In this document: in pieces, positions 1-64,000 of the stretch
Position numbering within the stretch: the first letter of the stretch is position 1
Layout: each line of letters begins with the position of its first letter
Source: Candidatus Shapirobacteria bacterium CG_4_10_14_0_8_um_filter_39_15
Lineage (GTDB): Bacteria; Patescibacteriota; Microgenomatia; UM-FILTER-39-15
Direction of reading: 5' to 3'
NCBI GenBank assembly: GCA_002784465.1
Contig: PFLE01000013.1
Location: 10,972 to 74,971, forward strand
Length of the DNA stretch: 64,000 nt
Notes under the pieces: generated by a model
Seen by the model: the letters and a program-made list of their open reading frames with translations, nothing else
Told to the model about the DNA's origin: nothing
Databases searched by the model: none
Translations under genes and position numbers: made by a program

Positions 1-1437
1 TTGCCCTAAAATTTTTATCGGTTAGAATCCGCGGAACATCAACCAATGTCGTATCTTCCTTGTGTAAAAGGGTTAATAAGGAATTCCTCAAAATATATTC
101 CAGCCGCGGCCCCCAAGAGTAAGAATAAAGTTTGTAAAAAATCGCCACAATCCCTGACGCTACCAATTCCCGTAATTCCGGATTTTTCACTTCCAAAAAA
201 TTTAAATGGAACGGGTGGGCAATATCTGACGGGTCAAGATAGCAAACATCATTTATTCGATTAGAAGGAACATAATCTAAAATATTGGCCGAAAGATCAC
301 CGTGAGGATCAATCACGCCTATTCCCTCTCCGTTTCTCATATCGTTAATCGCCATATTGGCAATTAAGGTAGATTTTCCGGTTCCGCTTTTCCCGATAAT
401 ATAAACATGTTTTGCCCGATCTCTTTTTTTAATTCCATAAACCACCATTTTATTTTTATATTCGGTTTTGGCAAAAAAATTAATCAGTTTTTTCTCTTCA
501 TCAGTAGTAACACTAAAAGAAGTTGGTAGATTATCCGGCGGTTCTCCGACTAAGCGCGTTCCCCAAGCAATATTTCTAATCCCCGCTAAAGTTAATGAAG
601 GCAGATGAAAAATTGTCGCCAATTCCGCAATATTTAAAACTTGACGGCCCGGAAAATAAGCTGCCCGGCGGGTAAGAATCGCCTTAAGGAATTTTTTATC
701 CTGTAAAAATGAAGGGCGGCTTAAGGACAAAGCATTTCCTTCACCTAAAGAAAGGCTGCCGAAAGAACCGGCCAAGTTTTTTAGTTGCGACTGGCTTTTG
801 GATTTATAAGGAGAACAAACCAATAATCTAATCGCGCAGTTAAATCCCTGTTGATTTATTTTTAGCTCAATAATTTTAGCGTGAGGGTGGGCCACCACTC
901 GTCCATCCGGAGAAAGAATTCCTTTGCGGACAACGCTGGCACCGATTTGCTGCCAACCGCTGCCGGCCGGCAAGATAACAATTTGCATCAGCATTTTTTC
1001 TTCCTTTTCTGCCATGGCCATCGTTCCCAAAACTGCGGACAAAGGATCAGTTTCTTTAAAATCGGTATATGTTTTAAGCGGATAATAAAAAGGTGCCGTC
1101 AGTTTCAATTGTCCATAAGATTGGGAAAAGTCTTTAGTAAGCCAGCCGGGTAGATAATCCGAGACGACGGTCAAAGTAGCTTTAGGATATTGGGCCGATA
1201 ATTGGCTCTCAAAGTAGGTCCGATATTCCAGCGGAACCACGGCATAAAAATGAATTACCTGCTCATAAGTAGCAATTTCAAAAACAATCGGCTGACCTTT
1301 TCCCAAAAGACGATCTAAAAAAGAAAGTCTGATGTTAGAAAGAGAGGCAAAGACACCCGCCATCGTTTCCGGTGTGTGTTCCGTATCCCTTGGCAATCTC
1401 AATTCCAAAATTACATTTTTCTCAATTTTCTCCATCA
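1..1437 (-). CDS. P-loop ATPase resembling T4SS coupling proteins (TraD/TrwB/VirD4 family); 5' partial at window edge
   Basis: Minus-strand ORF starts ATGATG at 1437 (MMEKIEKNVILELRLP...) and runs to the window edge. It has a Walker A IIGKSGTGKST followed by VIDPHGDL, which matches the TrwB/TraD pattern GxTGxGKS...IVDPxGD. No N-terminal TM helices seen. It is not in the ORF track because it is truncated by the edge. Confidence 0.45.
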
Positions 1438-1603
1438 TAATAATTTTAGCAGATTATTGTATTTCTTCATAATTTCCATTTCAAGATTATGGGGGTGAAA
1501 TTTAATTATGTTTTCATTTACAATTTCTGTTGTCCTGTGTTTGCGCATATATAACAACTGCGTCTTTCTCGCTAAAATTTCTAAAAAATCAAGGAAAAAA
1601 TTC

Positions 1604-2284
1604 TTAGGCATTAGGTAAATATTTTTTCACCCAGAAATTCGCGGTCATAAATTTATGATAAGTATTTTCTCTTTCAAAAATTGGTCTCATTTGGCAAATC
1701 TCGTGAGCAATAAATAAATTCTGGTCTTTAATAACCAAGTTATCATTAGAAATAAACAGATTCGGACAAATCATGTTGGCAATTTTATTGGGCCGCCGAT
1801 ACAATCCCCGAAGACAAAGAAGCACCACAACTAATCCCCTGGTTAACCAAAGACGATTCTTTGAAGTAATAAAGAATAAATCAATATCGTCTTTTTCGTC
1901 TGAATTTTTTACCGCCAGCGAACCGGTAATGCCTATCAGCTTGATCCATTTAATATGTTTCAAGATTTGTACTGCACGGTTAGCAATTGCTAATTTCTTC
2001 CTCGACCAAACTTCCCGATCTTTTCTAATCTTGATGTTTCTTTCTTTTCCCGATAAACAATAATAATTGTTAAGCAACCGAATCTTTTTATCTTTTAACA
2101 GACCTTCCAGATCCATATTCCATTTTCTTTTTCCATCTTCTACCTTCCAACCTCCACCTCGGCTCGACCGCCGAGTCGAGACGGGTCCACCTTCCAACAC
2201 CAACCACCGCCAGATTTCTTCTTTTTTCAGAGGGTAGGCAAATAAATCAGCATAAAGCAAAGTTCGAAGAATAGCATTTTTCAT
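1604..2284 (-). CDS. Nucleotidyltransferase-fold protein (pol-beta-like NTase) with a GC-rich in-frame insertion
   Basis: GS-x9-DxD motif GITGSLAVKNSDEKDDIDLFF. The central low-complexity segment GGPVSTRRSSRGGGWKVEDG is encoded by a GC-rich palindromic stretch at about 2135-2212. Confidence 0.5.
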   Translation of the reverse strand: MKNAILRTLLYADLFAYPLKKEEIWRWLVLEGGPVSTRRSSRGGGWKVEDGKRKWNMDLEGLLKDKKIRLLNNYYCLSGKERNIKIRKDREVWSRKKLAIANRAVQILKHIKWIKLIGITGSLAVKNSDEKDDIDLFFITSKNRLWLTRGLVVVLLCLRGLYRRPNKIANMICPNLFISNDNLVIKDQNLFIAHEICQMRPIFERENTYHKFMTANFWVKKYLPNA

Positions 2285-2290
2285 TCCCGA

Positions 2291-3733
2291 TCATCTTACC
2301 ACAGAAGCGGAAACGCCGTACTGGCTTAAGACTTGAGATACTCCTTGGCTGGTTGTTTCCAAAGCCTGTTTGGCGCCGGATTTGCCGAAATTGACCGCGT
2401 TGACGGCATCTTCAAAATATTTGATAATCTTGTCGTTTATCCCATTGTCGTGGGTATCCGAAGAAAGATATCCGGACTTGGCGGCCTGCGCCTGCTGAAC
2501 AAAAGCACCAACGTAATTTGAATCTTTAAGCGAATCCCCTAATTCACGGCGGGAATACGGCTCGCCGAAAAGCCGAAGATCGGATTCGGTTTTATAAAGC
2601 TTTTGCATTGTTTCTTTGTTGGAAAGGTATTTGACGAATTTCCAGGCGGCTTCCTGACTCGGACTTTTTTTGGAAACCCCTTCCACCCAATAGCTGGCCC
2701 AGGTAACATTGGTGTCGGCCAGCTGCGGAATCGGCAAGATTTTAAAATTTAGGTTTGGATTAGCCTGCTTAATCGTAAATGCTTCCCAGGAAGGACCGAA
2801 ATAAATTGCCAACTTGCCTAAGATAAACTGTTGGGTAGATGACGACAAGGTTTCATCCCAAACCAAATCCGATTGGGAAAACAAAGTAAAATAAGTAAGC
2901 GCGTCTTCGGCCAACTGACCGATCGGTTTATTAAGATCCGCGCCGTTTTGAAGCATCATCGCCGCCAGAATATCCGACCAGTGATCAATATTTTCCGTTC
3001 GGCCCAAGGCCGCCCCGGCAATTTGGATCTGCCCCCGGCTTCTTTGGGCCGGCGTTGTTAATTCACTGGCGGTTTTGCGCAATTCATCCCAAGTGGTTGG
3101 CGGCGTTTTTCCGGCCGTCGTAAAAAGATCTTCATTAATATACATTCCTAAGCCATCAATTTCTAAAGGTATGCCGACATAATTATTGCCAATTTTTAAA
3201 TCTCGGGCAGCAACCGGATAAAAAGTTGATTCAAAAGTGGCATTGTCCATCACGCTGACCGGCACCGGCGACAGTTCGTTTTTGAACATCGGCACCCAGG
3301 TGTTGTGATACCGAAAAATATCCGGACCTTTATTTTGAGCAAAAGCGGAGGATAACCGCTCGCGGTATTCGGTTGGCGAATTATAAACGTAATTAATTTT
3401 AATATCCGGATTTGCTTTTTCAAAATCGGCAATCACTCCGGCCATTGCTCCATACGGTTCCCAAAGACCCCAATAGGTTAAAGTTGATTTACCAACTTTA
3501 GAAGCATTGGGAAGTAGAATTTTTGAAACCGCCACTAAAACAACGGCTAAAACAATTAAAATCAAAACGATTGGTAAAAATCTTTTAATAACGGAGGGTT
3601 TTTCTTCAAAAGGTAAAACCGCGGGCGCTTCCGGACCGGCCGGGGAAAAAGTTTCTACCGGCGGCGTTTCTACAACAGGCGGTGTTTCTGTCACTGGTAA
3701 AGGATTAGACGGTAAGGGTAGTTCCGTATCCAT
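2291..3733 (-). CDS. Extracellular solute-binding protein (ABC sugar-type, family 1), N-terminal Pro-rich tail and TM anchor; no permease or ATPase partner nearby
   Basis: 480 aa with a TM segment FLPIVLILIVLAVVLVAV followed by an SBP-like domain (TYWGLWEPYG..., many W/Y). It sits alone, so it is an orphan SBP. Confidence 0.65.
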   Translation of the reverse strand: MDTELPLPSNPLPVTETPPVVETPPVETFSPAGPEAPAVLPFEEKPSVIKRFLPIVLILIVLAVVLVAVSKILLPNASKVGKSTLTYWGLWEPYGAMAGVIADFEKANPDIKINYVYNSPTEYRERLSSAFAQNKGPDIFRYHNTWVPMFKNELSPVPVSVMDNATFESTFYPVAARDLKIGNNYVGIPLEIDGLGMYINEDLFTTAGKTPPTTWDELRKTASELTTPAQRSRGQIQIAGAALGRTENIDHWSDILAAMMLQNGADLNKPIGQLAEDALTYFTLFSQSDLVWDETLSSSTQQFILGKLAIYFGPSWEAFTIKQANPNLNFKILPIPQLADTNVTWASYWVEGVSKKSPSQEAAWKFVKYLSNKETMQKLYKTESDLRLFGEPYSRRELGDSLKDSNYVGAFVQQAQAAKSGYLSSDTHDNGINDKIIKYFEDAVNAVNFGKSGAKQALETTSQGVSQVLSQYGVSASVVR

Positions 3734-3751
3734 ACAACTATATTAACATAA

Positions 3752-3872
3752 AGTAGGTAATCAGTTAATCAGGATATCGGGAAAAGAGAGTAGAGATCAG
3801 TTGTCAGAAATCTCCCGATATTCTGTTCTCTGTTTTACTTAACCCGATACTCTGGTCTACTGATTTACTTCT
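3752..3872. repeat. Palindromic ~120-bp dispersed repeat (family A: ATCAG/CTGAT words), copy R1, in the divergent promoter region of the SBP gene and tsaD
   Basis: GGTAATCAGTTAATCAGGATATCGGGAAAAGAGA...CTCTGTTTTACTT...TCTACTGATTTACT aligns at about 75% with the copy at 26873-26996 and with the other copies. The termini are inverted (ATCAG...CTGAT). Confidence 0.6.
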
Positions 3873-3909
3873 ATTTTCAGATTTATCTTTTTGGCCGTAT
3901 AATACTCCT

Positions 3910-5154
3910 ATGAAGATTTTAGCTATTGAATCCTCTTGTGATGAGACCGCTGCGGCGATTGTTGAAGATGGAACGAAAATTTTATCCAACGTTGTCGCCT
4001 CTTCGGTCGAAATGCACGCCAAAACCGGTGGCATTATTCCCGAGGTAGCGGCAAGAGAACAGGTTAAATGCATTATTCCCGTAATACAAGAGGCTCTCAA
4101 CAGGACAGATTTCAGTAAATCAGTAAAACAGTACAACAGTGAAACGGTAATCGGTAAAACGGTAAAAAAAGTTACTGAAATTACTGATTACTGTTCTACT
4201 GATTCACCGCTTAACCGTTTTACTGACATAGACGCCATAGCGGTAACCGTTGGTCCCGGATTGGTTGGTTCATTGCTTGTTGGTATTGAAACCGCTAAAA
4301 CGCTTGCCTATCTTTGGCAAAAACCAATTGTACCGATAAATCATTTGGTTGGACACATCTACGCGAATTGGCTTAACACCAGTAAACCAGTAGAACAGTT
4401 AAACCGTACAACAGCAGTCGGTAAGACAGTAAAAAAAGTTACTGAAATTACTGATTACTGTTCTACTGATTTACCGTTTCACTGTTTTACCGAACCGAAT
4501 TTTCCAGCGATAGCCCTCGTTGTTAGTGGCGGACATACTGATTTAGTTTTAATGAAAAACCATGGAAAAATTGAGTGGCTTGGCGGAACCAGAGACGATG
4601 CGGGCGGAGAATGTTTCGATAAATCGGCACGTTTACTGGATTTACCTTACCCTGGAGGTCCTTCTATCTCTGCCGCAGCTCAACAATATAGCAATATAAC
4701 AATAAAACAATCGGCCATTCGACTCCCTCGCCCCTTAATGGATGAAGATAACTTTGACTTTAGTTTTTCGGGATTAAAGACAGCGGTCCTCCGTGAGGTT
4801 CAAGACCTAAAAAACAATCAGCAATATAACAATATAACAGTAGAACAATTATCTTATGAACTCCAAGAAGCTATTACCGATGTTTTGGTTACTAAAACCA
4901 TTCGTGCTGCCGAAAAATATAAGGTTAAATCCATTCTTCTCGCCGGCGGCGTCTCCGCGAACCAAAGATTACGAGAAAAAATGCATTTAAAATTTAAAAA
5001 TTTAAAATTTAAAATTGAGTTTTGGTGTCCCCCGCCAAAACTTTGCACCGACAACGCCGCCTATATCGCTTCCTGCGCTTATTTCAACTATAAACCAGTC
5101 CCCTGGCAGGATATTAAAGTTAATCCGGGATTAACAATTTCCGACAAAATCTAG
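3910..5154 (+). CDS. tsaD: tRNA N6-adenosine threonylcarbamoyltransferase TsaD (Kae1/YgjD family) carrying in-frame repeat insertions
   Basis: N-terminus MKILAIESSCDETAAAIV, HAKTGGIIPEVAAREQ, VSGGHT, DFSFSGLKTAV and C-terminal CTDNAAYIA are present. It is 414 aa versus about 340 typical, because of two ~38-aa inserts and simple-repeat segments. Confidence 0.85.
   Translation: MKILAIESSCDETAAAIVEDGTKILSNVVASSVEMHAKTGGIIPEVAAREQVKCIIPVIQEALNRTDFSKSVKQYNSETVIGKTVKKVTEITDYCSTDSPLNRFTDIDAIAVTVGPGLVGSLLVGIETAKTLAYLWQKPIVPINHLVGHIYANWLNTSKPVEQLNRTTAVGKTVKKVTEITDYCSTDLPFHCFTEPNFPAIALVVSGGHTDLVLMKNHGKIEWLGGTRDDAGGECFDKSARLLDLPYPGGPSISAAAQQYSNITIKQSAIRLPRPLMDEDNFDFSFSGLKTAVLREVQDLKNNQQYNNITVEQLSYELQEAITDVLVTKTIRAAEKYKVKSILLAGGVSANQRLREKMHLKFKNLKFKIEFWCPPPKLCTDNAAYIASCAYFNYKPVPWQDIKVNPGLTISDKI
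4113..4226. repeat. Family-A-like palindromic element inserted in frame within tsaD (insert 1)
   Basis: cagtaaatcagtaaaacagtacaacagtg...gttactgaaattactgattactgttctactgattcacc is self-complementary (CAGTAAATCAG vs CTGATTTACTG words). It encodes DFSKSVKQYNSETVIGKTVKKVTEITDYCSTDSPLNRFTD, placed before the conserved IDAIAVTVGPG. Confidence 0.55.
4379..4492. repeat. Second in-frame palindromic insertion in tsaD (insert 2), about 85% identical to insert 1
   Basis: ...ggtaagacagtaaaaaaagttactgaaattactgattactgttctactgatttaccg... encodes TAVGKTVKKVTEITDYCSTDLPFHCFTEPN, placed between HIYANWLN and the conserved FPAIALVVSGGHT. Confidence 0.55.
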
Positions 5155-5295
5155 CCTCGCAAGGCCTGACCTTACGAGCTTAAACCTCATACACTATATC
5201 ATCACAAAGTGATGCTATAGCAAGACTTTGTGTCAAACAATTTAACAAAAAAAACAATTTAACAATTTTCTCCTCTCTTTGTGCTAAAATAAGGC

Positions 5296-5745
5296 ATGAT
5301 AGAAAATAAAAAATCCTTGGAAAAACCTGTTTATGCCTTTATTGATAGCCAAAATCTCAATCTTGGGGTTAGAAGTCAAGGTTGGAAACTTGATTGGCGG
5401 AAATTTAGACAATATTTACGGAATAAATATAATGTTGCAAACGCCTTTGCTTTTATTGGATATAAAGCAGGAAACGAAAAACTCTATCTTCAATTGCAGG
5501 AAATGGGTTACCTTGTAATTTTAAAACCAACTCTAGAACTTCCTGATGGATCAGTAAAAGGAAATGTTGATGCAGAACTAGTCCTGCATACCATGGTTCA
5601 GTTTAAGAACTTTAATAAAGCAATTATCGTTTCTGGAGACGGAGATTTTCATTGTTTGGTTGAGTATCTAGATCAACATGAAAAGATTTTTCATCTATTT
5701 GCTCCAAATAAACATTACTCATCGATTTACTTAGAAGTTCCCTAG
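5296..5745 (+). CDS. NYN-domain (LabA/DUF88-like) predicted RNase
   Basis: AFIDSQNL...KGNVDAELVLH...AIIVSGDGDF matches the NYN/LabA-like acidic-residue pattern. Confidence 0.55.
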   Translation: MIENKKSLEKPVYAFIDSQNLNLGVRSQGWKLDWRKFRQYLRNKYNVANAFAFIGYKAGNEKLYLQLQEMGYLVILKPTLELPDGSVKGNVDAELVLHTMVQFKNFNKAIIVSGDGDFHCLVEYLDQHEKIFHLFAPNKHYSSIYLEVP

Positions 5746-5853
5746 AATTAAAAGTGACCAAGATCAGCGGTCGGTCGAAACCTTAGGCTGCTTAGCTTGG
5801 TCATCGTGATGGTATAATCATACCAAATATTATTAAGTAAGTCAATTAGACGT

Positions 5854-7860
5854 ATGGATAAAAATTATGACCCAAAATTAGTTGAAGATAAAATTTACCA
5901 AATGTGGGAAGATGGCGGGTATTTTAAACCAAAAATTGATAAGACCAAAAAACCTTTTACCATCACCCTTCCCCCGCCAAATGTCACCGGTAGTCTTCAC
6001 GCCGGCCACGCAATGTATGTGATTGAAGATATTATGGTTCGCTACCACCGAATGCTTGGTGATCCAACCTTATGGCTGCCGGGTTTTGATCATGCCTCGA
6101 TTGCGGTCGAATATCTAGTTACCAAACGACTAGCCAAAGAAGGCAAGAACAAAAATGAAGTTGGTAGAGAAAAATTTATTAAAAGAGCCCTCGGCTTTAC
6201 CAATGAATCAAGAAGTTATATCCGCAACCAATTAAAAAAACTGGGCTTTTCTTTAGATTGGTCAAAAGAAGCTTATACCATGGACGAATCTTACGCCAGC
6301 GCAGTCAAGGAAGCTTTTAAAAGACTTTATGACAAAAATTTAATCTACAAAGGTGAAAGAATTATTAATTGGTGTCCTAAATGTCAAACCGCCATTTCTG
6401 ATTTGGAAAACGAACACCAAGAAGAAACCGGAAAACTTTATTATGTTAAATACGGTCCAATTACCATTGCCACCACTCGGCCGGAAACCATGTTTGCGGA
6501 TGTAGCGATCGCGGTTAATCCTAAAAATAATAATTACCAAAAATTTGTTGGTACTTTAGTCCCCCTTCCCCTAACTAACAGAAAAATCCCCGTTATCGAA
6601 GACGATGCGGTTGACCTGAATTTCGGAACCGGGGCTTTAAAAATTACTCCGGCTCATGATGAGTTGGATTTTGAAATTGGCAATCGTCATAAGCTTGAAA
6701 AATTATCAGTAATAAATAAGTATGGAAAATTAACCGAAATTGCAGGTAAATACGCCAACCTAAAAGTATTCGAGGCAAGAGAAGCAGTTGTAAATGATTT
6801 GCAGAACCAGAGCTTTTTGGAAAAGATTGAGGAATACAAACATTCTGTCGGCCATTGTCAAAGATGCCATACCATCACTGAACCGATTATTTCTGAGCAA
6901 TGGTTTGTTAAAACCGAAACTTTAGCTAAAAGAGCAATTAAGGCGGTAAAAGACGGTGAAATCAAAATCATTCCCAAATCGTTTGAAAAAATCTATTTTA
7001 ATTGGCTAAACAATATTCGGGATTGGTGCATTTCTAGGCAACTTTGGTGGGGACACAAAATTCCACTCGAAGGAGAAAACGATATTCTTGATACTTGGTT
7101 TTCTTCCGGACTTTGGCCGATCGCGGTTTTTGGTTGGCCAAACAAAACTTCTGAACTTAGTTATTTCTACCCTACCTCTGTCCGGGAAACAGGTTACGAT
7201 ATTTTATTTTTCTGGGTTTGCCGAGAAATTATGTTATGTTTGGAAATGACTAATCAAGTTCCCTTTCGAACCGTATATCTTCACGGTCTTATCCGGGATG
7301 AAAAAAATAAAAAATTTAGTAAAACTGCCGGCATTGGTTTTGATCCTTTAGAAATGATTGAAAAATACGGGGCTGACGCTTTAAGAATGGCTCTGGTTTT
7401 TGGCACGACCGCCGGCAAAGATCTGCATATCAATGAAGATAAAATCCGGGCGATGCGGAACTTTACAAACAAGATCTGGAACGCGGCGAGATTCACCTTG
7501 GCGCCTGAAATCAGCGTAGATCAGCGTACAAATCAGCGATCATCTGCGATTCATCCCGATGATCAATGGATCCTTTCGGAATTAGACAAAACAACAAAAA
7601 CAGTTACCCAGCATGTCGAGAAATATCAATTTGGACAAGCCGCAGAAGATTTGTACGAATTTTTCTGGCATTCATTTTGCGATAAATATATTGAAATGAC
7701 CAAAACCAGAAGAGAAGAGGCTCAACCGGCTTTGTTGTTTGTTCTAATTACCAGTCTCAAACTTCTCCACCCTTTTATGCCTTTTGTTACTGAAGAAATT
7801 TGGCAAAAAATGCCTCAACATGAAGACAAACCACTAATTATTGCCCAATGGCCAAAATAA
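5854..7860 (+). CDS. valS: Valine--tRNA ligase, short form lacking the C-terminal coiled-coil
   Basis: HIGH motif PPPNVTGSLHAGHA, KMSKS motif KFSKTAG, the CP1 editing region, and an anticodon-binding region. It ends at 668 aa. There is a simple-word in-frame segment at 7508-7550. Confidence 0.85.
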   Translation: MDKNYDPKLVEDKIYQMWEDGGYFKPKIDKTKKPFTITLPPPNVTGSLHAGHAMYVIEDIMVRYHRMLGDPTLWLPGFDHASIAVEYLVTKRLAKEGKNKNEVGREKFIKRALGFTNESRSYIRNQLKKLGFSLDWSKEAYTMDESYASAVKEAFKRLYDKNLIYKGERIINWCPKCQTAISDLENEHQEETGKLYYVKYGPITIATTRPETMFADVAIAVNPKNNNYQKFVGTLVPLPLTNRKIPVIEDDAVDLNFGTGALKITPAHDELDFEIGNRHKLEKLSVINKYGKLTEIAGKYANLKVFEAREAVVNDLQNQSFLEKIEEYKHSVGHCQRCHTITEPIISEQWFVKTETLAKRAIKAVKDGEIKIIPKSFEKIYFNWLNNIRDWCISRQLWWGHKIPLEGENDILDTWFSSGLWPIAVFGWPNKTSELSYFYPTSVRETGYDILFFWVCREIMLCLEMTNQVPFRTVYLHGLIRDEKNKKFSKTAGIGFDPLEMIEKYGADALRMALVFGTTAGKDLHINEDKIRAMRNFTNKIWNAARFTLAPEISVDQRTNQRSSAIHPDDQWILSELDKTTKTVTQHVEKYQFGQAAEDLYEFFWHSFCDKYIEMTKTRREEAQPALLFVLITSLKLLHPFMPFVTEEIWQKMPQHEDKPLIIAQWPK

Positions 7861-8369
7861 ATAAACCAAGACTATTTGTTTTTCTGTTTTTATTGATTAT
7901 CGCGTTTACCAGTCTTTATTCTCTTTTTCTTCCTAAAACCAGGGCTGAATTAGCCAAACAGCAATTAATTAATAATCCCAATGACATTCCTGCCCATCTG
8001 GTTTTAGCCGAAGAATTCTTGAATAACAACCAGCTCGAGGAAACACAAAAGGAATTGGTCGTCGTTGATAATCTAAACAAACAGCTAGCCCAAACCGAAC
8101 AGAAATCCAATGTTCTTGGAATCTCTTCAGTCGTCAATGGTCTTTGGACAAAGTGGCAGGAGGCAAATAAGACCGAACTAGAAAAGCTGGTTTTAAAATG
8201 GCGAGGAATTGTCGCCGATAACCTAAATTATCGCGACGGCTATCTGCGTTTGGCAATTTATTATTTCCGTCTGGGTGATGATCAAAAAGCCAAAGAAAAT
8301 CTAAATATCGCATTAAAGCTTGATCCCAATTTTGAGCCGGCAAAAAATCTTCAAAAATTCATTCCGTAG
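7848..8369 (+). CDS. Membrane-anchored hypothetical protein with TPR-like C-terminus
   Basis: Start overlaps the valS stop. TM segment LFVFLFLLIIAFTSLYSLF. Helical repeats (LAIYYFRLGDDQKAKENLNIALKLDPNF). Confidence 0.4.
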   Translation: MAKINKPRLFVFLFLLIIAFTSLYSLFLPKTRAELAKQQLINNPNDIPAHLVLAEEFLNNNQLEETQKELVVVDNLNKQLAQTEQKSNVLGISSVVNGLWTKWQEANKTELEKLVLKWRGIVADNLNYRDGYLRLAIYYFRLGDDQKAKENLNIALKLDPNFEPAKNLQKFIP

Positions 8370-8925
8370 AAAAAAGTCTAATCGTGGAAAGCATTAATTC
8401 AAATTGGCCCAAAAGCTGCGAATTGGCTGGCGTTAAAGAAATTTGGAATAAAGTATTTCCTTTGCGTAACAAATAATAAAAATTATTATTAACCATCAAC
8501 TTGGCCGCCTCGTTTCCCTGAATTGTCAGTGCCTCAAATTTTACCGGATTGTAGATTTTTGTTTCCGAATCATATTGACCAAATTGTCGATTAATATATT
8601 GAGACAAGGGCAAATTTTGGAAGCCGCTCACTTGCTGACTGACTACCAAAGTCACACAACTTTTCTCAACCAAAGGATTAATCGGAAAACCGTTCTCGTC
8701 AATACAATTGCTGGTTTGGAAATTGGCCAAAATTTTTATGCCGCTGCCTTGTTTTTTTTCAGAATAGAACCAGGTTGGCGGATATTTCAAAGAATAATCT
8801 AAGTCGCTTAAGGTTTTCCAACCGGCCGTCGGATTTTGTGCCGGCCTTCTGATTGCTTTAACTCCCAACAATAAAATAACAATCGTAACAATTGTAACAA
8901 GGAATGTCGCAGTTATTTTCTTCAT
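8359..8925 (-). CDS. Hypothetical secreted or membrane-anchored protein
   Basis: Likely start MKKITATFLVTIVTIVILLLG (internal Met of the ORF-track ORF; the track start overlaps the rplY 3' end). Confidence 0.4.
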   Translation of the reverse strand: MKKITATFLVTIVTIVILLLGVKAIRRPAQNPTAGWKTLSDLDYSLKYPPTWFYSEKKQGSGIKILANFQTSNCIDENGFPINPLVEKSCVTLVVSQQVSGFQNLPLSQYINRQFGQYDSETKIYNPVKFEALTIQGNEAAKLMVNNNFYYLLRKGNTLFQISLTPANSQLLGQFELMLSTIRLFSTE

Positions 8926-8935
8926 CAAAACGAAA

Positions 8936-9607
8936 TTATTCTTTTGGTGTTTCACTCGGAGCGGCCTCTTCGGTCGGTGTTTCTCCAGACGGAGCGGCTT
9001 CACCTTCGGCCGGAACTTCTGCCGCCGGAGGGGGCGTCACCACTTCTTCTTTTTGCAAAGCAACAATTTTTACTACCACTTCGGCCGGATCAGCCAAAAT
9101 CTTAATGATTTTAGTATCAACTTTAATTTCTCCAACCGTAATTTGATTATCAACCTCGACCAGACCAGAAATATCAACCGTTAATTTTTCCGGCAAATCG
9201 GCAGGCAGGGCCTCGACTTCCAATTCCGATAAAGGTTGAAGTAAAACCCCTAAGTTTTGCCTGATGGCTGGCGATTCACCAATTAGTTCTACCGGAACTT
9301 TCGCGGTTGTTTTTTCCGTTAAGGAAACCTCGTGGAAATCAATGTGAAGAATTTCTCCGGTTACCGGATGGATTTGAACATGGTGAATCAAAACCGGGTG
9401 AACCTTCTCCCCAATTTCAACATCAAGTAAAGTTGTCTCCCCGACCTGATCCCAAACTTTTTTAAACTCGTCATTTTTTACCTGAAGAGGTTCCGACTTA
9501 ATTTTCTTGCCATATAAATTAGCAGGGATTTTCCCCTCATTGCGGATTTTTTTAACCTTACGACCTAAGATTTCTCTTTTTTCGGCTTTAATGGCGATTC
9601 TTTTCAT
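8936..9607 (-). CDS. rplY: 50S ribosomal protein L25 / general stress protein Ctc
   Basis: MKRIAIKAEKREILGRKVKKIRNEGKIPANLYG..., with an acidic Pro/Glu-rich C-terminus typical of Ctc-form L25. Confidence 0.8.
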   Translation of the reverse strand: MKRIAIKAEKREILGRKVKKIRNEGKIPANLYGKKIKSEPLQVKNDEFKKVWDQVGETTLLDVEIGEKVHPVLIHHVQIHPVTGEILHIDFHEVSLTEKTTAKVPVELIGESPAIRQNLGVLLQPLSELEVEALPADLPEKLTVDISGLVEVDNQITVGEIKVDTKIIKILADPAEVVVKIVALQKEEVVTPPPAAEVPAEGEAAPSGETPTEEAAPSETPKE

Positions 9608-12381
9608 TTAATTAAAGAAATTTCCAACTGACGATCCTCGGATAAAGAAGTATTATATACTACCGACCCCTTCTCGGTCAAGATAGGGAAATTTGACCAA
9701 GAAACTGCCGAAGAAACCGGATAGGAAATCGATAACTTATAAGGGTCGCTGCTAAAACCTGATTGTTTTTGAATATATGCTAAATATTGTCCGGAAATAA
9801 ATTTTTGGCTCTCCGGCAATTGGTAGACAATTTCCAAGCTTTGTTTTCTACCCACGGGGACCGTCAAAACCAATCCAAATATTTTTTTACCAAGATCACT
9901 CGATTGCTCAACTTGACATTCTTGATTAGCAATCTGGCAGCCAATCAAGGAACTGTCCGAATTAACCAAAATCCGCAGATAGGCTTTGTAATCGCCGGCA
10001 GGAAAAACATTGCTCGGACTTTTGTTTTCGTAATCCAAACGCAAAGTTTCTTTTATTCCCCCATCCTCTTGAATCTGAACCGAACGGGAAATCGACCGAA
10101 CCAGAAAATAGTTGGCTTTGTTCACACCAACATTGGCCTCATTAACCATCAGATAATCGGACAAACAAGATCCAGATTTTTGACAAACAGCGTTTTCGAT
10201 TATTCCGTCCCAATGATTTTTCTCAAGAAAGGCGGCTATTTTAGAATCGTTGGAACTAATTAAAATATCTCTTTGGTTAAGCGATTCCATCATTGCTTGA
10301 AAAATTTTTATTTTCGTTTTCGCATCGGCGGATTTAATTTTGTCCATTAAAACCTGGGCCACTTGCCCTAAAAAATCTTCCTTTTGCTTTGATCCCGGGA
10401 AAAATCCGGCTTCAATATAATATTCGGCGGTTTGAAAAAAATTGTCGGCATTGATTGTTTCCCGATAATCAGGCAATTTCAATTCCCCAAACACCTTAAT
10501 TAATTTTTGGGCGGCGTTTAAATTAATTCCAATAACCGCATCGGCCTGCCGGCCGGTTTCTTTTTCCAGGAACCACTTGGCGCGGATCGCGTTCTGGCCA
10601 AAATCTGGGCTCCAATTCGAATCGCGCAAATACCAACCGTCAACACCCAAGAGTTCCTTCAGTCTTACCGGCGGCTCAACATGACCCTTTAGCTGGCCAT
10701 CAGCATCATAAACATCGCCAACGCCAAAATGAAAAAGCTTTCCCGATTCGAAAGAAGCTAGTCCATAAGAACCGATAAATCCTCCGCCCGGCCGAAGCTC
10801 CATATTGTTTTGAAAAAGAAAAAGATAAACTATCCCTTGATCAGCACCTAACAATTTCGGGGAAACAACCAAGAAATCGCGGTAAATTAATAAAAATTTT
10901 TTTATCTCGGGAATAAATTTTTTGATTTCCAGAATTTTTGGCCCAACAATTTTTTCCCGCCCGGTAAAACTATTTAATAAAGCATTCGTGACAGAGACTT
11001 TTTCAATCGCCGAATTGCACTCGACTTGCAACGAAGATAATGCTTCCTTGAAAGGTTGGTTTTCCGAGCCAATCACCGTTAAGAAAAGCAGGTTGCTTAA
11101 TTTACCAACCCGGCTTAAAACCAATAAGCTGTCTGCTAAATTTTCTCCTAGAGCAATTGTCTTTTCCTGATTACCCCAAACAAATTGGCCGGCTTTGGCA
11201 ATCGGACCAAGTAAGCTAATTTCTTTTTGAAAAACTAAGGTTTTATTTTCCAGATCCACAAAATCGCCTTTTCCGGCCAAGCGCTGAATTTCTTTCATTT
11301 GATAGACTAGTTGAAAGAAAATCAAGATTATAAACATCAAGGCAACAGCTAAAGAAGCAGGAATAAATAATAAAAATTTAGGAATTGTTTTTCGGGGGCG
11401 GGTTTTCTGTTCCTTTACCGCCGGCTTTCGGGAAAATTCCCTAAGAGTTTCTTTAATCCCATCTTCCAGGGTATATTCCGGACGCCAGCCTAAGGGGTTT
11501 TCGGTTTCTTGGGGTGTACTTTCGATTAAACTGGAGAAAGAATTTTGGGCCACATATTCGATTTCGATTTGCTTATCGGTTGCTAATTGCCGGTTTTTTT
11601 TCAATTCCTGACAAAAATCAACAAGCGTAATCGGATTAGCCGGTTTTAAATCAAAAATCTTGCCGGCGGTTCCCGGAACAAGAATTGACCGCAGGATGCC
11701 GCTGACCGCGTCTTTAACATAAAGCGGGTAAATTTTTCCCTCGCCTTCGGCCGGAATTTTCAGGTTTTGTCCGGACAACAATTGATCAAAACAATAACCA
11801 ATCAACCCTCCGTTCATTTTCATTCTTGGTCCATAAACATCGCCAACGCGAACGACCCGCAAGTCAAGATCTTGCCGCTTTAAATGATTAAGAATTAATC
11901 TTTCGGCGAACCGTTTCGATTCGTGAAAAGAGAGGTTCTCCCATTGGCCGGCGTTGTCCCAATCGGGCAATTTAAATATTTCCAAAGACGAACAGAATAA
12001 CAATTTGGCGTTGTTCTTTAAACATAAAGCGATTAAATTTTCGGTTCCGATTGAATTGCTTTGCATAATTTCCAAAGAAATATCTTTTCCGGAAAGATAT
12101 TCCTCAACTGAAGTTAAATTAAAAATATAGTTGATGGCCGGAAAGTGATTTTTAATATAGAAGTCCGGGTTGTTAATATTATCCTCCAACAAAACGAAAC
12201 TATTTTTTCCCTGCAGCGGTTCAATGTTTCTTTTTTCACCGGTTAAAAAATTATCGACACAAAGAACCTGACAATCTAAAGACAAAAGCGACTCGCACAA
12301 ATAAGAACCAACAAATCCGGCTCCGCCGGCAACCAGCGCCGTTGTTTTTCCGGGGGACAAATTTTCTAAAGAAGAAGGCAT
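9604..12381 (-). CDS. Fusion protein: NAD-dependent epimerase/dehydratase (UXS/RmlB-like), then a TM helix, then a large extracytoplasmic domain resembling DUF4012
   Basis: Rossmann GGAGFVGSYLCESLL at the N-terminus. TM segment LLFIPASLAVALMFIILIFF at about aa 335-355. The C-terminal ~570 aa contain LFQNNMELRPGGGFIGSYG (from memory, like the DUF4012 signature motif). Confidence 0.55.
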   Translation of the reverse strand: MPSSLENLSPGKTTALVAGGAGFVGSYLCESLLSLDCQVLCVDNFLTGEKRNIEPLQGKNSFVLLEDNINNPDFYIKNHFPAINYIFNLTSVEEYLSGKDISLEIMQSNSIGTENLIALCLKNNAKLLFCSSLEIFKLPDWDNAGQWENLSFHESKRFAERLILNHLKRQDLDLRVVRVGDVYGPRMKMNGGLIGYCFDQLLSGQNLKIPAEGEGKIYPLYVKDAVSGILRSILVPGTAGKIFDLKPANPITLVDFCQELKKNRQLATDKQIEIEYVAQNSFSSLIESTPQETENPLGWRPEYTLEDGIKETLREFSRKPAVKEQKTRPRKTIPKFLLFIPASLAVALMFIILIFFQLVYQMKEIQRLAGKGDFVDLENKTLVFQKEISLLGPIAKAGQFVWGNQEKTIALGENLADSLLVLSRVGKLSNLLFLTVIGSENQPFKEALSSLQVECNSAIEKVSVTNALLNSFTGREKIVGPKILEIKKFIPEIKKFLLIYRDFLVVSPKLLGADQGIVYLFLFQNNMELRPGGGFIGSYGLASFESGKLFHFGVGDVYDADGQLKGHVEPPVRLKELLGVDGWYLRDSNWSPDFGQNAIRAKWFLEKETGRQADAVIGINLNAAQKLIKVFGELKLPDYRETINADNFFQTAEYYIEAGFFPGSKQKEDFLGQVAQVLMDKIKSADAKTKIKIFQAMMESLNQRDILISSNDSKIAAFLEKNHWDGIIENAVCQKSGSCLSDYLMVNEANVGVNKANYFLVRSISRSVQIQEDGGIKETLRLDYENKSPSNVFPAGDYKAYLRILVNSDSSLIGCQIANQECQVEQSSDLGKKIFGLVLTVPVGRKQSLEIVYQLPESQKFISGQYLAYIQKQSGFSSDPYKLSISYPVSSAVSWSNFPILTEKGSVVYNTSLSEDRQLEISLIK

Positions 12382-12408
12382 TACTTGAATTTTAATCTGC
12401 GGGGCCGT

Positions 12409-12849
12409 TTAATGCAACAATTGTTCTGCTTGGTCTAAAGTTTGATTGACTAAACTATCCGCCAGAGAATTTTTTTCGCGGGGAATAAGACAATAAATTA
12501 TTATTTTATTTAGTTGTTTTTCCAATTGACGCGCTTGAATAATTAAGGACCGTAAACGAATATTTTTGATTTTATATATACCTTTTAGTTGATTAACCAT
12601 TAATTGTGAATCGGAAAAAAAATTTACGGTGTTAGTTTTTTCGCCGAGACTCTTTTTGTTTTTCAATAACCATTGCAGGGCCGCAATCATTGCCGAGAAT
12701 TCCGCAACGTTATTGGTTGTTTGTCCCAACGGCTTTCCCGTTCCGAAAATCTTTTTTCCGTTACCCGTCATCACGACAAAACCAATTGCTGCCGGTCCGG
12801 GATTTCCTCTTGCTCCGCCATCCGTATAAATATTTATTTCGTTATCCAT
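12409..12849 (-). CDS. rnhA: Ribonuclease HI
   Basis: IYTDGGARGNPGPAAIGFVV...TNNVAEFSAMIAALQ... is the RNase H fold, with catalytic D/E/D context. Confidence 0.85.
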   Translation of the reverse strand: MDNEINIYTDGGARGNPGPAAIGFVVMTGNGKKIFGTGKPLGQTTNNVAEFSAMIAALQWLLKNKKSLGEKTNTVNFFSDSQLMVNQLKGIYKIKNIRLRSLIIQARQLEKQLNKIIIYCLIPREKNSLADSLVNQTLDQAEQLLH

Positions 12850-14160
12850 TCAAAATATTTTACCTTTTGTTTTGAAAATTTCAATAAGGGTTTTTGGAAA
12901 TGTTATGCTAGGACGAAGGTCAAATTTTTTCGCCAAATATAAACTGGTTAAAACAAAAACCAGTCCTTCGGTCGCAATGGTATTAAAAGCCGCTGCTAAA
13001 TAAGAAAAATTTGGAATCAATAAAATGTTCGCGCCTAAATTAAAAAATAACGCCATAATCGCGATTGACAAAGAAACTTTTTGTTTTCCCAAAGCGATAA
13101 GAGTATATCCGGTAAGATGATTAAAGTAGGCGATAAAAGTAGCAAAGACTAAAATCCTTAAGGCAATAACACTGTTGCTAAAATCCGGTCCGCCGATAAT
13201 AGAAATTATCAAAGGCGCCAAAATAATTACGGTCAATAAAATTCCAACCGCAGCAATAAAAAGAATATCAAAAGTTTTCCGGTAAATTTCTTTAAGGATC
13301 GGGTTTTCTTTTGTATGATCAACCGAAATTTTTGCGATTACCGGAAAAAGAGCACCGGTTAGATAGGCCGCGCCTAAAATAAGATTATCGTGAACTTTAT
13401 ATGCCAACCCGTAAATTCCCACTGCTTCCGGTCCTTTCATTCCTTGCAGAATAATAATATCCAAGCGATTGTAAACGGAAAATAAAATGAGAAGAGCGCC
13501 GGTGGGTAAAGATTCACGTAAAATTTTCCTCGTTAAATCGGGATCTAAATGATAAGTAAAATTTGCCAATTCCCTCGCCCAGAAAAAAGAAAGGCCGATA
13601 CCAACCAAATTGCTGAAAAAATAAAGCATTAAAATTGTTGATAAATTTATTAATTGTCTGGCAAAGAGAAAAACCAATAAAAGAAAAATCAAGAAGAGAA
13701 TGCTAATTAAAACGTCAACCATTGCCATAAATTCAAATCTCAATTTAGTTTGGAAAACAACACTTAAAGAGGTCTTTAAAGAAATCAAAATTAAAACTAA
13801 ACCGATGATTTCAATCGGGATAAACAATGGCCTGAATAATGGAAAAATAGTTGCAATTAAGGTAATAAAGACCAGGCAAACCAAGGACGAGACTAAGCGG
13901 ATTACTAAAGCACCACCAAAAAGCGGGGATTGGGAGCTTTCGATTTTTGACGCTTCCCGAACAAAAATCATGCTGGTTCCCCAATCGGAAATCGTAACGA
14001 AAAACATTAAAACAGAAATAACAAAAATATAATTACCATAACCAGTGGTACCTAGAAGGCGGGTTAGAAGCGCGGTTGTAATAATCGTCGTAAAAATAAC
14101 GCCGGCGCGTCCTAAAATTTGCACAATCGTATTTTTAGCAACCTTTGGAAATAAACTCAT
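12850..14160 (-). CDS. Polysaccharide biosynthesis flippase (Wzx/MOP superfamily)
   Basis: About 12 TM segments with the N-terminal motif KNTIVQILGRAGVIFTTIITTALLTRLLGTTGYGNY typical of Wzx-like exporters. Confidence 0.65.
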   Translation of the reverse strand: MSLFPKVAKNTIVQILGRAGVIFTTIITTALLTRLLGTTGYGNYIFVISVLMFFVTISDWGTSMIFVREASKIESSQSPLFGGALVIRLVSSLVCLVFITLIATIFPLFRPLFIPIEIIGLVLILISLKTSLSVVFQTKLRFEFMAMVDVLISILFLIFLLLVFLFARQLINLSTILMLYFFSNLVGIGLSFFWARELANFTYHLDPDLTRKILRESLPTGALLILFSVYNRLDIIILQGMKGPEAVGIYGLAYKVHDNLILGAAYLTGALFPVIAKISVDHTKENPILKEIYRKTFDILFIAAVGILLTVIILAPLIISIIGGPDFSNSVIALRILVFATFIAYFNHLTGYTLIALGKQKVSLSIAIMALFFNLGANILLIPNFSYLAAAFNTIATEGLVFVLTSLYLAKKFDLRPSITFPKTLIEIFKTKGKIF

Positions 14161-14163
14161 GTT

Positions 14164-15384
14164 TCAATTATACCTCGTCAAACGAGGTTTACTCCAAGAC
14201 AGGCCGAGAACAATAGTAAAAAGGAGTTGAGTGGATTGTAAGGTCAGCCAATAGTGATCGAAAAGACCAAGGAACAAAATCACCGAGAGAGAAGCGAGAA
14301 GTGAGAAGTGGGAAGCGGGAATTCTTTTTAATGTTTGAAATAAAAGCCAAAGAAATAAAACTAAACCAACAAAACCGGTTTCGGCTAATACCAACAGAAA
14401 AATATTATGAACTGCCTGATACCAAAGAACTTGACCGCTGTCGTTCCAAAATTCCGGAAGTCTGACAATAAAATTATTTAGACCAACACCGAGAATTGGG
14501 GATTGTTGAAACATTTTTATTGCGGCGATATTTAAATCAACCCGCTGAAAAATTGCTTCGCTGCCTGATAGTTGACTAAACGCGAAAATAAAAATCAATC
14601 CAATAATCAAACTGGCCGAAAGAAAAACTTTTTTACCAATGATCCAGACAAGAATTAAAATTCCCGCCAGCCAAACAGAACGGGAGAAAGAAAGAAAAAT
14701 CGCACTAACAACTAAAATAATATACAAAAAGGAAAAAGACCGATTTCTTTTCCACCAATATGGAAAAGACAAAATAAAACCGACCAAAAGAAATCCGGCC
14801 AAAGCATTGGGATGGGGAAAGGTGGCATATGGTCTTAAAACCAGTTGTCCGTTGATAATTGCTTTGGCGATTCCCGGCGTCCCGGCGTCAAAAGTTCTTT
14901 CTCCCAACCAATACATTATTCCTCCTAATGATTTCTGTTTTAAAAACTGAATAACTGCAAACAGGCTGGAATAAATTACACTAATAGAAACTGGAAGCGA
15001 GAAGCGGGAAGCTTGATAATGATTTTGGATGATATAGATACCCAGAAAAACAAATTCAATAATTTTTATTAATAAATAAAATGCCGCTCCCTGGTTTTGA
15101 GCGAACAAGCAATTGATTAGCAAGAAAACCAAGAGACATAAAAACAAGATAAGAACTTTTGAATTTTTACTTGTAATTTTGACTTTTGACTTTTGACTTT
15201 TGACTTTCTCTACCAACCAATTAATCAGAATTCCAATAATAATCAGGTCCGTTAGATAAACAGTTGGGGAGAGGTAATCAATTCTTAATCCCTGAACAAA
15301 AGAAAAAGCCGGCCAAAAATGCTTACCCAATTGAACCGGCATCAAAAGCAGAAGAAGATACCAAAAAACAGAATGAAGTTTCAC
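14164..15384 (-). CDS. O-antigen ligase / Wzy_C family polymerase-ligase
   Basis: Polytopic membrane protein with a large loop (ATFPHPNALAGFLLVGF...). Contains simple-repeat-encoded segments (KVKSQKSKVKITSKNSKV from the 4x ttttgac run). Confidence 0.6.
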   Translation of the reverse strand: MKLHSVFWYLLLLLMPVQLGKHFWPAFSFVQGLRIDYLSPTVYLTDLIIIGILINWLVEKVKSQKSKVKITSKNSKVLILFLCLLVFLLINCLFAQNQGAAFYLLIKIIEFVFLGIYIIQNHYQASRFSLPVSISVIYSSLFAVIQFLKQKSLGGIMYWLGERTFDAGTPGIAKAIINGQLVLRPYATFPHPNALAGFLLVGFILSFPYWWKRNRSFSFLYIILVVSAIFLSFSRSVWLAGILILVWIIGKKVFLSASLIIGLIFIFAFSQLSGSEAIFQRVDLNIAAIKMFQQSPILGVGLNNFIVRLPEFWNDSGQVLWYQAVHNIFLLVLAETGFVGLVLFLWLLFQTLKRIPASHFSLLASLSVILFLGLFDHYWLTLQSTQLLFTIVLGLSWSKPRLTRYN

Positions 15385-15389
15385 TTGTT

Positions 15390-15854
15390 TTAACCCGCTT
15401 TATTAGGTTTTATAACCAAATGGCGATCCTTACCTTCACCTTCTGATTCGGCCGCCACATCGTTATATTCTGACAAAACCAAATGGATGACCCTTCTGTC
15501 CGAAGCCGAAAGACCTGGAAGACAAACCGATTCGCCGGAAAAACGGACTTTCTGGGCGGCATTCAAACCCATGTGGCGCAAAACTTCTTCTCGTTTTTGC
15601 CGGTAATCACCGACGTTGACAATAATCCGACCCCATTCACCCATTTCCCTGCTGGCAATAATGCTTAGCAAAAGCTGGAATGACGCTAAAGTTTCACCAT
15701 GTAAACCAATAAGAACACCGGAATCTTCGGTTTCTATCTGAACCATAATTGCTTGATTTTCTTTATCTTCAGAAACATCAAGTTTGGCTTCGACTTTCAA
15801 AAGCTTAAGCATTTTGGCTGCAATCTTTTTAACAATTTTCAATTTCTTTTCCAT
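15390..15854 (-). CDS. jag: Jag/KhpB-like KH-R3H RNA-binding protein
   Basis: KH-like IGLHGETLASFQLL and R3H LPGLSASDRRVIHLVLSEY; positioned after yidC as in the canonical operon. Confidence 0.8.
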   Translation of the reverse strand: MEKKLKIVKKIAAKMLKLLKVEAKLDVSEDKENQAIMVQIETEDSGVLIGLHGETLASFQLLLSIIASREMGEWGRIIVNVGDYRQKREEVLRHMGLNAAQKVRFSGESVCLPGLSASDRRVIHLVLSEYNDVAAESEGEGKDRHLVIKPNKAG

Positions 15855-16645
15855 GTTTTTATTTTGTTAATCCAAGGGGTTAAACCGCCAAGACCAGTTA
15901 TAAGATATTGTTGAATCATAGTAAAGAGGGAAAATATAAACCAGTACAAAACCAAGCCGGCGGGAAAGGTAAAACCAATCAAAATCGTCATAATCGGAAA
16001 AAGATAGAGCATTTGCGATTGCATTCCGGCCATCAAATCGTCTGATTTTTCTTTTGTCTGCGCCGCTTCTTTTTCCTCTTCCTTAACAATCGGCATCATC
16101 ATTTTTGAAGAAAGCAGTTGGGTCAGGGCGGCAAGGATTAGAAAAACTCCGGGTAAGGTTGGCAAACCGGCCAAATGTAAAACGTCGGGCTTGGTCAAAT
16201 CAATTATTCCCAAAAACGAAGTGTTAAGATGAGCTTGGGCCGGCAACTGCAAAATCGGGTAGAGCATTTGGTTTAATTTTTCCACCGTGGCGGCCCCTTG
16301 CTGAAGTAAAACTTTAGAAAAAGCCTGATAAAGGCCAATCAAAACCACCAGCTGAACAATTTGCGGCAGGCAACCGGCCGCCGGATTAGCCCCGTTTTTC
16401 TTATAAAGTTCCATCTGGGCGGCCGCCAATCCCTGTTTATCGCTGCCGAATTTCTGTTTTAATTTATTGATTTCCGGCGCCAGTTCCATCATTTTTTTCT
16501 GCGCTTTAATTGAGGGAATTGTTAATGGCGCCATTACCAGCCTGATAACAAGCGTCAAGAGAATTATGGCAACGCCTAAATCGCCGAAAATCCGGTAAAA
16601 AACAAAAAGGCCGTTTAATAATGGTTGAACTAAATAAGTTTCCAT
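15839..16645 (-). CDS. yidC: Membrane protein insertase YidC (short Gram-positive-type form)
   Basis: GCLPQIVQLVVLIGLY, FPAGLVLYWFIFSLFTMIQQYLI are conserved YidC/Oxa1 motifs. Confidence 0.9.
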   Translation of the reverse strand: METYLVQPLLNGLFVFYRIFGDLGVAIILLTLVIRLVMAPLTIPSIKAQKKMMELAPEINKLKQKFGSDKQGLAAAQMELYKKNGANPAAGCLPQIVQLVVLIGLYQAFSKVLLQQGAATVEKLNQMLYPILQLPAQAHLNTSFLGIIDLTKPDVLHLAGLPTLPGVFLILAALTQLLSSKMMMPIVKEEEKEAAQTKEKSDDLMAGMQSQMLYLFPIMTILIGFTFPAGLVLYWFIFSLFTMIQQYLITGLGGLTPWINKIKTWKRN

Positions 16646-16654
16646 ACAATTTAG

Positions 16655-16733
16655 GATATCAGTTGATCAGAATATCGGGACAAGAAATCTGAGAGCAGAA
16701 AACAGAAAATTTAACTGATATTCTGATTTACTA
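16655..16733. repeat. Family A palindromic repeat, copy R2 (yidD-yidC intergenic)
   Basis: ATCAGTTGATCAGAATATCGGGACAAGAAATCTGAGAGCAGAAAACAG...CTGATATTCTGATTTACT aligns with R1 and R4. Confidence 0.55.
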
Positions 16734-16931
16734 GATTAAAGGGTCCAGCCCGCCCTTGCTCCAGGGGTGACATCTGAAAATTCTCCTTAAACCCTTCCAG
16801 CTTCCCAAAAGTATACCATATTTTTCGATTGCTTGGTATGTATATTCCGAACAAGTTGGCTGGAAGCGGCATCCGGGTAAAGAAAAATATTGATGGTAAG
16901 TCTTAAGAAATTTAAGAAGAAGGGTTTTCAT
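16731..16931 (-). CDS. yidD: Membrane protein insertion efficiency factor YidD
   Basis: 66 aa with conserved Cys pattern (GCRFQPTCSEYTYQAIEKYG...CHPWSKGGLDP). Confidence 0.85.
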   Translation of the reverse strand: MKTLLLKFLKTYHQYFSLPGCRFQPTCSEYTYQAIEKYGILLGSWKGLRRIFRCHPWSKGGLDPLI

Positions 16932-17274
16932 TTTGAATTATTTTAGCTTGAACAAGCAATTTACCAATTTCTTGTTTTAACAACAAGGCTTCCGGCTTAA
17001 CAATAATTTTTTTTGCCCAAAAAACGATTTTATTGCCGTTTTTTATTTGCGGAAGAAATTGCCGAATAATTTCCCGAAAAATTCTTCTTGTTTGATTGCG
17101 ATCAACCGCTTTTTTAGATATTCGATTAGTGACGATAAAACCAAACTTCGGTGGTTGCTGGTCTTCAATAAACAAGGCTTGAAGAGTAAATAAGGAATGA
17201 GAATATTTTTGGCCCAAAAGGCGAACGTCATCAAAATCCTTTTTTGAAACCAGACGATTTTGCTTAGGAAGCAT
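16912..17274 (-). CDS. rnpA: RNase P protein component
   Basis: LPKQNRLVSKKDFDDV...KAVDRNQTRRIFREI; position between rpmH and yidD. Confidence 0.85.
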   Translation of the reverse strand: MLPKQNRLVSKKDFDDVRLLGQKYSHSLFTLQALFIEDQQPPKFGFIVTNRISKKAVDRNQTRRIFREIIRQFLPQIKNGNKIVFWAKKIIVKPEALLLKQEIGKLLVQAKIIQNENPSS

Positions 17275-17278
17275 GAGG

Positions 17279-17416
17279 TTATAAGGTAATTCTTTTTCGG
17301 CCGGTTAGAGTCCGGCGCTTTATAATCTTCCGACCATTAACGGTTCTGTTGCGGGCTCTAAATCCGTGTTTCCTTTGTCTTTTAAGTTTCTTTGGCTGGT
17401 ATGTTCTTTTTGGCAT
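17279..17416 (-). CDS. rpmH: 50S ribosomal protein L34 (missed by the ORF track because it is under 60 aa)
   Basis: Manual translation of the minus strand: [45 protein letters not shown], a clear L34 signature, immediately upstream of rnpA. Confidence 0.85.
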
Positions 17417-17463
17417 GTTTTCAGTATAGCACATAAATCCGAAATACGAAATCCGAAAATAAT

Positions 17464-17585
17464 AGTAAATCAGTAGATCAGAAAAATCAGGTTAAGCAAA
17501 ACAGAGAATAGCAAACAGTTTAGATATTTCTGATGTTCTGATCTCAGATTTCTTATCCCGATATACTGATTAACTGATAATCTAC
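17464..17585. repeat. Family A palindromic repeat, copy R3, in the rpmH-dnaA intergenic (origin) region
   Basis: AGTAAATCAGTAGATCAGAAAAATCAGGTTAAGCAAAACAGAGA...CTGATCTCAG...ATATACTGATTAACTGAT. Its left terminus equals the reverse complement of the right terminus of R1 and R4. Confidence 0.55.
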
Positions 17586-17618
17586 AAAATTCGATATTCG
17601 AATTTAGTCATTTTGGTT

Positions 17619-17650
17619 GTTGACAGATTGTGGATAACTTGTTTAATATG
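17619..17650 (+). promoter_or_regulatory. dnaA promoter (TTGACA-17-TTAATAT) overlapping a consensus DnaA box TGTGGATAA (17629-17637)
   Basis: ttgttgacagattgtggataacttgtttaatatgag lies immediately upstream of the dnaA ATG at 17680. Confidence 0.55.
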
Positions 17651-17679
17651 AGTGTGCTTCTGTTTTCTGCCCCAAAAAC

Positions 17680-19017
17680 ATGGACAATAATAATCTTTGG
17701 CAGCGAGTTTTAGAAGAACTTCGACTTTCGGTTTCCAAGCCGTATTATCAAACTCTCTTTCTACAAACAACTTTGATATCTTTAGAAAACAACGTTGCCA
17801 CTGTTTCCTGTACCAATCCTTATGTTCAGGGGATGATTGAAAACCGCTATTACAGTCTTTTAAAAAGCATCTTAGACAGCCAAACCAAAAACAACAATAG
17901 CCTCGTCTTTGTTATCAAAACAATTACCAAACAAGAATCTAAGGAAATTGGGCCGCTTTTCGAAAAAGAAGCGGTTAGGAAACCGGTTTTTGATACTCAT
18001 ACCGGATTAAATCCAAAATACACCTTTTCCTCTTTTGTAGTCGGAAATTCCAATAATTTTGCCCATGCCGCCGCCCAAGCCATTATTCAAAATCCGGGCG
18101 GGGCTTATAATCCCTTTTTTATTTGGGGCGGGGTCGGGGTCGGGAAAACCCATTTAATGCAGGCAATCGGCCACGCAATTTTGGAAAAAAATTCTGATTT
18201 TAAAGTTCTGTATACTCCTTCGGAAAATTTTACCAACGAACTGGTTCAGGCTTTACAGGACAAAAATATTTCCGTTTTCAAGAAGAGATATCGATCGATT
18301 GATGTCTTTCTTGTTGATGACATTCAATTTATCTCCGGCAAAGAATATTCCCAGGAGGAATTCTTTCATACTTTTAATGCTTTATATATGGCCGGCAAAC
18401 AAATTGTTTTGACTTCCGACCGGCCGCCGTCAGAGATAACCAAAGTCGAGGAGCGGCTTATTAGCCGGTTTATGGGCGGATTGACCGTCGACATTCAAGC
18501 GCCGGATTATGAAACCAGATTGGCAATTCTCAAAGCCAAGCGTTTAGAAAAGAACTTAACGATTGACGATGCGGTGCTTGATATTATTGCCCAAAATATT
18601 TCTTCCAACACCCGCGAGCTGGAAGGCCTTTTGTCGCAACTGGTAACCCAAGCATCTTCTTCTCATACCGAATTAAATACCGATTTTGCCAAAAGTTTTT
18701 TTGGAATTCAAAAACAAAAAACAAGTAAAATCCTCCAGCCGAAAAATGTGATTGCCGCCGTCAGCCGTCAATTTCAAATAAAAACCAGCGACTTAACCGG
18801 AGTTTCCCGCCGGGCTGAATTCGTCTTCCCCAGACAAATTATTATGTATTTACTGCGGGACGAGTTAAAGATTCCTTTGGTCAAGATCGGGGAAATGCTT
18901 GGCGGCCGCGATCATACAACGATTATTCATGGCTCGGAGAAAATTCGTCAACTTTTCAACAATGATGCGTCAATAAAACAGCAAATCATGTTGATTAAAC
19001 AGACTTTATCTGAATAA
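17680..19017 (+). CDS. dnaA: Chromosomal replication initiator DnaA
   Basis: Walker A GGVGVGKTHLMQAIGH, sensor and box VII regions, and a C-terminal DNA-binding domain (VSRRAEFVFPRQIIMYL). Confidence 0.95.
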   Translation: MDNNNLWQRVLEELRLSVSKPYYQTLFLQTTLISLENNVATVSCTNPYVQGMIENRYYSLLKSILDSQTKNNNSLVFVIKTITKQESKEIGPLFEKEAVRKPVFDTHTGLNPKYTFSSFVVGNSNNFAHAAAQAIIQNPGGAYNPFFIWGGVGVGKTHLMQAIGHAILEKNSDFKVLYTPSENFTNELVQALQDKNISVFKKRYRSIDVFLVDDIQFISGKEYSQEEFFHTFNALYMAGKQIVLTSDRPPSEITKVEERLISRFMGGLTVDIQAPDYETRLAILKAKRLEKNLTIDDAVLDIIAQNISSNTRELEGLLSQLVTQASSSHTELNTDFAKSFFGIQKQKTSKILQPKNVIAAVSRQFQIKTSDLTGVSRRAEFVFPRQIIMYLLRDELKIPLVKIGEMLGGRDHTTIIHGSEKIRQLFNNDASIKQQIMLIKQTLSE

Positions 19018-19026
19018 CTTTAAAAA

Positions 19027-19068
19027 TTGTCCACAAAATGTTAATACTTATCAACAAAATTATCCACA
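19027..19068 (+). promoter_or_regulatory. DnaA-box cluster between dnaA and dnaN (TTGTCCACA, TTATCAACA, TTATCCACA); candidate oriC segment
   Basis: attgtccacaaaatgttaatacttatcaacaaaattatccacattt in an AT-rich 250-bp intergenic region. Confidence 0.6.
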
Positions 19069-19266
19069 TTTCTAATCAGTTTTTAAACAAGAAAAAACCC
19101 GAAACTCAAAGTTCGTTATGGGATAGTGTTTCCTTTTTAACTGATCCAATCTTTCGTTTGGAGCTTAACCACACTCAATTTATGAGCAATCGGCGGTCAT
19201 TATCAACTTATCAACCACTTCTACTAAGACTATAACTATTAAGAATATATGATATACTTGTAATTA

Positions 19267-20406
19267 ATGAAACTTGTAATTCTTCAAGAAGATTTGAATA
19301 AAGCTTTAGTCACTGTTTCTCGTTCCGTTTCCAGTAAATCTTCTTTACCGATATTAGCCAATATTTTATTGGAAACAGAAGAAGGACGTCTTAAACTTTC
19401 CGCCACCAATTTAGAAGTCGGAATCAATTATTGGCTAGGTGTAAAAATTGACAATGAAGGTTCGATCACTATTCCTGCGAGGATAGTAAACGAGCTGATT
19501 GCTTCTTTACCGGCAGCAAAGATTGAGCTGGAAACCAAAGAATCAACTCTTTTTCTTTCAACCAACAATTTTAAAATCAACGTTGCCGGTTTGGATTCGG
19601 CCGAATTTCCCAAAGTACCGTTTTTTCCGAAAAATCCTTTGGCAGTTTTTGGCAAGGAAGATTTAATCAAAGGTTTAAGTCAGGTGGTGATTGCGGCGGC
19701 TCAAGACGAAGGCCGGCCGGTTTTGACGGGTGTTTTATTTACTTCTCGAATTGAAGGATTAACCATGGTGGCAACCGACGGGTACCGATTGTCTTTAAAA
19801 AAGATAAGCGCTCAAGAAATCGATAAATCTGTAGAAAAGCTGATCATCCCCGGAAAGACATTACAGGAAGTCGTGAGAATCGCCCAGGAAACCGCGGACA
19901 ACAAAGGAGGGAGTATCACCATCAAACTAGGATTGACAACGGAAAAAAGCCAGGCGGTCTTTTCTTTTCCGAATATTGATTTCTCGACTCGATTAATAGA
20001 AGGCGAATTTCCTGATTATCAAAAAATAATTCCGCAATCGTCAACCACTAAAGTAATTTTCGGTAAAGAAGAATTTTTACGAGCCATCAAAACGGCCTCG
20101 ATTATTGCTCGGGAGCAGGCGAATATTGTCAAGCTGGTGATTGATCCGGTTGGCAGCAGCGGCAAGATGACAATTACGGCGGAAACGGCTCAAGTAGGGG
20201 CGAACGAATCGGAAATAGAAGCCAAAACCGAAGGAGAGAAACTGGAAATCGCTTTTAATTATCGTTTTTTGCTGGATTTCTTAAACGTGGTTGAAGGAGA
20301 TGAAATTATTTTTGAAGCGGGTGGACCTTTAGCCCCGGGAGTTTTCAAGCCAACCGGCGACGATTCCTTTCTTCATATTATCATGCCGGTGAGAATTCAG
20401 GGTTGA
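19267..20406 (+). CDS. dnaN: DNA polymerase III beta sliding clamp
   Basis: 379 aa, three-domain clamp with MKLVILQEDLNKAL start, immediately after dnaA. Confidence 0.95.
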   Translation: MKLVILQEDLNKALVTVSRSVSSKSSLPILANILLETEEGRLKLSATNLEVGINYWLGVKIDNEGSITIPARIVNELIASLPAAKIELETKESTLFLSTNNFKINVAGLDSAEFPKVPFFPKNPLAVFGKEDLIKGLSQVVIAAAQDEGRPVLTGVLFTSRIEGLTMVATDGYRLSLKKISAQEIDKSVEKLIIPGKTLQEVVRIAQETADNKGGSITIKLGLTTEKSQAVFSFPNIDFSTRLIEGEFPDYQKIIPQSSTTKVIFGKEEFLRAIKTASIIAREQANIVKLVIDPVGSSGKMTITAETAQVGANESEIEAKTEGEKLEIAFNYRFLLDFLNVVEGDEIIFEAGGPLAPGVFKPTGDDSFLHIIMPVRIQG

Positions 20407-21365
20407 TCTTCCGTCGCCGGGAGAATAAGAATTGCTTGTATTGATTCTCCCGTCTGGTAAAAGAGATTTCCCCTAAAGACAAAAAACGGTCGATATTCTT
20501 GCTGATTTTTTACTCCGATAAAATATGCAAGTGAAACATCGTCAACCGTAATGCTTTTAATAATATTCATCAGCGGTGGTGAGAATTGTTCGCCCTGGGA
20601 ATTTATGGTTATGAAAAATTCTCCTTGCCCCTGCTCCAATTCTTCAATTACTTTATCGGAAGTTTTGAGGGGAATATCTGTTTTTTTTGTTTCATCAGGT
20701 TCAAAAAGATAAGAAACTAAATTAATTAGTTGTCCGGAAGTATTAATCTGGGCTTCTGTTATATTTTCCTGAATACTTAAACTTTTTAAAGGATATCCAT
20801 TTATTTGCTGTTCAAAAGCAACTTTCCAAATTTGGGCGGAAGAGGAGTCGGCGACGGGCAACAATTCAAGACCAAAGGCAGAATAACCTTTAATTGTTGG
20901 TATCGAATCCTGGTCAACCAAACCCCATAAAGTCAATTTTTCTTGGACAAGTGCTTCAGCGTCTTGGTAAGCGATTTTTTTATTAGCCAAAGAATATTTT
21001 CCGGAAAAAACAATTTGGTTGATAGTGGAAATAAAATTAACCCGGCCTAAATATTTAGCCAATAAAGCTTTTTCGGCGGCGATTGATTTGATGGAAATTG
21101 GGAAAACGGAAAGAGTTTTTGGAAATTGCGCAAAATTATTTTGGTTGAGATTGATTGTCAAGTATTCTCCGCCGATCATCAGACCGAACTCTGAAATTGG
21201 TTTGTAGATCTTTGAGGGCTGGCTAGAAGTTGGTTTAGGTTGTTTGATTGGGGCAACGGGAGCAATTGGTTTGGCAAAAAATTTAATAAGCAAAAGAGCA
21301 ACCGCAATAATTGCTAAAAAAATAATAAACCAGCGTTTTTTTAAGAATTTTTTAAGATTTTTCAT
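20397..21365 (-). CDS. Membrane-anchored extracytoplasmic protein; candidate T4SS VirB8-like component (speculative)
   Basis: Probable start MKNLKKFLKKRWFIIFLAIIAVALLL (internal Met; the upstream part of the track ORF overlaps the preceding gene). N-terminal TM then about 280 aa soluble domain; co-operonic with VirB4-like genes. Confidence 0.35.
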   Translation of the reverse strand: MKNLKKFLKKRWFIIFLAIIAVALLLIKFFAKPIAPVAPIKQPKPTSSQPSKIYKPISEFGLMIGGEYLTINLNQNNFAQFPKTLSVFPISIKSIAAEKALLAKYLGRVNFISTINQIVFSGKYSLANKKIAYQDAEALVQEKLTLWGLVDQDSIPTIKGYSAFGLELLPVADSSSAQIWKVAFEQQINGYPLKSLSIQENITEAQINTSGQLINLVSYLFEPDETKKTDIPLKTSDKVIEELEQGQGEFFITINSQGEQFSPPLMNIIKSITVDDVSLAYFIGVKNQQEYRPFFVFRGNLFYQTGESIQAILILPATEDQP

Positions 21366-21369
21366 GAAT

Positions 21370-24363
21370 TTACGGTGCTGGATTTGTCGGACAGCCATTG
21401 GCAACATCTTTAAAAGTACAGGAATTGTCGCAATTTGATAAATAATCACAAGGTGCGGGGGTATGCTCGCCCTGGCTAAAACAACCAAGTTCGATACTGC
21501 CGCAATCGCTAAAGCCCAAATGCAAATGACAACCAGTTGAGTGACCGGTGGTGCCCATAAAACCAATAATTGCTCCCTTACTGACATGCTTACCTAATTC
21601 AGTGGCAATACTTTTAAGGTGTCCATAAAGAGAAAAAAGACCCCCACCATGGTCAATAATAATATAATTTCCATAAGCGCCAAGTTCTAGCTGGTTTTCA
21701 CTGTAAAATATTTTGTAAATCGTGCCGTCTGCTACGGCATGAATGAGGATATTTACATTACTATTGGTACAATTCGTTGGTCCCGGGATATCAATTCCGG
21801 TATGACAATTACATTCGGTTGGGCTAAAAGGATCGTTATGATTGCCAAAAGGGGAAGAACAGGTATGGGAATTGTCAACCGGCCAATAAAAAGGTAAGGG
21901 GGATGGAGGGGCAATGGTTGGAAATTGGGCCGGGCAGCTGGACGAAGAGCCAGTCCAGGGAAATTGCATTCCGCCGCCGTTGGTGGGTAAAATAAAAGCA
22001 CCCGAGGCAATCATTATAATTATAAAAGCCAAAAAGCCAATTGAGCCGGCGCCGACGGCCACCCCGGCGGCAATCGGAGCGCCCGCAACAGAACCGGTGG
22101 TAATGGCAGAAATTAGCGAGGCGGCGCCTGAAGCCATTCCTGAAGCGGCCCCGCCCAGAGAAACTCCTAACCCCGGAGCCATTGCGGCCAAAGACCCGGC
22201 GCCCAAGGCCAAAAGACCTCCGCCCAAGAGAGCCGGTCCGCCCATGACCAGCGTTCCCAATCCGCCCAACATCATTCCTCCGGCAACTAAAGCTCCAGCA
22301 AGCTTTGGCCCCAGGTCTTTAAATTTCTTTTTGATAAAAGAAATAGCATCGGGGATAAAACCAACGACAAAACCAATAGCCGTTCCAACTCCTGGGGCAA
22401 CAGCAGTACCGACCGCTGCCGCACCAGCCGCAGTAGCAATCTTGCTAGCAACTTGTACTCCTAATTTTTTAGCCACTGCCGCGCTGATACCTTTGCCCAG
22501 CTTGCTTTTACTTAAGGCGGAAATAACCCGGCCGAAAGATTTTTGATAGATTGCTGTTTGAATTGAACCGAAGGAAGCGAATCTTCCGCCGGAAAGAAAA
22601 GTAACAAACCTTGTTTCTAAAGAAATTCGGAAAACAGCAATTCTGGGAGTTAAGAGTTGCGGAAGATAAATTCCCAATTCCTTGTCAAAAATTCTCGCCT
22701 TTTTCGTAAGTTGAGACAAGGAGTGATAGTGTTTCAATATTGTAACGACCGGTTTATCTCTGCCGTTTTCCTGCTGAACTTTTAATAATCGTTGGCCTTT
22801 TTCTTCTAATTTAACAATCGTTGGGTGAGTTTTTGGCATTCCCGCGCTCACTAAGACTTTGGCGCTTTCTAAATAGCGTTCACCAAATCTTCCCTCGGCA
22901 ATATCTTGCCATTCCGGAGTTTTGTTTTTGGTATTGATGATTGCGCCGGCAGCGGGAGTGGAGATAATGTGTTCCACTGTTGCCTTGAATCTTGCCATCG
23001 GGGAAACTCTTAACGGTTCTGTTCCGAGTTTAGTAAAGATTTCTTCAGGGAGAGGTTTCTCGATTCTTTCCAGCGCACTTATAATTTGGAGTTTTTGGGC
23101 GGTTTGTTCGACTTTTCCAACCAAGGTTTTGGTTTCGGCTGGTGTTAAACCTACTCCTTCATTTTCCATCGCTTGTTTGACGGCTTGGATGGCCGGGTCT
23201 TGTTCCCAACCTTTGGGTGAAAGAATTTGGGCGGTTAATACCTCGGTAGTTTTCTGACCTACTTTTTTAACAGTTTCTTTTGGAAGACCTTTTAATTTTG
23301 GTTCATCGCCAAAAACCATGGCCACGGTTTCTTCAAATTTTGCTTGTAAGGTTGGCAAGTCTTGAGGCATTTCCGGTTTGGCAACAACTTCTTGAATGTT
23401 TGGCAAAGTTTCAAAATATTTCTGAACCGTTTGGGCCGGAGATGAAGATTGGATTTGTTGAATTAAATCAGTCAATTGTTCTTTTTTCACAAAAACAACG
23501 CCGGCTTCTTGGAGGATTGTTTCAACGACACCTGACAAGGCTTGAGTTTTTTGAGGATTTGGTTCAGAATAATTACGAACAAAAGCCTCGGTAATTTTTT
23601 CCGTGGTTGGTAAAATTGTTGTTTCGGGAAGAGTTGGGTGTTGTTCAACAAGAATTTTTTGAATTTGTTCCTCTAAACCCGCTTTTATATCTGTTGGGAC
23701 TTGAGTTTTAGCCGCAGCGGCTTCTTTCGCCATTTCCGCCAGAGGAATTACCACCACTGGGGCAATCAAGGTTTGAATTTGTTTGGGTTCAAGACCGGTT
23801 TGTTGCTGTAAAATCGTCTTTAGATTTTCTTGTAAAATATTTGTCTTAACTCTTTCTTCTGGGGGAATGGCAATTTGTTGAGCGATTATTTGTTCAATAA
23901 ATGGATAAGCCGTAGCGGCTTGAGGAGTTTTTTCCAAAATCGAGGAAACTTTTTCTCGGATTTCTTTTGGAAGAATTGGTTCAGGAGTCACGGTTGGAAC
24001 CGGGGGTTCATAAACAACCTTTTCTGGAGGTTTTGCTTGAGCGGCTCTTTTTTCAAATTCTTTTTGAGCTTGGGATGCGTTTTGTTGGGTTTGCTGAACC
24101 TTTTCTCTGGCGGCGTCCATTTCCAGGGCCGCATTTTCCAAAATTTCCAAGGGCGGAAGACGGGAATCGTTAACCTCATCGTTATAGATTTTTTGAAGCA
24201 GATTGACGATTGTCAGAAGATTGTCGTCGTCGCGAATGCCATATTCTTTCAAAATCAGCCGGGTGTTGTGCAAAAAAAGAGCTCTCGGTTTTTCCGGACT
24301 GTCGATTAAATCCTGGCCTTCGGTAAGCAGGTCATAAATGTAGGGAAGATATTCGCTTCTCAT
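21370..24363 (-). CDS. Large membrane protein with C-terminal M23 (LytM-type) peptidase domain; candidate T4SS cell-wall hydrolase (PrgK/TcpG/VirB1 analogue)
   Basis: C-terminal HTGIDIPGP...YGNYIIIDHGGGLFSLYGHL...GTTGHSTGCHLH are the M23 motifs. A central Gly/Ala-rich hydrophobic block (about aa 600-760) gives multiple TM segments. The N-terminal 600 aa are helical, Q/E/K-rich and repetitive. Confidence 0.65.
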   Translation of the reverse strand: MRSEYLPYIYDLLTEGQDLIDSPEKPRALFLHNTRLILKEYGIRDDDNLLTIVNLLQKIYNDEVNDSRLPPLEILENAALEMDAAREKVQQTQQNASQAQKEFEKRAAQAKPPEKVVYEPPVPTVTPEPILPKEIREKVSSILEKTPQAATAYPFIEQIIAQQIAIPPEERVKTNILQENLKTILQQQTGLEPKQIQTLIAPVVVIPLAEMAKEAAAAKTQVPTDIKAGLEEQIQKILVEQHPTLPETTILPTTEKITEAFVRNYSEPNPQKTQALSGVVETILQEAGVVFVKKEQLTDLIQQIQSSSPAQTVQKYFETLPNIQEVVAKPEMPQDLPTLQAKFEETVAMVFGDEPKLKGLPKETVKKVGQKTTEVLTAQILSPKGWEQDPAIQAVKQAMENEGVGLTPAETKTLVGKVEQTAQKLQIISALERIEKPLPEEIFTKLGTEPLRVSPMARFKATVEHIISTPAAGAIINTKNKTPEWQDIAEGRFGERYLESAKVLVSAGMPKTHPTIVKLEEKGQRLLKVQQENGRDKPVVTILKHYHSLSQLTKKARIFDKELGIYLPQLLTPRIAVFRISLETRFVTFLSGGRFASFGSIQTAIYQKSFGRVISALSKSKLGKGISAAVAKKLGVQVASKIATAAGAAAVGTAVAPGVGTAIGFVVGFIPDAISFIKKKFKDLGPKLAGALVAGGMMLGGLGTLVMGGPALLGGGLLALGAGSLAAMAPGLGVSLGGAASGMASGAASLISAITTGSVAGAPIAAGVAVGAGSIGFLAFIIIMIASGAFILPTNGGGMQFPWTGSSSSCPAQFPTIAPPSPLPFYWPVDNSHTCSSPFGNHNDPFSPTECNCHTGIDIPGPTNCTNSNVNILIHAVADGTIYKIFYSENQLELGAYGNYIIIDHGGGLFSLYGHLKSIATELGKHVSKGAIIGFMGTTGHSTGCHLHLGFSDCGSIELGCFSQGEHTPAPCDYLSNCDNSCTFKDVANGCPTNPAP

Positions 24364-26180
24364 GTCGTTTTACCCAGCGCTTCTTGCTTTTGCCGCATTA
24401 ATTCTTCAGGCCGGGTGGTAATTAGAAGATGTTCTTCAGGAGAAGCCAAAACACGAATGCGAACGTGATTGGCGCCGGCAAAAAATAACCCTTCACCGAC
24501 GTTGGCAGCCAGTAAAAGATTTTTTTCTCCTTCGGAAAGGTAAAAGACTTTGGCAATTTGGTCAATGGCGGCCGGCGACTGCTTCATTAAAATCTGAATT
24601 GACGAGTTGGTGACAATCGCTTTTCCATAATCAGTGCTCAAAAAATCCTCCACGTCTTGGGTAATCGTGGTCAGCCCCAGCCAGTATTTCCGGGCTCTTT
24701 TGGCAATTGAGTAAATAAAATTGGCCGAATCCGGAAACTTCATCAGATACCAGGCCTCGTCAATAATCAAAATCCGGCGCTTCATATCCCGCTTAACCCG
24801 GGTCCAAATATAATCAAGAATGATAAACATCGCAATCGGTCGGAGAGCCTCCTCGAGACCTTTTAAAGAAAAAACCGTAAAAGCGTTTTTAATGTCAACG
24901 GTTGATCTTTGGTCAAAAATTCCCACAAACGAACCTTTAACGAATTTTTCAATTCGGTCAGCCAGGCCTTTGGCGTCCGTTTCTTCCATGCCGATTAAAA
25001 CTTTATAAAGATCTTCCATTAACGGCGGTTCGTTTTTTTGAGTGGCTGGTTCCGGGGTAATCCCCTTCAGTTTATAAGTCAAAATTAATGCCCGATCTAA
25101 GAGCGCTTCTTCCGAGGGAGTGAGATTGCCCATAATAACTTTAAAAAGCGAATGCAGGGAAAGAATTTTTAAACCCAATTCGTTTTCGTCCTTTTCATAA
25201 ACTTGCGATAAGTCAAAAGGATTTATTTTTGTTCCTGAATTAAAGGAAAACTCAATAAACTCACCGCCGATCGCCGCGGCCAAAGTCTTATATTCGGCCT
25301 CCGGATCAACGACGATGACTTCGGTACCGAACATGAGAGAACGAAGGGCTTCGAGTTTGACCAAATAACTTTTGCCTGCGCCTGACTTAGCAAATATCAC
25401 CGAGTTCGCGTTCTCCATGGTAAACCGGTCAAAAATAATTAAACTTCCGTTATGAAGATTAATGCCATACATAATTCCTTCATTGGCGGTTAGTTCCGAG
25501 GAAGTAAAAGGAAAAGTGGTGGCTAAGCTAGTGGTATCCATATTTCTGGTGATCATCAGCCGGTCAACGCAAAGCGGCAAAGTGGTTTTAAAGCCGTCTT
25601 CCATTTGTAAAGTCGTATTTTTGGAAACAATCAACAAAGAACCAAGGGTCGATTGCACTTGTTTGGTAACTCGGTCCAACTCTTCCAGTGAGTCGGCCGG
25701 GATCGTAATATAAAGCCCGAATTGGAAAAAGCGCTCAATGCCTTTGACCAACTGTTCCTGCAAAGCCCGGGCATCTTCCAGTTTGGCGGCCGTGCTCGGA
25801 TTAATCACCCGGCCTCCTTGGATATCTAAAGAAATTTCCGCTTCCATTTCGGCAATTTTTCGGCGCAAATCGTCTAAAACCGTTTTCCCCTCCACCGGAT
25901 AAATAAACATGGAAATATTTAAAGAATGATCAAAACTGATTAAGGGCGATAGCCAATTAGCGGCCACAAACCGCGGATAGCCGGCGACAAAAAGCGTTCG
26001 GAAATAAGAGTTGTTAATTTTAATATAATTAAAGTCAACTTCAATTGCCGACGGGGCAATAATATCTTTAACCGACAGCATTCCCTCGGCCAATTTCATA
26101 TCTGCCTCGGAACTTGCGGTTGTGCTTTCAGTTCCGGGTTCCGGGTCCTTAGTTTTACTAAAAGGCAATTTAAAATTCAT
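24360..26180 (-). CDS. VirB4/TrbE/TraE-family T4SS ATPase (C-terminal ATPase portion)
   Basis: Walker A FAKSGAGKSY, Walker B ILIIDEAWYLM, plus conserved VirB4 motifs (DPEAEY, TQ...DF). It is 606 aa, shorter than typical ~800-aa VirB4. Confidence 0.8.
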   Translation of the reverse strand: MNFKLPFSKTKDPEPGTESTTASSEADMKLAEGMLSVKDIIAPSAIEVDFNYIKINNSYFRTLFVAGYPRFVAANWLSPLISFDHSLNISMFIYPVEGKTVLDDLRRKIAEMEAEISLDIQGGRVINPSTAAKLEDARALQEQLVKGIERFFQFGLYITIPADSLEELDRVTKQVQSTLGSLLIVSKNTTLQMEDGFKTTLPLCVDRLMITRNMDTTSLATTFPFTSSELTANEGIMYGINLHNGSLIIFDRFTMENANSVIFAKSGAGKSYLVKLEALRSLMFGTEVIVVDPEAEYKTLAAAIGGEFIEFSFNSGTKINPFDLSQVYEKDENELGLKILSLHSLFKVIMGNLTPSEEALLDRALILTYKLKGITPEPATQKNEPPLMEDLYKVLIGMEETDAKGLADRIEKFVKGSFVGIFDQRSTVDIKNAFTVFSLKGLEEALRPIAMFIILDYIWTRVKRDMKRRILIIDEAWYLMKFPDSANFIYSIAKRARKYWLGLTTITQDVEDFLSTDYGKAIVTNSSIQILMKQSPAAIDQIAKVFYLSEGEKNLLLAANVGEGLFFAGANHVRIRVLASPEEHLLITTRPEELMRQKQEALGKTT

Positions 26181-26863
26181 TTTTTCTCCTGTTCAACCAT
26201 GCCGGCCGCATATTCTTTACCGGTGGTTAATTTTTGCCCGCCGGCCGATTCGGGATTATAAATATCATAAAAAAGCTGAATGGCCTCCTGGGTTTTGATT
26301 TCCCTGATTTTTAACCCTAAACGGCCAAACTGGCGGACAATATGATCCCTTTTTGGTAACAAATTCATTTTGGCTTTTTCCAGAACATATTCTTTGGCAT
26401 AGGGCAGATTTCTGGGTTTTTTGACCAAGGCGGTTAAGTTTTGACTGACACCCAATTCCATTGAGGAAAAAGGAATAATAATATAAAAAGTTTTATCCAA
26501 AACATTATTCTTTTTAACCGTTTCTTCGACAAACCGCCGGTATTTGCGCATTTGATCCTGTAAAAGGGAATTGGTTTGTTTTTGGATTTCCCGATCAAGT
26601 AAAGTAAGATATTGAGTGACGTCTTTTTGGCGGGAGCGGATGACCAGCTGAATCGGAAAGGTTAACGAGTTGAGCAATTCAGCATAAGCATAAATCGTTG
26701 CATCCTGCTCTCTTTCGGAAAGTAAGCCGAAATTAATGGCCGTGGTGGATAAAATCAAACAGCACGAACCATCTTTAAGGATTACAACGTTGTCAACCAC
26801 GTCTTCAATGTTCAGATGGTCTTGGGTGGTGCCGCGAATTGGAATGGATAATGGGTCGGGCAT
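26177..26863 (-). CDS. Probable N-terminal domain of a split VirB4 (overlaps the downstream ATPase ORF by 4 nt, ATGA)
   Basis: 228 aa + 606 aa = VirB4 full size. ATGA overlap indicates translational coupling. No separate family recognised for this ORF. Confidence 0.45.
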   Translation of the reverse strand: MPDPLSIPIRGTTQDHLNIEDVVDNVVILKDGSCCLILSTTAINFGLLSEREQDATIYAYAELLNSLTFPIQLVIRSRQKDVTQYLTLLDREIQKQTNSLLQDQMRKYRRFVEETVKKNNVLDKTFYIIIPFSSMELGVSQNLTALVKKPRNLPYAKEYVLEKAKMNLLPKRDHIVRQFGRLGLKIREIKTQEAIQLFYDIYNPESAGGQKLTTGKEYAAGMVEQEKK

Positions 26864-26872
26864 AATATTTGA

Positions 26873-26996
26873 ATAAGTAGATTATCAGTTAATCAGAATA
26901 TCAGGAAAAGAAATCTGAGAGCAGAAACCAGTAAAATTAACCGATTAACTGATCTCTGTTTTACTTTACCTGATTTTCCGATCTACTGATTTACTA
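26873..26996. repeat. Family A palindromic repeat, copy R4 (intergenic inside the T4SS operon)
   Basis: ATTATCAGTTAATCAGAATATCAGGAAAAGAAATCTGAGAGCAGAAACCAG...CTCTGTTTTACTTTACCTGATTTTCCGATCTACTGATTTACT is about 75% identical to R1. Confidence 0.6.
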
Positions 26997-27962
26997 TTAT
27001 TTCGCTTTAATTTCAATCGGTTCTACAATCTCTCCTTTTAATTCTACTCTTACATTATCAAACGCGTAACCATCTTTTTCCAAAAGAATGTCATAAAAAC
27101 CATTGGCCAATTGAGTCGCGGTACGGAATTGACCGATTTTATTGGTCCGTAGGGCCCGAACCGGATTGGCGCCTTGATCCAAAATTTCCAGGATGACATT
27201 TTCCAAAATCCGGCCGTTTTTATCCGTTACCATACCAGCCAAAATATTAGGAATTGTTGGCGCCGACGGCATCGGTATTTCCGAAGAATACCGGGCCGGC
27301 TGCGCTTGAATCGGTTGGCGGAAAGTCGATGGCGGCGGAATATAAGGAATATGCGGGGGAGTGTATTTGGGAATATGAACCGGTTGAATATTTGGCTGCT
27401 GAACTTCTAAAACAAACGGGCCGCTTAATTTGTGAACCTGCACATTTCCAGGATTTGGGATCTCGTTGGTAACCCGGGTAACCGGCGGAGTGGTCATTGA
27501 AAACATATTTTTAATTTGATTTACAAATTCGTCTTCTTTTTGGTCAATGGCGCTTTTTGCGACCGGCAAGGTGGCAACATATTCGATCATTTTAATTTTG
27601 TCTTGAGGAGTGACCACTTGTTGAGCCGGTTCGACTGGAAGTGGCGGCCGTTCTTCTAAAAATTCCGGTTTTTTGGGCGTTTTTTTCCAAAGATACTGGG
27701 TGGGTGAATAAATAGTTTTCAAAAAAGACATAAGCCAGGTTTCTAAAGGTCGTTCTTCAATCGGGAAAAAAGCCAGGCCAACGCCTAAGACCGCCGAAAC
27801 AAAAACCAATGGCCATTTGAAATACCAGGCTAAACCGGAAGCGTAAAAAATTAACGCTACCACCAAACCGCCGGCTAATTCCAGAAATTGTTTTAAGGTC
27901 ATATCACCGACCAGGCGAAATTCATAGCTTGCAATATTTTGCGGGACTGGGTGTTGCTCCAT
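26997..27962 (-). CDS. Membrane protein with two N-terminal TM helices and Pro-rich C-terminal region; possible VirB3-like T4SS component
   Basis: LKQFLELAGGLVVALIFYASGLAWYF...LVFVSAVLGVGLAFF. Position directly upstream of the VirB4 ORFs as in Gram-positive-type T4SS (PrgI/VirB3-like). Confidence 0.35.
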   Translation of the reverse strand: MEQHPVPQNIASYEFRLVGDMTLKQFLELAGGLVVALIFYASGLAWYFKWPLVFVSAVLGVGLAFFPIEERPLETWLMSFLKTIYSPTQYLWKKTPKKPEFLEERPPLPVEPAQQVVTPQDKIKMIEYVATLPVAKSAIDQKEDEFVNQIKNMFSMTTPPVTRVTNEIPNPGNVQVHKLSGPFVLEVQQPNIQPVHIPKYTPPHIPYIPPPSTFRQPIQAQPARYSSEIPMPSAPTIPNILAGMVTDKNGRILENVILEILDQGANPVRALRTNKIGQFRTATQLANGFYDILLEKDGYAFDNVRVELKGEIVEPIEIKAK

Positions 27963-28009
27963 ATAATTTATTTTTCAAAGCGCATAGGGTATAGTGTATA
28001 GGAGATGCG

Positions 28010-28375
28010 CTAAGACGTATTTTTCATTAAGGTTGTTAATATTTTAATAAGCTCTTCGTTCGTATCCTTAAATTTTTTAATTATTTGCTCGTCAAATTTA
28101 TTCGTTTCTAAAATAATTTCTAGCCAATAATCAGCTTCAAAACTGGAACCGCGAGCAATTCCTAAAAATTGATGATAACTTTTCGAATAATGTCTTCCAT
28201 AACCTTCAGCGATATTGGCGCCGATTGAAGAAACCGCTCTTATTAATTGTTTTATTAAGATTTCAGAAACTCGGTCCAACTTGGCATTGGCAAAATAGTT
28301 TATAACATCAATTGTTAAGGTTTTTGCCTTTTGATAGACGATTAGATTTTTATGGGAACTGGGCGGGTTTTCCAT
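28010..28375 (-). CDS. Four-helix-bundle protein (23S rRNA intervening-sequence protein / DGR Avd superfamily, PF05635-like), copy 1
   Basis: From the internal Met: MENPPSSHKNLIVYQKAKTL...AVSSIGANIAEGYGRHYSKSYHQFLGIARGSSFEADYWLEI matches the family pattern (WQKA...IxxNIAEGxxR...FLxIAxGSxxE). Confidence 0.7.
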   Translation of the reverse strand: MENPPSSHKNLIVYQKAKTLTIDVINYFANAKLDRVSEILIKQLIRAVSSIGANIAEGYGRHYSKSYHQFLGIARGSSFEADYWLEIILETNKFDEQIIKKFKDTNEELIKILTTLMKNTS

Positions 28376-28509
28376 TCTTTCTATGCACTTTGTGCTATGC
28401 ACTATGTTACTATCCATCGAGATTGGATTCAACTGCTTCAGACCCGATCACATTACAAACAAAATATGGCAAGTGGAAACAACTTGGTTGTTTGTGGTAA
28501 AATTAGGTT

Positions 28510-28932
28510 ATGGTTACCCGAGAACAAAAGGAAAAAATCTTTGCTTTGGGGAAAAAATACAATCTGGATTTTATTATCCTCTATGGTTCTGTGGCTAGAA
28601 ATCAGGCAGGAAAGCTTTCGGATTTAGATATTGCGGTTTATAAAAAAGGAGGGATTACTTCGGAAAAATATTTTGAACTTTACGGGAAAATGTTTGGGAT
28701 TTTTGAAAGTAAAGAAGTTGATTTAAAGACACTTAACGATCAGAGTATTTTATACCGGTATTTGGTGGTTCGCGACGGAATTTTGTTATTCGGAAATGAA
28801 TTGGAATATTTAAAATTTAAAACTTATATAATCCGTGATTATCAGGACAGCAAAGATCTTTTTGATTTGGCTGGATCTCTTGTTAGACGTCACCAGAAAG
28901 AATTGGAAGAAAGGTTAAATGTTAAATACTGA
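28510..28932 (+). CDS. Minimal nucleotidyltransferase (MntA-like antitoxin)
   Basis: LYGSVARNQAGKLSDLDIAV is the GS-x10-DxD NTase motif. Overlaps the downstream HEPN gene (ATGTTAAATACTGA). Confidence 0.75.
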   Translation: MVTREQKEKIFALGKKYNLDFIILYGSVARNQAGKLSDLDIAVYKKGGITSEKYFELYGKMFGIFESKEVDLKTLNDQSILYRYLVVRDGILLFGNELEYLKFKTYIIRDYQDSKDLFDLAGSLVRRHQKELEERLNVKY

Positions 28933-29353
28933 ATTTATCTACCAAAAAATTGCTTTAATCCGCCAAGATCTGGAATTTTTGGACAAAATGGCAAATTTGA
29001 GTTTTGAGGAAGTGGCTAAGGACTTCTATAAATACAATACCGTTCAAATGTTATTAATGAAAATCATTGGTCGAGCCATTGATATTAACGAACACCTTAT
29101 TGACGAATTGGCCAACGCAGAAACGAAATCGCCTGGGACTTATCGGGAAACTTTTTTACAACTGGCAGACTTGAAAATTTTACCGGCTGATTTTGCTTCT
29201 GAAATTGCCAAAAGCGCCGGATTCCGAAATGCAATTGTTCATGAATATGACAAATTAGACGATTTTATTATTTATAAAACAATCGGCGAGGCGGTAGTCC
29301 AATATACTAAATATTGCCATTATGTTTTAGATCTTATCTCCAGAAAGTCTTAA
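28919..29353 (+). CDS. HEPN-domain protein (HepT/DUF86-like toxin)
   Basis: R-x4-H-x-Y motif FRNAIVHEY near the C-terminus; overlapping pair with the preceding MNT. Confidence 0.75.
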   Translation: MLNTEFIYQKIALIRQDLEFLDKMANLSFEEVAKDFYKYNTVQMLLMKIIGRAIDINEHLIDELANAETKSPGTYRETFLQLADLKILPADFASEIAKSAGFRNAIVHEYDKLDDFIIYKTIGEAVVQYTKYCHYVLDLISRKS

Positions 29354-29425
29354 TTTTTCCAACCATCTTTAACTCTCGTCTTGTAGACAGGACAAGAATA
29401 TGATAAAATTGTTCCAAATGCAATT

Positions 29426-30703
29426 TTGAGGACTCTTTTATACGAATGGAAGGAAAGAAAATTACCCTTGGCCATAGAGCGCGATATTCATTTGGATATT
29501 TCCCGGCCGCCGGAAATTAAGAACGCCATGGTGATAACCGGTTTTCGGCGCGTAGGAAAGACCTATCTGCTTTATGAGACGATAGAAAAACTTTTAGAAA
29601 CTTATCCTCGTGAACAAGTGGTTTATCTTAATTTTGAGGATGAGCGGATAATCTCGCCCGCCACCGACCTTTTGACTGATCTCCTGCCGGAAATACAAGC
29701 GGTTTATGGTCAAAAACCTAAGTATTTATTTTTAGACGAACTGCAATTGATTCCCAATTGGTCAAAATGGGTACGCCGGATTCTTGATACGGAAACAGTC
29801 CAGATATTTATTACCGGTTCCTCCTCAAAAATGAGCAGTGCGGAATTACCGACTGAACTTCGAGGTCGGGCTTGGGAAACAAAAGTCGAGCCCCTTACTT
29901 TCAAAGAATTTTTGCGCTTTAAAAAAACTGCGATTGATAAGGAAAAGTTGACTTATGTAAAAGAAGAAGCGGCCCGTTTTTGTTTTCTTTTTGAGGAATA
30001 CATAACTTTTGGGGCATTGCCGGCCGTAGTCCTGACTCAATCCGAAAAAAAACAAGAGCTTTTACAGTCTTATTTTCAAACCGTGGTGCAAAGAGATATT
30101 GCCGAAAGATACAAAATAGACAACGACGTCGCCTTAAGAACCCTTTTGAAATTACTTCTTAATTCCAGTTATATCACCATATCCAAACTCACCAAGAACA
30201 TAAAAAGTCTGGGGATTCCCATTGGTAAATCAACCATTGACAGCTATCTCTCGTATATTGAAACCTCATATTTCCTAAATGAACTATATATTCATAATCC
30301 GGCGGTTATAAACCAATTGCAGTATCCGCGAAAGGTTTATTTTGTGGATACTGGGTTTATGACCGCCCTGTCAACAAAGTTTTCCAAAAACATGGGACGG
30401 TTATTTGAAAATGTTGTTTATCATAAACTCGCTCAAAGCAAGGAAACAATGTATTACTATAAAGACAATAAGGGAAATGAAGTTGATTTTGCGATTTTAG
30501 GGGAGGACAAAACGACCGCTTTGTATCAGGTTTGTTTTGATTTGACAGACGAAGAAATTCTCAATCGTGAAGTTAAATCACTTTTAAAAGCGAAAGAAAC
30601 GCTTAAATGCCAAAACCTTAATCTATTGTATCTTGAAAAAACAGAAACTTTTAAATTGCCTAAAGAAATTAAGCTTCTTTCCGCCCCGGAATTTTTCTTA
30701 TAA
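29426..30703 (+). CDS. AAA+ ATPase with C-terminal DUF4143 (COG1373 family), paralog 1
   Basis: Walker A ITGFRRVGKTYLL, Walker B LFLDELQ, restriction-endonuclease-like C-terminal region. Confidence 0.75.
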   Translation: MRTLLYEWKERKLPLAIERDIHLDISRPPEIKNAMVITGFRRVGKTYLLYETIEKLLETYPREQVVYLNFEDERIISPATDLLTDLLPEIQAVYGQKPKYLFLDELQLIPNWSKWVRRILDTETVQIFITGSSSKMSSAELPTELRGRAWETKVEPLTFKEFLRFKKTAIDKEKLTYVKEEAARFCFLFEEYITFGALPAVVLTQSEKKQELLQSYFQTVVQRDIAERYKIDNDVALRTLLKLLLNSSYITISKLTKNIKSLGIPIGKSTIDSYLSYIETSYFLNELYIHNPAVINQLQYPRKVYFVDTGFMTALSTKFSKNMGRLFENVVYHKLAQSKETMYYYKDNKGNEVDFAILGEDKTTALYQVCFDLTDEEILNREVKSLLKAKETLKCQNLNLLYLEKTETFKLPKEIKLLSAPEFFL

Positions 30704-30714
30704 ACTCAGTATAT

Positions 30715-30776
30715 TAAGTATTGTGGGTATATTTTGGATTTCATCTCAAAAAAGAATTAATTTTTCTTTACTACCA
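30715..30776. repeat. Conserved ~55-bp 3' element, copy 1 (also at 32060-32111)
   Basis: agtattgtgggtatattttggatttcatctcaaaaaagaattaatttttc versus aatattgcgggtatgttttagatttcatctcaaaaaagaattaatttttc. Confidence 0.6.
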
Positions 30777-30844
30777 GGCGAGCTTGGTAATTAGATAAAA
30801 AGGACTTGACAAATACAAATTATCAGATATAATGGATTTAGTAA

Positions 30845-32059
30845 ATGACAATTATCCGAGATTTAACCCTAAAGATAAATCATTACCTTCGATCGGAAGA
30901 GATTATTCTTATTATTGGAGCTAGACAATCGGGAAAAACGACGGTTCTTCATCAGTTGGAAGGATTCTTGCGTGAAGCAAAAGAGGTTTCCTTTTTTTTG
31001 AATCTAGAGGATTCAGAATATCTAACACTTTTGAACCAATCGCCAAAAAATATTTTTCAAATTTTTCCATTTGATCTAACCCAAAAAAACTTTCTTTTTG
31101 TTGACGAAATTCAATATTTGGATAATCCCTCAAACTTTTTAAAGTATTTATACGATGAATATGCGGGGAAAATTAAGATTATTGCTTCTGGTTCTTCGGC
31201 TTTTTATTTGGATAAAAAATTTAAAGAATCTTTGGCCGGGAGAAAAAGAATTTTTCAGTTATACACGCTTTCGTTTAAAGAATTTTTAAGATTTAAAGAC
31301 GAAACTCCGCTGGCCGAGAAGGATTTTATCGGATTAACTCTTTCGGAAAAGGAAAAAATAAGCCTTTACTATCAAGAATATGTGGTTTATGGAGGATATC
31401 CTAAGGTTGTTTTAGCGCCAAAAGAGGAAAAAGAAAATTTATTAAGTGATTTGGCCTACTCCTATATTAAGAAAGATATTTTCGAGTCGGGAATTAGGCA
31501 AGATGAAGTATTTTACCGGCTTTTTAAAATTTTAGCCTCGCAGACCGGAAACTTGGTCAATACCGCAGAATTAGCGGCAACCTTAGGAGTTTCTAAAACC
31601 GCGATTGATAATTATCTTTACACGATGCAAAAATCTTTTCATTTAGCTTTAATCCGGCCGTTTTTCCAAAACATCCGCAAGGAATTAACCAAAATGCCCA
31701 AAGTTTATTTTTTGGATTTGGGATTAAGAAACTTTTTTTGCAGCAATTTTAACCTTTTTGAAACACGGGATGATAAAGGACCGCTTTTGGAAAATGCCGT
31801 TTTTCGGCAGCTATTGGAAAAATATCCTTTGGAAGAGATTAAGTTTTGGCGGACAACGGCGAAACAAGAGGTTGATTTTATCGCTGGCGAAAACTCCGCT
31901 TTTGAGGTTAAATCGCAGGCAAAAAATGTCAGGCGGAAAGACTATCAAACCTTTTTAGAAAATTATCCAAAAATTAAGCTTTCCCTGGCTGTTTTTCAGG
32001 AAACAGAAAAAAAATCTAGCCCATTTCCCGTATATGAGGTTTGGCAGCTGCCAATTTAG
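30845..32059 (+). CDS. AAA+ ATPase with DUF4143 (COG1373 family), paralog 2
   Basis: IIGARQSGKTTVL, FLFVDEIQ; same architecture as paralogs 1 and 3; TTGACA-17-TATAAT promoter at 30808-30836. Confidence 0.75.
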   Translation: MTIIRDLTLKINHYLRSEEIILIIGARQSGKTTVLHQLEGFLREAKEVSFFLNLEDSEYLTLLNQSPKNIFQIFPFDLTQKNFLFVDEIQYLDNPSNFLKYLYDEYAGKIKIIASGSSAFYLDKKFKESLAGRKRIFQLYTLSFKEFLRFKDETPLAEKDFIGLTLSEKEKISLYYQEYVVYGGYPKVVLAPKEEKENLLSDLAYSYIKKDIFESGIRQDEVFYRLFKILASQTGNLVNTAELAATLGVSKTAIDNYLYTMQKSFHLALIRPFFQNIRKELTKMPKVYFLDLGLRNFFCSNFNLFETRDDKGPLLENAVFRQLLEKYPLEEIKFWRTTAKQEVDFIAGENSAFEVKSQAKNVRRKDYQTFLENYPKIKLSLAVFQETEKKSSPFPVYEVWQLPI

Positions 32060-32111
32060 TAAATATTGCGGGTATGTTTTAGATTTCATCTCAAAAAAGA
32101 ATTAATTTTTC
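32060..32111. repeat. Conserved 3' element, copy 2
   Basis: See copy 1; 30-bp core gatttcatctcaaaaaagaattaatttttc is identical. Confidence 0.6.
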
Positions 32112-32156
32112 CTCTTCCCTATTTGAATCTTGCAAAAAATGATATAATTCAAATAT

Positions 32157-33929
32157 ATGCCAGATCCAGAACGAAGACTGCCTATTCCTCCGCCCGAGGC
32201 CAGCCAGGAGCCAAGATACGTTCCTCCCGAAATGATGGGAAGTTATTATTATCCAATACAGGATAAGGATTTGGCGGTTGAGATTGTTAAGGCTAACAAC
32301 GAAACCCTTCCTGAAGTAATATCGAATGCGATTTCCTATAGCGAGGGATTAATTTTAGGACGGGAAGTAGATTTAACCGATGATAATGAAGTTCTGTTTT
32401 ATATGGGTTTATTCTTAACCGGCGAGGGTGCGTTAAAAGTTCCGCTATTTTCTTATGCCAATCAGGCTTTGGAAATTAGAACGAGTGGTCGAGTAAGAGA
32501 GATAAGAAGCGAGGCTAGAACAACGCGCAGACCGTTGACAGAGGAAGAAAAGAAAGAGAAAACACTTTTAATTGGGATGGAGAATTGGAACAATGCTCGT
32601 CAAACGGCTCATCAGGCTTTTTTGGAGAGAGTGATAACTTGTGCCTCCGAAGAGGCAGCTGCGGATTTGGCTTTGAATACTCCGGCTCAAAAAGCCCCGA
32701 CAACACCGGACAAAACCGTTTGGCAAAATCTTTTTGGCCAACCGACGAAAGAAGGAGAAGCAACTCCTCAAAGTGAGTTTGGTAATTACGTGGATCTCAC
32801 CATGAGAGGGTTGGTGGCAATAGGAATTCCTCCTAGGGGCACACCCGAGTTTGATCGCTTACACCCTGACTTTAAGAACTTCAATTTTAGAGAAGTTTTG
32901 CCGCCAGCGGATAGAAATATACTTCCATGTACGATCTATACGACGGGTTTTGATAGCGAAAGTTTTAAAGCCTTGCTTAATTATGCGTTGCATATTTCCG
33001 ATGGAAGAATGGATGTTGTTTGGGAAGCGTGGAAATTATTTGAGACATGGGAAATGACAACAAATTTCGGATATATGAAAGATTTTGGGCAGAAGAAAGA
33101 TACCCCTAAATATATACACGGAGATCATAAATTAGGAGGCGCCCCGATAATGAGTGCGCTTTATGCCTGGATAGATCATCTTCCGGAAAAAAGGGCTTTT
33201 GAATATGGATATTGGGCCGATGGTACTTTAAATCCGGAATCGCCTCACAAACTTTCCCATAGCGGACACCCCTTAAGTATTTCTAAAATTCCATCGCTTT
33301 GCGGAGATTTTCTTAAAGAAACGAAGGTTGATGCGCCCGGCGGAGGAAAAAAGTCACTTCGGGAAATTTGGGCAGGGGGAATGTCTTTTGCTGATCGCGA
33401 ATTTCCCTGGACGCATTTAGAACAAGCAACACAAGATATGTCGCGGCTTGAGGAACAGGATTTTGGATCTTACAGCAGTTGGTTATTTAGGCGAAGAAGA
33501 GCTTTCAATATGGTTAAGGATATTAGAGAATTACCCTTCAAAGGTTTAAATGATTATGGAAAAGCAGACTTCTTTTCTTCGAGAATCAGAAACTGGAGGA
33601 ATACTTTGTATTTGCCGAAAGCGGATCAATATACACCAGATCAAAATCCGATGGTTTGGTTAATGGCAGACATCATTTTTAATCATCATCCGGAAACTAA
33701 CAATCATATTCCTTGGGCGCAAAAAAACCCGGATTTAGCTCTAAGAACCAGCCTTGATCCAAAAGAACGGTTTTCTTTTAATCCTATAAACGATCCCGAC
33801 GCAAAAAAACTATCTGCTTGGGAATTTTTAAGAGCTGGTTATGATTCAACCTGGATAACAAAGAAAGATGCTGAGTGGATTCGGGATTATCTTAAGATTC
33901 CTACCGCGGTGGGACAAAGAGGTCTTTAG
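32157..33929 (+). CDS. Hypothetical 590-aa cytoplasmic protein; W/Y/H-rich; no recognisable domain; locally higher GC
   Basis: Long uninterrupted ORF, no TM or signal peptide. First 150 nt about 47% GC versus about 37% background. Confidence 0.5.
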   Translation: MPDPERRLPIPPPEASQEPRYVPPEMMGSYYYPIQDKDLAVEIVKANNETLPEVISNAISYSEGLILGREVDLTDDNEVLFYMGLFLTGEGALKVPLFSYANQALEIRTSGRVREIRSEARTTRRPLTEEEKKEKTLLIGMENWNNARQTAHQAFLERVITCASEEAAADLALNTPAQKAPTTPDKTVWQNLFGQPTKEGEATPQSEFGNYVDLTMRGLVAIGIPPRGTPEFDRLHPDFKNFNFREVLPPADRNILPCTIYTTGFDSESFKALLNYALHISDGRMDVVWEAWKLFETWEMTTNFGYMKDFGQKKDTPKYIHGDHKLGGAPIMSALYAWIDHLPEKRAFEYGYWADGTLNPESPHKLSHSGHPLSISKIPSLCGDFLKETKVDAPGGGKKSLREIWAGGMSFADREFPWTHLEQATQDMSRLEEQDFGSYSSWLFRRRRAFNMVKDIRELPFKGLNDYGKADFFSSRIRNWRNTLYLPKADQYTPDQNPMVWLMADIIFNHHPETNNHIPWAQKNPDLALRTSLDPKERFSFNPINDPDAKKLSAWEFLRAGYDSTWITKKDAEWIRDYLKIPTAVGQRGL

Positions 33930-33931
33930 TT

Positions 33932-35515
33932 TCATCTTCCCGATAGAATCTTCTTGGTCGCAGCTTCTTTAGTATTCCAAGTAAGGCCTTGCCATTCTGT
34001 AGGTATTACAGGGCTTTTTCCTGTTGTTAAGTTGCGATAGCCTGCTTCAATTCCTCCGGCGGCCCCCATTCTTCCTGCAGCCATTGGAACACCCATTGCT
34101 GCTTCCCCTATTCCTAGTCTATCTCCAAACGATTTCCCAGCCAAAACATTTTTAATCATATCGGCAACATGAGGCGTCATGAGCATCAATCCTAAGGCAA
34201 CAAAGATCATTAAAAAGAAAAAGCTGACTCTGGCTGGGATACTCGCTTGTACGACTTGTTGAACTTCGGCTAAGGTTGATGGTGAGGCACCGGGAATAGA
34301 AACAATTCCTATTCCTGCGAAAGCTCCTTCGAGTAATGGCATTTCATGGAGGGATTCCCTAACCAGAAAATTGGCGATCAAGAGCATTGTTAAAACGACT
34401 GGTAGAACCGCGAGGTTGCTCAAAATATTTTTAAACCAAGCACCGGTTGAGCTGGAAGCAGGAAGGGCGCCAAAAGCAAGAAGAAATGGAGCGAAAATAA
34501 TTGCCAAAACAACATTTACATAAGCCTTAAGCAACGTCCACAAAAGACGAAAAAGGGCGATGATGAAAACGATAGCAAAAATGATCAAAAGAATTAATGC
34601 GCCGACGACTGCGCCGGTAGCCATTCCCGCCGGTCCTCCAAATGGAATACCGGCAACTCCTCCAACAATCATGCCAAGAATAATAAGGAAGACAGCACCG
34701 ATTTCAAACGGTGCCATTGCGGATTGAATAATTAAGCTAGCATTATCAACAACAGAGGTAACCGGGGTCCCGGAGACAAAACTGAAATAATCAGGCCGAA
34801 GTTGATGAAAAACACCCAAAAGAAGATTATTAATAATCCACATAAGGTCGACTAAAAAGCCAGCGATAGCATAGGAAAAAGTGACCAGAATTAAGCCAAT
34901 AATAATTTTTGGGAGGGCTGCCTCGAGGGTAATTATTGTGCGCGGATCCACTTTAAATCGAAACATGATGGCAAAACCGGTAATCACAAAAACCAAAACA
35001 AAAAGAAGGTAAGACATGTCTCGAAAAGCTTTCCAGAGAGGCAAAACCGTTTCCATACTTGTAAATCCAATGCCATTATCTTGTGCATAAGCCGGTTTAG
35101 CGATGCCGACCTTTGAACCAAGATCAGCTAAATAAGTCAATCCCGAAGCGGGAGGTGCTTGGTAAACTAAACCAATAAGAGAAGCGAGGGTTGGAACAAG
35201 TCCGCCATTATCTGTTCCCGGACTTGGGGTACCGCCGCTGGAAACAGTACTCAATTTTGGCATTCCTGCCTGATCCGCAAAAGAAAACATAATGGCTTTA
35301 ATGGTTTCGCGAACAAAACTTTGCAAATTCATATCCGGGGATTCTATTGCTTGCTGATATAAAAGAGGATATGAGGCTTCGGGTGTAGAAAATGCCAGAA
35401 CAGGTTTGGAAACGGCAAGAGAACCTGCAATTAAGAGAAAACCTAAGACAAATATGCGGAATTTGGTGTTCATAATGAATAAATTAAATCTAACATCATT
35501 ATTTTTTATTTTCAA
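33932..35515 (-). CDS. Polytopic membrane protein, VirB6/TrbL-like candidate (T4SS inner-membrane channel)
   Basis: Signal peptide (FLLIAGSLAVSKPVLAF), about 200-aa periplasmic N-domain, then about 6-7 TM helices rich in G/A/I (IPFGGPAGMATGAVVGALILLIIFAIVFII). Next to the pilin operon. Confidence 0.45.
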   Translation of the reverse strand: MKIKNNDVRFNLFIMNTKFRIFVLGFLLIAGSLAVSKPVLAFSTPEASYPLLYQQAIESPDMNLQSFVRETIKAIMFSFADQAGMPKLSTVSSGGTPSPGTDNGGLVPTLASLIGLVYQAPPASGLTYLADLGSKVGIAKPAYAQDNGIGFTSMETVLPLWKAFRDMSYLLFVLVFVITGFAIMFRFKVDPRTIITLEAALPKIIIGLILVTFSYAIAGFLVDLMWIINNLLLGVFHQLRPDYFSFVSGTPVTSVVDNASLIIQSAMAPFEIGAVFLIILGMIVGGVAGIPFGGPAGMATGAVVGALILLIIFAIVFIIALFRLLWTLLKAYVNVVLAIIFAPFLLAFGALPASSSTGAWFKNILSNLAVLPVVLTMLLIANFLVRESLHEMPLLEGAFAGIGIVSIPGASPSTLAEVQQVVQASIPARVSFFFLMIFVALGLMLMTPHVADMIKNVLAGKSFGDRLGIGEAAMGVPMAAGRMGAAGGIEAGYRNLTTGKSPVIPTEWQGLTWNTKEAATKKILSGR

Positions 35516-35594
35516 GACCCTAAAATTAAACTTGTTCCGAGAAAATTAACAATATTGTTAATTTGTTGGGAAGTATATTATTACCAGCGTCCCC

Positions 35595-35649
35595 TTGACA
35601 AAAACTTATTTTTTAGCTAAAATCTACTGGATGCCGTAAAAATTACGGC
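35595..35649 (+). promoter_or_regulatory. Promoter TTGACA-17-TAAAAT followed by inverted repeat GCCGTAAAATTACGGC, upstream of abiEi (likely autoregulatory operator)
   Basis: ccccttgacaaaaacttattttttagctaaaatctactggatgccgtaaaaattacggc. Confidence 0.45.
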
Positions 35650-35664
35650 TTTTAGTAGCATTAT

Positions 35665-36249
35665 ATGATTAACAACGACTTTATTTTACAACTTTATTAT
35701 CGGCCGGAAACGGTTTTCACTATTAATGAGATTGCCCAACTCTACCCTGACGTTTCTTACGAGAGTGTGCGTGACCGCCTATATTATTTTGCTAAAACCG
35801 GGAAATTGAAACGGCCTCACCAGGGGATTTATGCGAAAAACGACTACCATCCTTTTGAATTGGCCAATAAACTTTATAAACCGTCATATATCAGTTTGGA
35901 AACTGTCCTGGCAAAACAAGGCGTGGTCTTTCAGTCTTACAAAACAATTTTTGTTGTTTCCTATTTGACAAGAACAATAACCATAAACGAGACAGAAATC
36001 CAGTATCGGCAAATTAAAGGAGAAATCTTGACCAATACTGAAGGAATTGATCAGAAAGATGGTTATTTTACGGCTACCCGCGAGCGGGCGTTTTTAGACG
36101 CAATTTATATCTATAAAAATTATCATTTTGACAATTTAGGGGCAATTGATTGGAACGAAGTTGAAGCCCTTAAAAAAATCTATAAAAGCAAAATCTTTGA
36201 AAAAAGAGTTGGGGAGTATTATCAATTATCCAAGGAGGAACATGGTTAA
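35665..36249 (+). CDS. AbiEi-like antitoxin / transcriptional regulator (type IV TA, abortive infection)
   Basis: 194 aa, N-terminal wHTH-like; overlaps the AbiEii start by 8 nt; typical AbiEi-AbiEii gene order. Confidence 0.6.
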   Translation: MINNDFILQLYYRPETVFTINEIAQLYPDVSYESVRDRLYYFAKTGKLKRPHQGIYAKNDYHPFELANKLYKPSYISLETVLAKQGVVFQSYKTIFVVSYLTRTITINETEIQYRQIKGEILTNTEGIDQKDGYFTATRERAFLDAIYIYKNYHFDNLGAIDWNEVEALKKIYKSKIFEKRVGEYYQLSKEEHG

Positions 36250-36946
36250 CATTGATTTGCACCGAACCATTTTTATTAATATTTTACGGGAAATTTATTC
36301 TGATCCAAGTTTAAGAAGTGTTTTGGGTTTTAAGGGCGGAACCGCGGCCTTTTTGTTTTACGGATTGCCCCGTTTTTCCGTTGACTTGGATTTTGATTTA
36401 CTGGATTTGAAGCAAAAAGAAGTCGTTTTTACCCGGTTAAAAGAAATTCTACCCAATTTTGGTACTCTGACAGAGGCGATCGAAAAACGATATACTCTTT
36501 TTTTCCTTCTGAATTACCAAAAAGGAGAAAGAAATTTGAAAGTGGAAATCTCCAAAAGACCGGTTAAGGCGGATTTTACTATTAAAAATTATTTGGGTAT
36601 TTCGATGTTGGTAATGGCGCCGGCTGATATGGCGGCGGGGAAGATTTCCGCCTTGTTGACTCGAAAACGATTTGCCTCTCGAGATGTTTATGATGTTTGG
36701 TTTTATTTAAAAAATAATTGGCCAATTAACGAGAAGTTGTTGCAGGAAAAAACGGGAATGTCGTTGGCTAATGCTCTAAAAAAAGCACAGGAAAAGGTAA
36801 ATGGTCTTAAAAAAACAGAGTTATTGTCTGGTTTGGGTGAACTTTTGGATAATAAACAAAAAATGTGGGTGAGAGAAAAGTTAATTGAAGAAACAATTTA
36901 TTACTTAAAACTATATCAATCACAAATATTAGACTTAAGACATTAG
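36242..36946 (+). CDS. AbiEii/AbiGii-family nucleotidyltransferase toxin (DUF1814)
   Basis: FKGGTAAFLFYGLPRFSVDLDFDLL matches the GGTAL...RFSEDLDF signature of the family. Confidence 0.75.
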   Translation: MVNIDLHRTIFINILREIYSDPSLRSVLGFKGGTAAFLFYGLPRFSVDLDFDLLDLKQKEVVFTRLKEILPNFGTLTEAIEKRYTLFFLLNYQKGERNLKVEISKRPVKADFTIKNYLGISMLVMAPADMAAGKISALLTRKRFASRDVYDVWFYLKNNWPINEKLLQEKTGMSLANALKKAQEKVNGLKKTELLSGLGELLDNKQKMWVREKLIEETIYYLKLYQSQILDLRH

Positions 36947-37014
36947 TTATAAATTTGAATATCGAATATCGAAATCCGAAACAATTTTCAAAATTCAAAA
37001 TTTCAAGTTAAAAT

Positions 37015-37330
37015 TCAAAAGTTTTTGCTTTTAAGTTTGATTACGCCAGCGGCTAACATATTAGCAATTTCCGTAACTTCATTTAGCAATCGTATAATAC
37101 TTTCTTTTTTCTCTACCAAGCCGGAATCTCTTAAAAGGCATAACCAATATTTTGTTTCGTTGGCACTTCTTAAAGCAATCTCGTAAAATTTCTTGAACTC
37201 CAAGCGGGAGCTAGAAGCTCCTCCTTCAATAAGATTTGCTCCGATTGACATTGCCGCCCTTAATAATTAATCAGCAATAACCCAAGCGGCTCGTTTATTA
37301 GGAAGAGTGTCCATTAACGTAATTATAGCG
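37015..37330 (-). pseudogene. Truncated or frameshifted four-helix-bundle (IVS/Avd-like) gene, copy 2
   Basis: The ORF MSIGANLIEGGASSSRLEFKKFYEIALRSANETKYWLCLL covers only the C-terminal half of the family. An upstream out-of-frame remnant (MDTLPNKRAAWVIAD*) resembles the RRAAxSI segment. Confidence 0.5.
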
Positions 37331-37445
37331 AGGCTAAATTGATAACACCGTGTCTTTAAATCACTTTTAAATTTTGAATTGTAATTTTGCATTTTGAATT
37401 TTGCCTTTTGACTTTATGTAATTAAATTTTAAATTTCAAATTGGT

Positions 37446-40400
37446 TTATGGTTTGCAACAAACATTCACACCTCCGCAACCATCCCCGCCGGGTAGTCCA
37501 GTGCCGAGAGTGTCATTTGCAGCACAACTATCAGTGCAAGTTCCACCCAGTTGAGAACAAGAGAGGACGGGGTTAACGCTCGTTAAGCTGGCTGGAAACA
37601 GACTGTTGGTTACCCATTGTTTTGCCTGTTGGATTCCGCCCAAGTGGGGGAAATAAAACTGGCCTTCGGTCGGAGAAGTTGAACCGTCTTTGTGTCTTTG
37701 AAGGGGACAATCACCTTTGATTGGTAGGTTTCCGGAACACCAACCAACCTGATCGCTGTAAGGTGTATATTTTATTGTTGCCTGGCTTATTGCTGGTGTA
37801 TCCGGAAAACCGGGATGAAAGGAAGGACGAAAAATATTAAGCACCCCCATTGATCCACTGGTCTGATTCCAAATATCATCAAGATAGGGGTGAATTAAGC
37901 TGACCCCTATATTACGGCTAACTTGCTCACTATCATTCCAGATGGTTGGTTGGCTTCCTTCTCGGCCGGTCCATTCGTAACATCGATTATCAGTATTTTG
38001 TATTTGGACACAGACCGGATCAGGCGCAACATTATTGGGATTTGCCCAATCACCGGCTTCACAAGTTACCGTATGTCCGTTTCCTCGTCCACCCAAATCA
38101 AGACAGGGGTCCATATTTATCTGATCATATTTTCCTTCTTCAAGCAGCCAAGCTTGACAAGCCCAACTGGATCCATTGCAGGCAACATATCGATTATTTT
38201 CAAATTTATCCACCGCGGTTAGTTTATATTGAATATTGCTGCAGCAAAGAGTATCGCCGGTTCCGGTAATGGCATCTTTTTTAATACAGGAATCAATTGA
38301 TTTGGCTGGATCCTGGAAACAAGTTGGCGGTGGGGCCGGGGCAACACCGCAAGTCGTATCCCATTTATAAGTCCCATCGGCGTTTTGAGCCAAGGTGATA
38401 CTGCAAGAAACGGATCCTCCATCCACGCAGCAGTTCGCTCGGGAACCGCCGGAAGCTTTTGTCCAATTGGCAGAAACTGTAAAAGCATCGCCAACATTCA
38501 TATTTATGGTGCTGGGATGATAATTAGTTCCCCATTGAGTTTCCCATTTACCCGGACACTGGATTTCTGGACCGCCAGTGTCTGATAAAAATCCGCTGGC
38601 GCCTCCAGAATCATAGATTGATAAATTCTTTAAATGGGAAATACCGTCACAATTTTGTCCGGCCGGACAGGGAACACAAAAATAAGATTTAAAACTATGT
38701 TGTCCTGGGGCTGGAGCATCAATATCATAAAAAGTCATATTACCTGTACAGTATCTTTGGCAGGGTGGAGGAGTCGCCGCCTGAACGGATTTGGGACTAA
38801 ATAAGCCAGTGAGTGGATTGTTGGTAGAGGAATTATCAGCAAGAACATTCTGGTTATTGGAAATTTGGGCCGTTGTGGTAATTGGTTCATTGTAGGGAAT
38901 TAAAATACTGGAAACTATTTTACTTGATTCATATAATCTTGCCAGATGGGGAACTTTTTCAACCTGATTTTTATTGGTGGGATCTAAATTTGTAAAAGTG
39001 TCTTCGTTTTTAGCACCTAAATAAGGTTGAATCAGGCCTTCGGTATCTTCCCGGGAAACCAATGGAACCGCTTCCCAAATACGCCCCCAAGTACTTTTTT
39101 TCCAAGTCGCCCACTTTATTTCATAATCAGAGTCGTTGACCGAAGGAGGAAGATGACTGGCAATTTCCGAAAGTTTTTTATGCCCTTCGAGGTCTGAAAA
39201 CGGCGGAATCGGTATAAAACCCATACTATAATAACGAACGTCTATAGGTAAGAGCTTCCCTAATGGTGATGCGTTATAAGCTCGTAAGATTAAACCAATT
39301 TTATCAATTTCCACAGCTTGATCAGCACTATTATTAAATAAACAATGATGAAACCATTCATCCTTGCTAGGTACAGGTACTCCTAATTTTTTATAAATTA
39401 AACTAATTAAATTAAATTCGTTCCAAATATCATAAGAAATCTCCATAATAAACGGAGCATCCCAACAAAGACGGGTTGGATAGTTAACCATATAATCATG
39501 AATTTTTCCTTCAAAAGGCGCTTGGGTATTAAGCGAGCGCACCGCCCTGGCGACCATTTGTTCTTTAAGGGTGTCTTGGTAGGTCATGGGTGTTAATTTT
39601 CTTAAAACCCCGGCATAATTAACATAATCCAACCAGTATTTTTCATAGTTTTTATAATATTCATTTGTTCCTTCAAAATAATCCGCCAAATATTTACTTT
39701 CACTTTCTTGGTCTTCCTTACCCACAAAAGGAATAGTAATATCTTTTGGATTAATCGTAATTGTTCCGCCCCAAGTGGTAGTGACTAAATGAGGAACAGT
39801 TAACGTTGCATCAGTACAGCTATCTGGACCCATCCATCTTTGCCAGGAAACATGATCAGTGACGGTAAAACTGGTAGCGCAGCTGCCGGAATTATTACCA
39901 ATATTGCAAGCTTGACAGGCGACCGGTCGGGAATTACGGTCACCGTTTTGAGTTAGGTCGCAAACCGTTGATGGATAATTCGGAAGGGGGGGTTTAGTAT
40001 CAATCGTTCCCGGAAGTGTAGTATTTGCTTTTGCGGGTGTATTACAAGGATCCCACCAATCGTTTTTCCAGCGCGGATCCATAAATCCGCCGGTATCTCT
40101 AATTGCCACCTGAATATCTCCGTGAGCCGTTCCTAATATTTCGGAAGCACCTAAAGCGGGTAGTTGAACCCGTCCGGCAGCATTAAGTTGATTATATAAA
40201 GCTAAAAGTTCCGGTCTAACGGTAAAATTTCCCATAATATGGATACCGTATCCGTTTCTAATCCCGCCGCCGGTATTATACATAATAAAAATCTCATTAG
40301 ATGAAGCATAATAAACCATCACCTGTTTGCCGTTGCCGATACTAAACGGAGCAGCGGGCACAAGGATATTTCCGGTTGATGAACCGTTAGTGGAAAAACC

Positions 40401-40742
40401 AACAACTGAAGCATAATCACTTGGGTTTTCTTTTATAGTTTCTAAAGCATCAATCGGTAAATTGGTACCACTATCATATTGATGAATTCGGTATAAAGTG
40501 GTAACCACTGGCCGGGCATCATCCTCAACCAAACCGCACAATCTGGGAGCACTGTTTACGGGATGCGCGAAATAAAAAAGACCATAATTATGACCTTGCT
40601 CACCGATTGGAATTTGAACTAAACCTCTTAAGCTTATTCTTAGATCCAGATCGGTTTCTGCAGTACGGGCATAAATTGGGGAAGATATACCAGCAAACCA
40701 GACAACCAGTAAACTAGAAAACCCGAATAGAAGTTTCTTCAT
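37446..40742 (-). CDS. 1098-aa secreted Cys/Trp-rich surface protein, candidate pilus-associated adhesin; C-terminus carries a defensin-like 6-Cys motif
   Basis: Signal peptide MKKLLFGFSSLLVVWFAGISSPIYA. Last gene of the pilin operon. Terminal CSQLGGTCTDSCAANDTLGTGLPGGDGCGGVNVCCKP has the pattern C-x6-C-x3-C-xn-C-x5-CC. Confidence 0.55.
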   Translation of the reverse strand: MKKLLFGFSSLLVVWFAGISSPIYARTAETDLDLRISLRGLVQIPIGEQGHNYGLFYFAHPVNSAPRLCGLVEDDARPVVTTLYRIHQYDSGTNLPIDALETIKENPSDYASVVGFSTNGSSTGNILVPAAPFSIGNGKQVMVYYASSNEIFIMYNTGGGIRNGYGIHIMGNFTVRPELLALYNQLNAAGRVQLPALGASEILGTAHGDIQVAIRDTGGFMDPRWKNDWWDPCNTPAKANTTLPGTIDTKPPLPNYPSTVCDLTQNGDRNSRPVACQACNIGNNSGSCATSFTVTDHVSWQRWMGPDSCTDATLTVPHLVTTTWGGTITINPKDITIPFVGKEDQESESKYLADYFEGTNEYYKNYEKYWLDYVNYAGVLRKLTPMTYQDTLKEQMVARAVRSLNTQAPFEGKIHDYMVNYPTRLCWDAPFIMEISYDIWNEFNLISLIYKKLGVPVPSKDEWFHHCLFNNSADQAVEIDKIGLILRAYNASPLGKLLPIDVRYYSMGFIPIPPFSDLEGHKKLSEIASHLPPSVNDSDYEIKWATWKKSTWGRIWEAVPLVSREDTEGLIQPYLGAKNEDTFTNLDPTNKNQVEKVPHLARLYESSKIVSSILIPYNEPITTTAQISNNQNVLADNSSTNNPLTGLFSPKSVQAATPPPCQRYCTGNMTFYDIDAPAPGQHSFKSYFCVPCPAGQNCDGISHLKNLSIYDSGGASGFLSDTGGPEIQCPGKWETQWGTNYHPSTINMNVGDAFTVSANWTKASGGSRANCCVDGGSVSCSITLAQNADGTYKWDTTCGVAPAPPPTCFQDPAKSIDSCIKKDAITGTGDTLCCSNIQYKLTAVDKFENNRYVACNGSSWACQAWLLEEGKYDQINMDPCLDLGGRGNGHTVTCEAGDWANPNNVAPDPVCVQIQNTDNRCYEWTGREGSQPTIWNDSEQVSRNIGVSLIHPYLDDIWNQTSGSMGVLNIFRPSFHPGFPDTPAISQATIKYTPYSDQVGWCSGNLPIKGDCPLQRHKDGSTSPTEGQFYFPHLGGIQQAKQWVTNSLFPASLTSVNPVLSCSQLGGTCTDSCAANDTLGTGLPGGDGCGGVNVCCKP

Positions 40743-40747
40743 TGTTG

Positions 40748-41059
40748 TTACGAGCTGGGAATACTAAAGTTGAGAACATCAACACCGGTGAATTGCCAAA
40801 TAAATTTCATAATCAACCAGATAATTACCAGCATCACCAGGCCAAAAATGGCATAGGTTATGGTTTGAGAAGCCGAGGCAGACGCTTTTGGATCTCCTCC
40901 GGAAGTCATATATTTAAAACCACCCATGATCAACAAGATAAATAAAAGCAAAACCCCCAGCTGGGCCGCGATATTCAAAATAATTTTAAATATGCACTCG
41001 AATCCTTGAAGAGTTGCAACGCCGCCGATTGTACATTTAGGATCTTCCCAAATAGCCAT
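40748..41059 (-). CDS. VirB2/TrbC-like small pilin paralog
   Basis: Two hydrophobic helices flanking the loop motif GGFKYMTSGGDPKAS...AIFGLVMLVI. This pattern is shared by all eight paralogs. Confidence 0.55.
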   Translation of the reverse strand: MAIWEDPKCTIGGVATLQGFECIFKIILNIAAQLGVLLLFILLIMGGFKYMTSGGDPKASASASQTITYAIFGLVMLVIIWLIMKFIWQFTGVDVLNFSIPSS

Positions 41060-41142
41060 ATATTTAGTTTATCAGACCATAATAAAAACACAATACCCCG
41101 AGCCAAGCTCCGGGTATTGTAATTCTTGTACAAAAATCCAAC

Positions 41143-41535
41143 CTAAATCGTTGGAATATTTACGTTGAGAATGTGGATGTCAAAGAATTTCTCAATTAAG
41201 CTCGTAATTGCCCAAGCCGAGAAAACAATGACTAGACCGATTAAAGCGGCCGTGATTCGATTCTTCGCGCCCTCGGTTCCAGCCTTATCACCGCCGGAAA
41301 CTAGCCATTGAATACCGCCGATGACCAGCATAAAGAAAAAGGCCAAAGCGGCAACTACCATAATCAATTGAACAATTGCCGAAAGCATTGAACCAATATC
41401 TAAATTAGCCATATTAACCCATTGGCCAGTGGTGGGTTTTAAATTAATTATGTCGTTTGCTTGGGCAAAGGCTGACCCGGCTAGGTTAACCATTAAGCTT
41501 GCAGTTCCTGCTAAAGATAAAATTGTTTTTTTCAT
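41143..41535 (-). CDS. VirB2/TrbC-like small pilin paralog with signal peptide
   Basis: LVIGGIQWLVSGGDKAGTEGAKNRITAALIGLVIVFSAWAI. Confidence 0.55.
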   Translation of the reverse strand: MKKTILSLAGTASLMVNLAGSAFAQANDIINLKPTTGQWVNMANLDIGSMLSAIVQLIMVVAALAFFFMLVIGGIQWLVSGGDKAGTEGAKNRITAALIGLVIVFSAWAITSLIEKFFDIHILNVNIPTI

Positions 41536-41562
41536 TTTCTCACCTCCTTTCGAACTACTTAT

Positions 41563-41889
41563 TTATTTTAACATAATCGCGTCAATATTTATGAGCGTTA
41601 GATCCATATTGAAAAATTTACCCACCAAGCCGATTACGGCATAAGCGCTAAAAACTAAAATTAAACCAATAAGAGCATGGGTCATTTGTTCCTTGGATGC
41701 TTCTGTTCCTGCCTTATCGCCGCCGGAAGTCATATATTGGACGCCGCCGATGACTAAAAGCACAAAACTAACAAGAGAAGCAATCACGAAAAGAAGAGTA
41801 ATCATGGCCGGCAGGAATTTATTTAAGAATTCAACCCCGTTAAGAGCTTGTAAATTAGTTGATAAAGCTGGATTTGTTATTTCTGCCAT
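41563..41889 (-). CDS. VirB2/TrbC-like small pilin paralog
   Basis: LLVIGGVQYMTSGGDKAGTEASKEQMTHALIGLILVFSAYAV. Confidence 0.55.
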   Translation of the reverse strand: MAEITNPALSTNLQALNGVEFLNKFLPAMITLLFVIASLVSFVLLVIGGVQYMTSGGDKAGTEASKEQMTHALIGLILVFSAYAVIGLVGKFFNMDLTLINIDAIMLK

Positions 41890-41893
41890 TTAA

Positions 41894-42325
41894 TTATTGT
41901 AAAGTCACTGAACTAGCACAACTTGGGTCAATAAACTTACCCGGGTTTAGAATATCTAAACCAAGGATTTTGCTTACAAGATCAATAAGAAAAATTCCGG
42001 CAATAATAATTACTAAACCAACCAGCCCGTGAGTAATTCTTTTTTGGGCATTTTCTGTAGCCATTTTGTCCCCGCCGGCGGATAACCAGGCAAGCGCTCC
42101 GCCGAACAATAAAAAGACAAAATATAATCCGGCGATAATCGTTAATAGTCCCACAATCGTTGACATTGCCATGTTCAATTTATCGATTGCTCCACAAGGA
42201 TGCTTACCCCCCAAATTCATTGAAACAATATCACCAAGCTTACCTAATCCTTGTAACCAGCCCACGCTCGGACCCCAGTCGTCTATTGGTGTTTTATTTT
42301 GTGCTAGTAAAGTTAAAATTATCAT
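41894..42325 (-). CDS. VirB2/TrbC-like small pilin paralog
   Basis: LLFGGALAWLSAGGDKMATENAQKRITHGLVGLVIIIAGIFL. Internal start MIILTLLAQNK chosen to avoid overlap with the next gene. Confidence 0.5.
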   Translation of the reverse strand: MIILTLLAQNKTPIDDWGPSVGWLQGLGKLGDIVSMNLGGKHPCGAIDKLNMAMSTIVGLLTIIAGLYFVFLLFGGALAWLSAGGDKMATENAQKRITHGLVGLVIIIAGIFLIDLVSKILGLDILNPGKFIDPSCASSVTLQ

Positions 42326-42693
42326 AAATTTGGGTTTGGTGTATAAATTTGCGGAAAAAGGATTGCCCCGGCATCTTGAAACAAAAGCCAACCGAAAATT
42401 GCTGCCAAAACAAACGATCCGGCTACTAAGAATAACCCAATTAGGGATTGGGTTAATTTTCCAACCGCCTTTTCCACTTGTTTGGAGTCGCCTCCAGCAG
42501 ACATAAATTGGTAACCAGCCATAATGACATTAATAAAAGCATAAAGCCCGGCAATAACAATAACAAGCTTAATGCCGTTGTTTAAAAAAGAAACAAGACC
42601 TGGAGCGATGCCCTTACTTCCGGATAGATTTGAATAAACATCAACTCCTGGTGGAGGGTTAATTTTACCTAACGGACTGGTTGGTATCGCCAT
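42322..42693 (-). CDS. VirB2/TrbC-like small pilin paralog
   Basis: IMAGYQFMSAGGDSKQVEKAVGKLTQSLIGLFLVAGSFVL. Confidence 0.55.
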   Translation of the reverse strand: MAIPTSPLGKINPPPGVDVYSNLSGSKGIAPGLVSFLNNGIKLVIVIAGLYAFINVIMAGYQFMSAGGDSKQVEKAVGKLTQSLIGLFLVAGSFVLAAIFGWLLFQDAGAILFPQIYTPNPNL

Positions 42694-42697
42694 ATTG

Positions 42698-43021
42698 TTA
42701 CAAAATCTTAAAGCCAGTAATTGCTTCTACTATCTGGATTATCCAATAACTGGTAAAAATAATCAAGAACCCGATTAAGGCTGAAGTTACCGCCGAAGCC
42801 CCCTGACCGGTTTTTCTTGGGTCGCTTTCCTGGCCGCCGGCAATCACCGCCAACCCCCCGCCGATTAATAAAAAGAAAAGCAAAATTCCCGCCAAAATAT
42901 AAATGTTGGGTAAAAGAACGGAAACTAGAGAACCCAAACTGTCAAAAAGAGCAGGAGCATAAGTGTTTTTGTCAATGGTAACAGCGGCATAAGCATGATT
43001 CACAAGATAAGAATATAACAA
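42698..43021 (-). CDS. VirB2/TrbC-like small pilin paralog (first gene of the operon)
   Basis: LLIGGGLAVIAGGQESDPRKTGQGASAVTSALIGFLIIFTSYWI. Confidence 0.5.
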   Translation of the reverse strand: MLYSYLVNHAYAAVTIDKNTYAPALFDSLGSLVSVLLPNIYILAGILLFFLLIGGGLAVIAGGQESDPRKTGQGASAVTSALIGFLIIFTSYWIIQIVEAITGFKIL

Positions 43022-43039
43022 TTAGAGAAGGGGTGTCAA

Positions 43040-43163
43040 ATGGGTAAGGGTTAAGGTGAAGCAGTTAGTTAAGGCCATGGTTATGGTTAAGTGGAATACT
43101 CCCCCAGACTTTACCTCCCGACCAAACCAATTGCCTTACCCTTACCTCTACCTCCTAACATTC
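43040..43163. repeat. Long imperfect inverted repeat built from GGTAAGG / CCTTACC words in the divergent promoter region (pilin operon / idsA)
   Basis: Left arm gggtaagggttaaggtgaagcagttagttaaggccatggttatggttaagtgg. Right arm ccttacccttacctctacctcc. Confidence 0.6.
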
Positions 43164-43196
43164 CGGCTTGTCAGATAAAGTATAATCAAGCTAGAC

Positions 43197-44243
43197 ATGG
43201 AAGTTGATTTTAAACAAGTATTATCAGCTAAAAAAGATTTAGTCTGGTCGGAAATTGAAAAATATTTGAAAAGTCTGGGGAAATATCCCGATTACTGTTC
43301 AATCCCTCCAAAATATCAAGACTTGGCGGATTTTAACCAAAAAATCATCAGCGACTATCCCCAAAGAAAAGGTAAATATTTACGGCCAACCTTAGTTTTA
43401 TTAACTGCTTCAGCGATGAGTTTTCCCGAGCAGAAAGCAATTCGAACCGCCGCGGCGATGCAGGTTTCCGAAGACTGGATTTTAAATCATGACGATTTGG
43501 AAGACGATTCTCTGGAAAGACGGGGACAGCCCTGTTTGCACCGGTTATACGGCAAGGAATTGGCCATTAATGCCGGAGACGGTTTGCAAACTTTAATGTG
43601 GAAAATATTAATTGATAACCAATCACCGGAAATTATGGATGAGTTTTACCGGATTTTAAACCGTACAATTTTAGGCCAGACTGCCGAGATTAAATGGCGC
43701 AATGACAACCGGTTTGATTTAACCGAAGAGGATGTTTTATTTATTTTGGAAAGCAAGACGGGCTACTATACCATCGGCGGGCCGATGCGCTTGGGAGCGA
43801 TTCTGGCTGGAGCGAGTAAAAAACAATTGGATTTGCTTTATGAATTTGGAAAATTACTTGGCTATTGTTTTCAGATTAAGGATGATCTTTTGGATTTGAC
43901 TTCTGATTTTGCCGGTTTAAAAAAACAACTGGGAAATGATATTTACGAAGGAAAAAGAACGATCATGCTGGTTGATTTGATGCGGAAGCTGGACGCGGGA
44001 AGCGGGATAAGATTGAAAAATATTTTGCGAAAGACCAGAGACCAAAAGACCAAAGACGAAGTGGCTTGGGTTTTAGAAATGATGAAAATTCACGGGAGTT
44101 TGGTTTATGGGGAAAAATTAATGAATAAATATGCCAAGCAAGCAAAAAGTTTTTTTAATAAAAATCTGGATTTTCTTTCTGAACAACCTGCGCGCGACCA
44201 ACTGAAAACATGTATTGATTTTTTAACCGAAAGAACGCATTAA
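43197..44243 (+). CDS. idsA: Polyprenyl diphosphate synthase (trans-isoprenyl diphosphate synthase family)
   Basis: First DDxxD motif LNHDDLEDDS and second KDDLLD; Gerpp/Fpp synthase-like length. Confidence 0.8.
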   Translation: MEVDFKQVLSAKKDLVWSEIEKYLKSLGKYPDYCSIPPKYQDLADFNQKIISDYPQRKGKYLRPTLVLLTASAMSFPEQKAIRTAAAMQVSEDWILNHDDLEDDSLERRGQPCLHRLYGKELAINAGDGLQTLMWKILIDNQSPEIMDEFYRILNRTILGQTAEIKWRNDNRFDLTEEDVLFILESKTGYYTIGGPMRLGAILAGASKKQLDLLYEFGKLLGYCFQIKDDLLDLTSDFAGLKKQLGNDIYEGKRTIMLVDLMRKLDAGSGIRLKNILRKTRDQKTKDEVAWVLEMMKIHGSLVYGEKLMNKYAKQAKSFFNKNLDFLSEQPARDQLKTCIDFLTERTH

Positions 44244-44834
44244 ATGGAAATTTTACCAACCCCTCTTAGTGAAATTCAAAAATTGTCCCAAACTGTCTAT
44301 ATGCCAGATCAAAAACTTATTTTAGTGGATGAAAACGACCGATTTTTAGATAAATATGCCTCCAGAAAAAAATGCCATCTTGGTTTAGGTTTACACCATC
44401 GGGCTTTTACGGTCATGATTCTCAATAAAAAAGGTGAAGTACTTTTACAACATCGGAAACACCAACTTTGGGATAAGGTTTGGGATCTGACCAATAGTCA
44501 CCCGCAGCGCTTAGCTGACGGTACAGACGAAACCTACGAGGAAGCGATCCAAAAGTGTTTGATTCGAGAGTGGGGAATCAGTATTCCGGTTAAAAAAATC
44601 TTCAGTTTTAATTATTATGCCAAGTTAGATGGTCAATGCGAAAATGAATTTTGTGTTTTTTTTATGGGGAAATATAATGGTCAGATTTTTCCCAATTCTG
44701 AAGTGGCTTATGGAAGCAAATGGATAGCCCTGCCGGAATTATTGGCGGATATTAAAATTAATCCTAACCAATATACTCCATGGGCGATTAAAGCACTAAA
44801 AGAATTCTCATTAGGAAATAACTTGATAATTTAA
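44244..44834 (+). CDS. idi: Isopentenyl-diphosphate delta-isomerase, type 1 (Nudix)
   Basis: HRAFTVMILNKKGEVLLQHRKHQLWDKVWDLTNSHP and the conserved E.EF...W motifs. Start ATG overlaps the idsA stop. Confidence 0.75.
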   Translation: MEILPTPLSEIQKLSQTVYMPDQKLILVDENDRFLDKYASRKKCHLGLGLHHRAFTVMILNKKGEVLLQHRKHQLWDKVWDLTNSHPQRLADGTDETYEEAIQKCLIREWGISIPVKKIFSFNYYAKLDGQCENEFCVFFMGKYNGQIFPNSEVAYGSKWIALPELLADIKINPNQYTPWAIKALKEFSLGNNLII

Positions 44835-45694
44835 TAACCCGATAAAAGATTTAAATCATCTAAAGTAGCAAAATTGCAGCCGGTACAATACCGGTCGGAA
44901 ACATTATCATGCTCAAAATAACCTTTATATTGTCCACCATAGAGTTTCGTGGTAATAAAATTTGCCGTAAACTTGGCTTTATTTAAAAGCCACGAGGCCT
45001 CACGGGGATATGAGGTGCGCATACCATCGTATAAGGAAATAAGCCCACGAAGAATCAGGTGGTTACTCGATAACATTTTTACGCTTCTTGCCGCTCCCAC
45101 GGCCGCTTCCTTGTACCCATAATTTACAGTATCCCACAATATATTATGAGTAGCCACCGCTTTCCTCATTTTATTTAAAATCCACGTTTGTGAGGTAGAA
45201 TCAAGTTTCCAAAGCTTAGCTCCAGCCATTAACGGCATTCCCTGTTCAAAAGCAAGCGGACCTACCAATGGCTGTCCTCCATAGACCGAAATACTTTTAT
45301 AATATCCTCCATAGCTATCAGAAACCCAATAAGGTTCAAGGCTTTGTTTTAGTAAATATCTTCCCAGCATCATAAAAATGTCTTTTTCAGGGTTGGAAGA
45401 GATCTCGGCTAAAGAAAAGTCATAATAGGCAACACCGCCAATGGCAATCACCGGTCCTGCTGCTGACTTTTGAGCAAGACTCGGATTGTATATTAAAGCC
45501 AATGAGGAACCAATGGCCATCGCTCGGGAATAGAGATCAACCTTTGATTTATTATTACCGGAATAATAAGTTCTTGCGGCTACGAGAGAATATTGACCGC
45601 CAACCGTCCTTCCAATTTTGTCATAATCAAATTTATTATTTATAAGATCGGAAATTACCGAATCAATTAGTGATATTTCATAGTCAATCGTCAA
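44831..45694 (-). CDS. Hypothetical protein (287 aa), Y/G-rich
   Basis: ORF only. Possibly continuous with the upstream 189-aa ORF (14-nt gap). Confidence 0.35.
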   Translation of the reverse strand: MTIDYEISLIDSVISDLINNKFDYDKIGRTVGGQYSLVAARTYYSGNNKSKVDLYSRAMAIGSSLALIYNPSLAQKSAAGPVIAIGGVAYYDFSLAEISSNPEKDIFMMLGRYLLKQSLEPYWVSDSYGGYYKSISVYGGQPLVGPLAFEQGMPLMAGAKLWKLDSTSQTWILNKMRKAVATHNILWDTVNYGYKEAAVGAARSVKMLSSNHLILRGLISLYDGMRTSYPREASWLLNKAKFTANFITTKLYGGQYKGYFEHDNVSDRYCTGCNFATLDDLNLLSGY

Positions 45695-45708
45695 ATTCGC
45701 CCTCCTTT

Positions 45709-46278
45709 TTAGTTCATCCGAATTTTTTTGAGTTGTTCCTGCTGCGCATCTATATAAAAGAGATGGGGTAAAAGCGGTTGCGTCATTAATGTTGTCCCAA
45801 TCGCCCGCCCAATTTCCGGTTTCCGACCAATCTTGTTTATTGCGACATATAAAAACATGTTGAAAAATAGAATTATAAGAAGACGAGAGCCCGTAACAGA
45901 ACCGGTGTCAGTTGGTGTACATAGTCTCGATAAAGCAGGAGAAATACACCCTGAACCAATTTCTCCACAATCATAAGCAGCTGGTTTAGTTGCCCCGGTC
46001 AGACCTTTGTAAATCACCAAAGTTTTTTGGGTCGCATCTAAAATGCTGGAATTTTGAGCTTGGCTAAGATAATTCAAAAGGGAAGATTGTAATTGTGCGT
46101 CATTAATCATTTTGATAGCGCTATTTATGTCTGGCGGCATGGCGGAAGCGGCCTTAGGATTTAAAATCATTCTGGATTGAGGGTTAATAAAAATAGCAAT
46201 TAATCCAATAATAAGAACCGACAAAGCAAGAAAAAGAAGAGAGAATAAACTTCCCCGTTTATTAGATTTTTTACTCAC
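45709..46278 (-). CDS. Hypothetical membrane-anchored protein (189 aa)
   Basis: N-terminal TM LFSLLFLALSVLIIGLIAIF. Confidence 0.35.
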   Translation of the reverse strand: MSKKSNKRGSLFSLLFLALSVLIIGLIAIFINPQSRMILNPKAASAMPPDINSAIKMINDAQLQSSLLNYLSQAQNSSILDATQKTLVIYKGLTGATKPAAYDCGEIGSGCISPALSRLCTPTDTGSVTGSRLLIILFFNMFLYVAINKIGRKPEIGRAIGTTLMTQPLLPHLFYIDAQQEQLKKIRMN

Positions 46279-46316
46279 AATTTAATAATAAGAATCGGGG
46301 GGGGATTATCAAGGGG

Positions 46317-47681
46317 TCAATTTTTAACACATTTTCCGCTCGCATCCGGATAATTTCCGTCTAATTGACAATTATATCCTGCCGGACACGCAACTCCTGC
46401 AAATCCCCCGCAGAATTTTCCTTCGGGATTTGATGGGGTTGGAGTTGATGTTACTTCTGCTTTTGAATTGAACTCCATTGTTACAAGCAACTTATTTACG
46501 GCCGATTCGACATCCTTGTAGGTACCGGCTGTTTCAATGGTAATAATATAAACAAGATCGTCTTTAAGAGAAAATATTTCGGTAGTATTCCAAAGTCCGC
46601 AAGGAGTATCCCGATATGTCAATCCTTCAACCCTCCCAATTTTACTAGAGTATCCTTTCGATTTACTGATACAGGAGTCGATTTGCGGTACAATATCTTC
46701 TAATTTACGACTGTCTGCATTTTGATATGTTATCGCCAGGGTAAAATTTACTTTATTTATCGCCGGAGAAATTATTTGAACCACTCCGGGCGTATCAACA
46801 AAAACTCCATCAACCGAAGCTATTTTATTTTCGTTTAATTTATATCCCGAAGGGTATCGAATTGAATATCGCCCATTATTATTTGAATAGAGACTCCAAT
46901 TGGCAGGATTTTCTTCTGGATAAGTAAATTTAAAAGAAGCCCTTATATACTCAAACTGGGTATAAAAATCATGCGCCTTTTCGGTATCTGCCTGGATAAC
47001 GGAGGTGGCAATTTCATAACAGGTCGTGTTTTTCAGATGACGAAAAATCTTGTTTTTATAATTTACTCCATTGATAGTTGAAGAATTAGAATAAGTCCGA
47101 AAGAGTTCACCACCAAAAATATTATCAATTAATGAATGATCGTTATAAAGATTTTCACACTCGGTTTTTTTGATATTTGGTTTTACGGATACAGAAATTA
47201 TGGCAACCGTGTTTTCAAGTTCAATTACGGGTTTTACTCCGAGGAAAGATTGTCCCCGATCTTCAGTAGTTAAAAAGTTAGCAGGATAATTAAATTCAAA
47301 TTGATATTTTTCGTTGCGATAGACTATGTTCGGAATTGGTTCCGAAGTTGGAGTCGCAAGAGGAACCGGCTCTAAATTTTTTAGTGAAACAGGATTTTTC
47401 TCTAAGAGATTTCTCATACACCAACCTATCGCATCCGCCGTTTTGGTTGTTTTCAAACAGAAATAACCCCGAGGGCATATCGTCCCCATAAAACCACCGC
47501 AAGAAATATCTGTCTTTAAACTTTTAAATCCAAAATATCCAATAATAATGAAAATAACCAGAAAGAGAATTACCAAAAGTAAAAATATTTTTGGTTTTTT
47601 GGAAGAAACGGGAACGGGTGAAACAGGAGTATTTTCAGGTTGAACAAGATTTACGGGTGGTTGAGTTGGTTGCGGATCCAT
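46317..47681 (-). CDS. Hypothetical membrane-anchored secreted protein with CGGFxGxxCPxGYxC motifs at both ends
   Basis: TM FLLLVILFLVIFIIIGYF. N-proximal CGGFMGTICPRGYFC and C-terminal CGGFAGVACPAGYNC...C. Confidence 0.4.
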   Translation of the reverse strand: MDPQPTQPPVNLVQPENTPVSPVPVSSKKPKIFLLLVILFLVIFIIIGYFGFKSLKTDISCGGFMGTICPRGYFCLKTTKTADAIGWCMRNLLEKNPVSLKNLEPVPLATPTSEPIPNIVYRNEKYQFEFNYPANFLTTEDRGQSFLGVKPVIELENTVAIISVSVKPNIKKTECENLYNDHSLIDNIFGGELFRTYSNSSTINGVNYKNKIFRHLKNTTCYEIATSVIQADTEKAHDFYTQFEYIRASFKFTYPEENPANWSLYSNNNGRYSIRYPSGYKLNENKIASVDGVFVDTPGVVQIISPAINKVNFTLAITYQNADSRKLEDIVPQIDSCISKSKGYSSKIGRVEGLTYRDTPCGLWNTTEIFSLKDDLVYIITIETAGTYKDVESAVNKLLVTMEFNSKAEVTSTPTPSNPEGKFCGGFAGVACPAGYNCQLDGNYPDASGKCVKN

Positions 47682-47776
47682 AAATCCATTATTCCACCTG
47701 GAAAATTTTCTGTCAAGGGAAAAGTGATCAGAACCGTTTCTGAAAAAGAAATTCTTCTAACGATGATAACACCCTC

Positions 47777-47825
47777 TTGACAAAAAGAAAGTGTTACTTT
47801 ATACTTCAACTGTTAGGTAACACTT
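47777..47825 (+). promoter_or_regulatory. Sigma70-like promoter TTGACA-17-TATACT with the -10 region flanked by a perfect 9-bp inverted repeat AAGTGTTAC / GTAACACTT (operator candidate)
   Basis: ttgacaaaaagaaagtgttactttatacttcaactgttaggtaacactt ends 1 nt before the ATG at 47827. Confidence 0.5.
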
Positions 47826-47826
47826 T

Positions 47827-48231
47827 ATGAAAACAAAGATAAAAGCAAAACAGAAAGCGTGGGAGTTTTACGAAGCGTGGCGACAAGTTAAGTCAAATTC
47901 ACCAGCCTTAGGTTGTGAAGTAAGGGTATCGCTTTTGGGCTGGCGACACATTACAGGAGCAACGGGAGCGAAAAAACGGACATTTAAGGATATGTATTGG
48001 CGGTTAAAGCTTTTGCCTTATGCCAAGCAAATTATTGAAACTTCGACTACTGTTCAGAACATATCAGAAAGGAAAGGGAGGAAATATTACGCCTTAGAGG
48101 CAATGATAGAAATTGAACAGGATAACTCTAAAAGTATGCGGAAAGTAAGAGTCATTTTATTGGAAGATAAACAGGGTAATAAGATATTTTATTCAGTAAT
48201 GGACAAAAAAAGTGGGTCGCCTCACGCTTAG
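47827..48231 (+). CDS. Hypothetical basic 134-aa protein upstream of fic
   Basis: ORF with strong promoter and operator; no recognised family. Confidence 0.4.
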   Translation: MKTKIKAKQKAWEFYEAWRQVKSNSPALGCEVRVSLLGWRHITGATGAKKRTFKDMYWRLKLLPYAKQIIETSTTVQNISERKGRKYYALEAMIEIEQDNSKSMRKVRVILLEDKQGNKIFYSVMDKKSGSPHA

Positions 48232-48297
48232 GTTTTTAGACTTTAGCGTTATGGAGAGTAAAAACTCTCTCAACCCACCAAAAGAATATTAACACCA

Positions 48298-48315
48298 GTT
48301 GACAATTTTGTCAAC
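48298..48315 (+). promoter_or_regulatory. Perfect 18-bp palindrome GTTGACAATTTTGTCAAC overlapping a -35-like TTGACA, 12 nt upstream of the fic start; candidate operator for the Fic C-terminal HTH
   Basis: Seen directly in the sequence. Confidence 0.5.
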
Positions 48316-48327
48316 CTTAAGGACAAA

Positions 48328-49299
48328 ATGAACGATAAATTACAGGAAAAACTTAAAACCTTAACCGAGAAAAAAAAGGAACTGGATAAACAGAAACCTT
48401 TAACCGCCGAGGTTCTAAAAAATCTTGAAGGATGGTTGAAAGTTGAGTTGACCTATTCTTCTAATGCGATTGAGGGAAATACCTTAACTCGGTTAGAAAC
48501 GGCAGAGGTGATTGAGAAGGGGATTTCGGCGGCCTTGACAGGCAAATCCCTGCAAGACCAACTGGAAGCCATAAACCACGCAAAAGCGGTAGAGTTTATC
48601 AAAACCCTTGCCAAAGAGGAAAAGAGTCATCAATTTATAACCGAGCAAGATATCAAAGCGATTCATAAAATTATCCTCACGGGTATTAATGACGAGTGGG
48701 CGGGCAGATACCGGGAAAGCGATATGACAGAATTTATTCAGTGGCTCGAGACACAACAAAATATCCACCCGTTTCGGGTTGCCGCTGACGCTCATTTCAA
48801 GTTCGTGTCTATTCACCCTTTTGTTGATGGTAACGGAAGAACGGCCAGACTTCTCATGAACCTTATTTTAATTATCAATGGTTATCCCATGGCCATTATT
48901 AGAAATGAAAACAGAACCGAATATCTGGATGCGGTAAATACCGGACAGACTAAAGGCAATTTGGAAATGTTTTACGCGGTTATAGAAGAAGCAGAAGAAC
49001 GCTCTCTTGATGCTTACCTCAATGCCGCCCGAGGCAAACCAGTCATTCCTGTTTTAATGGGTAAAGACAAAGAGACAAAACTTCTCAAGATTGGAGAACT
49101 TGCCCAAGCCGCCAGAGAAACGAAACCGACGATCAGGTTTTGGACCAAAGAGGGATTATTGGAAATTGCCAAGCTTACAAAAGCAGGTTATGCGCTTTAT
49201 GACTCTAAAATGATCGAAAGAGTCAAAGAAATTAGACGCCTGCAGAATGAGGAGAGGTTATCAATTGCAGAGATTAAAAATAGACCAAACTTCGAATGA
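48328..49299 (+). CDS. fic: Fic-family protein (class II, N-terminal inhibitory helix) with C-terminal MerR-like/winged HTH
   Basis: Fic motif HPFVDGNGRTARLLMNLIL. Inhibitory motif S-x-x-x-E-G in YSSNAIEGN. C-terminus KPTIRFWTKEGLL...YALYDSKMIERVKEIRRLQNEERLSIAEI. Confidence 0.85.
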   Translation: MNDKLQEKLKTLTEKKKELDKQKPLTAEVLKNLEGWLKVELTYSSNAIEGNTLTRLETAEVIEKGISAALTGKSLQDQLEAINHAKAVEFIKTLAKEEKSHQFITEQDIKAIHKIILTGINDEWAGRYRESDMTEFIQWLETQQNIHPFRVAADAHFKFVSIHPFVDGNGRTARLLMNLILIINGYPMAIIRNENRTEYLDAVNTGQTKGNLEMFYAVIEEAEERSLDAYLNAARGKPVIPVLMGKDKETKLLKIGELAQAARETKPTIRFWTKEGLLEIAKLTKAGYALYDSKMIERVKEIRRLQNEERLSIAEIKNRPNFE

Positions 49300-49306
49300 T
49301 TTTTCA

Positions 49307-49348
49307 AGATAAACAACCCGATAATTTAGTAACTTGACTTTATGAATT
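49307..49348. promoter_or_regulatory. Perfect 12-bp inverted repeat AACCCGATAATT ... AATTATCGGGTT (18-nt spacer containing TTGACT) between fic and ATPase paralog 3
   Basis: Seen directly; could be a terminator for fic or an operator for the ATPase gene. Confidence 0.45.
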
Positions 49349-49369
49349 ATCGGGTTAAAATATAAGTAT

Positions 49370-50617
49370 ATGATAAAACGGAAGATTTTTAAGGAACTCA
49401 AAGACCATTTAGATAAAAAAGAAATTACCCTGATTGTTGGTCCTCGTCAGGCAGGGAAAACAACTTTGATGGTGCTTTTAAAAGAACACCTGGAAGCTCA
49501 AGGTAAAAAAACAATTTTTTTCAATCTTGATATTGAAGCGGATAAACAACTCTTTGTTTCTCAAGAGCAATTATTGCACAAAATAGCCATAGAAATAGGG
49601 GAGAGTGAAGGCTATGTGTTTATTGACGAAATCCAACGCAAAGAAAACGCCGGGTTGTTTTTAAAAGGATTGTATGACATGAATCTACCATACAAGCTGA
49701 TTGTTTCCGGTTCAGGCTCAGTCGAACTCAAAGAAAAGATCCATGAGTCCTTAGCCGGGAGGAAACGTGTGTTTGAACTTTCAACATTAAGTTTTATTGA
49801 GTTTGTGAATTACAAAACAGAATATAAGTATGAAATCAAGCTTCCAGAATTTTTTGCGATCGAACCAAACCAAACCCAAAGACTATTAGAGGAATATCTG
49901 AGCTATGGTGGCTATCCGCGCGTGATCCTTGAAGACACGGTTGATCGGAAGCGTCGGATTATGGCCGAACTGTATCAAAGTTATTTAGAGCGTGATATTG
50001 TCTCCTTGCTCGGAATTAAAAAGACTGAAAGTTTTACGGCCTTGGTTCAAATTATGGCCTCGCAGGTAGGTAATTTAGTGAATGTAACTGAACTTTCCAA
50101 TACTTTAAATATTTCAACAGTAACCGTCAGTGATTATCTGTGGTATATGCAAAAGACCTTTTTGGTAGATAAGGTTACTCCATATTTCAGGAACATAAGA
50201 AAAGAAATAACCAAAGCTCCAGTATTTTATTTTTATGATTTAGGCATGAGAAATTATGCCCTTGGTACTTTTGGGACAACTCCCATTAGCGATAACGGCT
50301 TTCTGTTTCAAAACTTCATTTACCATTTGCTTAAAAATAAAACTCAAGACTCCTCGGCTCGGGTTCACTATTGGAGAACGACCGATAAGGCAGAAGTAGA
50401 TTTTGTGATAGATAAAGTTCAGGAAGTTATTCCGATTGAAGTGAAGTATAAAAAGCTGTCAGAGACGGAGACAACAAGGTCATTTCAAAACTTCCTTTCG
50501 AAGTATCAACCCAAACTAGGGTATGTTATTCATCTGGGGAAAGAGAGCAAAGAAAGAGTAGGAAATACAGAAATTGCCTTTTTGCCTTATTCTCAATTCC
50601 TTTTTCAAGATTTATAG
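49370..50617 (+). CDS. AAA+ ATPase with DUF4143 (COG1373 family), paralog 3
   Basis: IVGPRQAGKTTLM, VFIDEIQ; collinear with paralogs 1 and 2. Confidence 0.75.
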   Translation: MIKRKIFKELKDHLDKKEITLIVGPRQAGKTTLMVLLKEHLEAQGKKTIFFNLDIEADKQLFVSQEQLLHKIAIEIGESEGYVFIDEIQRKENAGLFLKGLYDMNLPYKLIVSGSGSVELKEKIHESLAGRKRVFELSTLSFIEFVNYKTEYKYEIKLPEFFAIEPNQTQRLLEEYLSYGGYPRVILEDTVDRKRRIMAELYQSYLERDIVSLLGIKKTESFTALVQIMASQVGNLVNVTELSNTLNISTVTVSDYLWYMQKTFLVDKVTPYFRNIRKEITKAPVFYFYDLGMRNYALGTFGTTPISDNGFLFQNFIYHLLKNKTQDSSARVHYWRTTDKAEVDFVIDKVQEVIPIEVKYKKLSETETTRSFQNFLSKYQPKLGYVIHLGKESKERVGNTEIAFLPYSQFLFQDL

Positions 50618-50670
50618 CATTCGTCTCCTCGAATGATTTTTCTCCCTTTTACGACTAAATAATTACCAGT

Positions 50671-51816
50671 ATGAAGAATATTGTTGTCTTAGGTTCAACC
50701 GGTTCGGTTGGGAAACAGACATTGGAAGTGGTTGAAGCCCATCCGGAAGAATTTAAAGTTGTTGGATTAGGCTGTAATTCTAATATCGATTTGTTAAGGC
50801 AACAGGCGGACAAGTATAAACCGGATTGGTTGGCGGTTAGTGATGAAAAAAAAGGCCGTCAACTTTCCGTGAAATTGGCAAACAAAAAAATCAAAGTCTT
50901 TTTTGGTGAAGATTCCTTGTCTCGAATTGCCGTTCACCCAAAGGCAGAAATGGTGGTCGTGGCGGTGATGGGAGCGGCCGGAATAAAGCCAACCCTGATG
51001 GCGATCAGGGCAAGAAAAGACATTGCCCTGGCGACCAAAGAAGTAATGGTCGCGGCCGGTGATTTAGTTAACGAAGAAGTGAAGAAAAATAAAATTAATT
51101 TAATTCCGGTTGATTCGGAACACAGCGCCATTTTTCAGTGTTTGCATTATGACGATCGGAAGGAAGTCGGCAAAATTTATTTAACCTGTTCGGGCGGGGC
51201 ATTCCGCGGTAAAAAAAGATGCGATTTGGAAAATGTTAAACCAAAAGACGCCTTAAGGCACCCGAATTGGAAAATGGGCGCCAAAATTACCATTGACTGC
51301 GCGACATTGATGAATAAAGGCTTGGAAATGATTGAAGCCCAAAAACTTTTTGGGTTGGCAATTAACCAGGTGGAAATAGTTTTGCATCCCCAAAGCGTAA
51401 TTCACTCTATGGTAGAATTTGTGGATGGCAATATCATTGCCCAGCTTGGACCGGCGGATATGCGTTTTCCGATTCGTTACGCCTTGGCTTTTCCGAAAAG
51501 ATTAAAAAATCATTTTACTTTTCTTAACCCTTTTACTACCCCGCAAATGAATTTTTCATCCCCTGATTGGGAAACTTTTGAATGTTTATCCTTGGCTAAA
51601 AAGGCGGCCGAAATCGGAGGGACAATGCCGGCGGTTTTAAATGCCGCGGATGAAATCGCGGTTGGTCTTTTCCTGCAAAATAAAATCAAATTTCTGGAAA
51701 TTCCCAGGTTGGTTAAGAAAATAATGGAAAATCACCGGGTGATTAATCAGCCAACACTGGAAGAAGTTTTTCAGGCCGATGACTGGGCGAGAAAACAAAC
51801 CAGTGGTATGATATAG
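50671..51816 (+). CDS. dxr: 1-deoxy-D-xylulose 5-phosphate reductoisomerase
   Basis: VVLGSTGSVGKQTLEVV N-terminus, and PVDSEHSAIFQC, LTCSGGAFRG conserved blocks. Confidence 0.9.
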   Translation: MKNIVVLGSTGSVGKQTLEVVEAHPEEFKVVGLGCNSNIDLLRQQADKYKPDWLAVSDEKKGRQLSVKLANKKIKVFFGEDSLSRIAVHPKAEMVVVAVMGAAGIKPTLMAIRARKDIALATKEVMVAAGDLVNEEVKKNKINLIPVDSEHSAIFQCLHYDDRKEVGKIYLTCSGGAFRGKKRCDLENVKPKDALRHPNWKMGAKITIDCATLMNKGLEMIEAQKLFGLAINQVEIVLHPQSVIHSMVEFVDGNIIAQLGPADMRFPIRYALAFPKRLKNHFTFLNPFTTPQMNFSSPDWETFECLSLAKKAAEIGGTMPAVLNAADEIAVGLFLQNKIKFLEIPRLVKKIMENHRVINQPTLEEVFQADDWARKQTSGMI

Positions 51817-51818
51817 GG

Positions 51819-52307
51819 GTGATTGACAAGATTGATCAGGCAAAATTATTAAATTTTATTAAAAGCAAGGTTGGAGATAACGACGAAGTTGAAGAAATTT
51901 ATCAGGAAACTTTAATTTCGGCTTATGAATCATTGGGGCGTTTTTCAGGAAGATCGACAATTTTTACCTGGTTGGTGAGTATCGCCAGACACGAAATCGG
52001 TGATTATTATCGAAAAAGGAAAATTAAAATTTTTCTTTTTTCTCACCTTCCCTGGTTGGAAAATCTAGCGACCGAGGCCTTAGGTCCGGAGCAGGAACTA
52101 TTAAAAAAAGAATTACAAACAAGAGTAATAAGGGTGATGGGGGAAATAAGGGAGGAATATCGACAAGTCCTAAAATTAAAATATTATGAAGGATTCTCGG
52201 TTTTGGAAATTGCGCAAAAATTAAATGAAAATACAAAAACAATTGAATCAAGACTTTTCCGGGCCCGGGTCTCTTTTGCTAAAACTTTCACTGCTGACCG
52301 CGGTTAA
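51819..52307 (+). CDS. ECF-type sigma-70 family sigma factor (GTG start)
   Basis: Region 2 (IYQETLISAYESLGRF...FTWLVSIARHEIGDYYRKR) and region 4 HTH (VLEIAQKLNENTKTIESRLFRAR). Confidence 0.75.
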   Translation: MIDKIDQAKLLNFIKSKVGDNDEVEEIYQETLISAYESLGRFSGRSTIFTWLVSIARHEIGDYYRKRKIKIFLFSHLPWLENLATEALGPEQELLKKELQTRVIRVMGEIREEYRQVLKLKYYEGFSVLEIAQKLNENTKTIESRLFRARVSFAKTFTADRG

Positions 52308-52377
52308 AGAAAGCTATTTGTTTTTGGCCAATCTTTACGGTTTTCTTTTTCACCCCCAAAAAACCTTAAGAAAAATT

Positions 52378-52482
52378 ATGGCTGACCGGTCGCAATTCGG
52401 ACTTTTTGCGGCCAGCGGTTTTGGCTTGATTCTGTTTTTTGCCTTCTTAGCCTTTCTTTTTTACTGGTTTTTTGTAAAATGA
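52378..52482 (+). CDS. Small hydrophobic protein downstream of the sigma factor (possible minimal anti-sigma or membrane peptide)
   Basis: MADRSQFGLFAASGFGLILFFAFLAFLFYWFFVK; start uncertain. Confidence 0.3.
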   Translation: MADRSQFGLFAASGFGLILFFAFLAFLFYWFFVK

Positions 52483-53207
52483 CAATGAAAATGGAAAACA
52501 TTCCGACACATGTGGCGATTATTATGGATGGCAACCGCCGTTGGGCGGCCAAAAACGGTTTAGGGGCCGTGGCGGGCCATGAGAGGGCGGCCAAAAAGGC
52601 AATTGAACCGTTGGTAGAACGAGCCGCCAAAATGGGAATTTCCTATCTTACTTTTTGGGCGTTTTCAACCGAGAACTGGAAGAGAGACAAACAAGAGGTT
52701 GAGGGTTTGTTTAGAATTTTCCGCGAGGTTTTAGGCGATAAGATTGATTGGTTAAATGAAAAAGGAGTTAAGGTTCGGTATATTGGGGATATTGAAAAAT
52801 TTCCGGCTGATATTTGCGATAAAGTGAAACAAGGAATTGAAAAAACCAAAAATAATACCGCGATTACGGTTTCTTTTGCCTTAAATTACGGCGGCCGGGA
52901 TGAAATTTTAAGAGCGATCAAAAAAGTCCTAGCCGCGGGTGTTACCGACGGAGAATTAACCGAGGAAAGATTTTCCCAATTTTTGGATACGGCGGGTATT
53001 CCTGATCCTGATTTAATTATCCGAACCGGCGGCCAACTCCGTTTGTCCGGCTATCTTCCCTGGCAAAGCATTTATGCCGAGCTTTATTTTACCCCGGTTT
53101 TGTTTCCGGATTTTAGTCCAGCGGAATTTGATAAGGCGATTGAGGAATATCAGCAAAGAACAAGAAGGTTTGGGGGGGGAAAGTTTAAAGACTATAAAAA
53201 GAAGTGA
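52479..53207 (+). CDS. uppS: Undecaprenyl diphosphate synthase (cis-prenyltransferase)
   Basis: HVAIIMDGNRRWA, FSTENWKR, RTGGQLRLSGYLPWQS motifs. Confidence 0.9.
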   Translation: MTMKMENIPTHVAIIMDGNRRWAAKNGLGAVAGHERAAKKAIEPLVERAAKMGISYLTFWAFSTENWKRDKQEVEGLFRIFREVLGDKIDWLNEKGVKVRYIGDIEKFPADICDKVKQGIEKTKNNTAITVSFALNYGGRDEILRAIKKVLAAGVTDGELTEERFSQFLDTAGIPDPDLIIRTGGQLRLSGYLPWQSIYAELYFTPVLFPDFSPAEFDKAIEEYQQRTRRFGGGKFKDYKKK

Positions 53208-53211
53208 ATCA

Positions 53212-53290
53212 GCACACAAGAGCACTAGTACGTCAGAACACCAGAGCGCTGGAAACTAGTACACTGGTGCACTAGATCACCAGATCACTA
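53212..53290. repeat. Left arm of CACTAGTAC-word inverted repeat flanking four-helix-bundle gene copy 3
   Basis: cacaagagcactagtacgtcagaacaccagagcgctggaaactagtacactggtgcactagatcaccagatcactagtactctagg; partner arm at 53681-53760. Confidence 0.6.
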
Positions 53291-53308
53291 GTACTCTAGG
53301 ATAGGATT

Positions 53309-53668
53309 ATGAACGAAGATGCTTCTTACAAAAAACTAATAATTTGGCAAAAGGCCGATCTTTTTGCTAGAGAAATCTATAAAGTCACAGTATTTTTTCC
53401 CAAAGATGAAATATATGGTTTAACCTCCCAGATACGAAGAGCTGTTCTCTCCGTTGTTCTTAATATTATTGAAGGTTATGCAAGAAATAATAAGAAAGAA
53501 TTTAAGAATTTTTTAAGGATTGCTTATGCTTCGTTGGTTGAGGTTGAATATTTGCTCGAATTTTCATCTGTTAGAGGCTACATAACGAAAGAAAAATATT
53601 TTTTTCTTAATGGTTTAAGAGACGAATGTGGAAAAATTCTTTGGAAGTTTATGCTTTCCCAAAAATAG
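53309..53668 (+). CDS. Four-helix-bundle protein (23S-IVS / Avd superfamily), copy 3
   Basis: KKLIIWQKADLFAREIYKVT...GLTSQIRRAVLSVVLNIIEGYARNNKKEFKNFLRIAYASLVEVEYLLEF. Confidence 0.75.
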   Translation: MNEDASYKKLIIWQKADLFAREIYKVTVFFPKDEIYGLTSQIRRAVLSVVLNIIEGYARNNKKEFKNFLRIAYASLVEVEYLLEFSSVRGYITKEKYFFLNGLRDECGKILWKFMLSQK

Positions 53669-53680
53669 CGATTTATTATC

Positions 53681-53760
53681 CTGGCGTACTAGTGTACTAG
53701 TGTTCTGGAGTACTCGTTTGTTGGTTCTGGTGTACTGGCTCACTAGTGTTCTAGTGTACT
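53681..53760. repeat. Right arm of CACTAGTAC-word inverted repeat
   Basis: ctggcgtactagtgtactagtgttctggagtactcgtttgttggttctggtgtactggctcactagtgttctagtgtact. Confidence 0.6.
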
Positions 53761-54253
53761 AAAACAATCCGGTACTTAACCCCAGAATTTTCTCCATAAT
53801 CTGGGTAATCCAGAAGGCACAGAAAATGATCAGAAAACCGATTAAGGCACCGGTTAATTTGCCTTTGGCCGAAGCGGCCGCTTTTGGATCGCCGGCGCTA
53901 ACCATCAATTGAAAACCTCCGGCAATCAGCATTAACAGTAAAATAATTCCGGCCAATCCAAAAATCCAGGGAAGTAAAAGGGAAACGATGGCGCCAATGC
54001 TGGTGAATTGTGGATTAAAATTGGGAACACTGATTCCATGAAAAGAGGTGCTATTTGGAACACAACAGAATCTAGGTCCACGGGCAACGGCCTGGCAATC
54101 CATTTTCCCATTATTGGTTTCCCCAAATGGGTTACATACAGTTTTACAAATCCCATAAATGGCAGTACAATCATTTCCGTTGACCGCAAAAATATTGTTT
54201 GGTGAAATAAAAAGGGAAAGAAAAATAAATAAAAAGATAATTTTTTTTAGCAT
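53759..54253 (-). CDS. VirB2/TrbC-like pilin paralog with N-terminal defensin-like cysteine domain
   Basis: Signal peptide; DCTAIYGICKTVCNPFGETNNGKMDCQAVARGPRFCC (C-x6-C-x3-C-x12-C-x9-CC); then the pilin module LMLIAGGFQLMVSAGDPKAAASAKGKLTGALIGFLIIFCAF. Confidence 0.55.
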   Translation of the reverse strand: MLKKIIFLFIFLSLFISPNNIFAVNGNDCTAIYGICKTVCNPFGETNNGKMDCQAVARGPRFCCVPNSTSFHGISVPNFNPQFTSIGAIVSLLLPWIFGLAGIILLLMLIAGGFQLMVSAGDPKAAASAKGKLTGALIGFLIIFCAFWITQIMEKILGLSTGLF

Positions 54254-54257
54254 TTTT

Positions 54258-54761
54258 TTACAATCCAGGTATTCCTAAAATATCCATTCCAATTAATCTT
54301 AACAAAAAGACTGAAAAAATGATTAGTAAAAGTCCGGTTAAAGCCGAGGTAATGGTTTCCTTGCCGGCCTGAATGCTTTTTGGGTCACCACCAGAAGCCA
54401 TAATTTGGAAAGTGCCGAAAAGCATTAATAAAAAAGCAATTCCGCCGCCAATCCCAACAGCTAACCCTAAAATGTTAGTAATAAAATTGGTTGGGTTGAA
54501 AGTATCAATACAGCCAATGGCGGTTTTAAGGCCGGCGGGACCACTTGAAGTGGTACAACTAGAACTGTCAGGGTTGGCATCCACACAGCAAACATGATTG
54601 CCTGGAGCACAAGTTCCGACCGAATGCTCGGTGTTATCACAAGTGAACTTACAGATTCCATCACCTCCGTGACAAGTAACGACCGCGCGGGCCGTATTAT
54701 AAAAAAAAGAAAAACAAAGTGTTGCAGCAATAAAAACACCAAAAAGAAAAAACTTCTTCAT
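54258..54761 (-). CDS. VirB2/TrbC-like pilin paralog with N-terminal defensin-like cysteine domain
   Basis: Signal peptide; TCHGGDGICKFTCDNTEHSVGTCAPGNHVCC (C-x6-C-x3-C-x9-C-x6-CC, close to the beta-defensin spacing C-x6-C-x4-C-x9-C-x6-CC); then MLFGTFQIMASGGDPKSIQAGKETITSALTGLLLIIFSVF. Confidence 0.55.
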   Translation of the reverse strand: MKKFFLFGVFIAATLCFSFFYNTARAVVTCHGGDGICKFTCDNTEHSVGTCAPGNHVCCVDANPDSSSCTTSSGPAGLKTAIGCIDTFNPTNFITNILGLAVGIGGGIAFLLMLFGTFQIMASGGDPKSIQAGKETITSALTGLLLIIFSVFLLRLIGMDILGIPGL

Positions 54762-54810
54762 TAATTTTAGTTTAGCATACTCTGGTGGAATTTAACAACT
54801 AAAGAGTAAG

Positions 54811-54935
54811 AAGATCAGTTGAACAGAAAATCAGGTTAAGAAAACAGAGAGCAGAGAACTGTTAATTCAATATTGCCGATATTCTGATCTCCGATAATCT
54901 TTTCCTGATATACTGGTCTACTGATTTACCATTAA
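54811..54935. repeat. Family A palindromic repeat, copy R5 (divergent region between the pilin pair and the SpoIID-domain gene)
   Basis: GAAGATCAGTTGAACAGAAAATCAGGTTAAGAAAACAGAGAGCAGAG...CCGATATTCTGATCTCCGAT...CCTGATATACTGGTCTACTGATTTACC closely parallels R3. Confidence 0.55.
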
Positions 54936-54953
54936 CTGTTATAATTACACAAG

Positions 54954-56711
54954 ATGAAACTTCGCCGCCCAATTTTTATTTTACTGGTTGTCTTGTGTAC
55001 TAGTTCACTAGTGCACTGGTACACTAGTACATCAGTACGCGCCCTCTCTCCCGATTGCAGCCAGCCTGCTTCTAATATTCCGCCGGATAAATGGGAGACT
55101 TGCCGTTTGGAATACGAAAAAGAAGCAGATCTATTGGGCTCGGCCAATGCGACCAATCGGGAAGAACTGACCAGTCTGCAAAAACAGTTGACCAGTCTAA
55201 GTCAAAGAATCAAAGCCTTGGGAAATCAGATTGATTCATTGAGTAAAGATATTACCAATCGTGAAGTGGACATTGGGGTTCAGGAAAAACTTCTTTCTGC
55301 CAGAATCCGCGATTATTATATTAAAAGCCATTATTTTTCACCCCTATTGATCTTTTTTTCTTCCAAAACCGCCACCGATTTATCAAGGGAATTAAGTTTG
55401 CGCAACGCGGTGATGACTAATGACAAAAACGCGATTTTATCCCTTTCCCAAAAAGTGACCCAATTAACCAGTGACAAAACCACGGTTCAAAAAAACAAAG
55501 ATTCTTTAACCGCTTTGGCCAAAAAAGTTGACGACCGGGCGACTTTTTTACAAGGGGAAGTTAAAAAAACGGAATCATATTTAGCGGCCTTAAGCGCCAA
55601 ACAACAAGAGTTGATTGCCTTAAAGGCGGGCGGATTTTCGACCTCTGTCGGAGATGTCCCGCCGGCCGATGATCCGGCTTCCCGGCCCGATTATAATCCG
55701 GGTTTTTCTCCGGCATTTGCCGCTTTTTCTTTTGGCGCGCCTCACCGGAAAGGAATGAGTCAATACGGCGCTTTTGGCCGAGCTAAGCTCGGTCAATCGG
55801 TTGAAGATATTTTGCATGCTTATTACGGCGGGGGAATTGAAATTAAAAAAGATTATTCCAATGAAACGATCGTGCTTGGTAGATATAATTCTCAGGGTAA
55901 GTTAATTTGCGATCAAGGATCTGTTGATTTAGAAACGTATGCAAAACGGATTTATGAAATGCCCGGATCTTGGGGAGATAGTGGTGGCATGGAAGCACTC
56001 AAGGCCCAGGCCGTCGCAGCAAGATCGTACGGTTTAGCTGCAGTAAAAGGGAGCGGTTGTATTTGCATGACCGAAGCCTGCCAGGTTTACAAACCGGCGA
56101 ACAAAGGCGGTAAATGGGACGAAGCGGTTAACGTCACCCGCGGTTGGGTATTAATGGCCAACGGCCAGCCTTTTTCGGCCTGGTATGCGTCAACGGCCGG
56201 CGGCTATACTTTTTCTTATACCGGTAATGGTTATTCAACGCCCGGTTTATGGGATACGACCGGCGGTCGAGGAGCTTGGACAGATGGCGCTTATGAAAAA
56301 CTGGCCGGATCGCCCTGGTTTTATAAAGCCTGGTATCGGGTGAGAAGCGGCGATGTTTGCGGCGGCCGGAATCATCCCTGGCTAACATCTTCAGACATGG
56401 CTGATATTCTGAATGCCTGGAAAGTTTTATTTCAAGGCGGCGGTGATGCCGGCCGAATTTTTCCACCTGACAATTGCGGCGGGGGCAATCCTTATTCCAT
56501 AAGCGAATTGCAGACGATCGGCGGTTTTACCGGCGTTTCCGGCGTTTCCCAAGTAATTTATGGCGATAACGGCTCAACCATTTCCGTCAGCCTAGTAACC
56601 AATAAAGGAGAAGTGAAAATTACTGGTGAAGAATTCAAAAAGGCCTTTAACTTGCGGGCGCCGGGCAATATCGGTATCAAGAGCTCACTTTTTAATCTGG
56701 TTAAAAAATGA
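54954..56711 (+). CDS. SpoIID/LytB-domain protein with N-terminal signal/TM and coiled-coil region
   Basis: C-terminal domain with GMSQYGAFGRAKLGQSVEDILHAYYGG (SpoIID signature). N-terminal coiled coil (LTSLQKQLTSLSQRIKALGNQIDSL). The signal-peptide region is encoded by CACTAGT-word repeats (55000-55040). Confidence 0.65.
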   Translation: MKLRRPIFILLVVLCTSSLVHWYTSTSVRALSPDCSQPASNIPPDKWETCRLEYEKEADLLGSANATNREELTSLQKQLTSLSQRIKALGNQIDSLSKDITNREVDIGVQEKLLSARIRDYYIKSHYFSPLLIFFSSKTATDLSRELSLRNAVMTNDKNAILSLSQKVTQLTSDKTTVQKNKDSLTALAKKVDDRATFLQGEVKKTESYLAALSAKQQELIALKAGGFSTSVGDVPPADDPASRPDYNPGFSPAFAAFSFGAPHRKGMSQYGAFGRAKLGQSVEDILHAYYGGGIEIKKDYSNETIVLGRYNSQGKLICDQGSVDLETYAKRIYEMPGSWGDSGGMEALKAQAVAARSYGLAAVKGSGCICMTEACQVYKPANKGGKWDEAVNVTRGWVLMANGQPFSAWYASTAGGYTFSYTGNGYSTPGLWDTTGGRGAWTDGAYEKLAGSPWFYKAWYRVRSGDVCGGRNHPWLTSSDMADILNAWKVLFQGGGDAGRIFPPDNCGGGNPYSISELQTIGGFTGVSGVSQVIYGDNGSTISVSLVTNKGEVKITGEEFKKAFNLRAPGNIGIKSSLFNLVKK

Positions 56712-56723
56712 TATCATTGGAAT

Positions 56724-57305
56724 ATGCCGGATGTCTATGTTGCTCCACAAGCGAAATTGCCGATAAGGGTTGACAATTTAACCCTTAATCCGATCGGATT
56801 AAATTTTGAAACCAGAGACGATACCGAGGAAGTAGTTTTGCTCCTGCGAAGACACGTTATTACAAACATTCCCTGGATCATCATTGCGATTATTATGTTA
56901 TTTGCCCCGTTGGTTCTCTCTTTCTTTCCGCTTCTAAGCTTTTTACCGCTTCGTTTTCAGTTTATGGCAACAATTATCTGGTATTTATTAACCACCGCTT
57001 TTATTTTTGAAAATTTTTTAAGCTGGTATTTTAATGTATATCTGGTAACCAATGAACGGATTATTGATTATGATTTTTTCAACCTTCTATACAAAAACAC
57101 CTCTGATGCGGAATTAAATAAAATCCAAGATATTAATGTCCAAATGGGAGGATTATCGCAAACCTTATTTAACTATGGTACGGTGTTAATTGAAACCGCT
57201 GGTGAAATCCCCAATTTGGAGTTTGATTTGGTTCCTAATCCGGCTTACGTTGTAAAGGTAATAAGAGAATTAGAAGATCAGATCCCACCCGGAGGAAATT
57301 TATGA
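56724..57305 (+). CDS. Membrane protein with bacterial PH (bPH_2/YdbS-like) domain
   Basis: Two TM helices then the region NERIIDYDFFNLLYKNTSDAELNKIQDINVQMGGLSQTLFNYGTVLIETAG typical of bPH_2. Confidence 0.45.
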   Translation: MPDVYVAPQAKLPIRVDNLTLNPIGLNFETRDDTEEVVLLLRRHVITNIPWIIIAIIMLFAPLVLSFFPLLSFLPLRFQFMATIIWYLLTTAFIFENFLSWYFNVYLVTNERIIDYDFFNLLYKNTSDAELNKIQDINVQMGGLSQTLFNYGTVLIETAGEIPNLEFDLVPNPAYVVKVIRELEDQIPPGGNL

Positions 57306-57538
57306 ATTCAAATGATTTTCTGACGATGTTTTTAAATGCTCAAATTTGGTTGGTTGTTAAATTATTTGTAATTTTGGCTTTATTAATTTATCTTATTTTT
57401 GCCATTGTGATTATTCGTCAGGTGGATTTAATGACCAAGGCGATTAATTTTTCCCTGGATGGTATTTTAAAAATCATCGCGGTAATTCATTTTGTTGGAG
57501 CAATCGTGATTTTCCTGGTGGCTTTAATTGTTCTCTAG
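57302..57538 (+). CDS. Small two-TM membrane protein
   Basis: 78 aa, two hydrophobic helices; start overlaps the upstream stop. Confidence 0.35.
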   Translation: MNSNDFLTMFLNAQIWLVVKLFVILALLIYLIFAIVIIRQVDLMTKAINFSLDGILKIIAVIHFVGAIVIFLVALIVL

Positions 57539-57598
57539 GTTGGTTATAGACATCACGTTTCGGATTAAATGTGATGTATATATAAAATCGTATTTTAT

Positions 57599-59431
57599 AT
57601 GAAAAATTTTACTGTCCGAATATCCAAACTGGTTGGTCCGCCAACCGTTTCCTCCTGGTCGCAAATTCATGATTTTTTTCCTGACGATCTAGAAAAAAAA
57701 CAAAAACGGGGAATTTTTCTGGCGGTTTTAACTTTTTCCGGGGTGGAACAAGGAATTGACGCTGTCAGTTACGGCCGGGAAATTCTGTCTCGAATTCATG
57801 AAGAATATTATGGAGAGATCGAGACCTCGGCGATGGAAAAACTGGTTACCTCGGTAAAAAAAGTTGCGGCGGAGTTTGACGGGAGCGAACATCATCTGGA
57901 AATAATTGCTGGTGCATTGGTGGAAAACGCTCTATATTTGGCAATTTCCGGTTTGGGGGAAGTTTTAGTGAAAAGGAACGGTCAATTACAGAAGATTCTG
58001 GTTGGGACTAGTGAAAAAACCGAAAGCGCCAGCGGTTTTGTTCTACCCGGGGATTTAGTGGTTTTCGGAACCGAAGCATTGGCTAAAAATTTGGCCGACG
58101 GCGTATTAAAAGCCGCCTTGGATAATGAAACACCCGAGGAAATAACCGAGGTTTTAGCACCGTTGACAATCGGCAAAGAAGAAAATGCCCAAATCGCCTG
58201 TTTGGTTTTTCGGGTTTCGGAAATACCAGAATCAGTTTCAGAACCGCCGCCGGCAAAAAAAGCGAAATTTAAAATCAGCGTTCCGAAAATTAATTTAAGG
58301 CGTTTTACGATTAAGGTTTCTTCGGAATCCACAAAAGGCCGGCGAATCGCCTTCAGCATTGCCTTGGTATTAATTGTTTTACTGCTTACCAGCGTTTTTT
58401 TTGGGATTACCAAAAGAGGCCAAACGGAAAAAACCAAAATTTACACCGACTTGTCCGTTCAAATTGACCAAAAAATCAATGACGGGCAAGCTTTAGTGAC
58501 ATTAAATCCGAGCAAAGCCAAAGAACTTTTTCTTTCGGCTCAACAACAGCTCGATCAATTGAAAAACCTCAAAATTAATATTCCGGAAACCCAGCAATTG
58601 ACCGCTAAAGTTGAAGACGCTTTGGGATTGGTCGTTAAGGAATACAGCTTAAGCGAGGCGCCGCTTTTTTTTGATCTGGGTTTAATTAAAGATAAAGCCA
58701 GCGGCAACCAATTGTTTCTTTTGGGTAAAAAATTAGTCGTTTTTGATAAAGCCGCCAATAATATCTATACGATTGATATCGATCAGAAATCGGCTAAAAT
58801 TGCCGCGGGCAAGGATTTACCGGTCAACTCCCGGTTGATTGCCGGCGATAGTAATTTTGTTTTTACCTTAGGAGACGAAGGGATTTTTAAAACCGATCTT
58901 TCGAACCAAACGACCAGTCAAATGATTAAAACCGATTCCGAATGGGGGCAAATTAAAGCGCTCGGTGATTTTGGCGGCAATCTTTATTTATTTGATCCGT
59001 TAAAAAAGAGCATTTGGCGCTATCAAAGTTTGGAAACCGGTTTTTCTACCAAACAAACCTGGTTTAAATCAACCACTCTGCCTGATTTTGCCGGCGCCGT
59101 TTCCATGGCGGTTGACGGCTCAATCTGGTTATTGGATCAAAATGGTAAAATTTATAAATTCACCGGCGGGGTCCAGGAAAGTTTTAGCTTAAAAGGCTTG
59201 GATAAGCCATTACTATTACCGGCAGTGATTTATACTGATTCAGACCAAACTAATGTCTATATTTTGGATAAAGGCAATAATCGGATCTTGGTATCCAGCA
59301 AATCAGGTGATTACCAAGGCCAATATATTTGGGAGGGATTATCGGGAATTACCGATTTTGTCGTGACGGAAACGGACAAAAAAATCTTTTTACTGCAAGA
59401 GAATAAAATTTTAACAATTGAGTTAAAGTAA
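57599..59431 (+). CDS. Hypothetical bitopic protein (cytoplasmic N-domain, TM, large extracytoplasmic C-domain)
   Basis: TM IAFSIALVLIVLLLTSVFFGI at about aa 245-267; C-terminal region with repeated beta-rich segments; no family recognised. Confidence 0.4.
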   Translation: MKNFTVRISKLVGPPTVSSWSQIHDFFPDDLEKKQKRGIFLAVLTFSGVEQGIDAVSYGREILSRIHEEYYGEIETSAMEKLVTSVKKVAAEFDGSEHHLEIIAGALVENALYLAISGLGEVLVKRNGQLQKILVGTSEKTESASGFVLPGDLVVFGTEALAKNLADGVLKAALDNETPEEITEVLAPLTIGKEENAQIACLVFRVSEIPESVSEPPPAKKAKFKISVPKINLRRFTIKVSSESTKGRRIAFSIALVLIVLLLTSVFFGITKRGQTEKTKIYTDLSVQIDQKINDGQALVTLNPSKAKELFLSAQQQLDQLKNLKINIPETQQLTAKVEDALGLVVKEYSLSEAPLFFDLGLIKDKASGNQLFLLGKKLVVFDKAANNIYTIDIDQKSAKIAAGKDLPVNSRLIAGDSNFVFTLGDEGIFKTDLSNQTTSQMIKTDSEWGQIKALGDFGGNLYLFDPLKKSIWRYQSLETGFSTKQTWFKSTTLPDFAGAVSMAVDGSIWLLDQNGKIYKFTGGVQESFSLKGLDKPLLLPAVIYTDSDQTNVYILDKGNNRILVSSKSGDYQGQYIWEGLSGITDFVVTETDKKIFLLQENKILTIELK

Positions 59432-59432
59432 A

Positions 59433-59548
59433 ACAGTAAATCAGAAGATCTGGTAAAGCAAATCCGAGAGCAGAATATCAGTAAGGAGAGAACAGATTTC
59501 CGATCCCTGTTCTCTTGACCCGATTTTACCGATTTACTGATATTCTTA
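59433..59548. repeat. Family A palindromic repeat, copy R6 (upstream of smpB)
   Basis: AAACAGTAAATCAGAAGATCTGG...CCGAGAGCAGAATATCAG...CTGTTCTCTTGACCCGATTTTACCGATTTACTGATATTCTTATTG. Confidence 0.5.
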
Positions 59549-59556
59549 TTGATTAT

Positions 59557-59985
59557 ATGGTGATTCACAACCGCAAGGCCAAATTTGAATATGAACTATT
59601 TGATCACCTTGAAGTGGGCATAGTATTGACCGGCGGAGAGGTAAAGAGCGTTTCCGAAGGTCATGTCGGTTTGGATGATGCCTACGTCAAAGTGATTGAC
59701 GGAGAACTTTTTTTGGTTAATGCCCACATTCATCCTTACGAATTTGCGCAAGAGGCGGATCCAAAACGAAGCCGAAAACTTTTAATCCATAAAAAAGAAC
59801 TTCTGGCTTTAGAAAATAAAATGCAGCAAAAAAATTTGGACCTGGTGCCAATAAGTTTATATTTCCATGGTCACAAGGTAAAACTGGAAATTGCCCTCGC
59901 TAAAGGAAAGAAAGAATTTGAGAAAAAAGAAAGCGTTAAAAAGAGGGATATTGAAAGAAGAATGGAAGAGGAAATAAAAGAATAA
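59557..59985 (+). CDS. smpB: SsrA-binding protein SmpB
   Basis: From the internal Met: MVIHNRKAKFEYELFDHLEVGIVLTGGEVKS...LLIHKKELLALENK are conserved SmpB blocks. The track ORF start at 59515 would read through the repeat. Confidence 0.85.
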   Translation: MVIHNRKAKFEYELFDHLEVGIVLTGGEVKSVSEGHVGLDDAYVKVIDGELFLVNAHIHPYEFAQEADPKRSRKLLIHKKELLALENKMQQKNLDLVPISLYFHGHKVKLEIALAKGKKEFEKKESVKKRDIERRMEEEIKE

Positions 59986-60028
59986 TCGAAAACACTTTGC
60001 TTCTACTAAGGAAGAAACCAAACTTTGG

Positions 60029-60352
60029 GTGGATCAAGCGGAAGATGATTATAAAACTGCGAAAGCAATGTTCAGAACCCATCGTTGGGGATACACCTGT
60101 TTTTGTTCTCAACAAGCCTTGGAAAAGATTTTTAAGGGAGCAATAATTGAATTAGTTAACAAAAGACCACCGAGATCACACGATTTGGTGAAACTCGCCA
60201 AAGAATCGTCGCTGGAATTACTAAAATCAGATTTTGAAATATTAGACGAAATTACTCAACATTATTTTAGAGTCCGTTATCCGGATGTTTATAAAAAAAT
60301 ATATTCAAACGAGAAAGTTGCGAAAACAACCTTTGAACAAACAGAAAAGTAA
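60029..60352 (+). CDS. HEPN-domain protein
   Basis: R-x4-H motif in KRPPRSHDLVKL; helical 107 aa. Confidence 0.55.
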   Translation: MDQAEDDYKTAKAMFRTHRWGYTCFCSQQALEKIFKGAIIELVNKRPPRSHDLVKLAKESSLELLKSDFEILDEITQHYFRVRYPDVYKKIYSNEKVAKTTFEQTEK

Positions 60353-60354
60353 TT

Positions 60355-60606
60355 GTTTTTGGTTCTTATGCAAAGGGAATTGCGAAAAGAGAGAGTGATA
60401 TTGATTTTTTAGTTGTTTCAGAAGACTTTAAAAGAAAATCATTTGATAAAAGATACTCTTTATTGATGAAGGCGCGGCTTCATCCTGAAATGATGAAAAT
60501 TGCGATTGATTCGTTTGGCATTACTCCTAAAGAATATGAGAATGCCAGTACTCTTACAACTTTAGGAGAGGCAAAAGAAACCGGCATTACTGTTTATTCT
60601 GCATAA
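60355..60606 (+). pseudogene. N-terminally truncated or start-less minimal nucleotidyltransferase (MNT) immediately after the HEPN gene
   Basis: Frame from 60355 reads VFGSYAKGIAKRESDIDFLVVSEDF...TVYSA* (GS-x9-DID NTase motif). There is no ATG/GTG/TTG at the expected position and an in-frame TGA at 60334. Confidence 0.45.
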
Positions 60607-60646
60607 TCTTGCTTTTAGGATCCTTTTTTGATATAATATTCCTCAC

Positions 60647-61010
60647 GGGGATGAATTGGTTTCGACAGATTTAGTTCTTTAAAAACTGCAAGCCGGCGAT
60701 GATCACAAGCCGTAAAACCGATCAAAAACTAAACGGCACAAGCAATTATGCCGCCAATTACGCGTACTGCTAAACCCAGTATCTTAATTGCGCTGATGGA
60801 ATCTTTTTCTGGCGAGAATTCATCGGTGTCAACAAAGCCAGAATGCTCTTTACTAGATTGATTCCCTAATAAAGAAAAGATAAAAAAATCTTTATCCTGA
60901 TTTTCCTGTTGACTGGATCAGATCGGGACGAGAATTAATTATCAACCAAGCTTGTAGATGTTTTTATTAACCAAACCTGGATCCGAGTTCAATTCTCGGC
61001 ATCTCCACCC
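60647..61010 (+). ncRNA. ssrA: tmRNA (ssrA)
   Basis: 5' GGGGATGAATTGGTTTCGACAG (canonical GGGG...TTCGAC start). 3' tRNA-like T-arm CCGAGTTCAATTCTCGG and acceptor strand CATCTCC pairing with 5' GGGGATG, then ACC. TATAAT at about -10. Candidate tag ORF ...GTSNYAANYAYC ending TAA at 60771-60773. Located right after smpB. Confidence 0.75.
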
Positions 61011-61020
61011 TTCGCTCTTT

Positions 61021-61067
61021 GTTTAACAACAAAGAGCTTCGGAGTGGCACGGCCACCCTTTATTTTT
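61021..61067 (+). terminator. Intrinsic terminator module (two hairpins CTTTGTT-TAAC-AACAAAG and GGAGTGGC-ACG-GCCACCC followed by TTTATTTTT), copy 1 of a 47-bp exact direct repeat
   Basis: Exact 47-bp repeat of 61147-61192; immediately 3' of tmRNA. Confidence 0.6.
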
Positions 61068-61146
61068 CATGGAACCTTGGGATTTATAACGAAGGGTGCC
61101 CCAAACGAAGTCTTTAGACGAAGTGGGGCAATTATAATTTCTTTTG

Positions 61147-61192
61147 TTTAACAACAAAGAGCTTCGGAGTGGCACGGCCACCCTTTATTTTT
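61147..61192 (+). terminator. Copy 2 of the 47-bp terminator-like module, overlapping the GTG start region of the GIY-YIG ORF
   Basis: gtttaacaacaaagagcttcggagtggcacggccaccctttattttt repeated 126 bp downstream of copy 1. Confidence 0.5.
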
Positions 61193-61471
61193 GTGAAACG
61201 GGATAAACTGAGTGAAGGGTGTTACAATTTATTTGTGTACTACGTTTATATTCTTCAATTAAGAGATAAAACTCATTACGTTGGTTATTCCTCAAACCTT
61301 AAACAACGAATAAACGAACACATAATTGGTAACGTAAATCAAACAAAGAACCTTTTACCACTGAAATTGATCTATTATTCCGCCTTTGAACAAAAAATAA
61401 AGGCTCTTCATTTTGAAAAATATCTTAAATCTTGTTCCGGATATGCATTTAGAAACAAAAGACTCATCTGA
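61169..61471 (+). CDS. Small GIY-YIG nuclease-domain protein (YhbQ/Slx1-like); true start probably the internal GTG at about 61243
   Basis: YYVYILQLRDKTHYVGYSSNLKQRINEH is the GIY-YIG signature (YxYIL...YVGxxxNLxxRxxxH). The upstream part of the track ORF translates the terminator repeat. Confidence 0.6.
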   Translation: MARPPFIFVKRDKLSEGCYNLFVYYVYILQLRDKTHYVGYSSNLKQRINEHIIGNVNQTKNLLPLKLIYYSAFEQKIKALHFEKYLKSCSGYAFRNKRLI

Positions 61472-61478
61472 TTTTTTG

Positions 61479-62192
61479 ATGGGAATACTTGATTTTATTT
61501 TTCCAAAGAAATGTTTAAACTGCGGGAAAACCGGAGCCTATTTTTGTTCCGAATGTTTGAATTTTACTTCTTTAGACCGGGAAAGAATTTGTCCGGTTTG
61601 CGAAAGACCGGCGATTGGGGGAGCGACTCACCCCGGTTGTTTGAAAGACCGCAGTCTCGACGGTTTTACTTCTGTTTTTAATTATAAAGGGATTATCAGA
61701 AAAGGAATTGGCAAACTAAAATATAAATTTGTTTCGGATATTGCTGGTGAATTGGTGGAATTATTTTTATCTTCTTTGGGCGAGGATGAAAATTTTACTC
61801 GATTTTGCAGACAACCAAATATTGTTTTAGTTCCGGTGCCATTACACCCCAGCCGTGAACGTTGGCGGGGTTTTAGTCAGACAAAAATGCTTGGGAATTT
61901 GATAGCCGGGAATTTAGGAATTAGTTTTCAACCTGATTTACTTATAAGAGTTAAGAATACTAAGCCTCAAGTTGGTTTAAAAGAAGACGAAAGAAAAACC
62001 AATATAAAAGATGCTTTCTCTCTGAATCCCGCATCCAGCTTCCCTGCCTCGCCGCAAGGCGGGCCACTTCTCACTTCTAACTTCTTACTTTTTGACGATG
62101 TCTGGACTTCGGGATCAACTTTAAAAGAAGCTGCCAGAACTTTGAAAAAAGCCGGAGCGGGAAAAGTTTGGGGACTGACTTTGGCAAGGTGA
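61479..62192 (+). CDS. comF: ComF-family protein (phosphoribosyltransferase-like; competence protein ComFC homolog)
   Basis: N-terminal Cys4 CLNCGKTGAYFCSECL...CPVCERP and C-terminal PRTase motif LLFDDVWTSGSTL. Internal Met MGILDF chosen as start. Confidence 0.7.
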   Translation: MGILDFIFPKKCLNCGKTGAYFCSECLNFTSLDRERICPVCERPAIGGATHPGCLKDRSLDGFTSVFNYKGIIRKGIGKLKYKFVSDIAGELVELFLSSLGEDENFTRFCRQPNIVLVPVPLHPSRERWRGFSQTKMLGNLIAGNLGISFQPDLLIRVKNTKPQVGLKEDERKTNIKDAFSLNPASSFPASPQGGPLLTSNFLLFDDVWTSGSTLKEAARTLKKAGAGKVWGLTLAR

Positions 62193-62226
62193 TATTGAGG
62201 CGGGAAACTGGTATAATTGGAATACT

Positions 62227-62315
62227 GGAGGGTTGGCCGAGAGGTCTATGGCGATGGGTTGCTAACCCATTGAGTTGCAAGACTCGCACAGGTTCAAATC
62301 CTGTACCCTCCGCCA
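62227..62315 (+). tRNA. tRNA-Ser (anticodon GCT), type II with long variable arm; CCA encoded
   Basis: GGAGGGT acceptor / ACCCTCC-G-CCA. Anticodon stem ATGGG / CCCAT with loop TTGCTAA. Variable arm GAGTTGCAAGACTC. T-arm ACAGGTTCAAATCCTGT. Confidence 0.8.
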
Positions 62316-62316
62316 G

Positions 62317-62403
62317 GGAAGGGTGCCGGAGTGGTCTATCGGCCCGGTCTTGAAAACCGTGGAGGACGAAAGTCCTACGCGAGTTCGAATCTCGCCCCTT
62401 CCG
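62317..62403 (+). tRNA. tRNA-Ser (anticodon TGA), type II; CCA not encoded
   Basis: Acceptor GGAAGGG / CCCTTCC. Anticodon loop CTTGAAA. Variable arm GGACGAAAGTCC. T-arm GCGAGTTCGAATCTCGC. Starts 1 nt after the first tRNA. Confidence 0.7.
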
Positions 62404-62424
62404 CAGATCGTGAAGTGACAAAGT

Positions 62425-62456
62425 GCGCTCGCCGCGGGGGCGGGCGCGGCGAGCGC
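62425..62456 (+). other. Extremely GC-rich perfect hairpin (12-bp stem GCGCTCGCCGCG / CGCGGCGAGCGC) 3' of the tRNA-Ser pair; no T-run
   Basis: gcgctcgccgcgggggcgggcgcggcgagcgc in an otherwise AT-rich region. Confidence 0.5.
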
Positions 62457-62525
62457 ATTAAAGCCTCGCAACGGGGAAAATTCAAGGCGACGGCCGGATA
62501 AGAAGTAGTTCGAACCGACTTTTCT

Positions 62526-62559
62526 GGTGAAGAATAGCAATTCTTCGCCATTATTTTTT
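62526..62559 (+). terminator. Rho-independent terminator for the comF / tRNA-Ser transcription unit
   Basis: ggtgaagaat-agca-attcttcgcc followed by ATTATTTTTT. Confidence 0.55.
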
Positions 62560-62613
62560 GTGCGCGCGATTTTTCTTTTTGCGTGGCAAAAAGAATTATA
62601 TCATGATTGAAGA

Positions 62614-64000
62614 TTACTGTGCGGGGTTTTCGAGAAAGAAACGCGTTATTCCCTTCTTTTGCTCGGTCATTGATATATGATTTCCTTTTGGTAAAAGGGT
62701 TCCTCCTTCTTGCTGGAGAATAATTTTACTTGGTGATAATTTTGTAATTACAGTTTTAATCAAATAACTTCCGTTATTCTCTGGTAATTCGTTTCCTGGT
62801 GTATTAAGGAATTCGCTGTATGTTTCTTTTTTAACATATGTTTTAACCGGAGTGTTAATTAGGCCTAATCCTGACTCAAATTCCAGTGGTTTCGCAAAAT
62901 ATCTTACTGTTTGATTATCAATTACCTCGATAGGGTTTACAAATTGTATGATAATCGCTACGTCTCTTTCTCCATAGACCGGCGGACTCATATTCGGATC
63001 AACTAATCTTTCTGATCCATCATCATACTTGACATATACAAGATTTTCTGTCTGGTTGCGATCAAAAACTTTCAATAAATAACCACCTTCTTGATTGTTA
63101 AAACTCCTAACAATATAGTAGTAAACACCGGTGTAAGGAGCAGTAAACTCAATTCTAGTATCTTTTTGATCTAACATCTGTCCTTGTTCGTCGTAAAGTT
63201 CAGACCTGATAAAACCTCCAGGATTAGTTGTTCTATCTTCCATCGCTACAGTCGTAAGTCTTTGTCCTTTAAATGCTTCAAAGGTATAAAATTTTCCATA
63301 ACCGTCTTTATAAGGAGTGTCGTTTTTAGTAATTCTTTCTGGTAATGGGTCGCCCATCACTTCAATTTTCGTGTATTGATTTTTGTCTATTCCCGCAATG
63401 CTTTCCGCCGCATAAACATAATCTATTATCGTGAAACCTCGACTTAACTTTTGATCAGAACTCGAGACTGATTGTATTAAACTTTCAAACTGATTAGTAA
63501 TCTGTTCGGTTGACTTTCTATACAGCGTTACAACCAATGAATTCCCTTTGTTTGTAAAAGTCGCTTGTTTAACTAGACGATTAGATTTCTGAAAATTTTC
63601 TTTTCCTTCTGTTATAACTACAGATAGGTTATTAATTTTCTTTTGTTCTGTTTTTTCTGCTGTTACGAATGGATTTTTAATCAAACGGGAAGACGAAATA
63701 GACTCTATTTCAACAAAAGAATTTTCTGCACTTACATTAGGAATAAAAAACTTTCCATAAAAATGCTGTTTTGATTGATTAGAAATTTTAGCGCTCCAGT
63801 CTGTGGGCAAGTGAAAAGAAAAACCTGTTTCTAAGGAAACATTTGGTTTGCTGGTAACTTGTTGTGCCGGTTCCTTTATAGTTGTTGGAACAGCTTCCAG
63901 TGGGATAGTTGGTTCTGTTTCCGTTGTCTGACTCGTGCCAAGTTTGGTTGAGACAGAAGTTTTATAAAAATAAAATCCAAAGCTTCCACTTACTAATAAA
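62614..64000 (-). CDS. Hypothetical membrane-anchored or secreted protein, 5' partial (continues past the window end; the track start at 63810 is an internal TTG)
   Basis: Reading frame stays open upstream of 63810 to 64000 (..LLVSGSFGFYFYKTSVSTKLGTSQTTETEPTIPLEAVPTT...), with a hydrophobic anchor then a T/P-rich linker. No family recognised. Confidence 0.45.
   Translation of the reverse strand, partial: LLVSGSFGFYFYKTSVSTKLGTSQTTETEPTIPLEAVPTTIKEPAQQVTSKPNVSLETGFSFHLPTDWSAKISNQSKQHFYGKFFIPNVSAENSFVEIESISSSRLIKNPFVTAEKTEQKKINNLSVVITEGKENFQKSNRLVKQATFTNKGNSLVVTLYRKSTEQITNQFESLIQSVSSSDQKLSRGFTIIDYVYAAESIAGIDKNQYTKIEVMGDPLPERITKNDTPYKDGYGKFYTFEAFKGQRLTTVAMEDRTTNPGGFIRSELYDEQGQMLDQKDTRIEFTAPYTGVYYYIVRSFNNQEGGYLLKVFDRNQTENLVYVKYDDGSERLVDPNMSPPVYGERDVAIIIQFVNPIEVIDNQTVRYFAKPLEFESGLGLINTPVKTYVKKETYSEFLNTPGNELPENNGSYLIKTVITKLSPSKIILQQEGGTLLPKGNHISMTEQKKGITRFFLENPAQ

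Follow-up and report, generated by a model that had tools for sequence, protein, structure and literature searches.

A chromosomal type IV secretion locus of Candidatus Shapirobacteria with eight VirB2-like pilin paralogues conserved by position

Why one bacterial chromosome should carry eight pilin-like genes, six of them in a tandem array beside the gene of a giant secreted protein, is the question raised by the locus described here. The window, by which we mean the whole stretch of 64 kb that was analysed, comes from the chromosome of a Candidatus Shapirobacteria bacterium (Microgenomatia, CPR), near dnaA. A preliminary description, made from the sequence, had taken the genes for conjugation-type pilins, had regarded their number as an unusual expansion and had suggested antigenic or functional diversification. 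Eight paralogues were indeed found, namely six tandem small genes on the minus strand (40748–43003) and a pair at 53759–54761, the latter being the two further copies that had been placed at 53.8–54.8 kb; all eight match PF18895. Array positions A-6 to A-1 correspond to p6 to p1, with A-6 as the most promoter-proximal gene and A-1 next to the giant gene, while the distal positions D01 and D02 correspond to p8 and p7. The genes, with their PF18895 scores, are as follows:

42698–43003, minus strand: p6 (A-6), pilin paralogue of 101 aa, first gene of the upstream unit; 18.3 bits, E 0.0024
42322–42693, minus strand: p5 (A-5), pilin paralogue of 123 aa, 4 nt past the p6 stop; 25.3 bits
41894–42325, minus strand: p4 (A-4), pilin paralogue of 143 aa, its start overlapping the p5 stop; 21.9 bits
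41563–41889, minus strand: p3 (A-3), pilin paralogue of 108 aa; 34.2 bits
41143–41535, minus strand: p2 (A-2), candidate major pilin of 130 aa; 42.1 bits, the top score
40748–41059, minus strand: p1 (A-1), pilin paralogue of 103 aa, 5 nt upstream of the giant gene; 35.7 bits
37446–40742, minus strand: giant secreted Cys/Trp-rich protein of 1098 aa, 5 nt after p1
53759–54253, minus strand: p7 (D02), pilin with a signal peptide and a six-Cys module; 37.5 bits
54258–54761, minus strand: p8 (D01), display-type pilin; 33.8 bits

The spacing between the six array genes ranges from -4 to 83 nt. The sizes first given for them, 103–165 aa, needed correction in two cases. The start of p4 is ATG 42325, which overlaps the stop of p5 as ATGA and yields 143 rather than 165 aa, and the most likely start of p6 is GTG 43003 (101 aa), the longest open reading frame extending to TTG 43021 (107 aa). 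Both corrected starts match the NCBI gene models: the NCBI records hold the 143-aa form of p4, the 165-aa form being absent there, and the GTG start of p6 is consistent with the N-termini of its orthologues as well as with model PIU03482.1.

Family membership was judged against the gathering score of PF18895 (T4SS_pilin), 26.6 bits, which p1, p2, p3, p7 and p8 exceed (33.8–42.1 bits). The scores of p4, p5 and p6 lie under this cutoff (21.9, 25.3 and 18.3 bits; E 2e-4 to 2e-3), yet PF18895 is still their top match, and all three have orthologues called PF18895 in relatives. An HMM built from the lineage recognizes all eight proteins with E values of 1e-24 to 1e-33 (3.5e-24 for p6) and matches no further open reading frame of at least 60 aa within the 64 kb, and a search with the pilin profile returned 76,062 cluster representatives at E <= 1e-3. 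In a Kyte-Doolittle scan each protein shows two hydrophobic segments of about 20–30 residues with a short polar loop between them, the peak hydropathy being 2.0–3.0. The loop carries the motif (S/A)GGD(K/P) in six of the eight, p7 having SAGDPK and p6 GGQESDPRK instead, and T-x2-(A/L)-x-G-(L/F) marks the second helix; the D, T and G are invariant across the alignment. The family named in the preliminary description, PF18895, and the two-helix hairpin topology that it had proposed are thus both borne out. A recognisable Sec signal peptide was found only in p2, p7 and p8, the cleavage region of p2 reading …SAFA↓QAND.

Any relation of these proteins to the VirB2 pilins of other systems would be more distant. 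Against TrbC/VirB2 (PF04956; gathering score 27.9 bits), the best match among the eight, p2, reaches only 15.9 bits (E 0.016), under the cutoff, and the other seven have no match. Alignment of 45 CPR pilins with seven annotated VirB2/TrbC proteins by hhalign gave a probability of 12.6% and an E value of 0.0023, colinear over 74 columns. The pilin profile found no sequence relative and no pilin match in the PDB. The nearest NCBIfam model is that of a 'pilin-like' protein of a Mycoplasma ICE, and all eight matches are under its cutoff.

The genomic setting links the pilins to a secretion machine, since a cluster of VirB3, TrsD, VirB4 and M23-peptidase genes lies 15 kb from the array:

20397–27962, minus strand: core T4SS operon beside dnaA/dnaN, with the five genes that follow
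26997–27962, minus strand: PrgI/VirB3-like protein
26177–26863, minus strand: TrsD/TraC-like protein, with TraC-like Pfam matches on its orthologues in two relatives (L001 and L003)
24360–26180, minus strand: VirB4 ATPase
21370–24363, minus strand: M23 peptidase of 997 aa
20397–21587, minus strand: protein of 396 aa without assigned family
17680–19017: dnaA
19267–20406: dnaN

The Patescibacteria T4SS is known to sit near dnaA (PMC12102498), and the combination of chromosomal VirB4, TrsD and PrgI near dnaA found here corresponds, in gene content, to that type. Neither a relaxase nor a coupling protein was present among the window ORFs scanned, nor was any recognisable VirB5, VirB7, VirB9 or VirB10. 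The eight genes are real T4SS-type (VirB2-like) pilin-family genes of a chromosomal T4SS. Two other kinds of element were considered for the locus and rejected: an integrated conjugative element, in view of uniform GC, interleaved housekeeping genes and the lack of a relaxase or integrase in the scanned ORFs, and a diversity-generating retroelement, which had been prompted by three 23S_rRNA_IVP/bAvd-like genes, as neither a reverse transcriptase nor a template/variable repeat pair was found.

Comparison with 11 related loci bears on the age of the copies. Each of the eight pilins best-matches the same array position in these loci, and the positional orthologue (33–73% identity) is closer to each paralogue than is any paralogue in its own genome (27–49%). 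For p6, the best match is the first array gene in all 11 loci, being A-6 in 10 of them and A-5 in the five-gene array of the remaining one (L014); for p1 it is A-1 in 11 of 11. The positional orthologues of p5 are 43–73% identical to it, those of p4 are present in the compared loci, and p3 has p2 as its closest paralogue, at 49%. Most related loci with enough flank have an array of six genes, and most of these also carry the distal pair; the exceptions, with arrays of 5, 7 or 9 genes, are few. In L001 and L003 the gene order reads SpoIID, two pilins, then after other genes polyprenyl synthase, six pilins and the giant gene, continuing past it with the polytopic gene, a gene of about 590 aa and, further on, PrgI, TrsD and VirB4. 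The distal genes are less uniform in their outer parts: D01 orthologues have variable N-domains, mostly Cys-containing and of very different lengths, and D02 orthologues elsewhere are short and without the six-Cys module. Orthology in 11 loci implies that the copies are older than the divergence of these genomes and that each has been maintained. On this sequence comparison, the locus shows a fixed and ancient set of eight distinct pilins, and the notion of a recent, unusual expansion finds no support, the more so as 441 arrays of 2–11 pilins have been reported from 383 Patescibacteria assemblies, especially in Microgenomatia (Quinonero-Coronel et al. 2025, Microb Genom; PMC12102498).

The expression signals differ between the array genes. 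Three sites in and before the array should be considered:

43012–43039, minus strand: promoter-like site of the p6–p2 unit (TTGACA, 16 nt, TG-n-TATATT), with 11 of 12 consensus matches
41084–41120, minus strand: terminator-like hairpin with a T-run, 3' of p2, core stem 41114–41097
41060–41074, minus strand: extended -10 (TGaTAAACT), ending 6 nt before the p1 ATG; putative internal promoter

The first site stops 8 nt short of GTG 43003, so that its mRNA would be leaderless, and in nine other loci the arrangement TTGAC-N17-TGnTAnACT ends 5–8 nt before the A-6 start; a promoter of a leaderless p6–p2 transcript would account for this. Upstream of the A-1 start, TTGAC-N17-TAnAnT occurs in seven other loci, as would be expected of an internal promoter driving a leaderless transcript of p1 and the giant gene. 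Altogether, promoter-like sites end 5–8 nt before the A-6, A-1 and D01 starts. The p2–p1 intergenic region folds with -27.8 kcal/mol (z -4.8). Most of the related loci in which the gap from A-2 to A-1 exceeds about 80 nt hold a hairpin there, often with a T-run, and in most loci the gap after A-2 consists of a hairpin followed by a promoter-like site. Co-transcription of all six pilins with the giant gene, as first proposed, should accordingly be restated: the conserved signals point to one unit of p6–p2 ending in the hairpin with its T-run, and to a second promoter for p1 and the giant gene. Among the array genes of this genome a strong Shine-Dalgarno sequence (AAAGGAGGTGA) is confined to p2, and such a sequence precedes A-2 in 10 of 10 loci and is rare before the other array genes. 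With its strong ribosome-binding site, its Sec signal peptide and the terminator-like hairpin that follows the gene, p2 is likely the major subunit. We infer the promoters, the terminator and the major pilin alike from signals in the DNA.

The giant gene adjoins the array, just after it, in every related locus with enough flank, so that the earlier view of the pilins and the giant secreted protein as belonging together is well founded. Its product has a signal-like hydrophobic segment at the N-terminus and contains 3.4% Cys and 2.5% Trp, as compared with 1.0% and 1.3% in other long ORFs. The family, with 60 homologues, has a signal peptide and many invariant residues, cysteines among them; none of the 60 has an informative Pfam domain, and the outer regions vary strongly between lineages. 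The 35 C-terminal residues form a six-Cys module (C-x6-C-x3-C-x9-C-x6-CC) which is also found in p7 and p8 and has no occurrence in shuffled ORFs. In p8 it lies N-terminally, between the signal peptide and the pilin hairpin. We take its spacing to resemble that of defensins, which should serve as a lead only; p8 scores 17.0 and 15.3 bits against the beta-defensin families PF00711 and PF13841, under their cutoffs of 22.2 and 21. In one relative (L002/P0059), a single case among the 60 homologues, the giant protein is fused to a D01(p8)-type pilin. A search of the PDB with the giant-family profile gave nothing meaningful, and the AlphaFold model is poor (pLDDT 54), its Foldseek matches being noise; with a fold that cannot be predicted, any role given to this protein is guesswork.

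Beyond the giant gene lie three further features:

35516–37445: lineage-specific insertion in the giant–polytopic gap, with an AbiEii toxin-antitoxin pair and a truncated 23S_rRNA_IVP gene
33932–35515, minus strand: polytopic membrane protein, candidate VirB6 analogue, 527 aa as an ORF and 513 aa in NCBI
32157–33929, plus strand: conserved gene next to the polytopic one and convergent with it, product of 590 aa; no Pfam match

The polytopic gene had been said to precede the array; in the direction of transcription it is in fact downstream of the giant gene. In L001, L002 and L003, the relatives that were studied closely, it follows the giant gene directly, the two being split here by the 1.9-kb insertion, and p1, the giant protein and a polytopic protein of roughly 500 aa make up a conserved downstream unit. 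A gene of 587–626 aa occupies the place of the 590-aa neighbour in L001 and L003. The polytopic protein has no Pfam match, and its family of 579 homologues shows no Pfam domain among the 120 listed. In a PDB comparison of its predicted model (pLDDT 75.6), stalk chains of R388 TrwI/VirB6 rank first, with weak scores (E 0.06–0.3, target-normalised TM 0.37–0.44). Comparison by hhalign with PF04610-positive proteobacterial VirB6 proteins gave a probability of 0.1% and thus no profile similarity. A repeated intergenic element was also noted, with no Rfam match and a weak consensus fold.

The reading that we favour, with a probability of about 0.6, is that the eight genes encode the VirB2-like pilin set of a chromosomal monoderm-type (MPF-FATA-related) T4SS near the Patescibacteria replication origin. 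What has been observed in its favour is PF18895 together with the hairpin, the genomic link to VirB3, TrsD, VirB4 and a wall hydrolase, and the conserved number and order of six plus two genes. The pilins would sit in the membrane like VirB2, with the GGD loop on the inner side and both termini on the outer, and the VirB4 machine would extract them into a filament or a wall-spanning conduit, with p2 as the bulk subunit and the other five array pilins as low-abundance, specialised subunits (initiation, base, tip). p1 would be made together with the 1098-aa disulfide-rich protein and, ancestrally, with the polytopic VirB6-like protein, an order that recalls virB5–virB6. The giant protein may be the distal, host-contacting component, and p8-type pilins would show variable Cys-rich domains on the structure or, in the one relative, the whole giant protein. 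Analogy with Southlakia suggests that the apparatus may serve epibiotic host-cell interaction and not conjugation. A bolder version, which we put forward tentatively and consider unlikely as a whole, is a heteropolymeric appendage of eight non-interchangeable VirB2-like subunits, in which the giant protein would be a tip or host-contact analogue of VirB5 or an adhesin, with the p8-type 'display' pilin as its anchor and a highly divergent VirB6 encoded beside it. To our knowledge, the VirB2 filaments known so far are homopolymeric, and a T4SS pilus has yet to be observed in a Patescibacterium; the filaments that imaging has revealed on CPR cells have been attributed to type IV pili.

CPR genomes are, moreover, rich in type IV pili, and the proteins described here are small and hydrophobic, as subunits of a type IV pilus or competence pseudopilus, or for that matter chance hydrophobic ORFs, would be. 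There is hardly any likelihood in such an explanation, however. A regex search for the class III prepilin motif G↓(F/M)-(T/S)-L-x-E in residues 1–45 of each of the eight found none, nor is there a G↓F-x-x-x-E signal in any of them, as had been maintained from the start, and PF18895 in all eight, conservation of the genes in many genomes and the 76,062 cluster representatives speak against it as well. More weight should be given to the possibility that no filament is built and that the proteins are small integral membrane subunits, belonging either to a translocon or to a short stalk that spans the wall, or else lipid-associated chaperones of it; 'pilin' would in that case be no more than the name of the family. 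The monoderm T4SSs related to the Patescibacteria system are devoid of pili (PMC12102498, PMC12857230), the nearest NCBIfam model is 'pilin-like' with all eight under its cutoff, homology to true VirB2 is unproven, given the PDB and hhalign results above, and five of the eight lack a signal peptide. Nonetheless, an eight-member heteromeric set with one strongly translated member looks less like a fixed membrane complex than like major and minor pilins, and the secreted N-domains of varied size ahead of the D01 hairpin, once a protein of 1100 aa, argue that the pilin N-terminus is displayed outside the cell; we regard the absence of a filament as possible but somewhat improbable.

A further alternative takes the eight for interchangeable major pilins, each able to build the filament by itself, among which the cell would switch so as to escape defences or suit different hosts, a form of antigenic or host-range variation. 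Identity among the paralogues is low (27–49%), the D01 N-domains differ strongly from lineage to lineage, as do the outer parts of the giant protein, and an analogy with Bartonella and Anaplasma has been raised (PMC12102498). Against this stand the positional orthologues, which, being closer than in-genome paralogues, indicate an ancient and specialised set that does not vary antigenically, as well as the largely fixed number and order of the genes and the asymmetric expression signals, with a strong Shine-Dalgarno sequence kept at A-2. Among the long direct repeat families in the window, moreover, nothing like switching or recombination repeats surrounds the array, and the sole family touching the pilin genes, D2, is a conserved coding motif of the pilin domain. 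Switching is thus doubtful, and of the two kinds of diversification first suggested, the functional one is supported and the antigenic one is not.

Among known systems, the R388 VirB5–VirB6 stalk (PDB 7o3v, 8rt9) is alike in having a secreted-protein gene and then a polytopic gene beside the pilins, and in the weak first ranking of TrwI/VirB6 stalk entries for the polytopic model; it differs in that the polytopic protein lacks profile similarity to VirB6 and in that the giant protein, with its poorly predicted fold (pLDDT 54), is about five times the size of VirB5. Type IV pili and T2SS pseudopili serve as a working analogy, with one abundant subunit (inferred here), several low-level conserved paralogues encoded together and large adhesin-like tip proteins encoded alongside, although protein family and assembly machine are unrelated and the class III signal is lacking here. 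The effector T4SSs of Anaplasma and Bartonella also have several divergent tandem virB2 copies, but these are read as variation against host immunity, whereas each copy here is an old, separately conserved orthologue group. VirB2/TrbC proteins of proteobacterial MPF-T systems (A. tumefaciens VirB2, R388 TrwL) share with these pilins the small size, two hydrophobic helices and short loop, an AxA↓Q-type signal-peptide site (in p2), the colinear hhalign alignment over 74 columns and their encoding with VirB3 and VirB4. They differ in that sequence similarity is not significant, their loop is basic and the one here acidic (GGD), they have one copy to the eight here, and the cell here is a monoderm whose filament is putative.

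The closest comparison is with the Patescibacteria pilin arrays, defined as at least two pilin genes, in tandem or with one gene between, of low within-array identity (PMC12102498). The array described here, with six genes, gaps of -4 to 83 nt and 27–49% identity, falls under this definition, the published arrays having a mean within-array identity of 25% and a maximum of 54% (PMC12102498). Tandem PF18895 genes, low mutual identity, occurrence in Microgenomatia, chromosomal VirB4/TrsD/PrgI near dnaA and no relaxase nearby are all shared, so that the locus is another instance of these arrays and no new kind of system. As far as we could find, position-by-position orthology of a fixed set of six plus two, a single strongly translated pilin, the giant secreted partner with its pilin fusion and the polytopic VirB6 candidate are not described in Wang et al. 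2023 or Quinonero-Coronel et al. 2025. The comparative data yield testable statements as to which paralogue is the bulk subunit, whether each is individually required and whether the giant secreted and polytopic proteins belong to one module, the polytopic protein as a candidate for the VirB6 gap in Microgenomatia, where VirB6 has been called 'scarce' (PMC12102498). A pilus-like structure has been raised as a possibility in a review (PMC12857230). In S. epibionticum (Southlakia), which likewise has six pilins, the T4SS cluster includes a series of pilin genes that is essential (Wang et al. 2023, Cell; PMC10633639), and in this only genetically tractable Patescibacterium the T4SS and pilin series, their function described as completely unknown, are essential for epibiotic life (PMC10633639, PMC11665869).

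On the minus strand, from 43021 to 37446, six small ORFs (p6 to p1, with p6 promoter-proximal) are followed by an ORF of 1098 aa, referred to here as the giant gene. The preliminary description of six small ORFs and a Cys/Trp-rich giant protein was thus confirmed in the sequence; its ORFs were correct, while two of its start codons, those of p4 and p6, were wrong. The p4 start (42325, 143 aa) was set by the ATGA overlap with p5, and both corrected starts are those of NCBI, where the eight pilins are entered as 'hypothetical protein' (COT44_03465-03490, 03555 and 03560). In Candidatus Shapirobacteria bacterium CG08_land, hypothetical protein COT44_03460 matches the giant protein at 100% identity.

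Junctions of the minus-strand array, and the distal pilin pair
p6-p5 junction: 4 nt
p5-p4 junction: stop-start overlap ATGA
p4-p3 junction: 4 nt
p3-p2 junction: 27 nt, including AAAGGAGGTGA
p2-p1 junction: 83 nt
p1-giant gene junction: 5 nt
53759-54253: p7, pilin ORF, match to Pfam PF18895 (T4SS_pilin)
54258-54761: p8, pilin ORF, match to Pfam PF18895 (T4SS_pilin)

The eight proteins are PF18895 members with a hairpin topology, which bears out the T4SS-type pilin identity proposed earlier: all eight match the family, five exceeding its gathering score and three below it (E 2e-4 to 2e-3), and each presents two strong hydrophobic segments in a hydropathy scan. NCBIfam yielded sub-threshold matches alone, to NF045849 (a Mycoplasma ICE 'pilin-like' model). 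Their alignment contains a (S/A)GGD(K/P) loop and a second helix that opens with T..A.IG(L/F), with D, T and G as invariant residues. As had been claimed, none of the eight carries a type IV pilin class III signal. The PF18895 family is very large, with 76,062 cluster representatives reached by the eight-pilin profile (50% identity clusters, E <= 1e-3). Homology to classical VirB2 is no more than plausible, because the PF04956 match is sub-threshold, no PDB relative of the pilins was found, and a profile of seven annotated plasmid VirB2/TrbC proteins, compared by hhalign with 45 CPR pilins, was colinear over 74 columns with a probability of 12.6%.

Outside the window, the pilin profile matches most strongly to single ORFs in which 2-17 hairpins stand in tandem ('poly-pilins'; P0181, P0183, P0210 and others), for example one of 552 aa that has six hairpins and a signal peptide. 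As the linkers of P0183 and P0210 carry (V/A)YAQ soon after helix 2, resembling an AxA|Q signal-peptidase site, their sequences suggest polyproteins cleaved into individual pilins.

The replication-origin region also lies within the window (dnaA 17680-19017, dnaN 19267-20406) and is directly adjoined by a minus-strand T4SS operon.

Genes of the minus-strand T4SS operon
26997-27962 (-): PrgI/VirB3-like protein
TrsD candidate, 228 aa, orthologues of which match TraC-like
24360-26180 (-): VirB4-type ATPase
21370-24363 (-): M23 peptidase, 997 aa
Unknown protein, 396 aa, in the same operon

No relaxase or coupling protein was found among the window ORFs scanned, and GC content is uniform over the window. 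The system is a chromosomal, monoderm-type T4SS of Patescibacteria, and the pilins are genomically linked to it.

A search with the giant protein gave 60 homologues (identity 26-46%, without informative Pfam domain), by way of which we reached 19 related loci (L001-L019), and the pilin-domain HMM was run over all of the ORFs in these loci. In most loci with enough flank, six tandem pilins lie immediately upstream of the giant gene (the exceptions being five in L014, seven in L008 and L013, and nine in L019), and a second pilin pair lies a few kb off, adjoining SpoIID and UppS. The order in L001 and L003 is SpoIID, two pilins and, further on, a divergent polyprenyl synthase, six pilins and the giant gene, followed by a ~500-aa polytopic protein, a ~590-aa protein on the opposite strand and, further on, PrgI, TrsD and VirB4. 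This order is kept in the window, interrupted by lineage-specific insertions, and the short contig L002 holds the array, the giant gene and the polytopic gene.

We then named each pilin after its place (array, A-6 to A-1, counted from the giant gene; D01 and D02 for the p8 and p7 positions) and compared them by all-against-all BLASTP. With few exceptions, the best match of each window pilin in 11 other loci was the pilin of the same position. A-3 and A-2, the closest paralogues (49% identity), are occasionally swapped; the labels A-6 to A-3 of the five-gene L014 are shifted by one with matching gene order intact, a shift that arises because the count begins at the giant gene; and the distal pair is absent from the contigs of some loci. 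Pilin orthologues are 33-73% identical, as compared to 27-49% for in-genome paralogues, and the giant protein is 26-42% identical over those loci. The 6 + 2 orthologue groups are conserved, as are their giant and polytopic partners. The same-position matches and the identities together indicate that the eight pilin genes are old lineages, each maintained separately, which argues for specialisation over antigenic variation or recent amplification.

Defence and toxin-antitoxin cargo sits inside this otherwise conserved T4SS locus.

Insertions and repeated elements in the window
35516-37445: AbiEii toxin-antitoxin pair and truncated 23S_rRNA_IVP gene, between the giant and polytopic genes
35665-36946: span of the AbiEii pair cargo, separating giant from polytopic gene
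28510-32059: MNT/HepT pair and two AAA_14/DUF4143 genes, a lineage-specific insertion
28010-28432, 37015-37251, 53309-53668: three 23S_rRNA_IVP/bAvd-like four-helix-bundle genes, one truncated
3754-3868, 16652-16727, 17536-17598 (inverted), 26864-26994, 54808-54929: copies of an intergenic element

Each AAA_14/DUF4143 ATPase gene is followed by a 60-nt repeat. In L003, two 23S_rRNA_IVP/bAvd-like copies (1184-1555 and 2026-2415) flank a distal pilin. A diversity-generating retroelement was not evident, as reverse transcriptase and template/variable repeats were not found. The intergenic element (~130 nt, 51 invariant columns) keeps a constant orientation relative to the downstream gene in all five copies, behind which lie a solute-binding protein gene, yidC, dnaA, the TrsD/VirB4 part of the T4SS operon and p8. 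It has no match in Rfam and a weak consensus fold, and could be a shared regulator site joining origin-region and T4SS genes, or a small mobile element. Immediately downstream of the tmRNA gene (60647-61009) is a pair of 50-nt direct repeats of identical sequence (61018-61067 and 61143-61192), with a T-run and a GC-rich hairpin in each. The conserved 590-aa protein (32157-33929), convergent to the polytopic gene here and, without exception, in the related loci (L001/L003), has no Pfam match and may be a further T4SS component. Several of the loci L004-L016 are titled 'uncultured Gammaproteobacteria' or 'Pseudomonadales' (TPA MAG records); as they carry the genes of Patescibacteria, these labels are probably wrong.

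A strong Shine-Dalgarno sequence (AAAGGAGGTGA or AAGGGGGTGA) precedes A-2 (p2 here) in 10 of 10 loci and is rare ahead of the other five array genes. The gap between A-2 and A-1 measures 83-144 nt in 8 of the 10 loci, and most such gaps contain a hairpin, in many cases with a T-run behind it; that of the window folds at -27.8 kcal/mol (z -4.8), and its hairpin was also found in a separate signal scan. In most of the longer gaps, TTGAC-N17-TAnAnT follows the hairpin, with its end 5-8 nt ahead of the A-1 start, and the same promoter-like arrangement closes just ahead of the A-6 and D01 starts. The A-6 site (43039-43012, minus strand, 11/12 matches) overlaps the longest-ORF start of p6 and points to GTG 43003 as the start, in agreement with orthologue N-termini and NCBI. 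From these signals we infer three leaderless units, namely p6-p5-p4-p3-p2 with a terminator, p1-giant, presumably continued ancestrally by the polytopic gene, and p8-p7. The co-transcription proposed for all six pilins and the giant gene would hold for p1, while p6-p2 would be set apart by the predicted terminator. Among the six array pilins, p2 alone also has a classical Sec signal peptide, and it is probably the major subunit.

The giant protein is of the secreted type described earlier: it has a signal-like N-terminal segment, and Cys makes up 3.4% of its residues (other long ORFs, 1.0%) and Trp 2.5% (other long ORFs, 1.3%); its structure model is poor (pLDDT 54) and the fold matches are noise. 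Its homologue in L002 (P0059, 1248 aa) has a pilin hairpin fused in frame at the C-terminus, the ten best matches of which are all D01-type pilins, with p8 on top (47%). As a single case, this fusion is only suggestive of a tie between giant and pilins. D01 orthologues generally consist of a signal peptide, an N-terminal extension of highly variable length, usually with cysteines, and the hairpin, and by this architecture look like display pilins. A six-cysteine module, C-x5-6-C-x3-C-x9-16-C-x5-9-CC (also written C-x3-GG-x-C-x3-C-...-C-...-CC), occurs three times in this genome.

Occurrences of the six-cysteine module
53843-53950: p7, N-terminus
54585-54674: p8, N-terminus
37455-37559: giant protein, C-terminus (last 35 residues)
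L007 810-1460: D01 pilin of L007

The module was found in none of the shuffled ORFs. It gives weak beta-defensin Pfam matches, below threshold, and its spacing resembles the beta-defensin pattern.

The polytopic gene (33932-35515, minus strand; 527 aa) belongs to a family of 579 homologues, with no Pfam domain among those listed and no profile similarity to PF04610-positive VirB6 proteins. Its AlphaFold model (pLDDT 75.6) has long transmembrane helices, and the four best PDB matches are R388 TrwJ/VirB5-TrwI/VirB6 stalk chains, with weak scores (E 0.06-0.27, probability 0.57-0.98, target-normalised TM 0.29-0.44). VirB6 was reported as 'scarce' in Microgenomatia, 'suggesting extreme sequence divergence' (PMC12102498). 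The family is a reasonable candidate for such a divergent VirB6.

Quinonero-Coronel et al. (2025; PMC12102498), who applied PF04956 and PF18895 to 3,035 genomes of Patescibacteria, described pilin arrays with 25% mean within-array identity and T4SSs frequently close to dnaA, mostly without relaxase; a pilus has been raised as a possibility for these systems (PMC12857230). As such arrays are already published, the present one is a further instance of a known feature, and with the same layout in most related loci that have enough flank it should not be considered the unusual expansion it was first taken for. New, as hypotheses, are the fixed 6 + 2 set, the candidate major pilin, the candidate divergent VirB6, the giant partner and the giant-pilin fusion.

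The paralogues might be interchangeable variants, which we consider improbable, as the positional orthology of the eight pilins over 11 loci argues against antigenic variation; from the 'antigenic or functional diversification' of the preliminary description, functional specialisation is retained. Less improbable, and still doubtful, is that the pilins are membrane subunits only and never form a filament. We favor an assembled apparatus, in which the pilins would be membrane-embedded, their two termini facing outward, and the VirB4 machine would assemble them into a filament or a wall-spanning conduit, with p2 as bulk subunit, the remaining pilins in fixed minor roles and p8-type pilins displaying variable Cys-rich domains. 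By analogy to Southlakia, a Patescibacterium with a published essential pilin series (Wang et al. 2023), the apparatus may serve host interaction and not conjugation. The p1, giant and polytopic proteins would form its base or tip, a module that recalls virB5-virB6.
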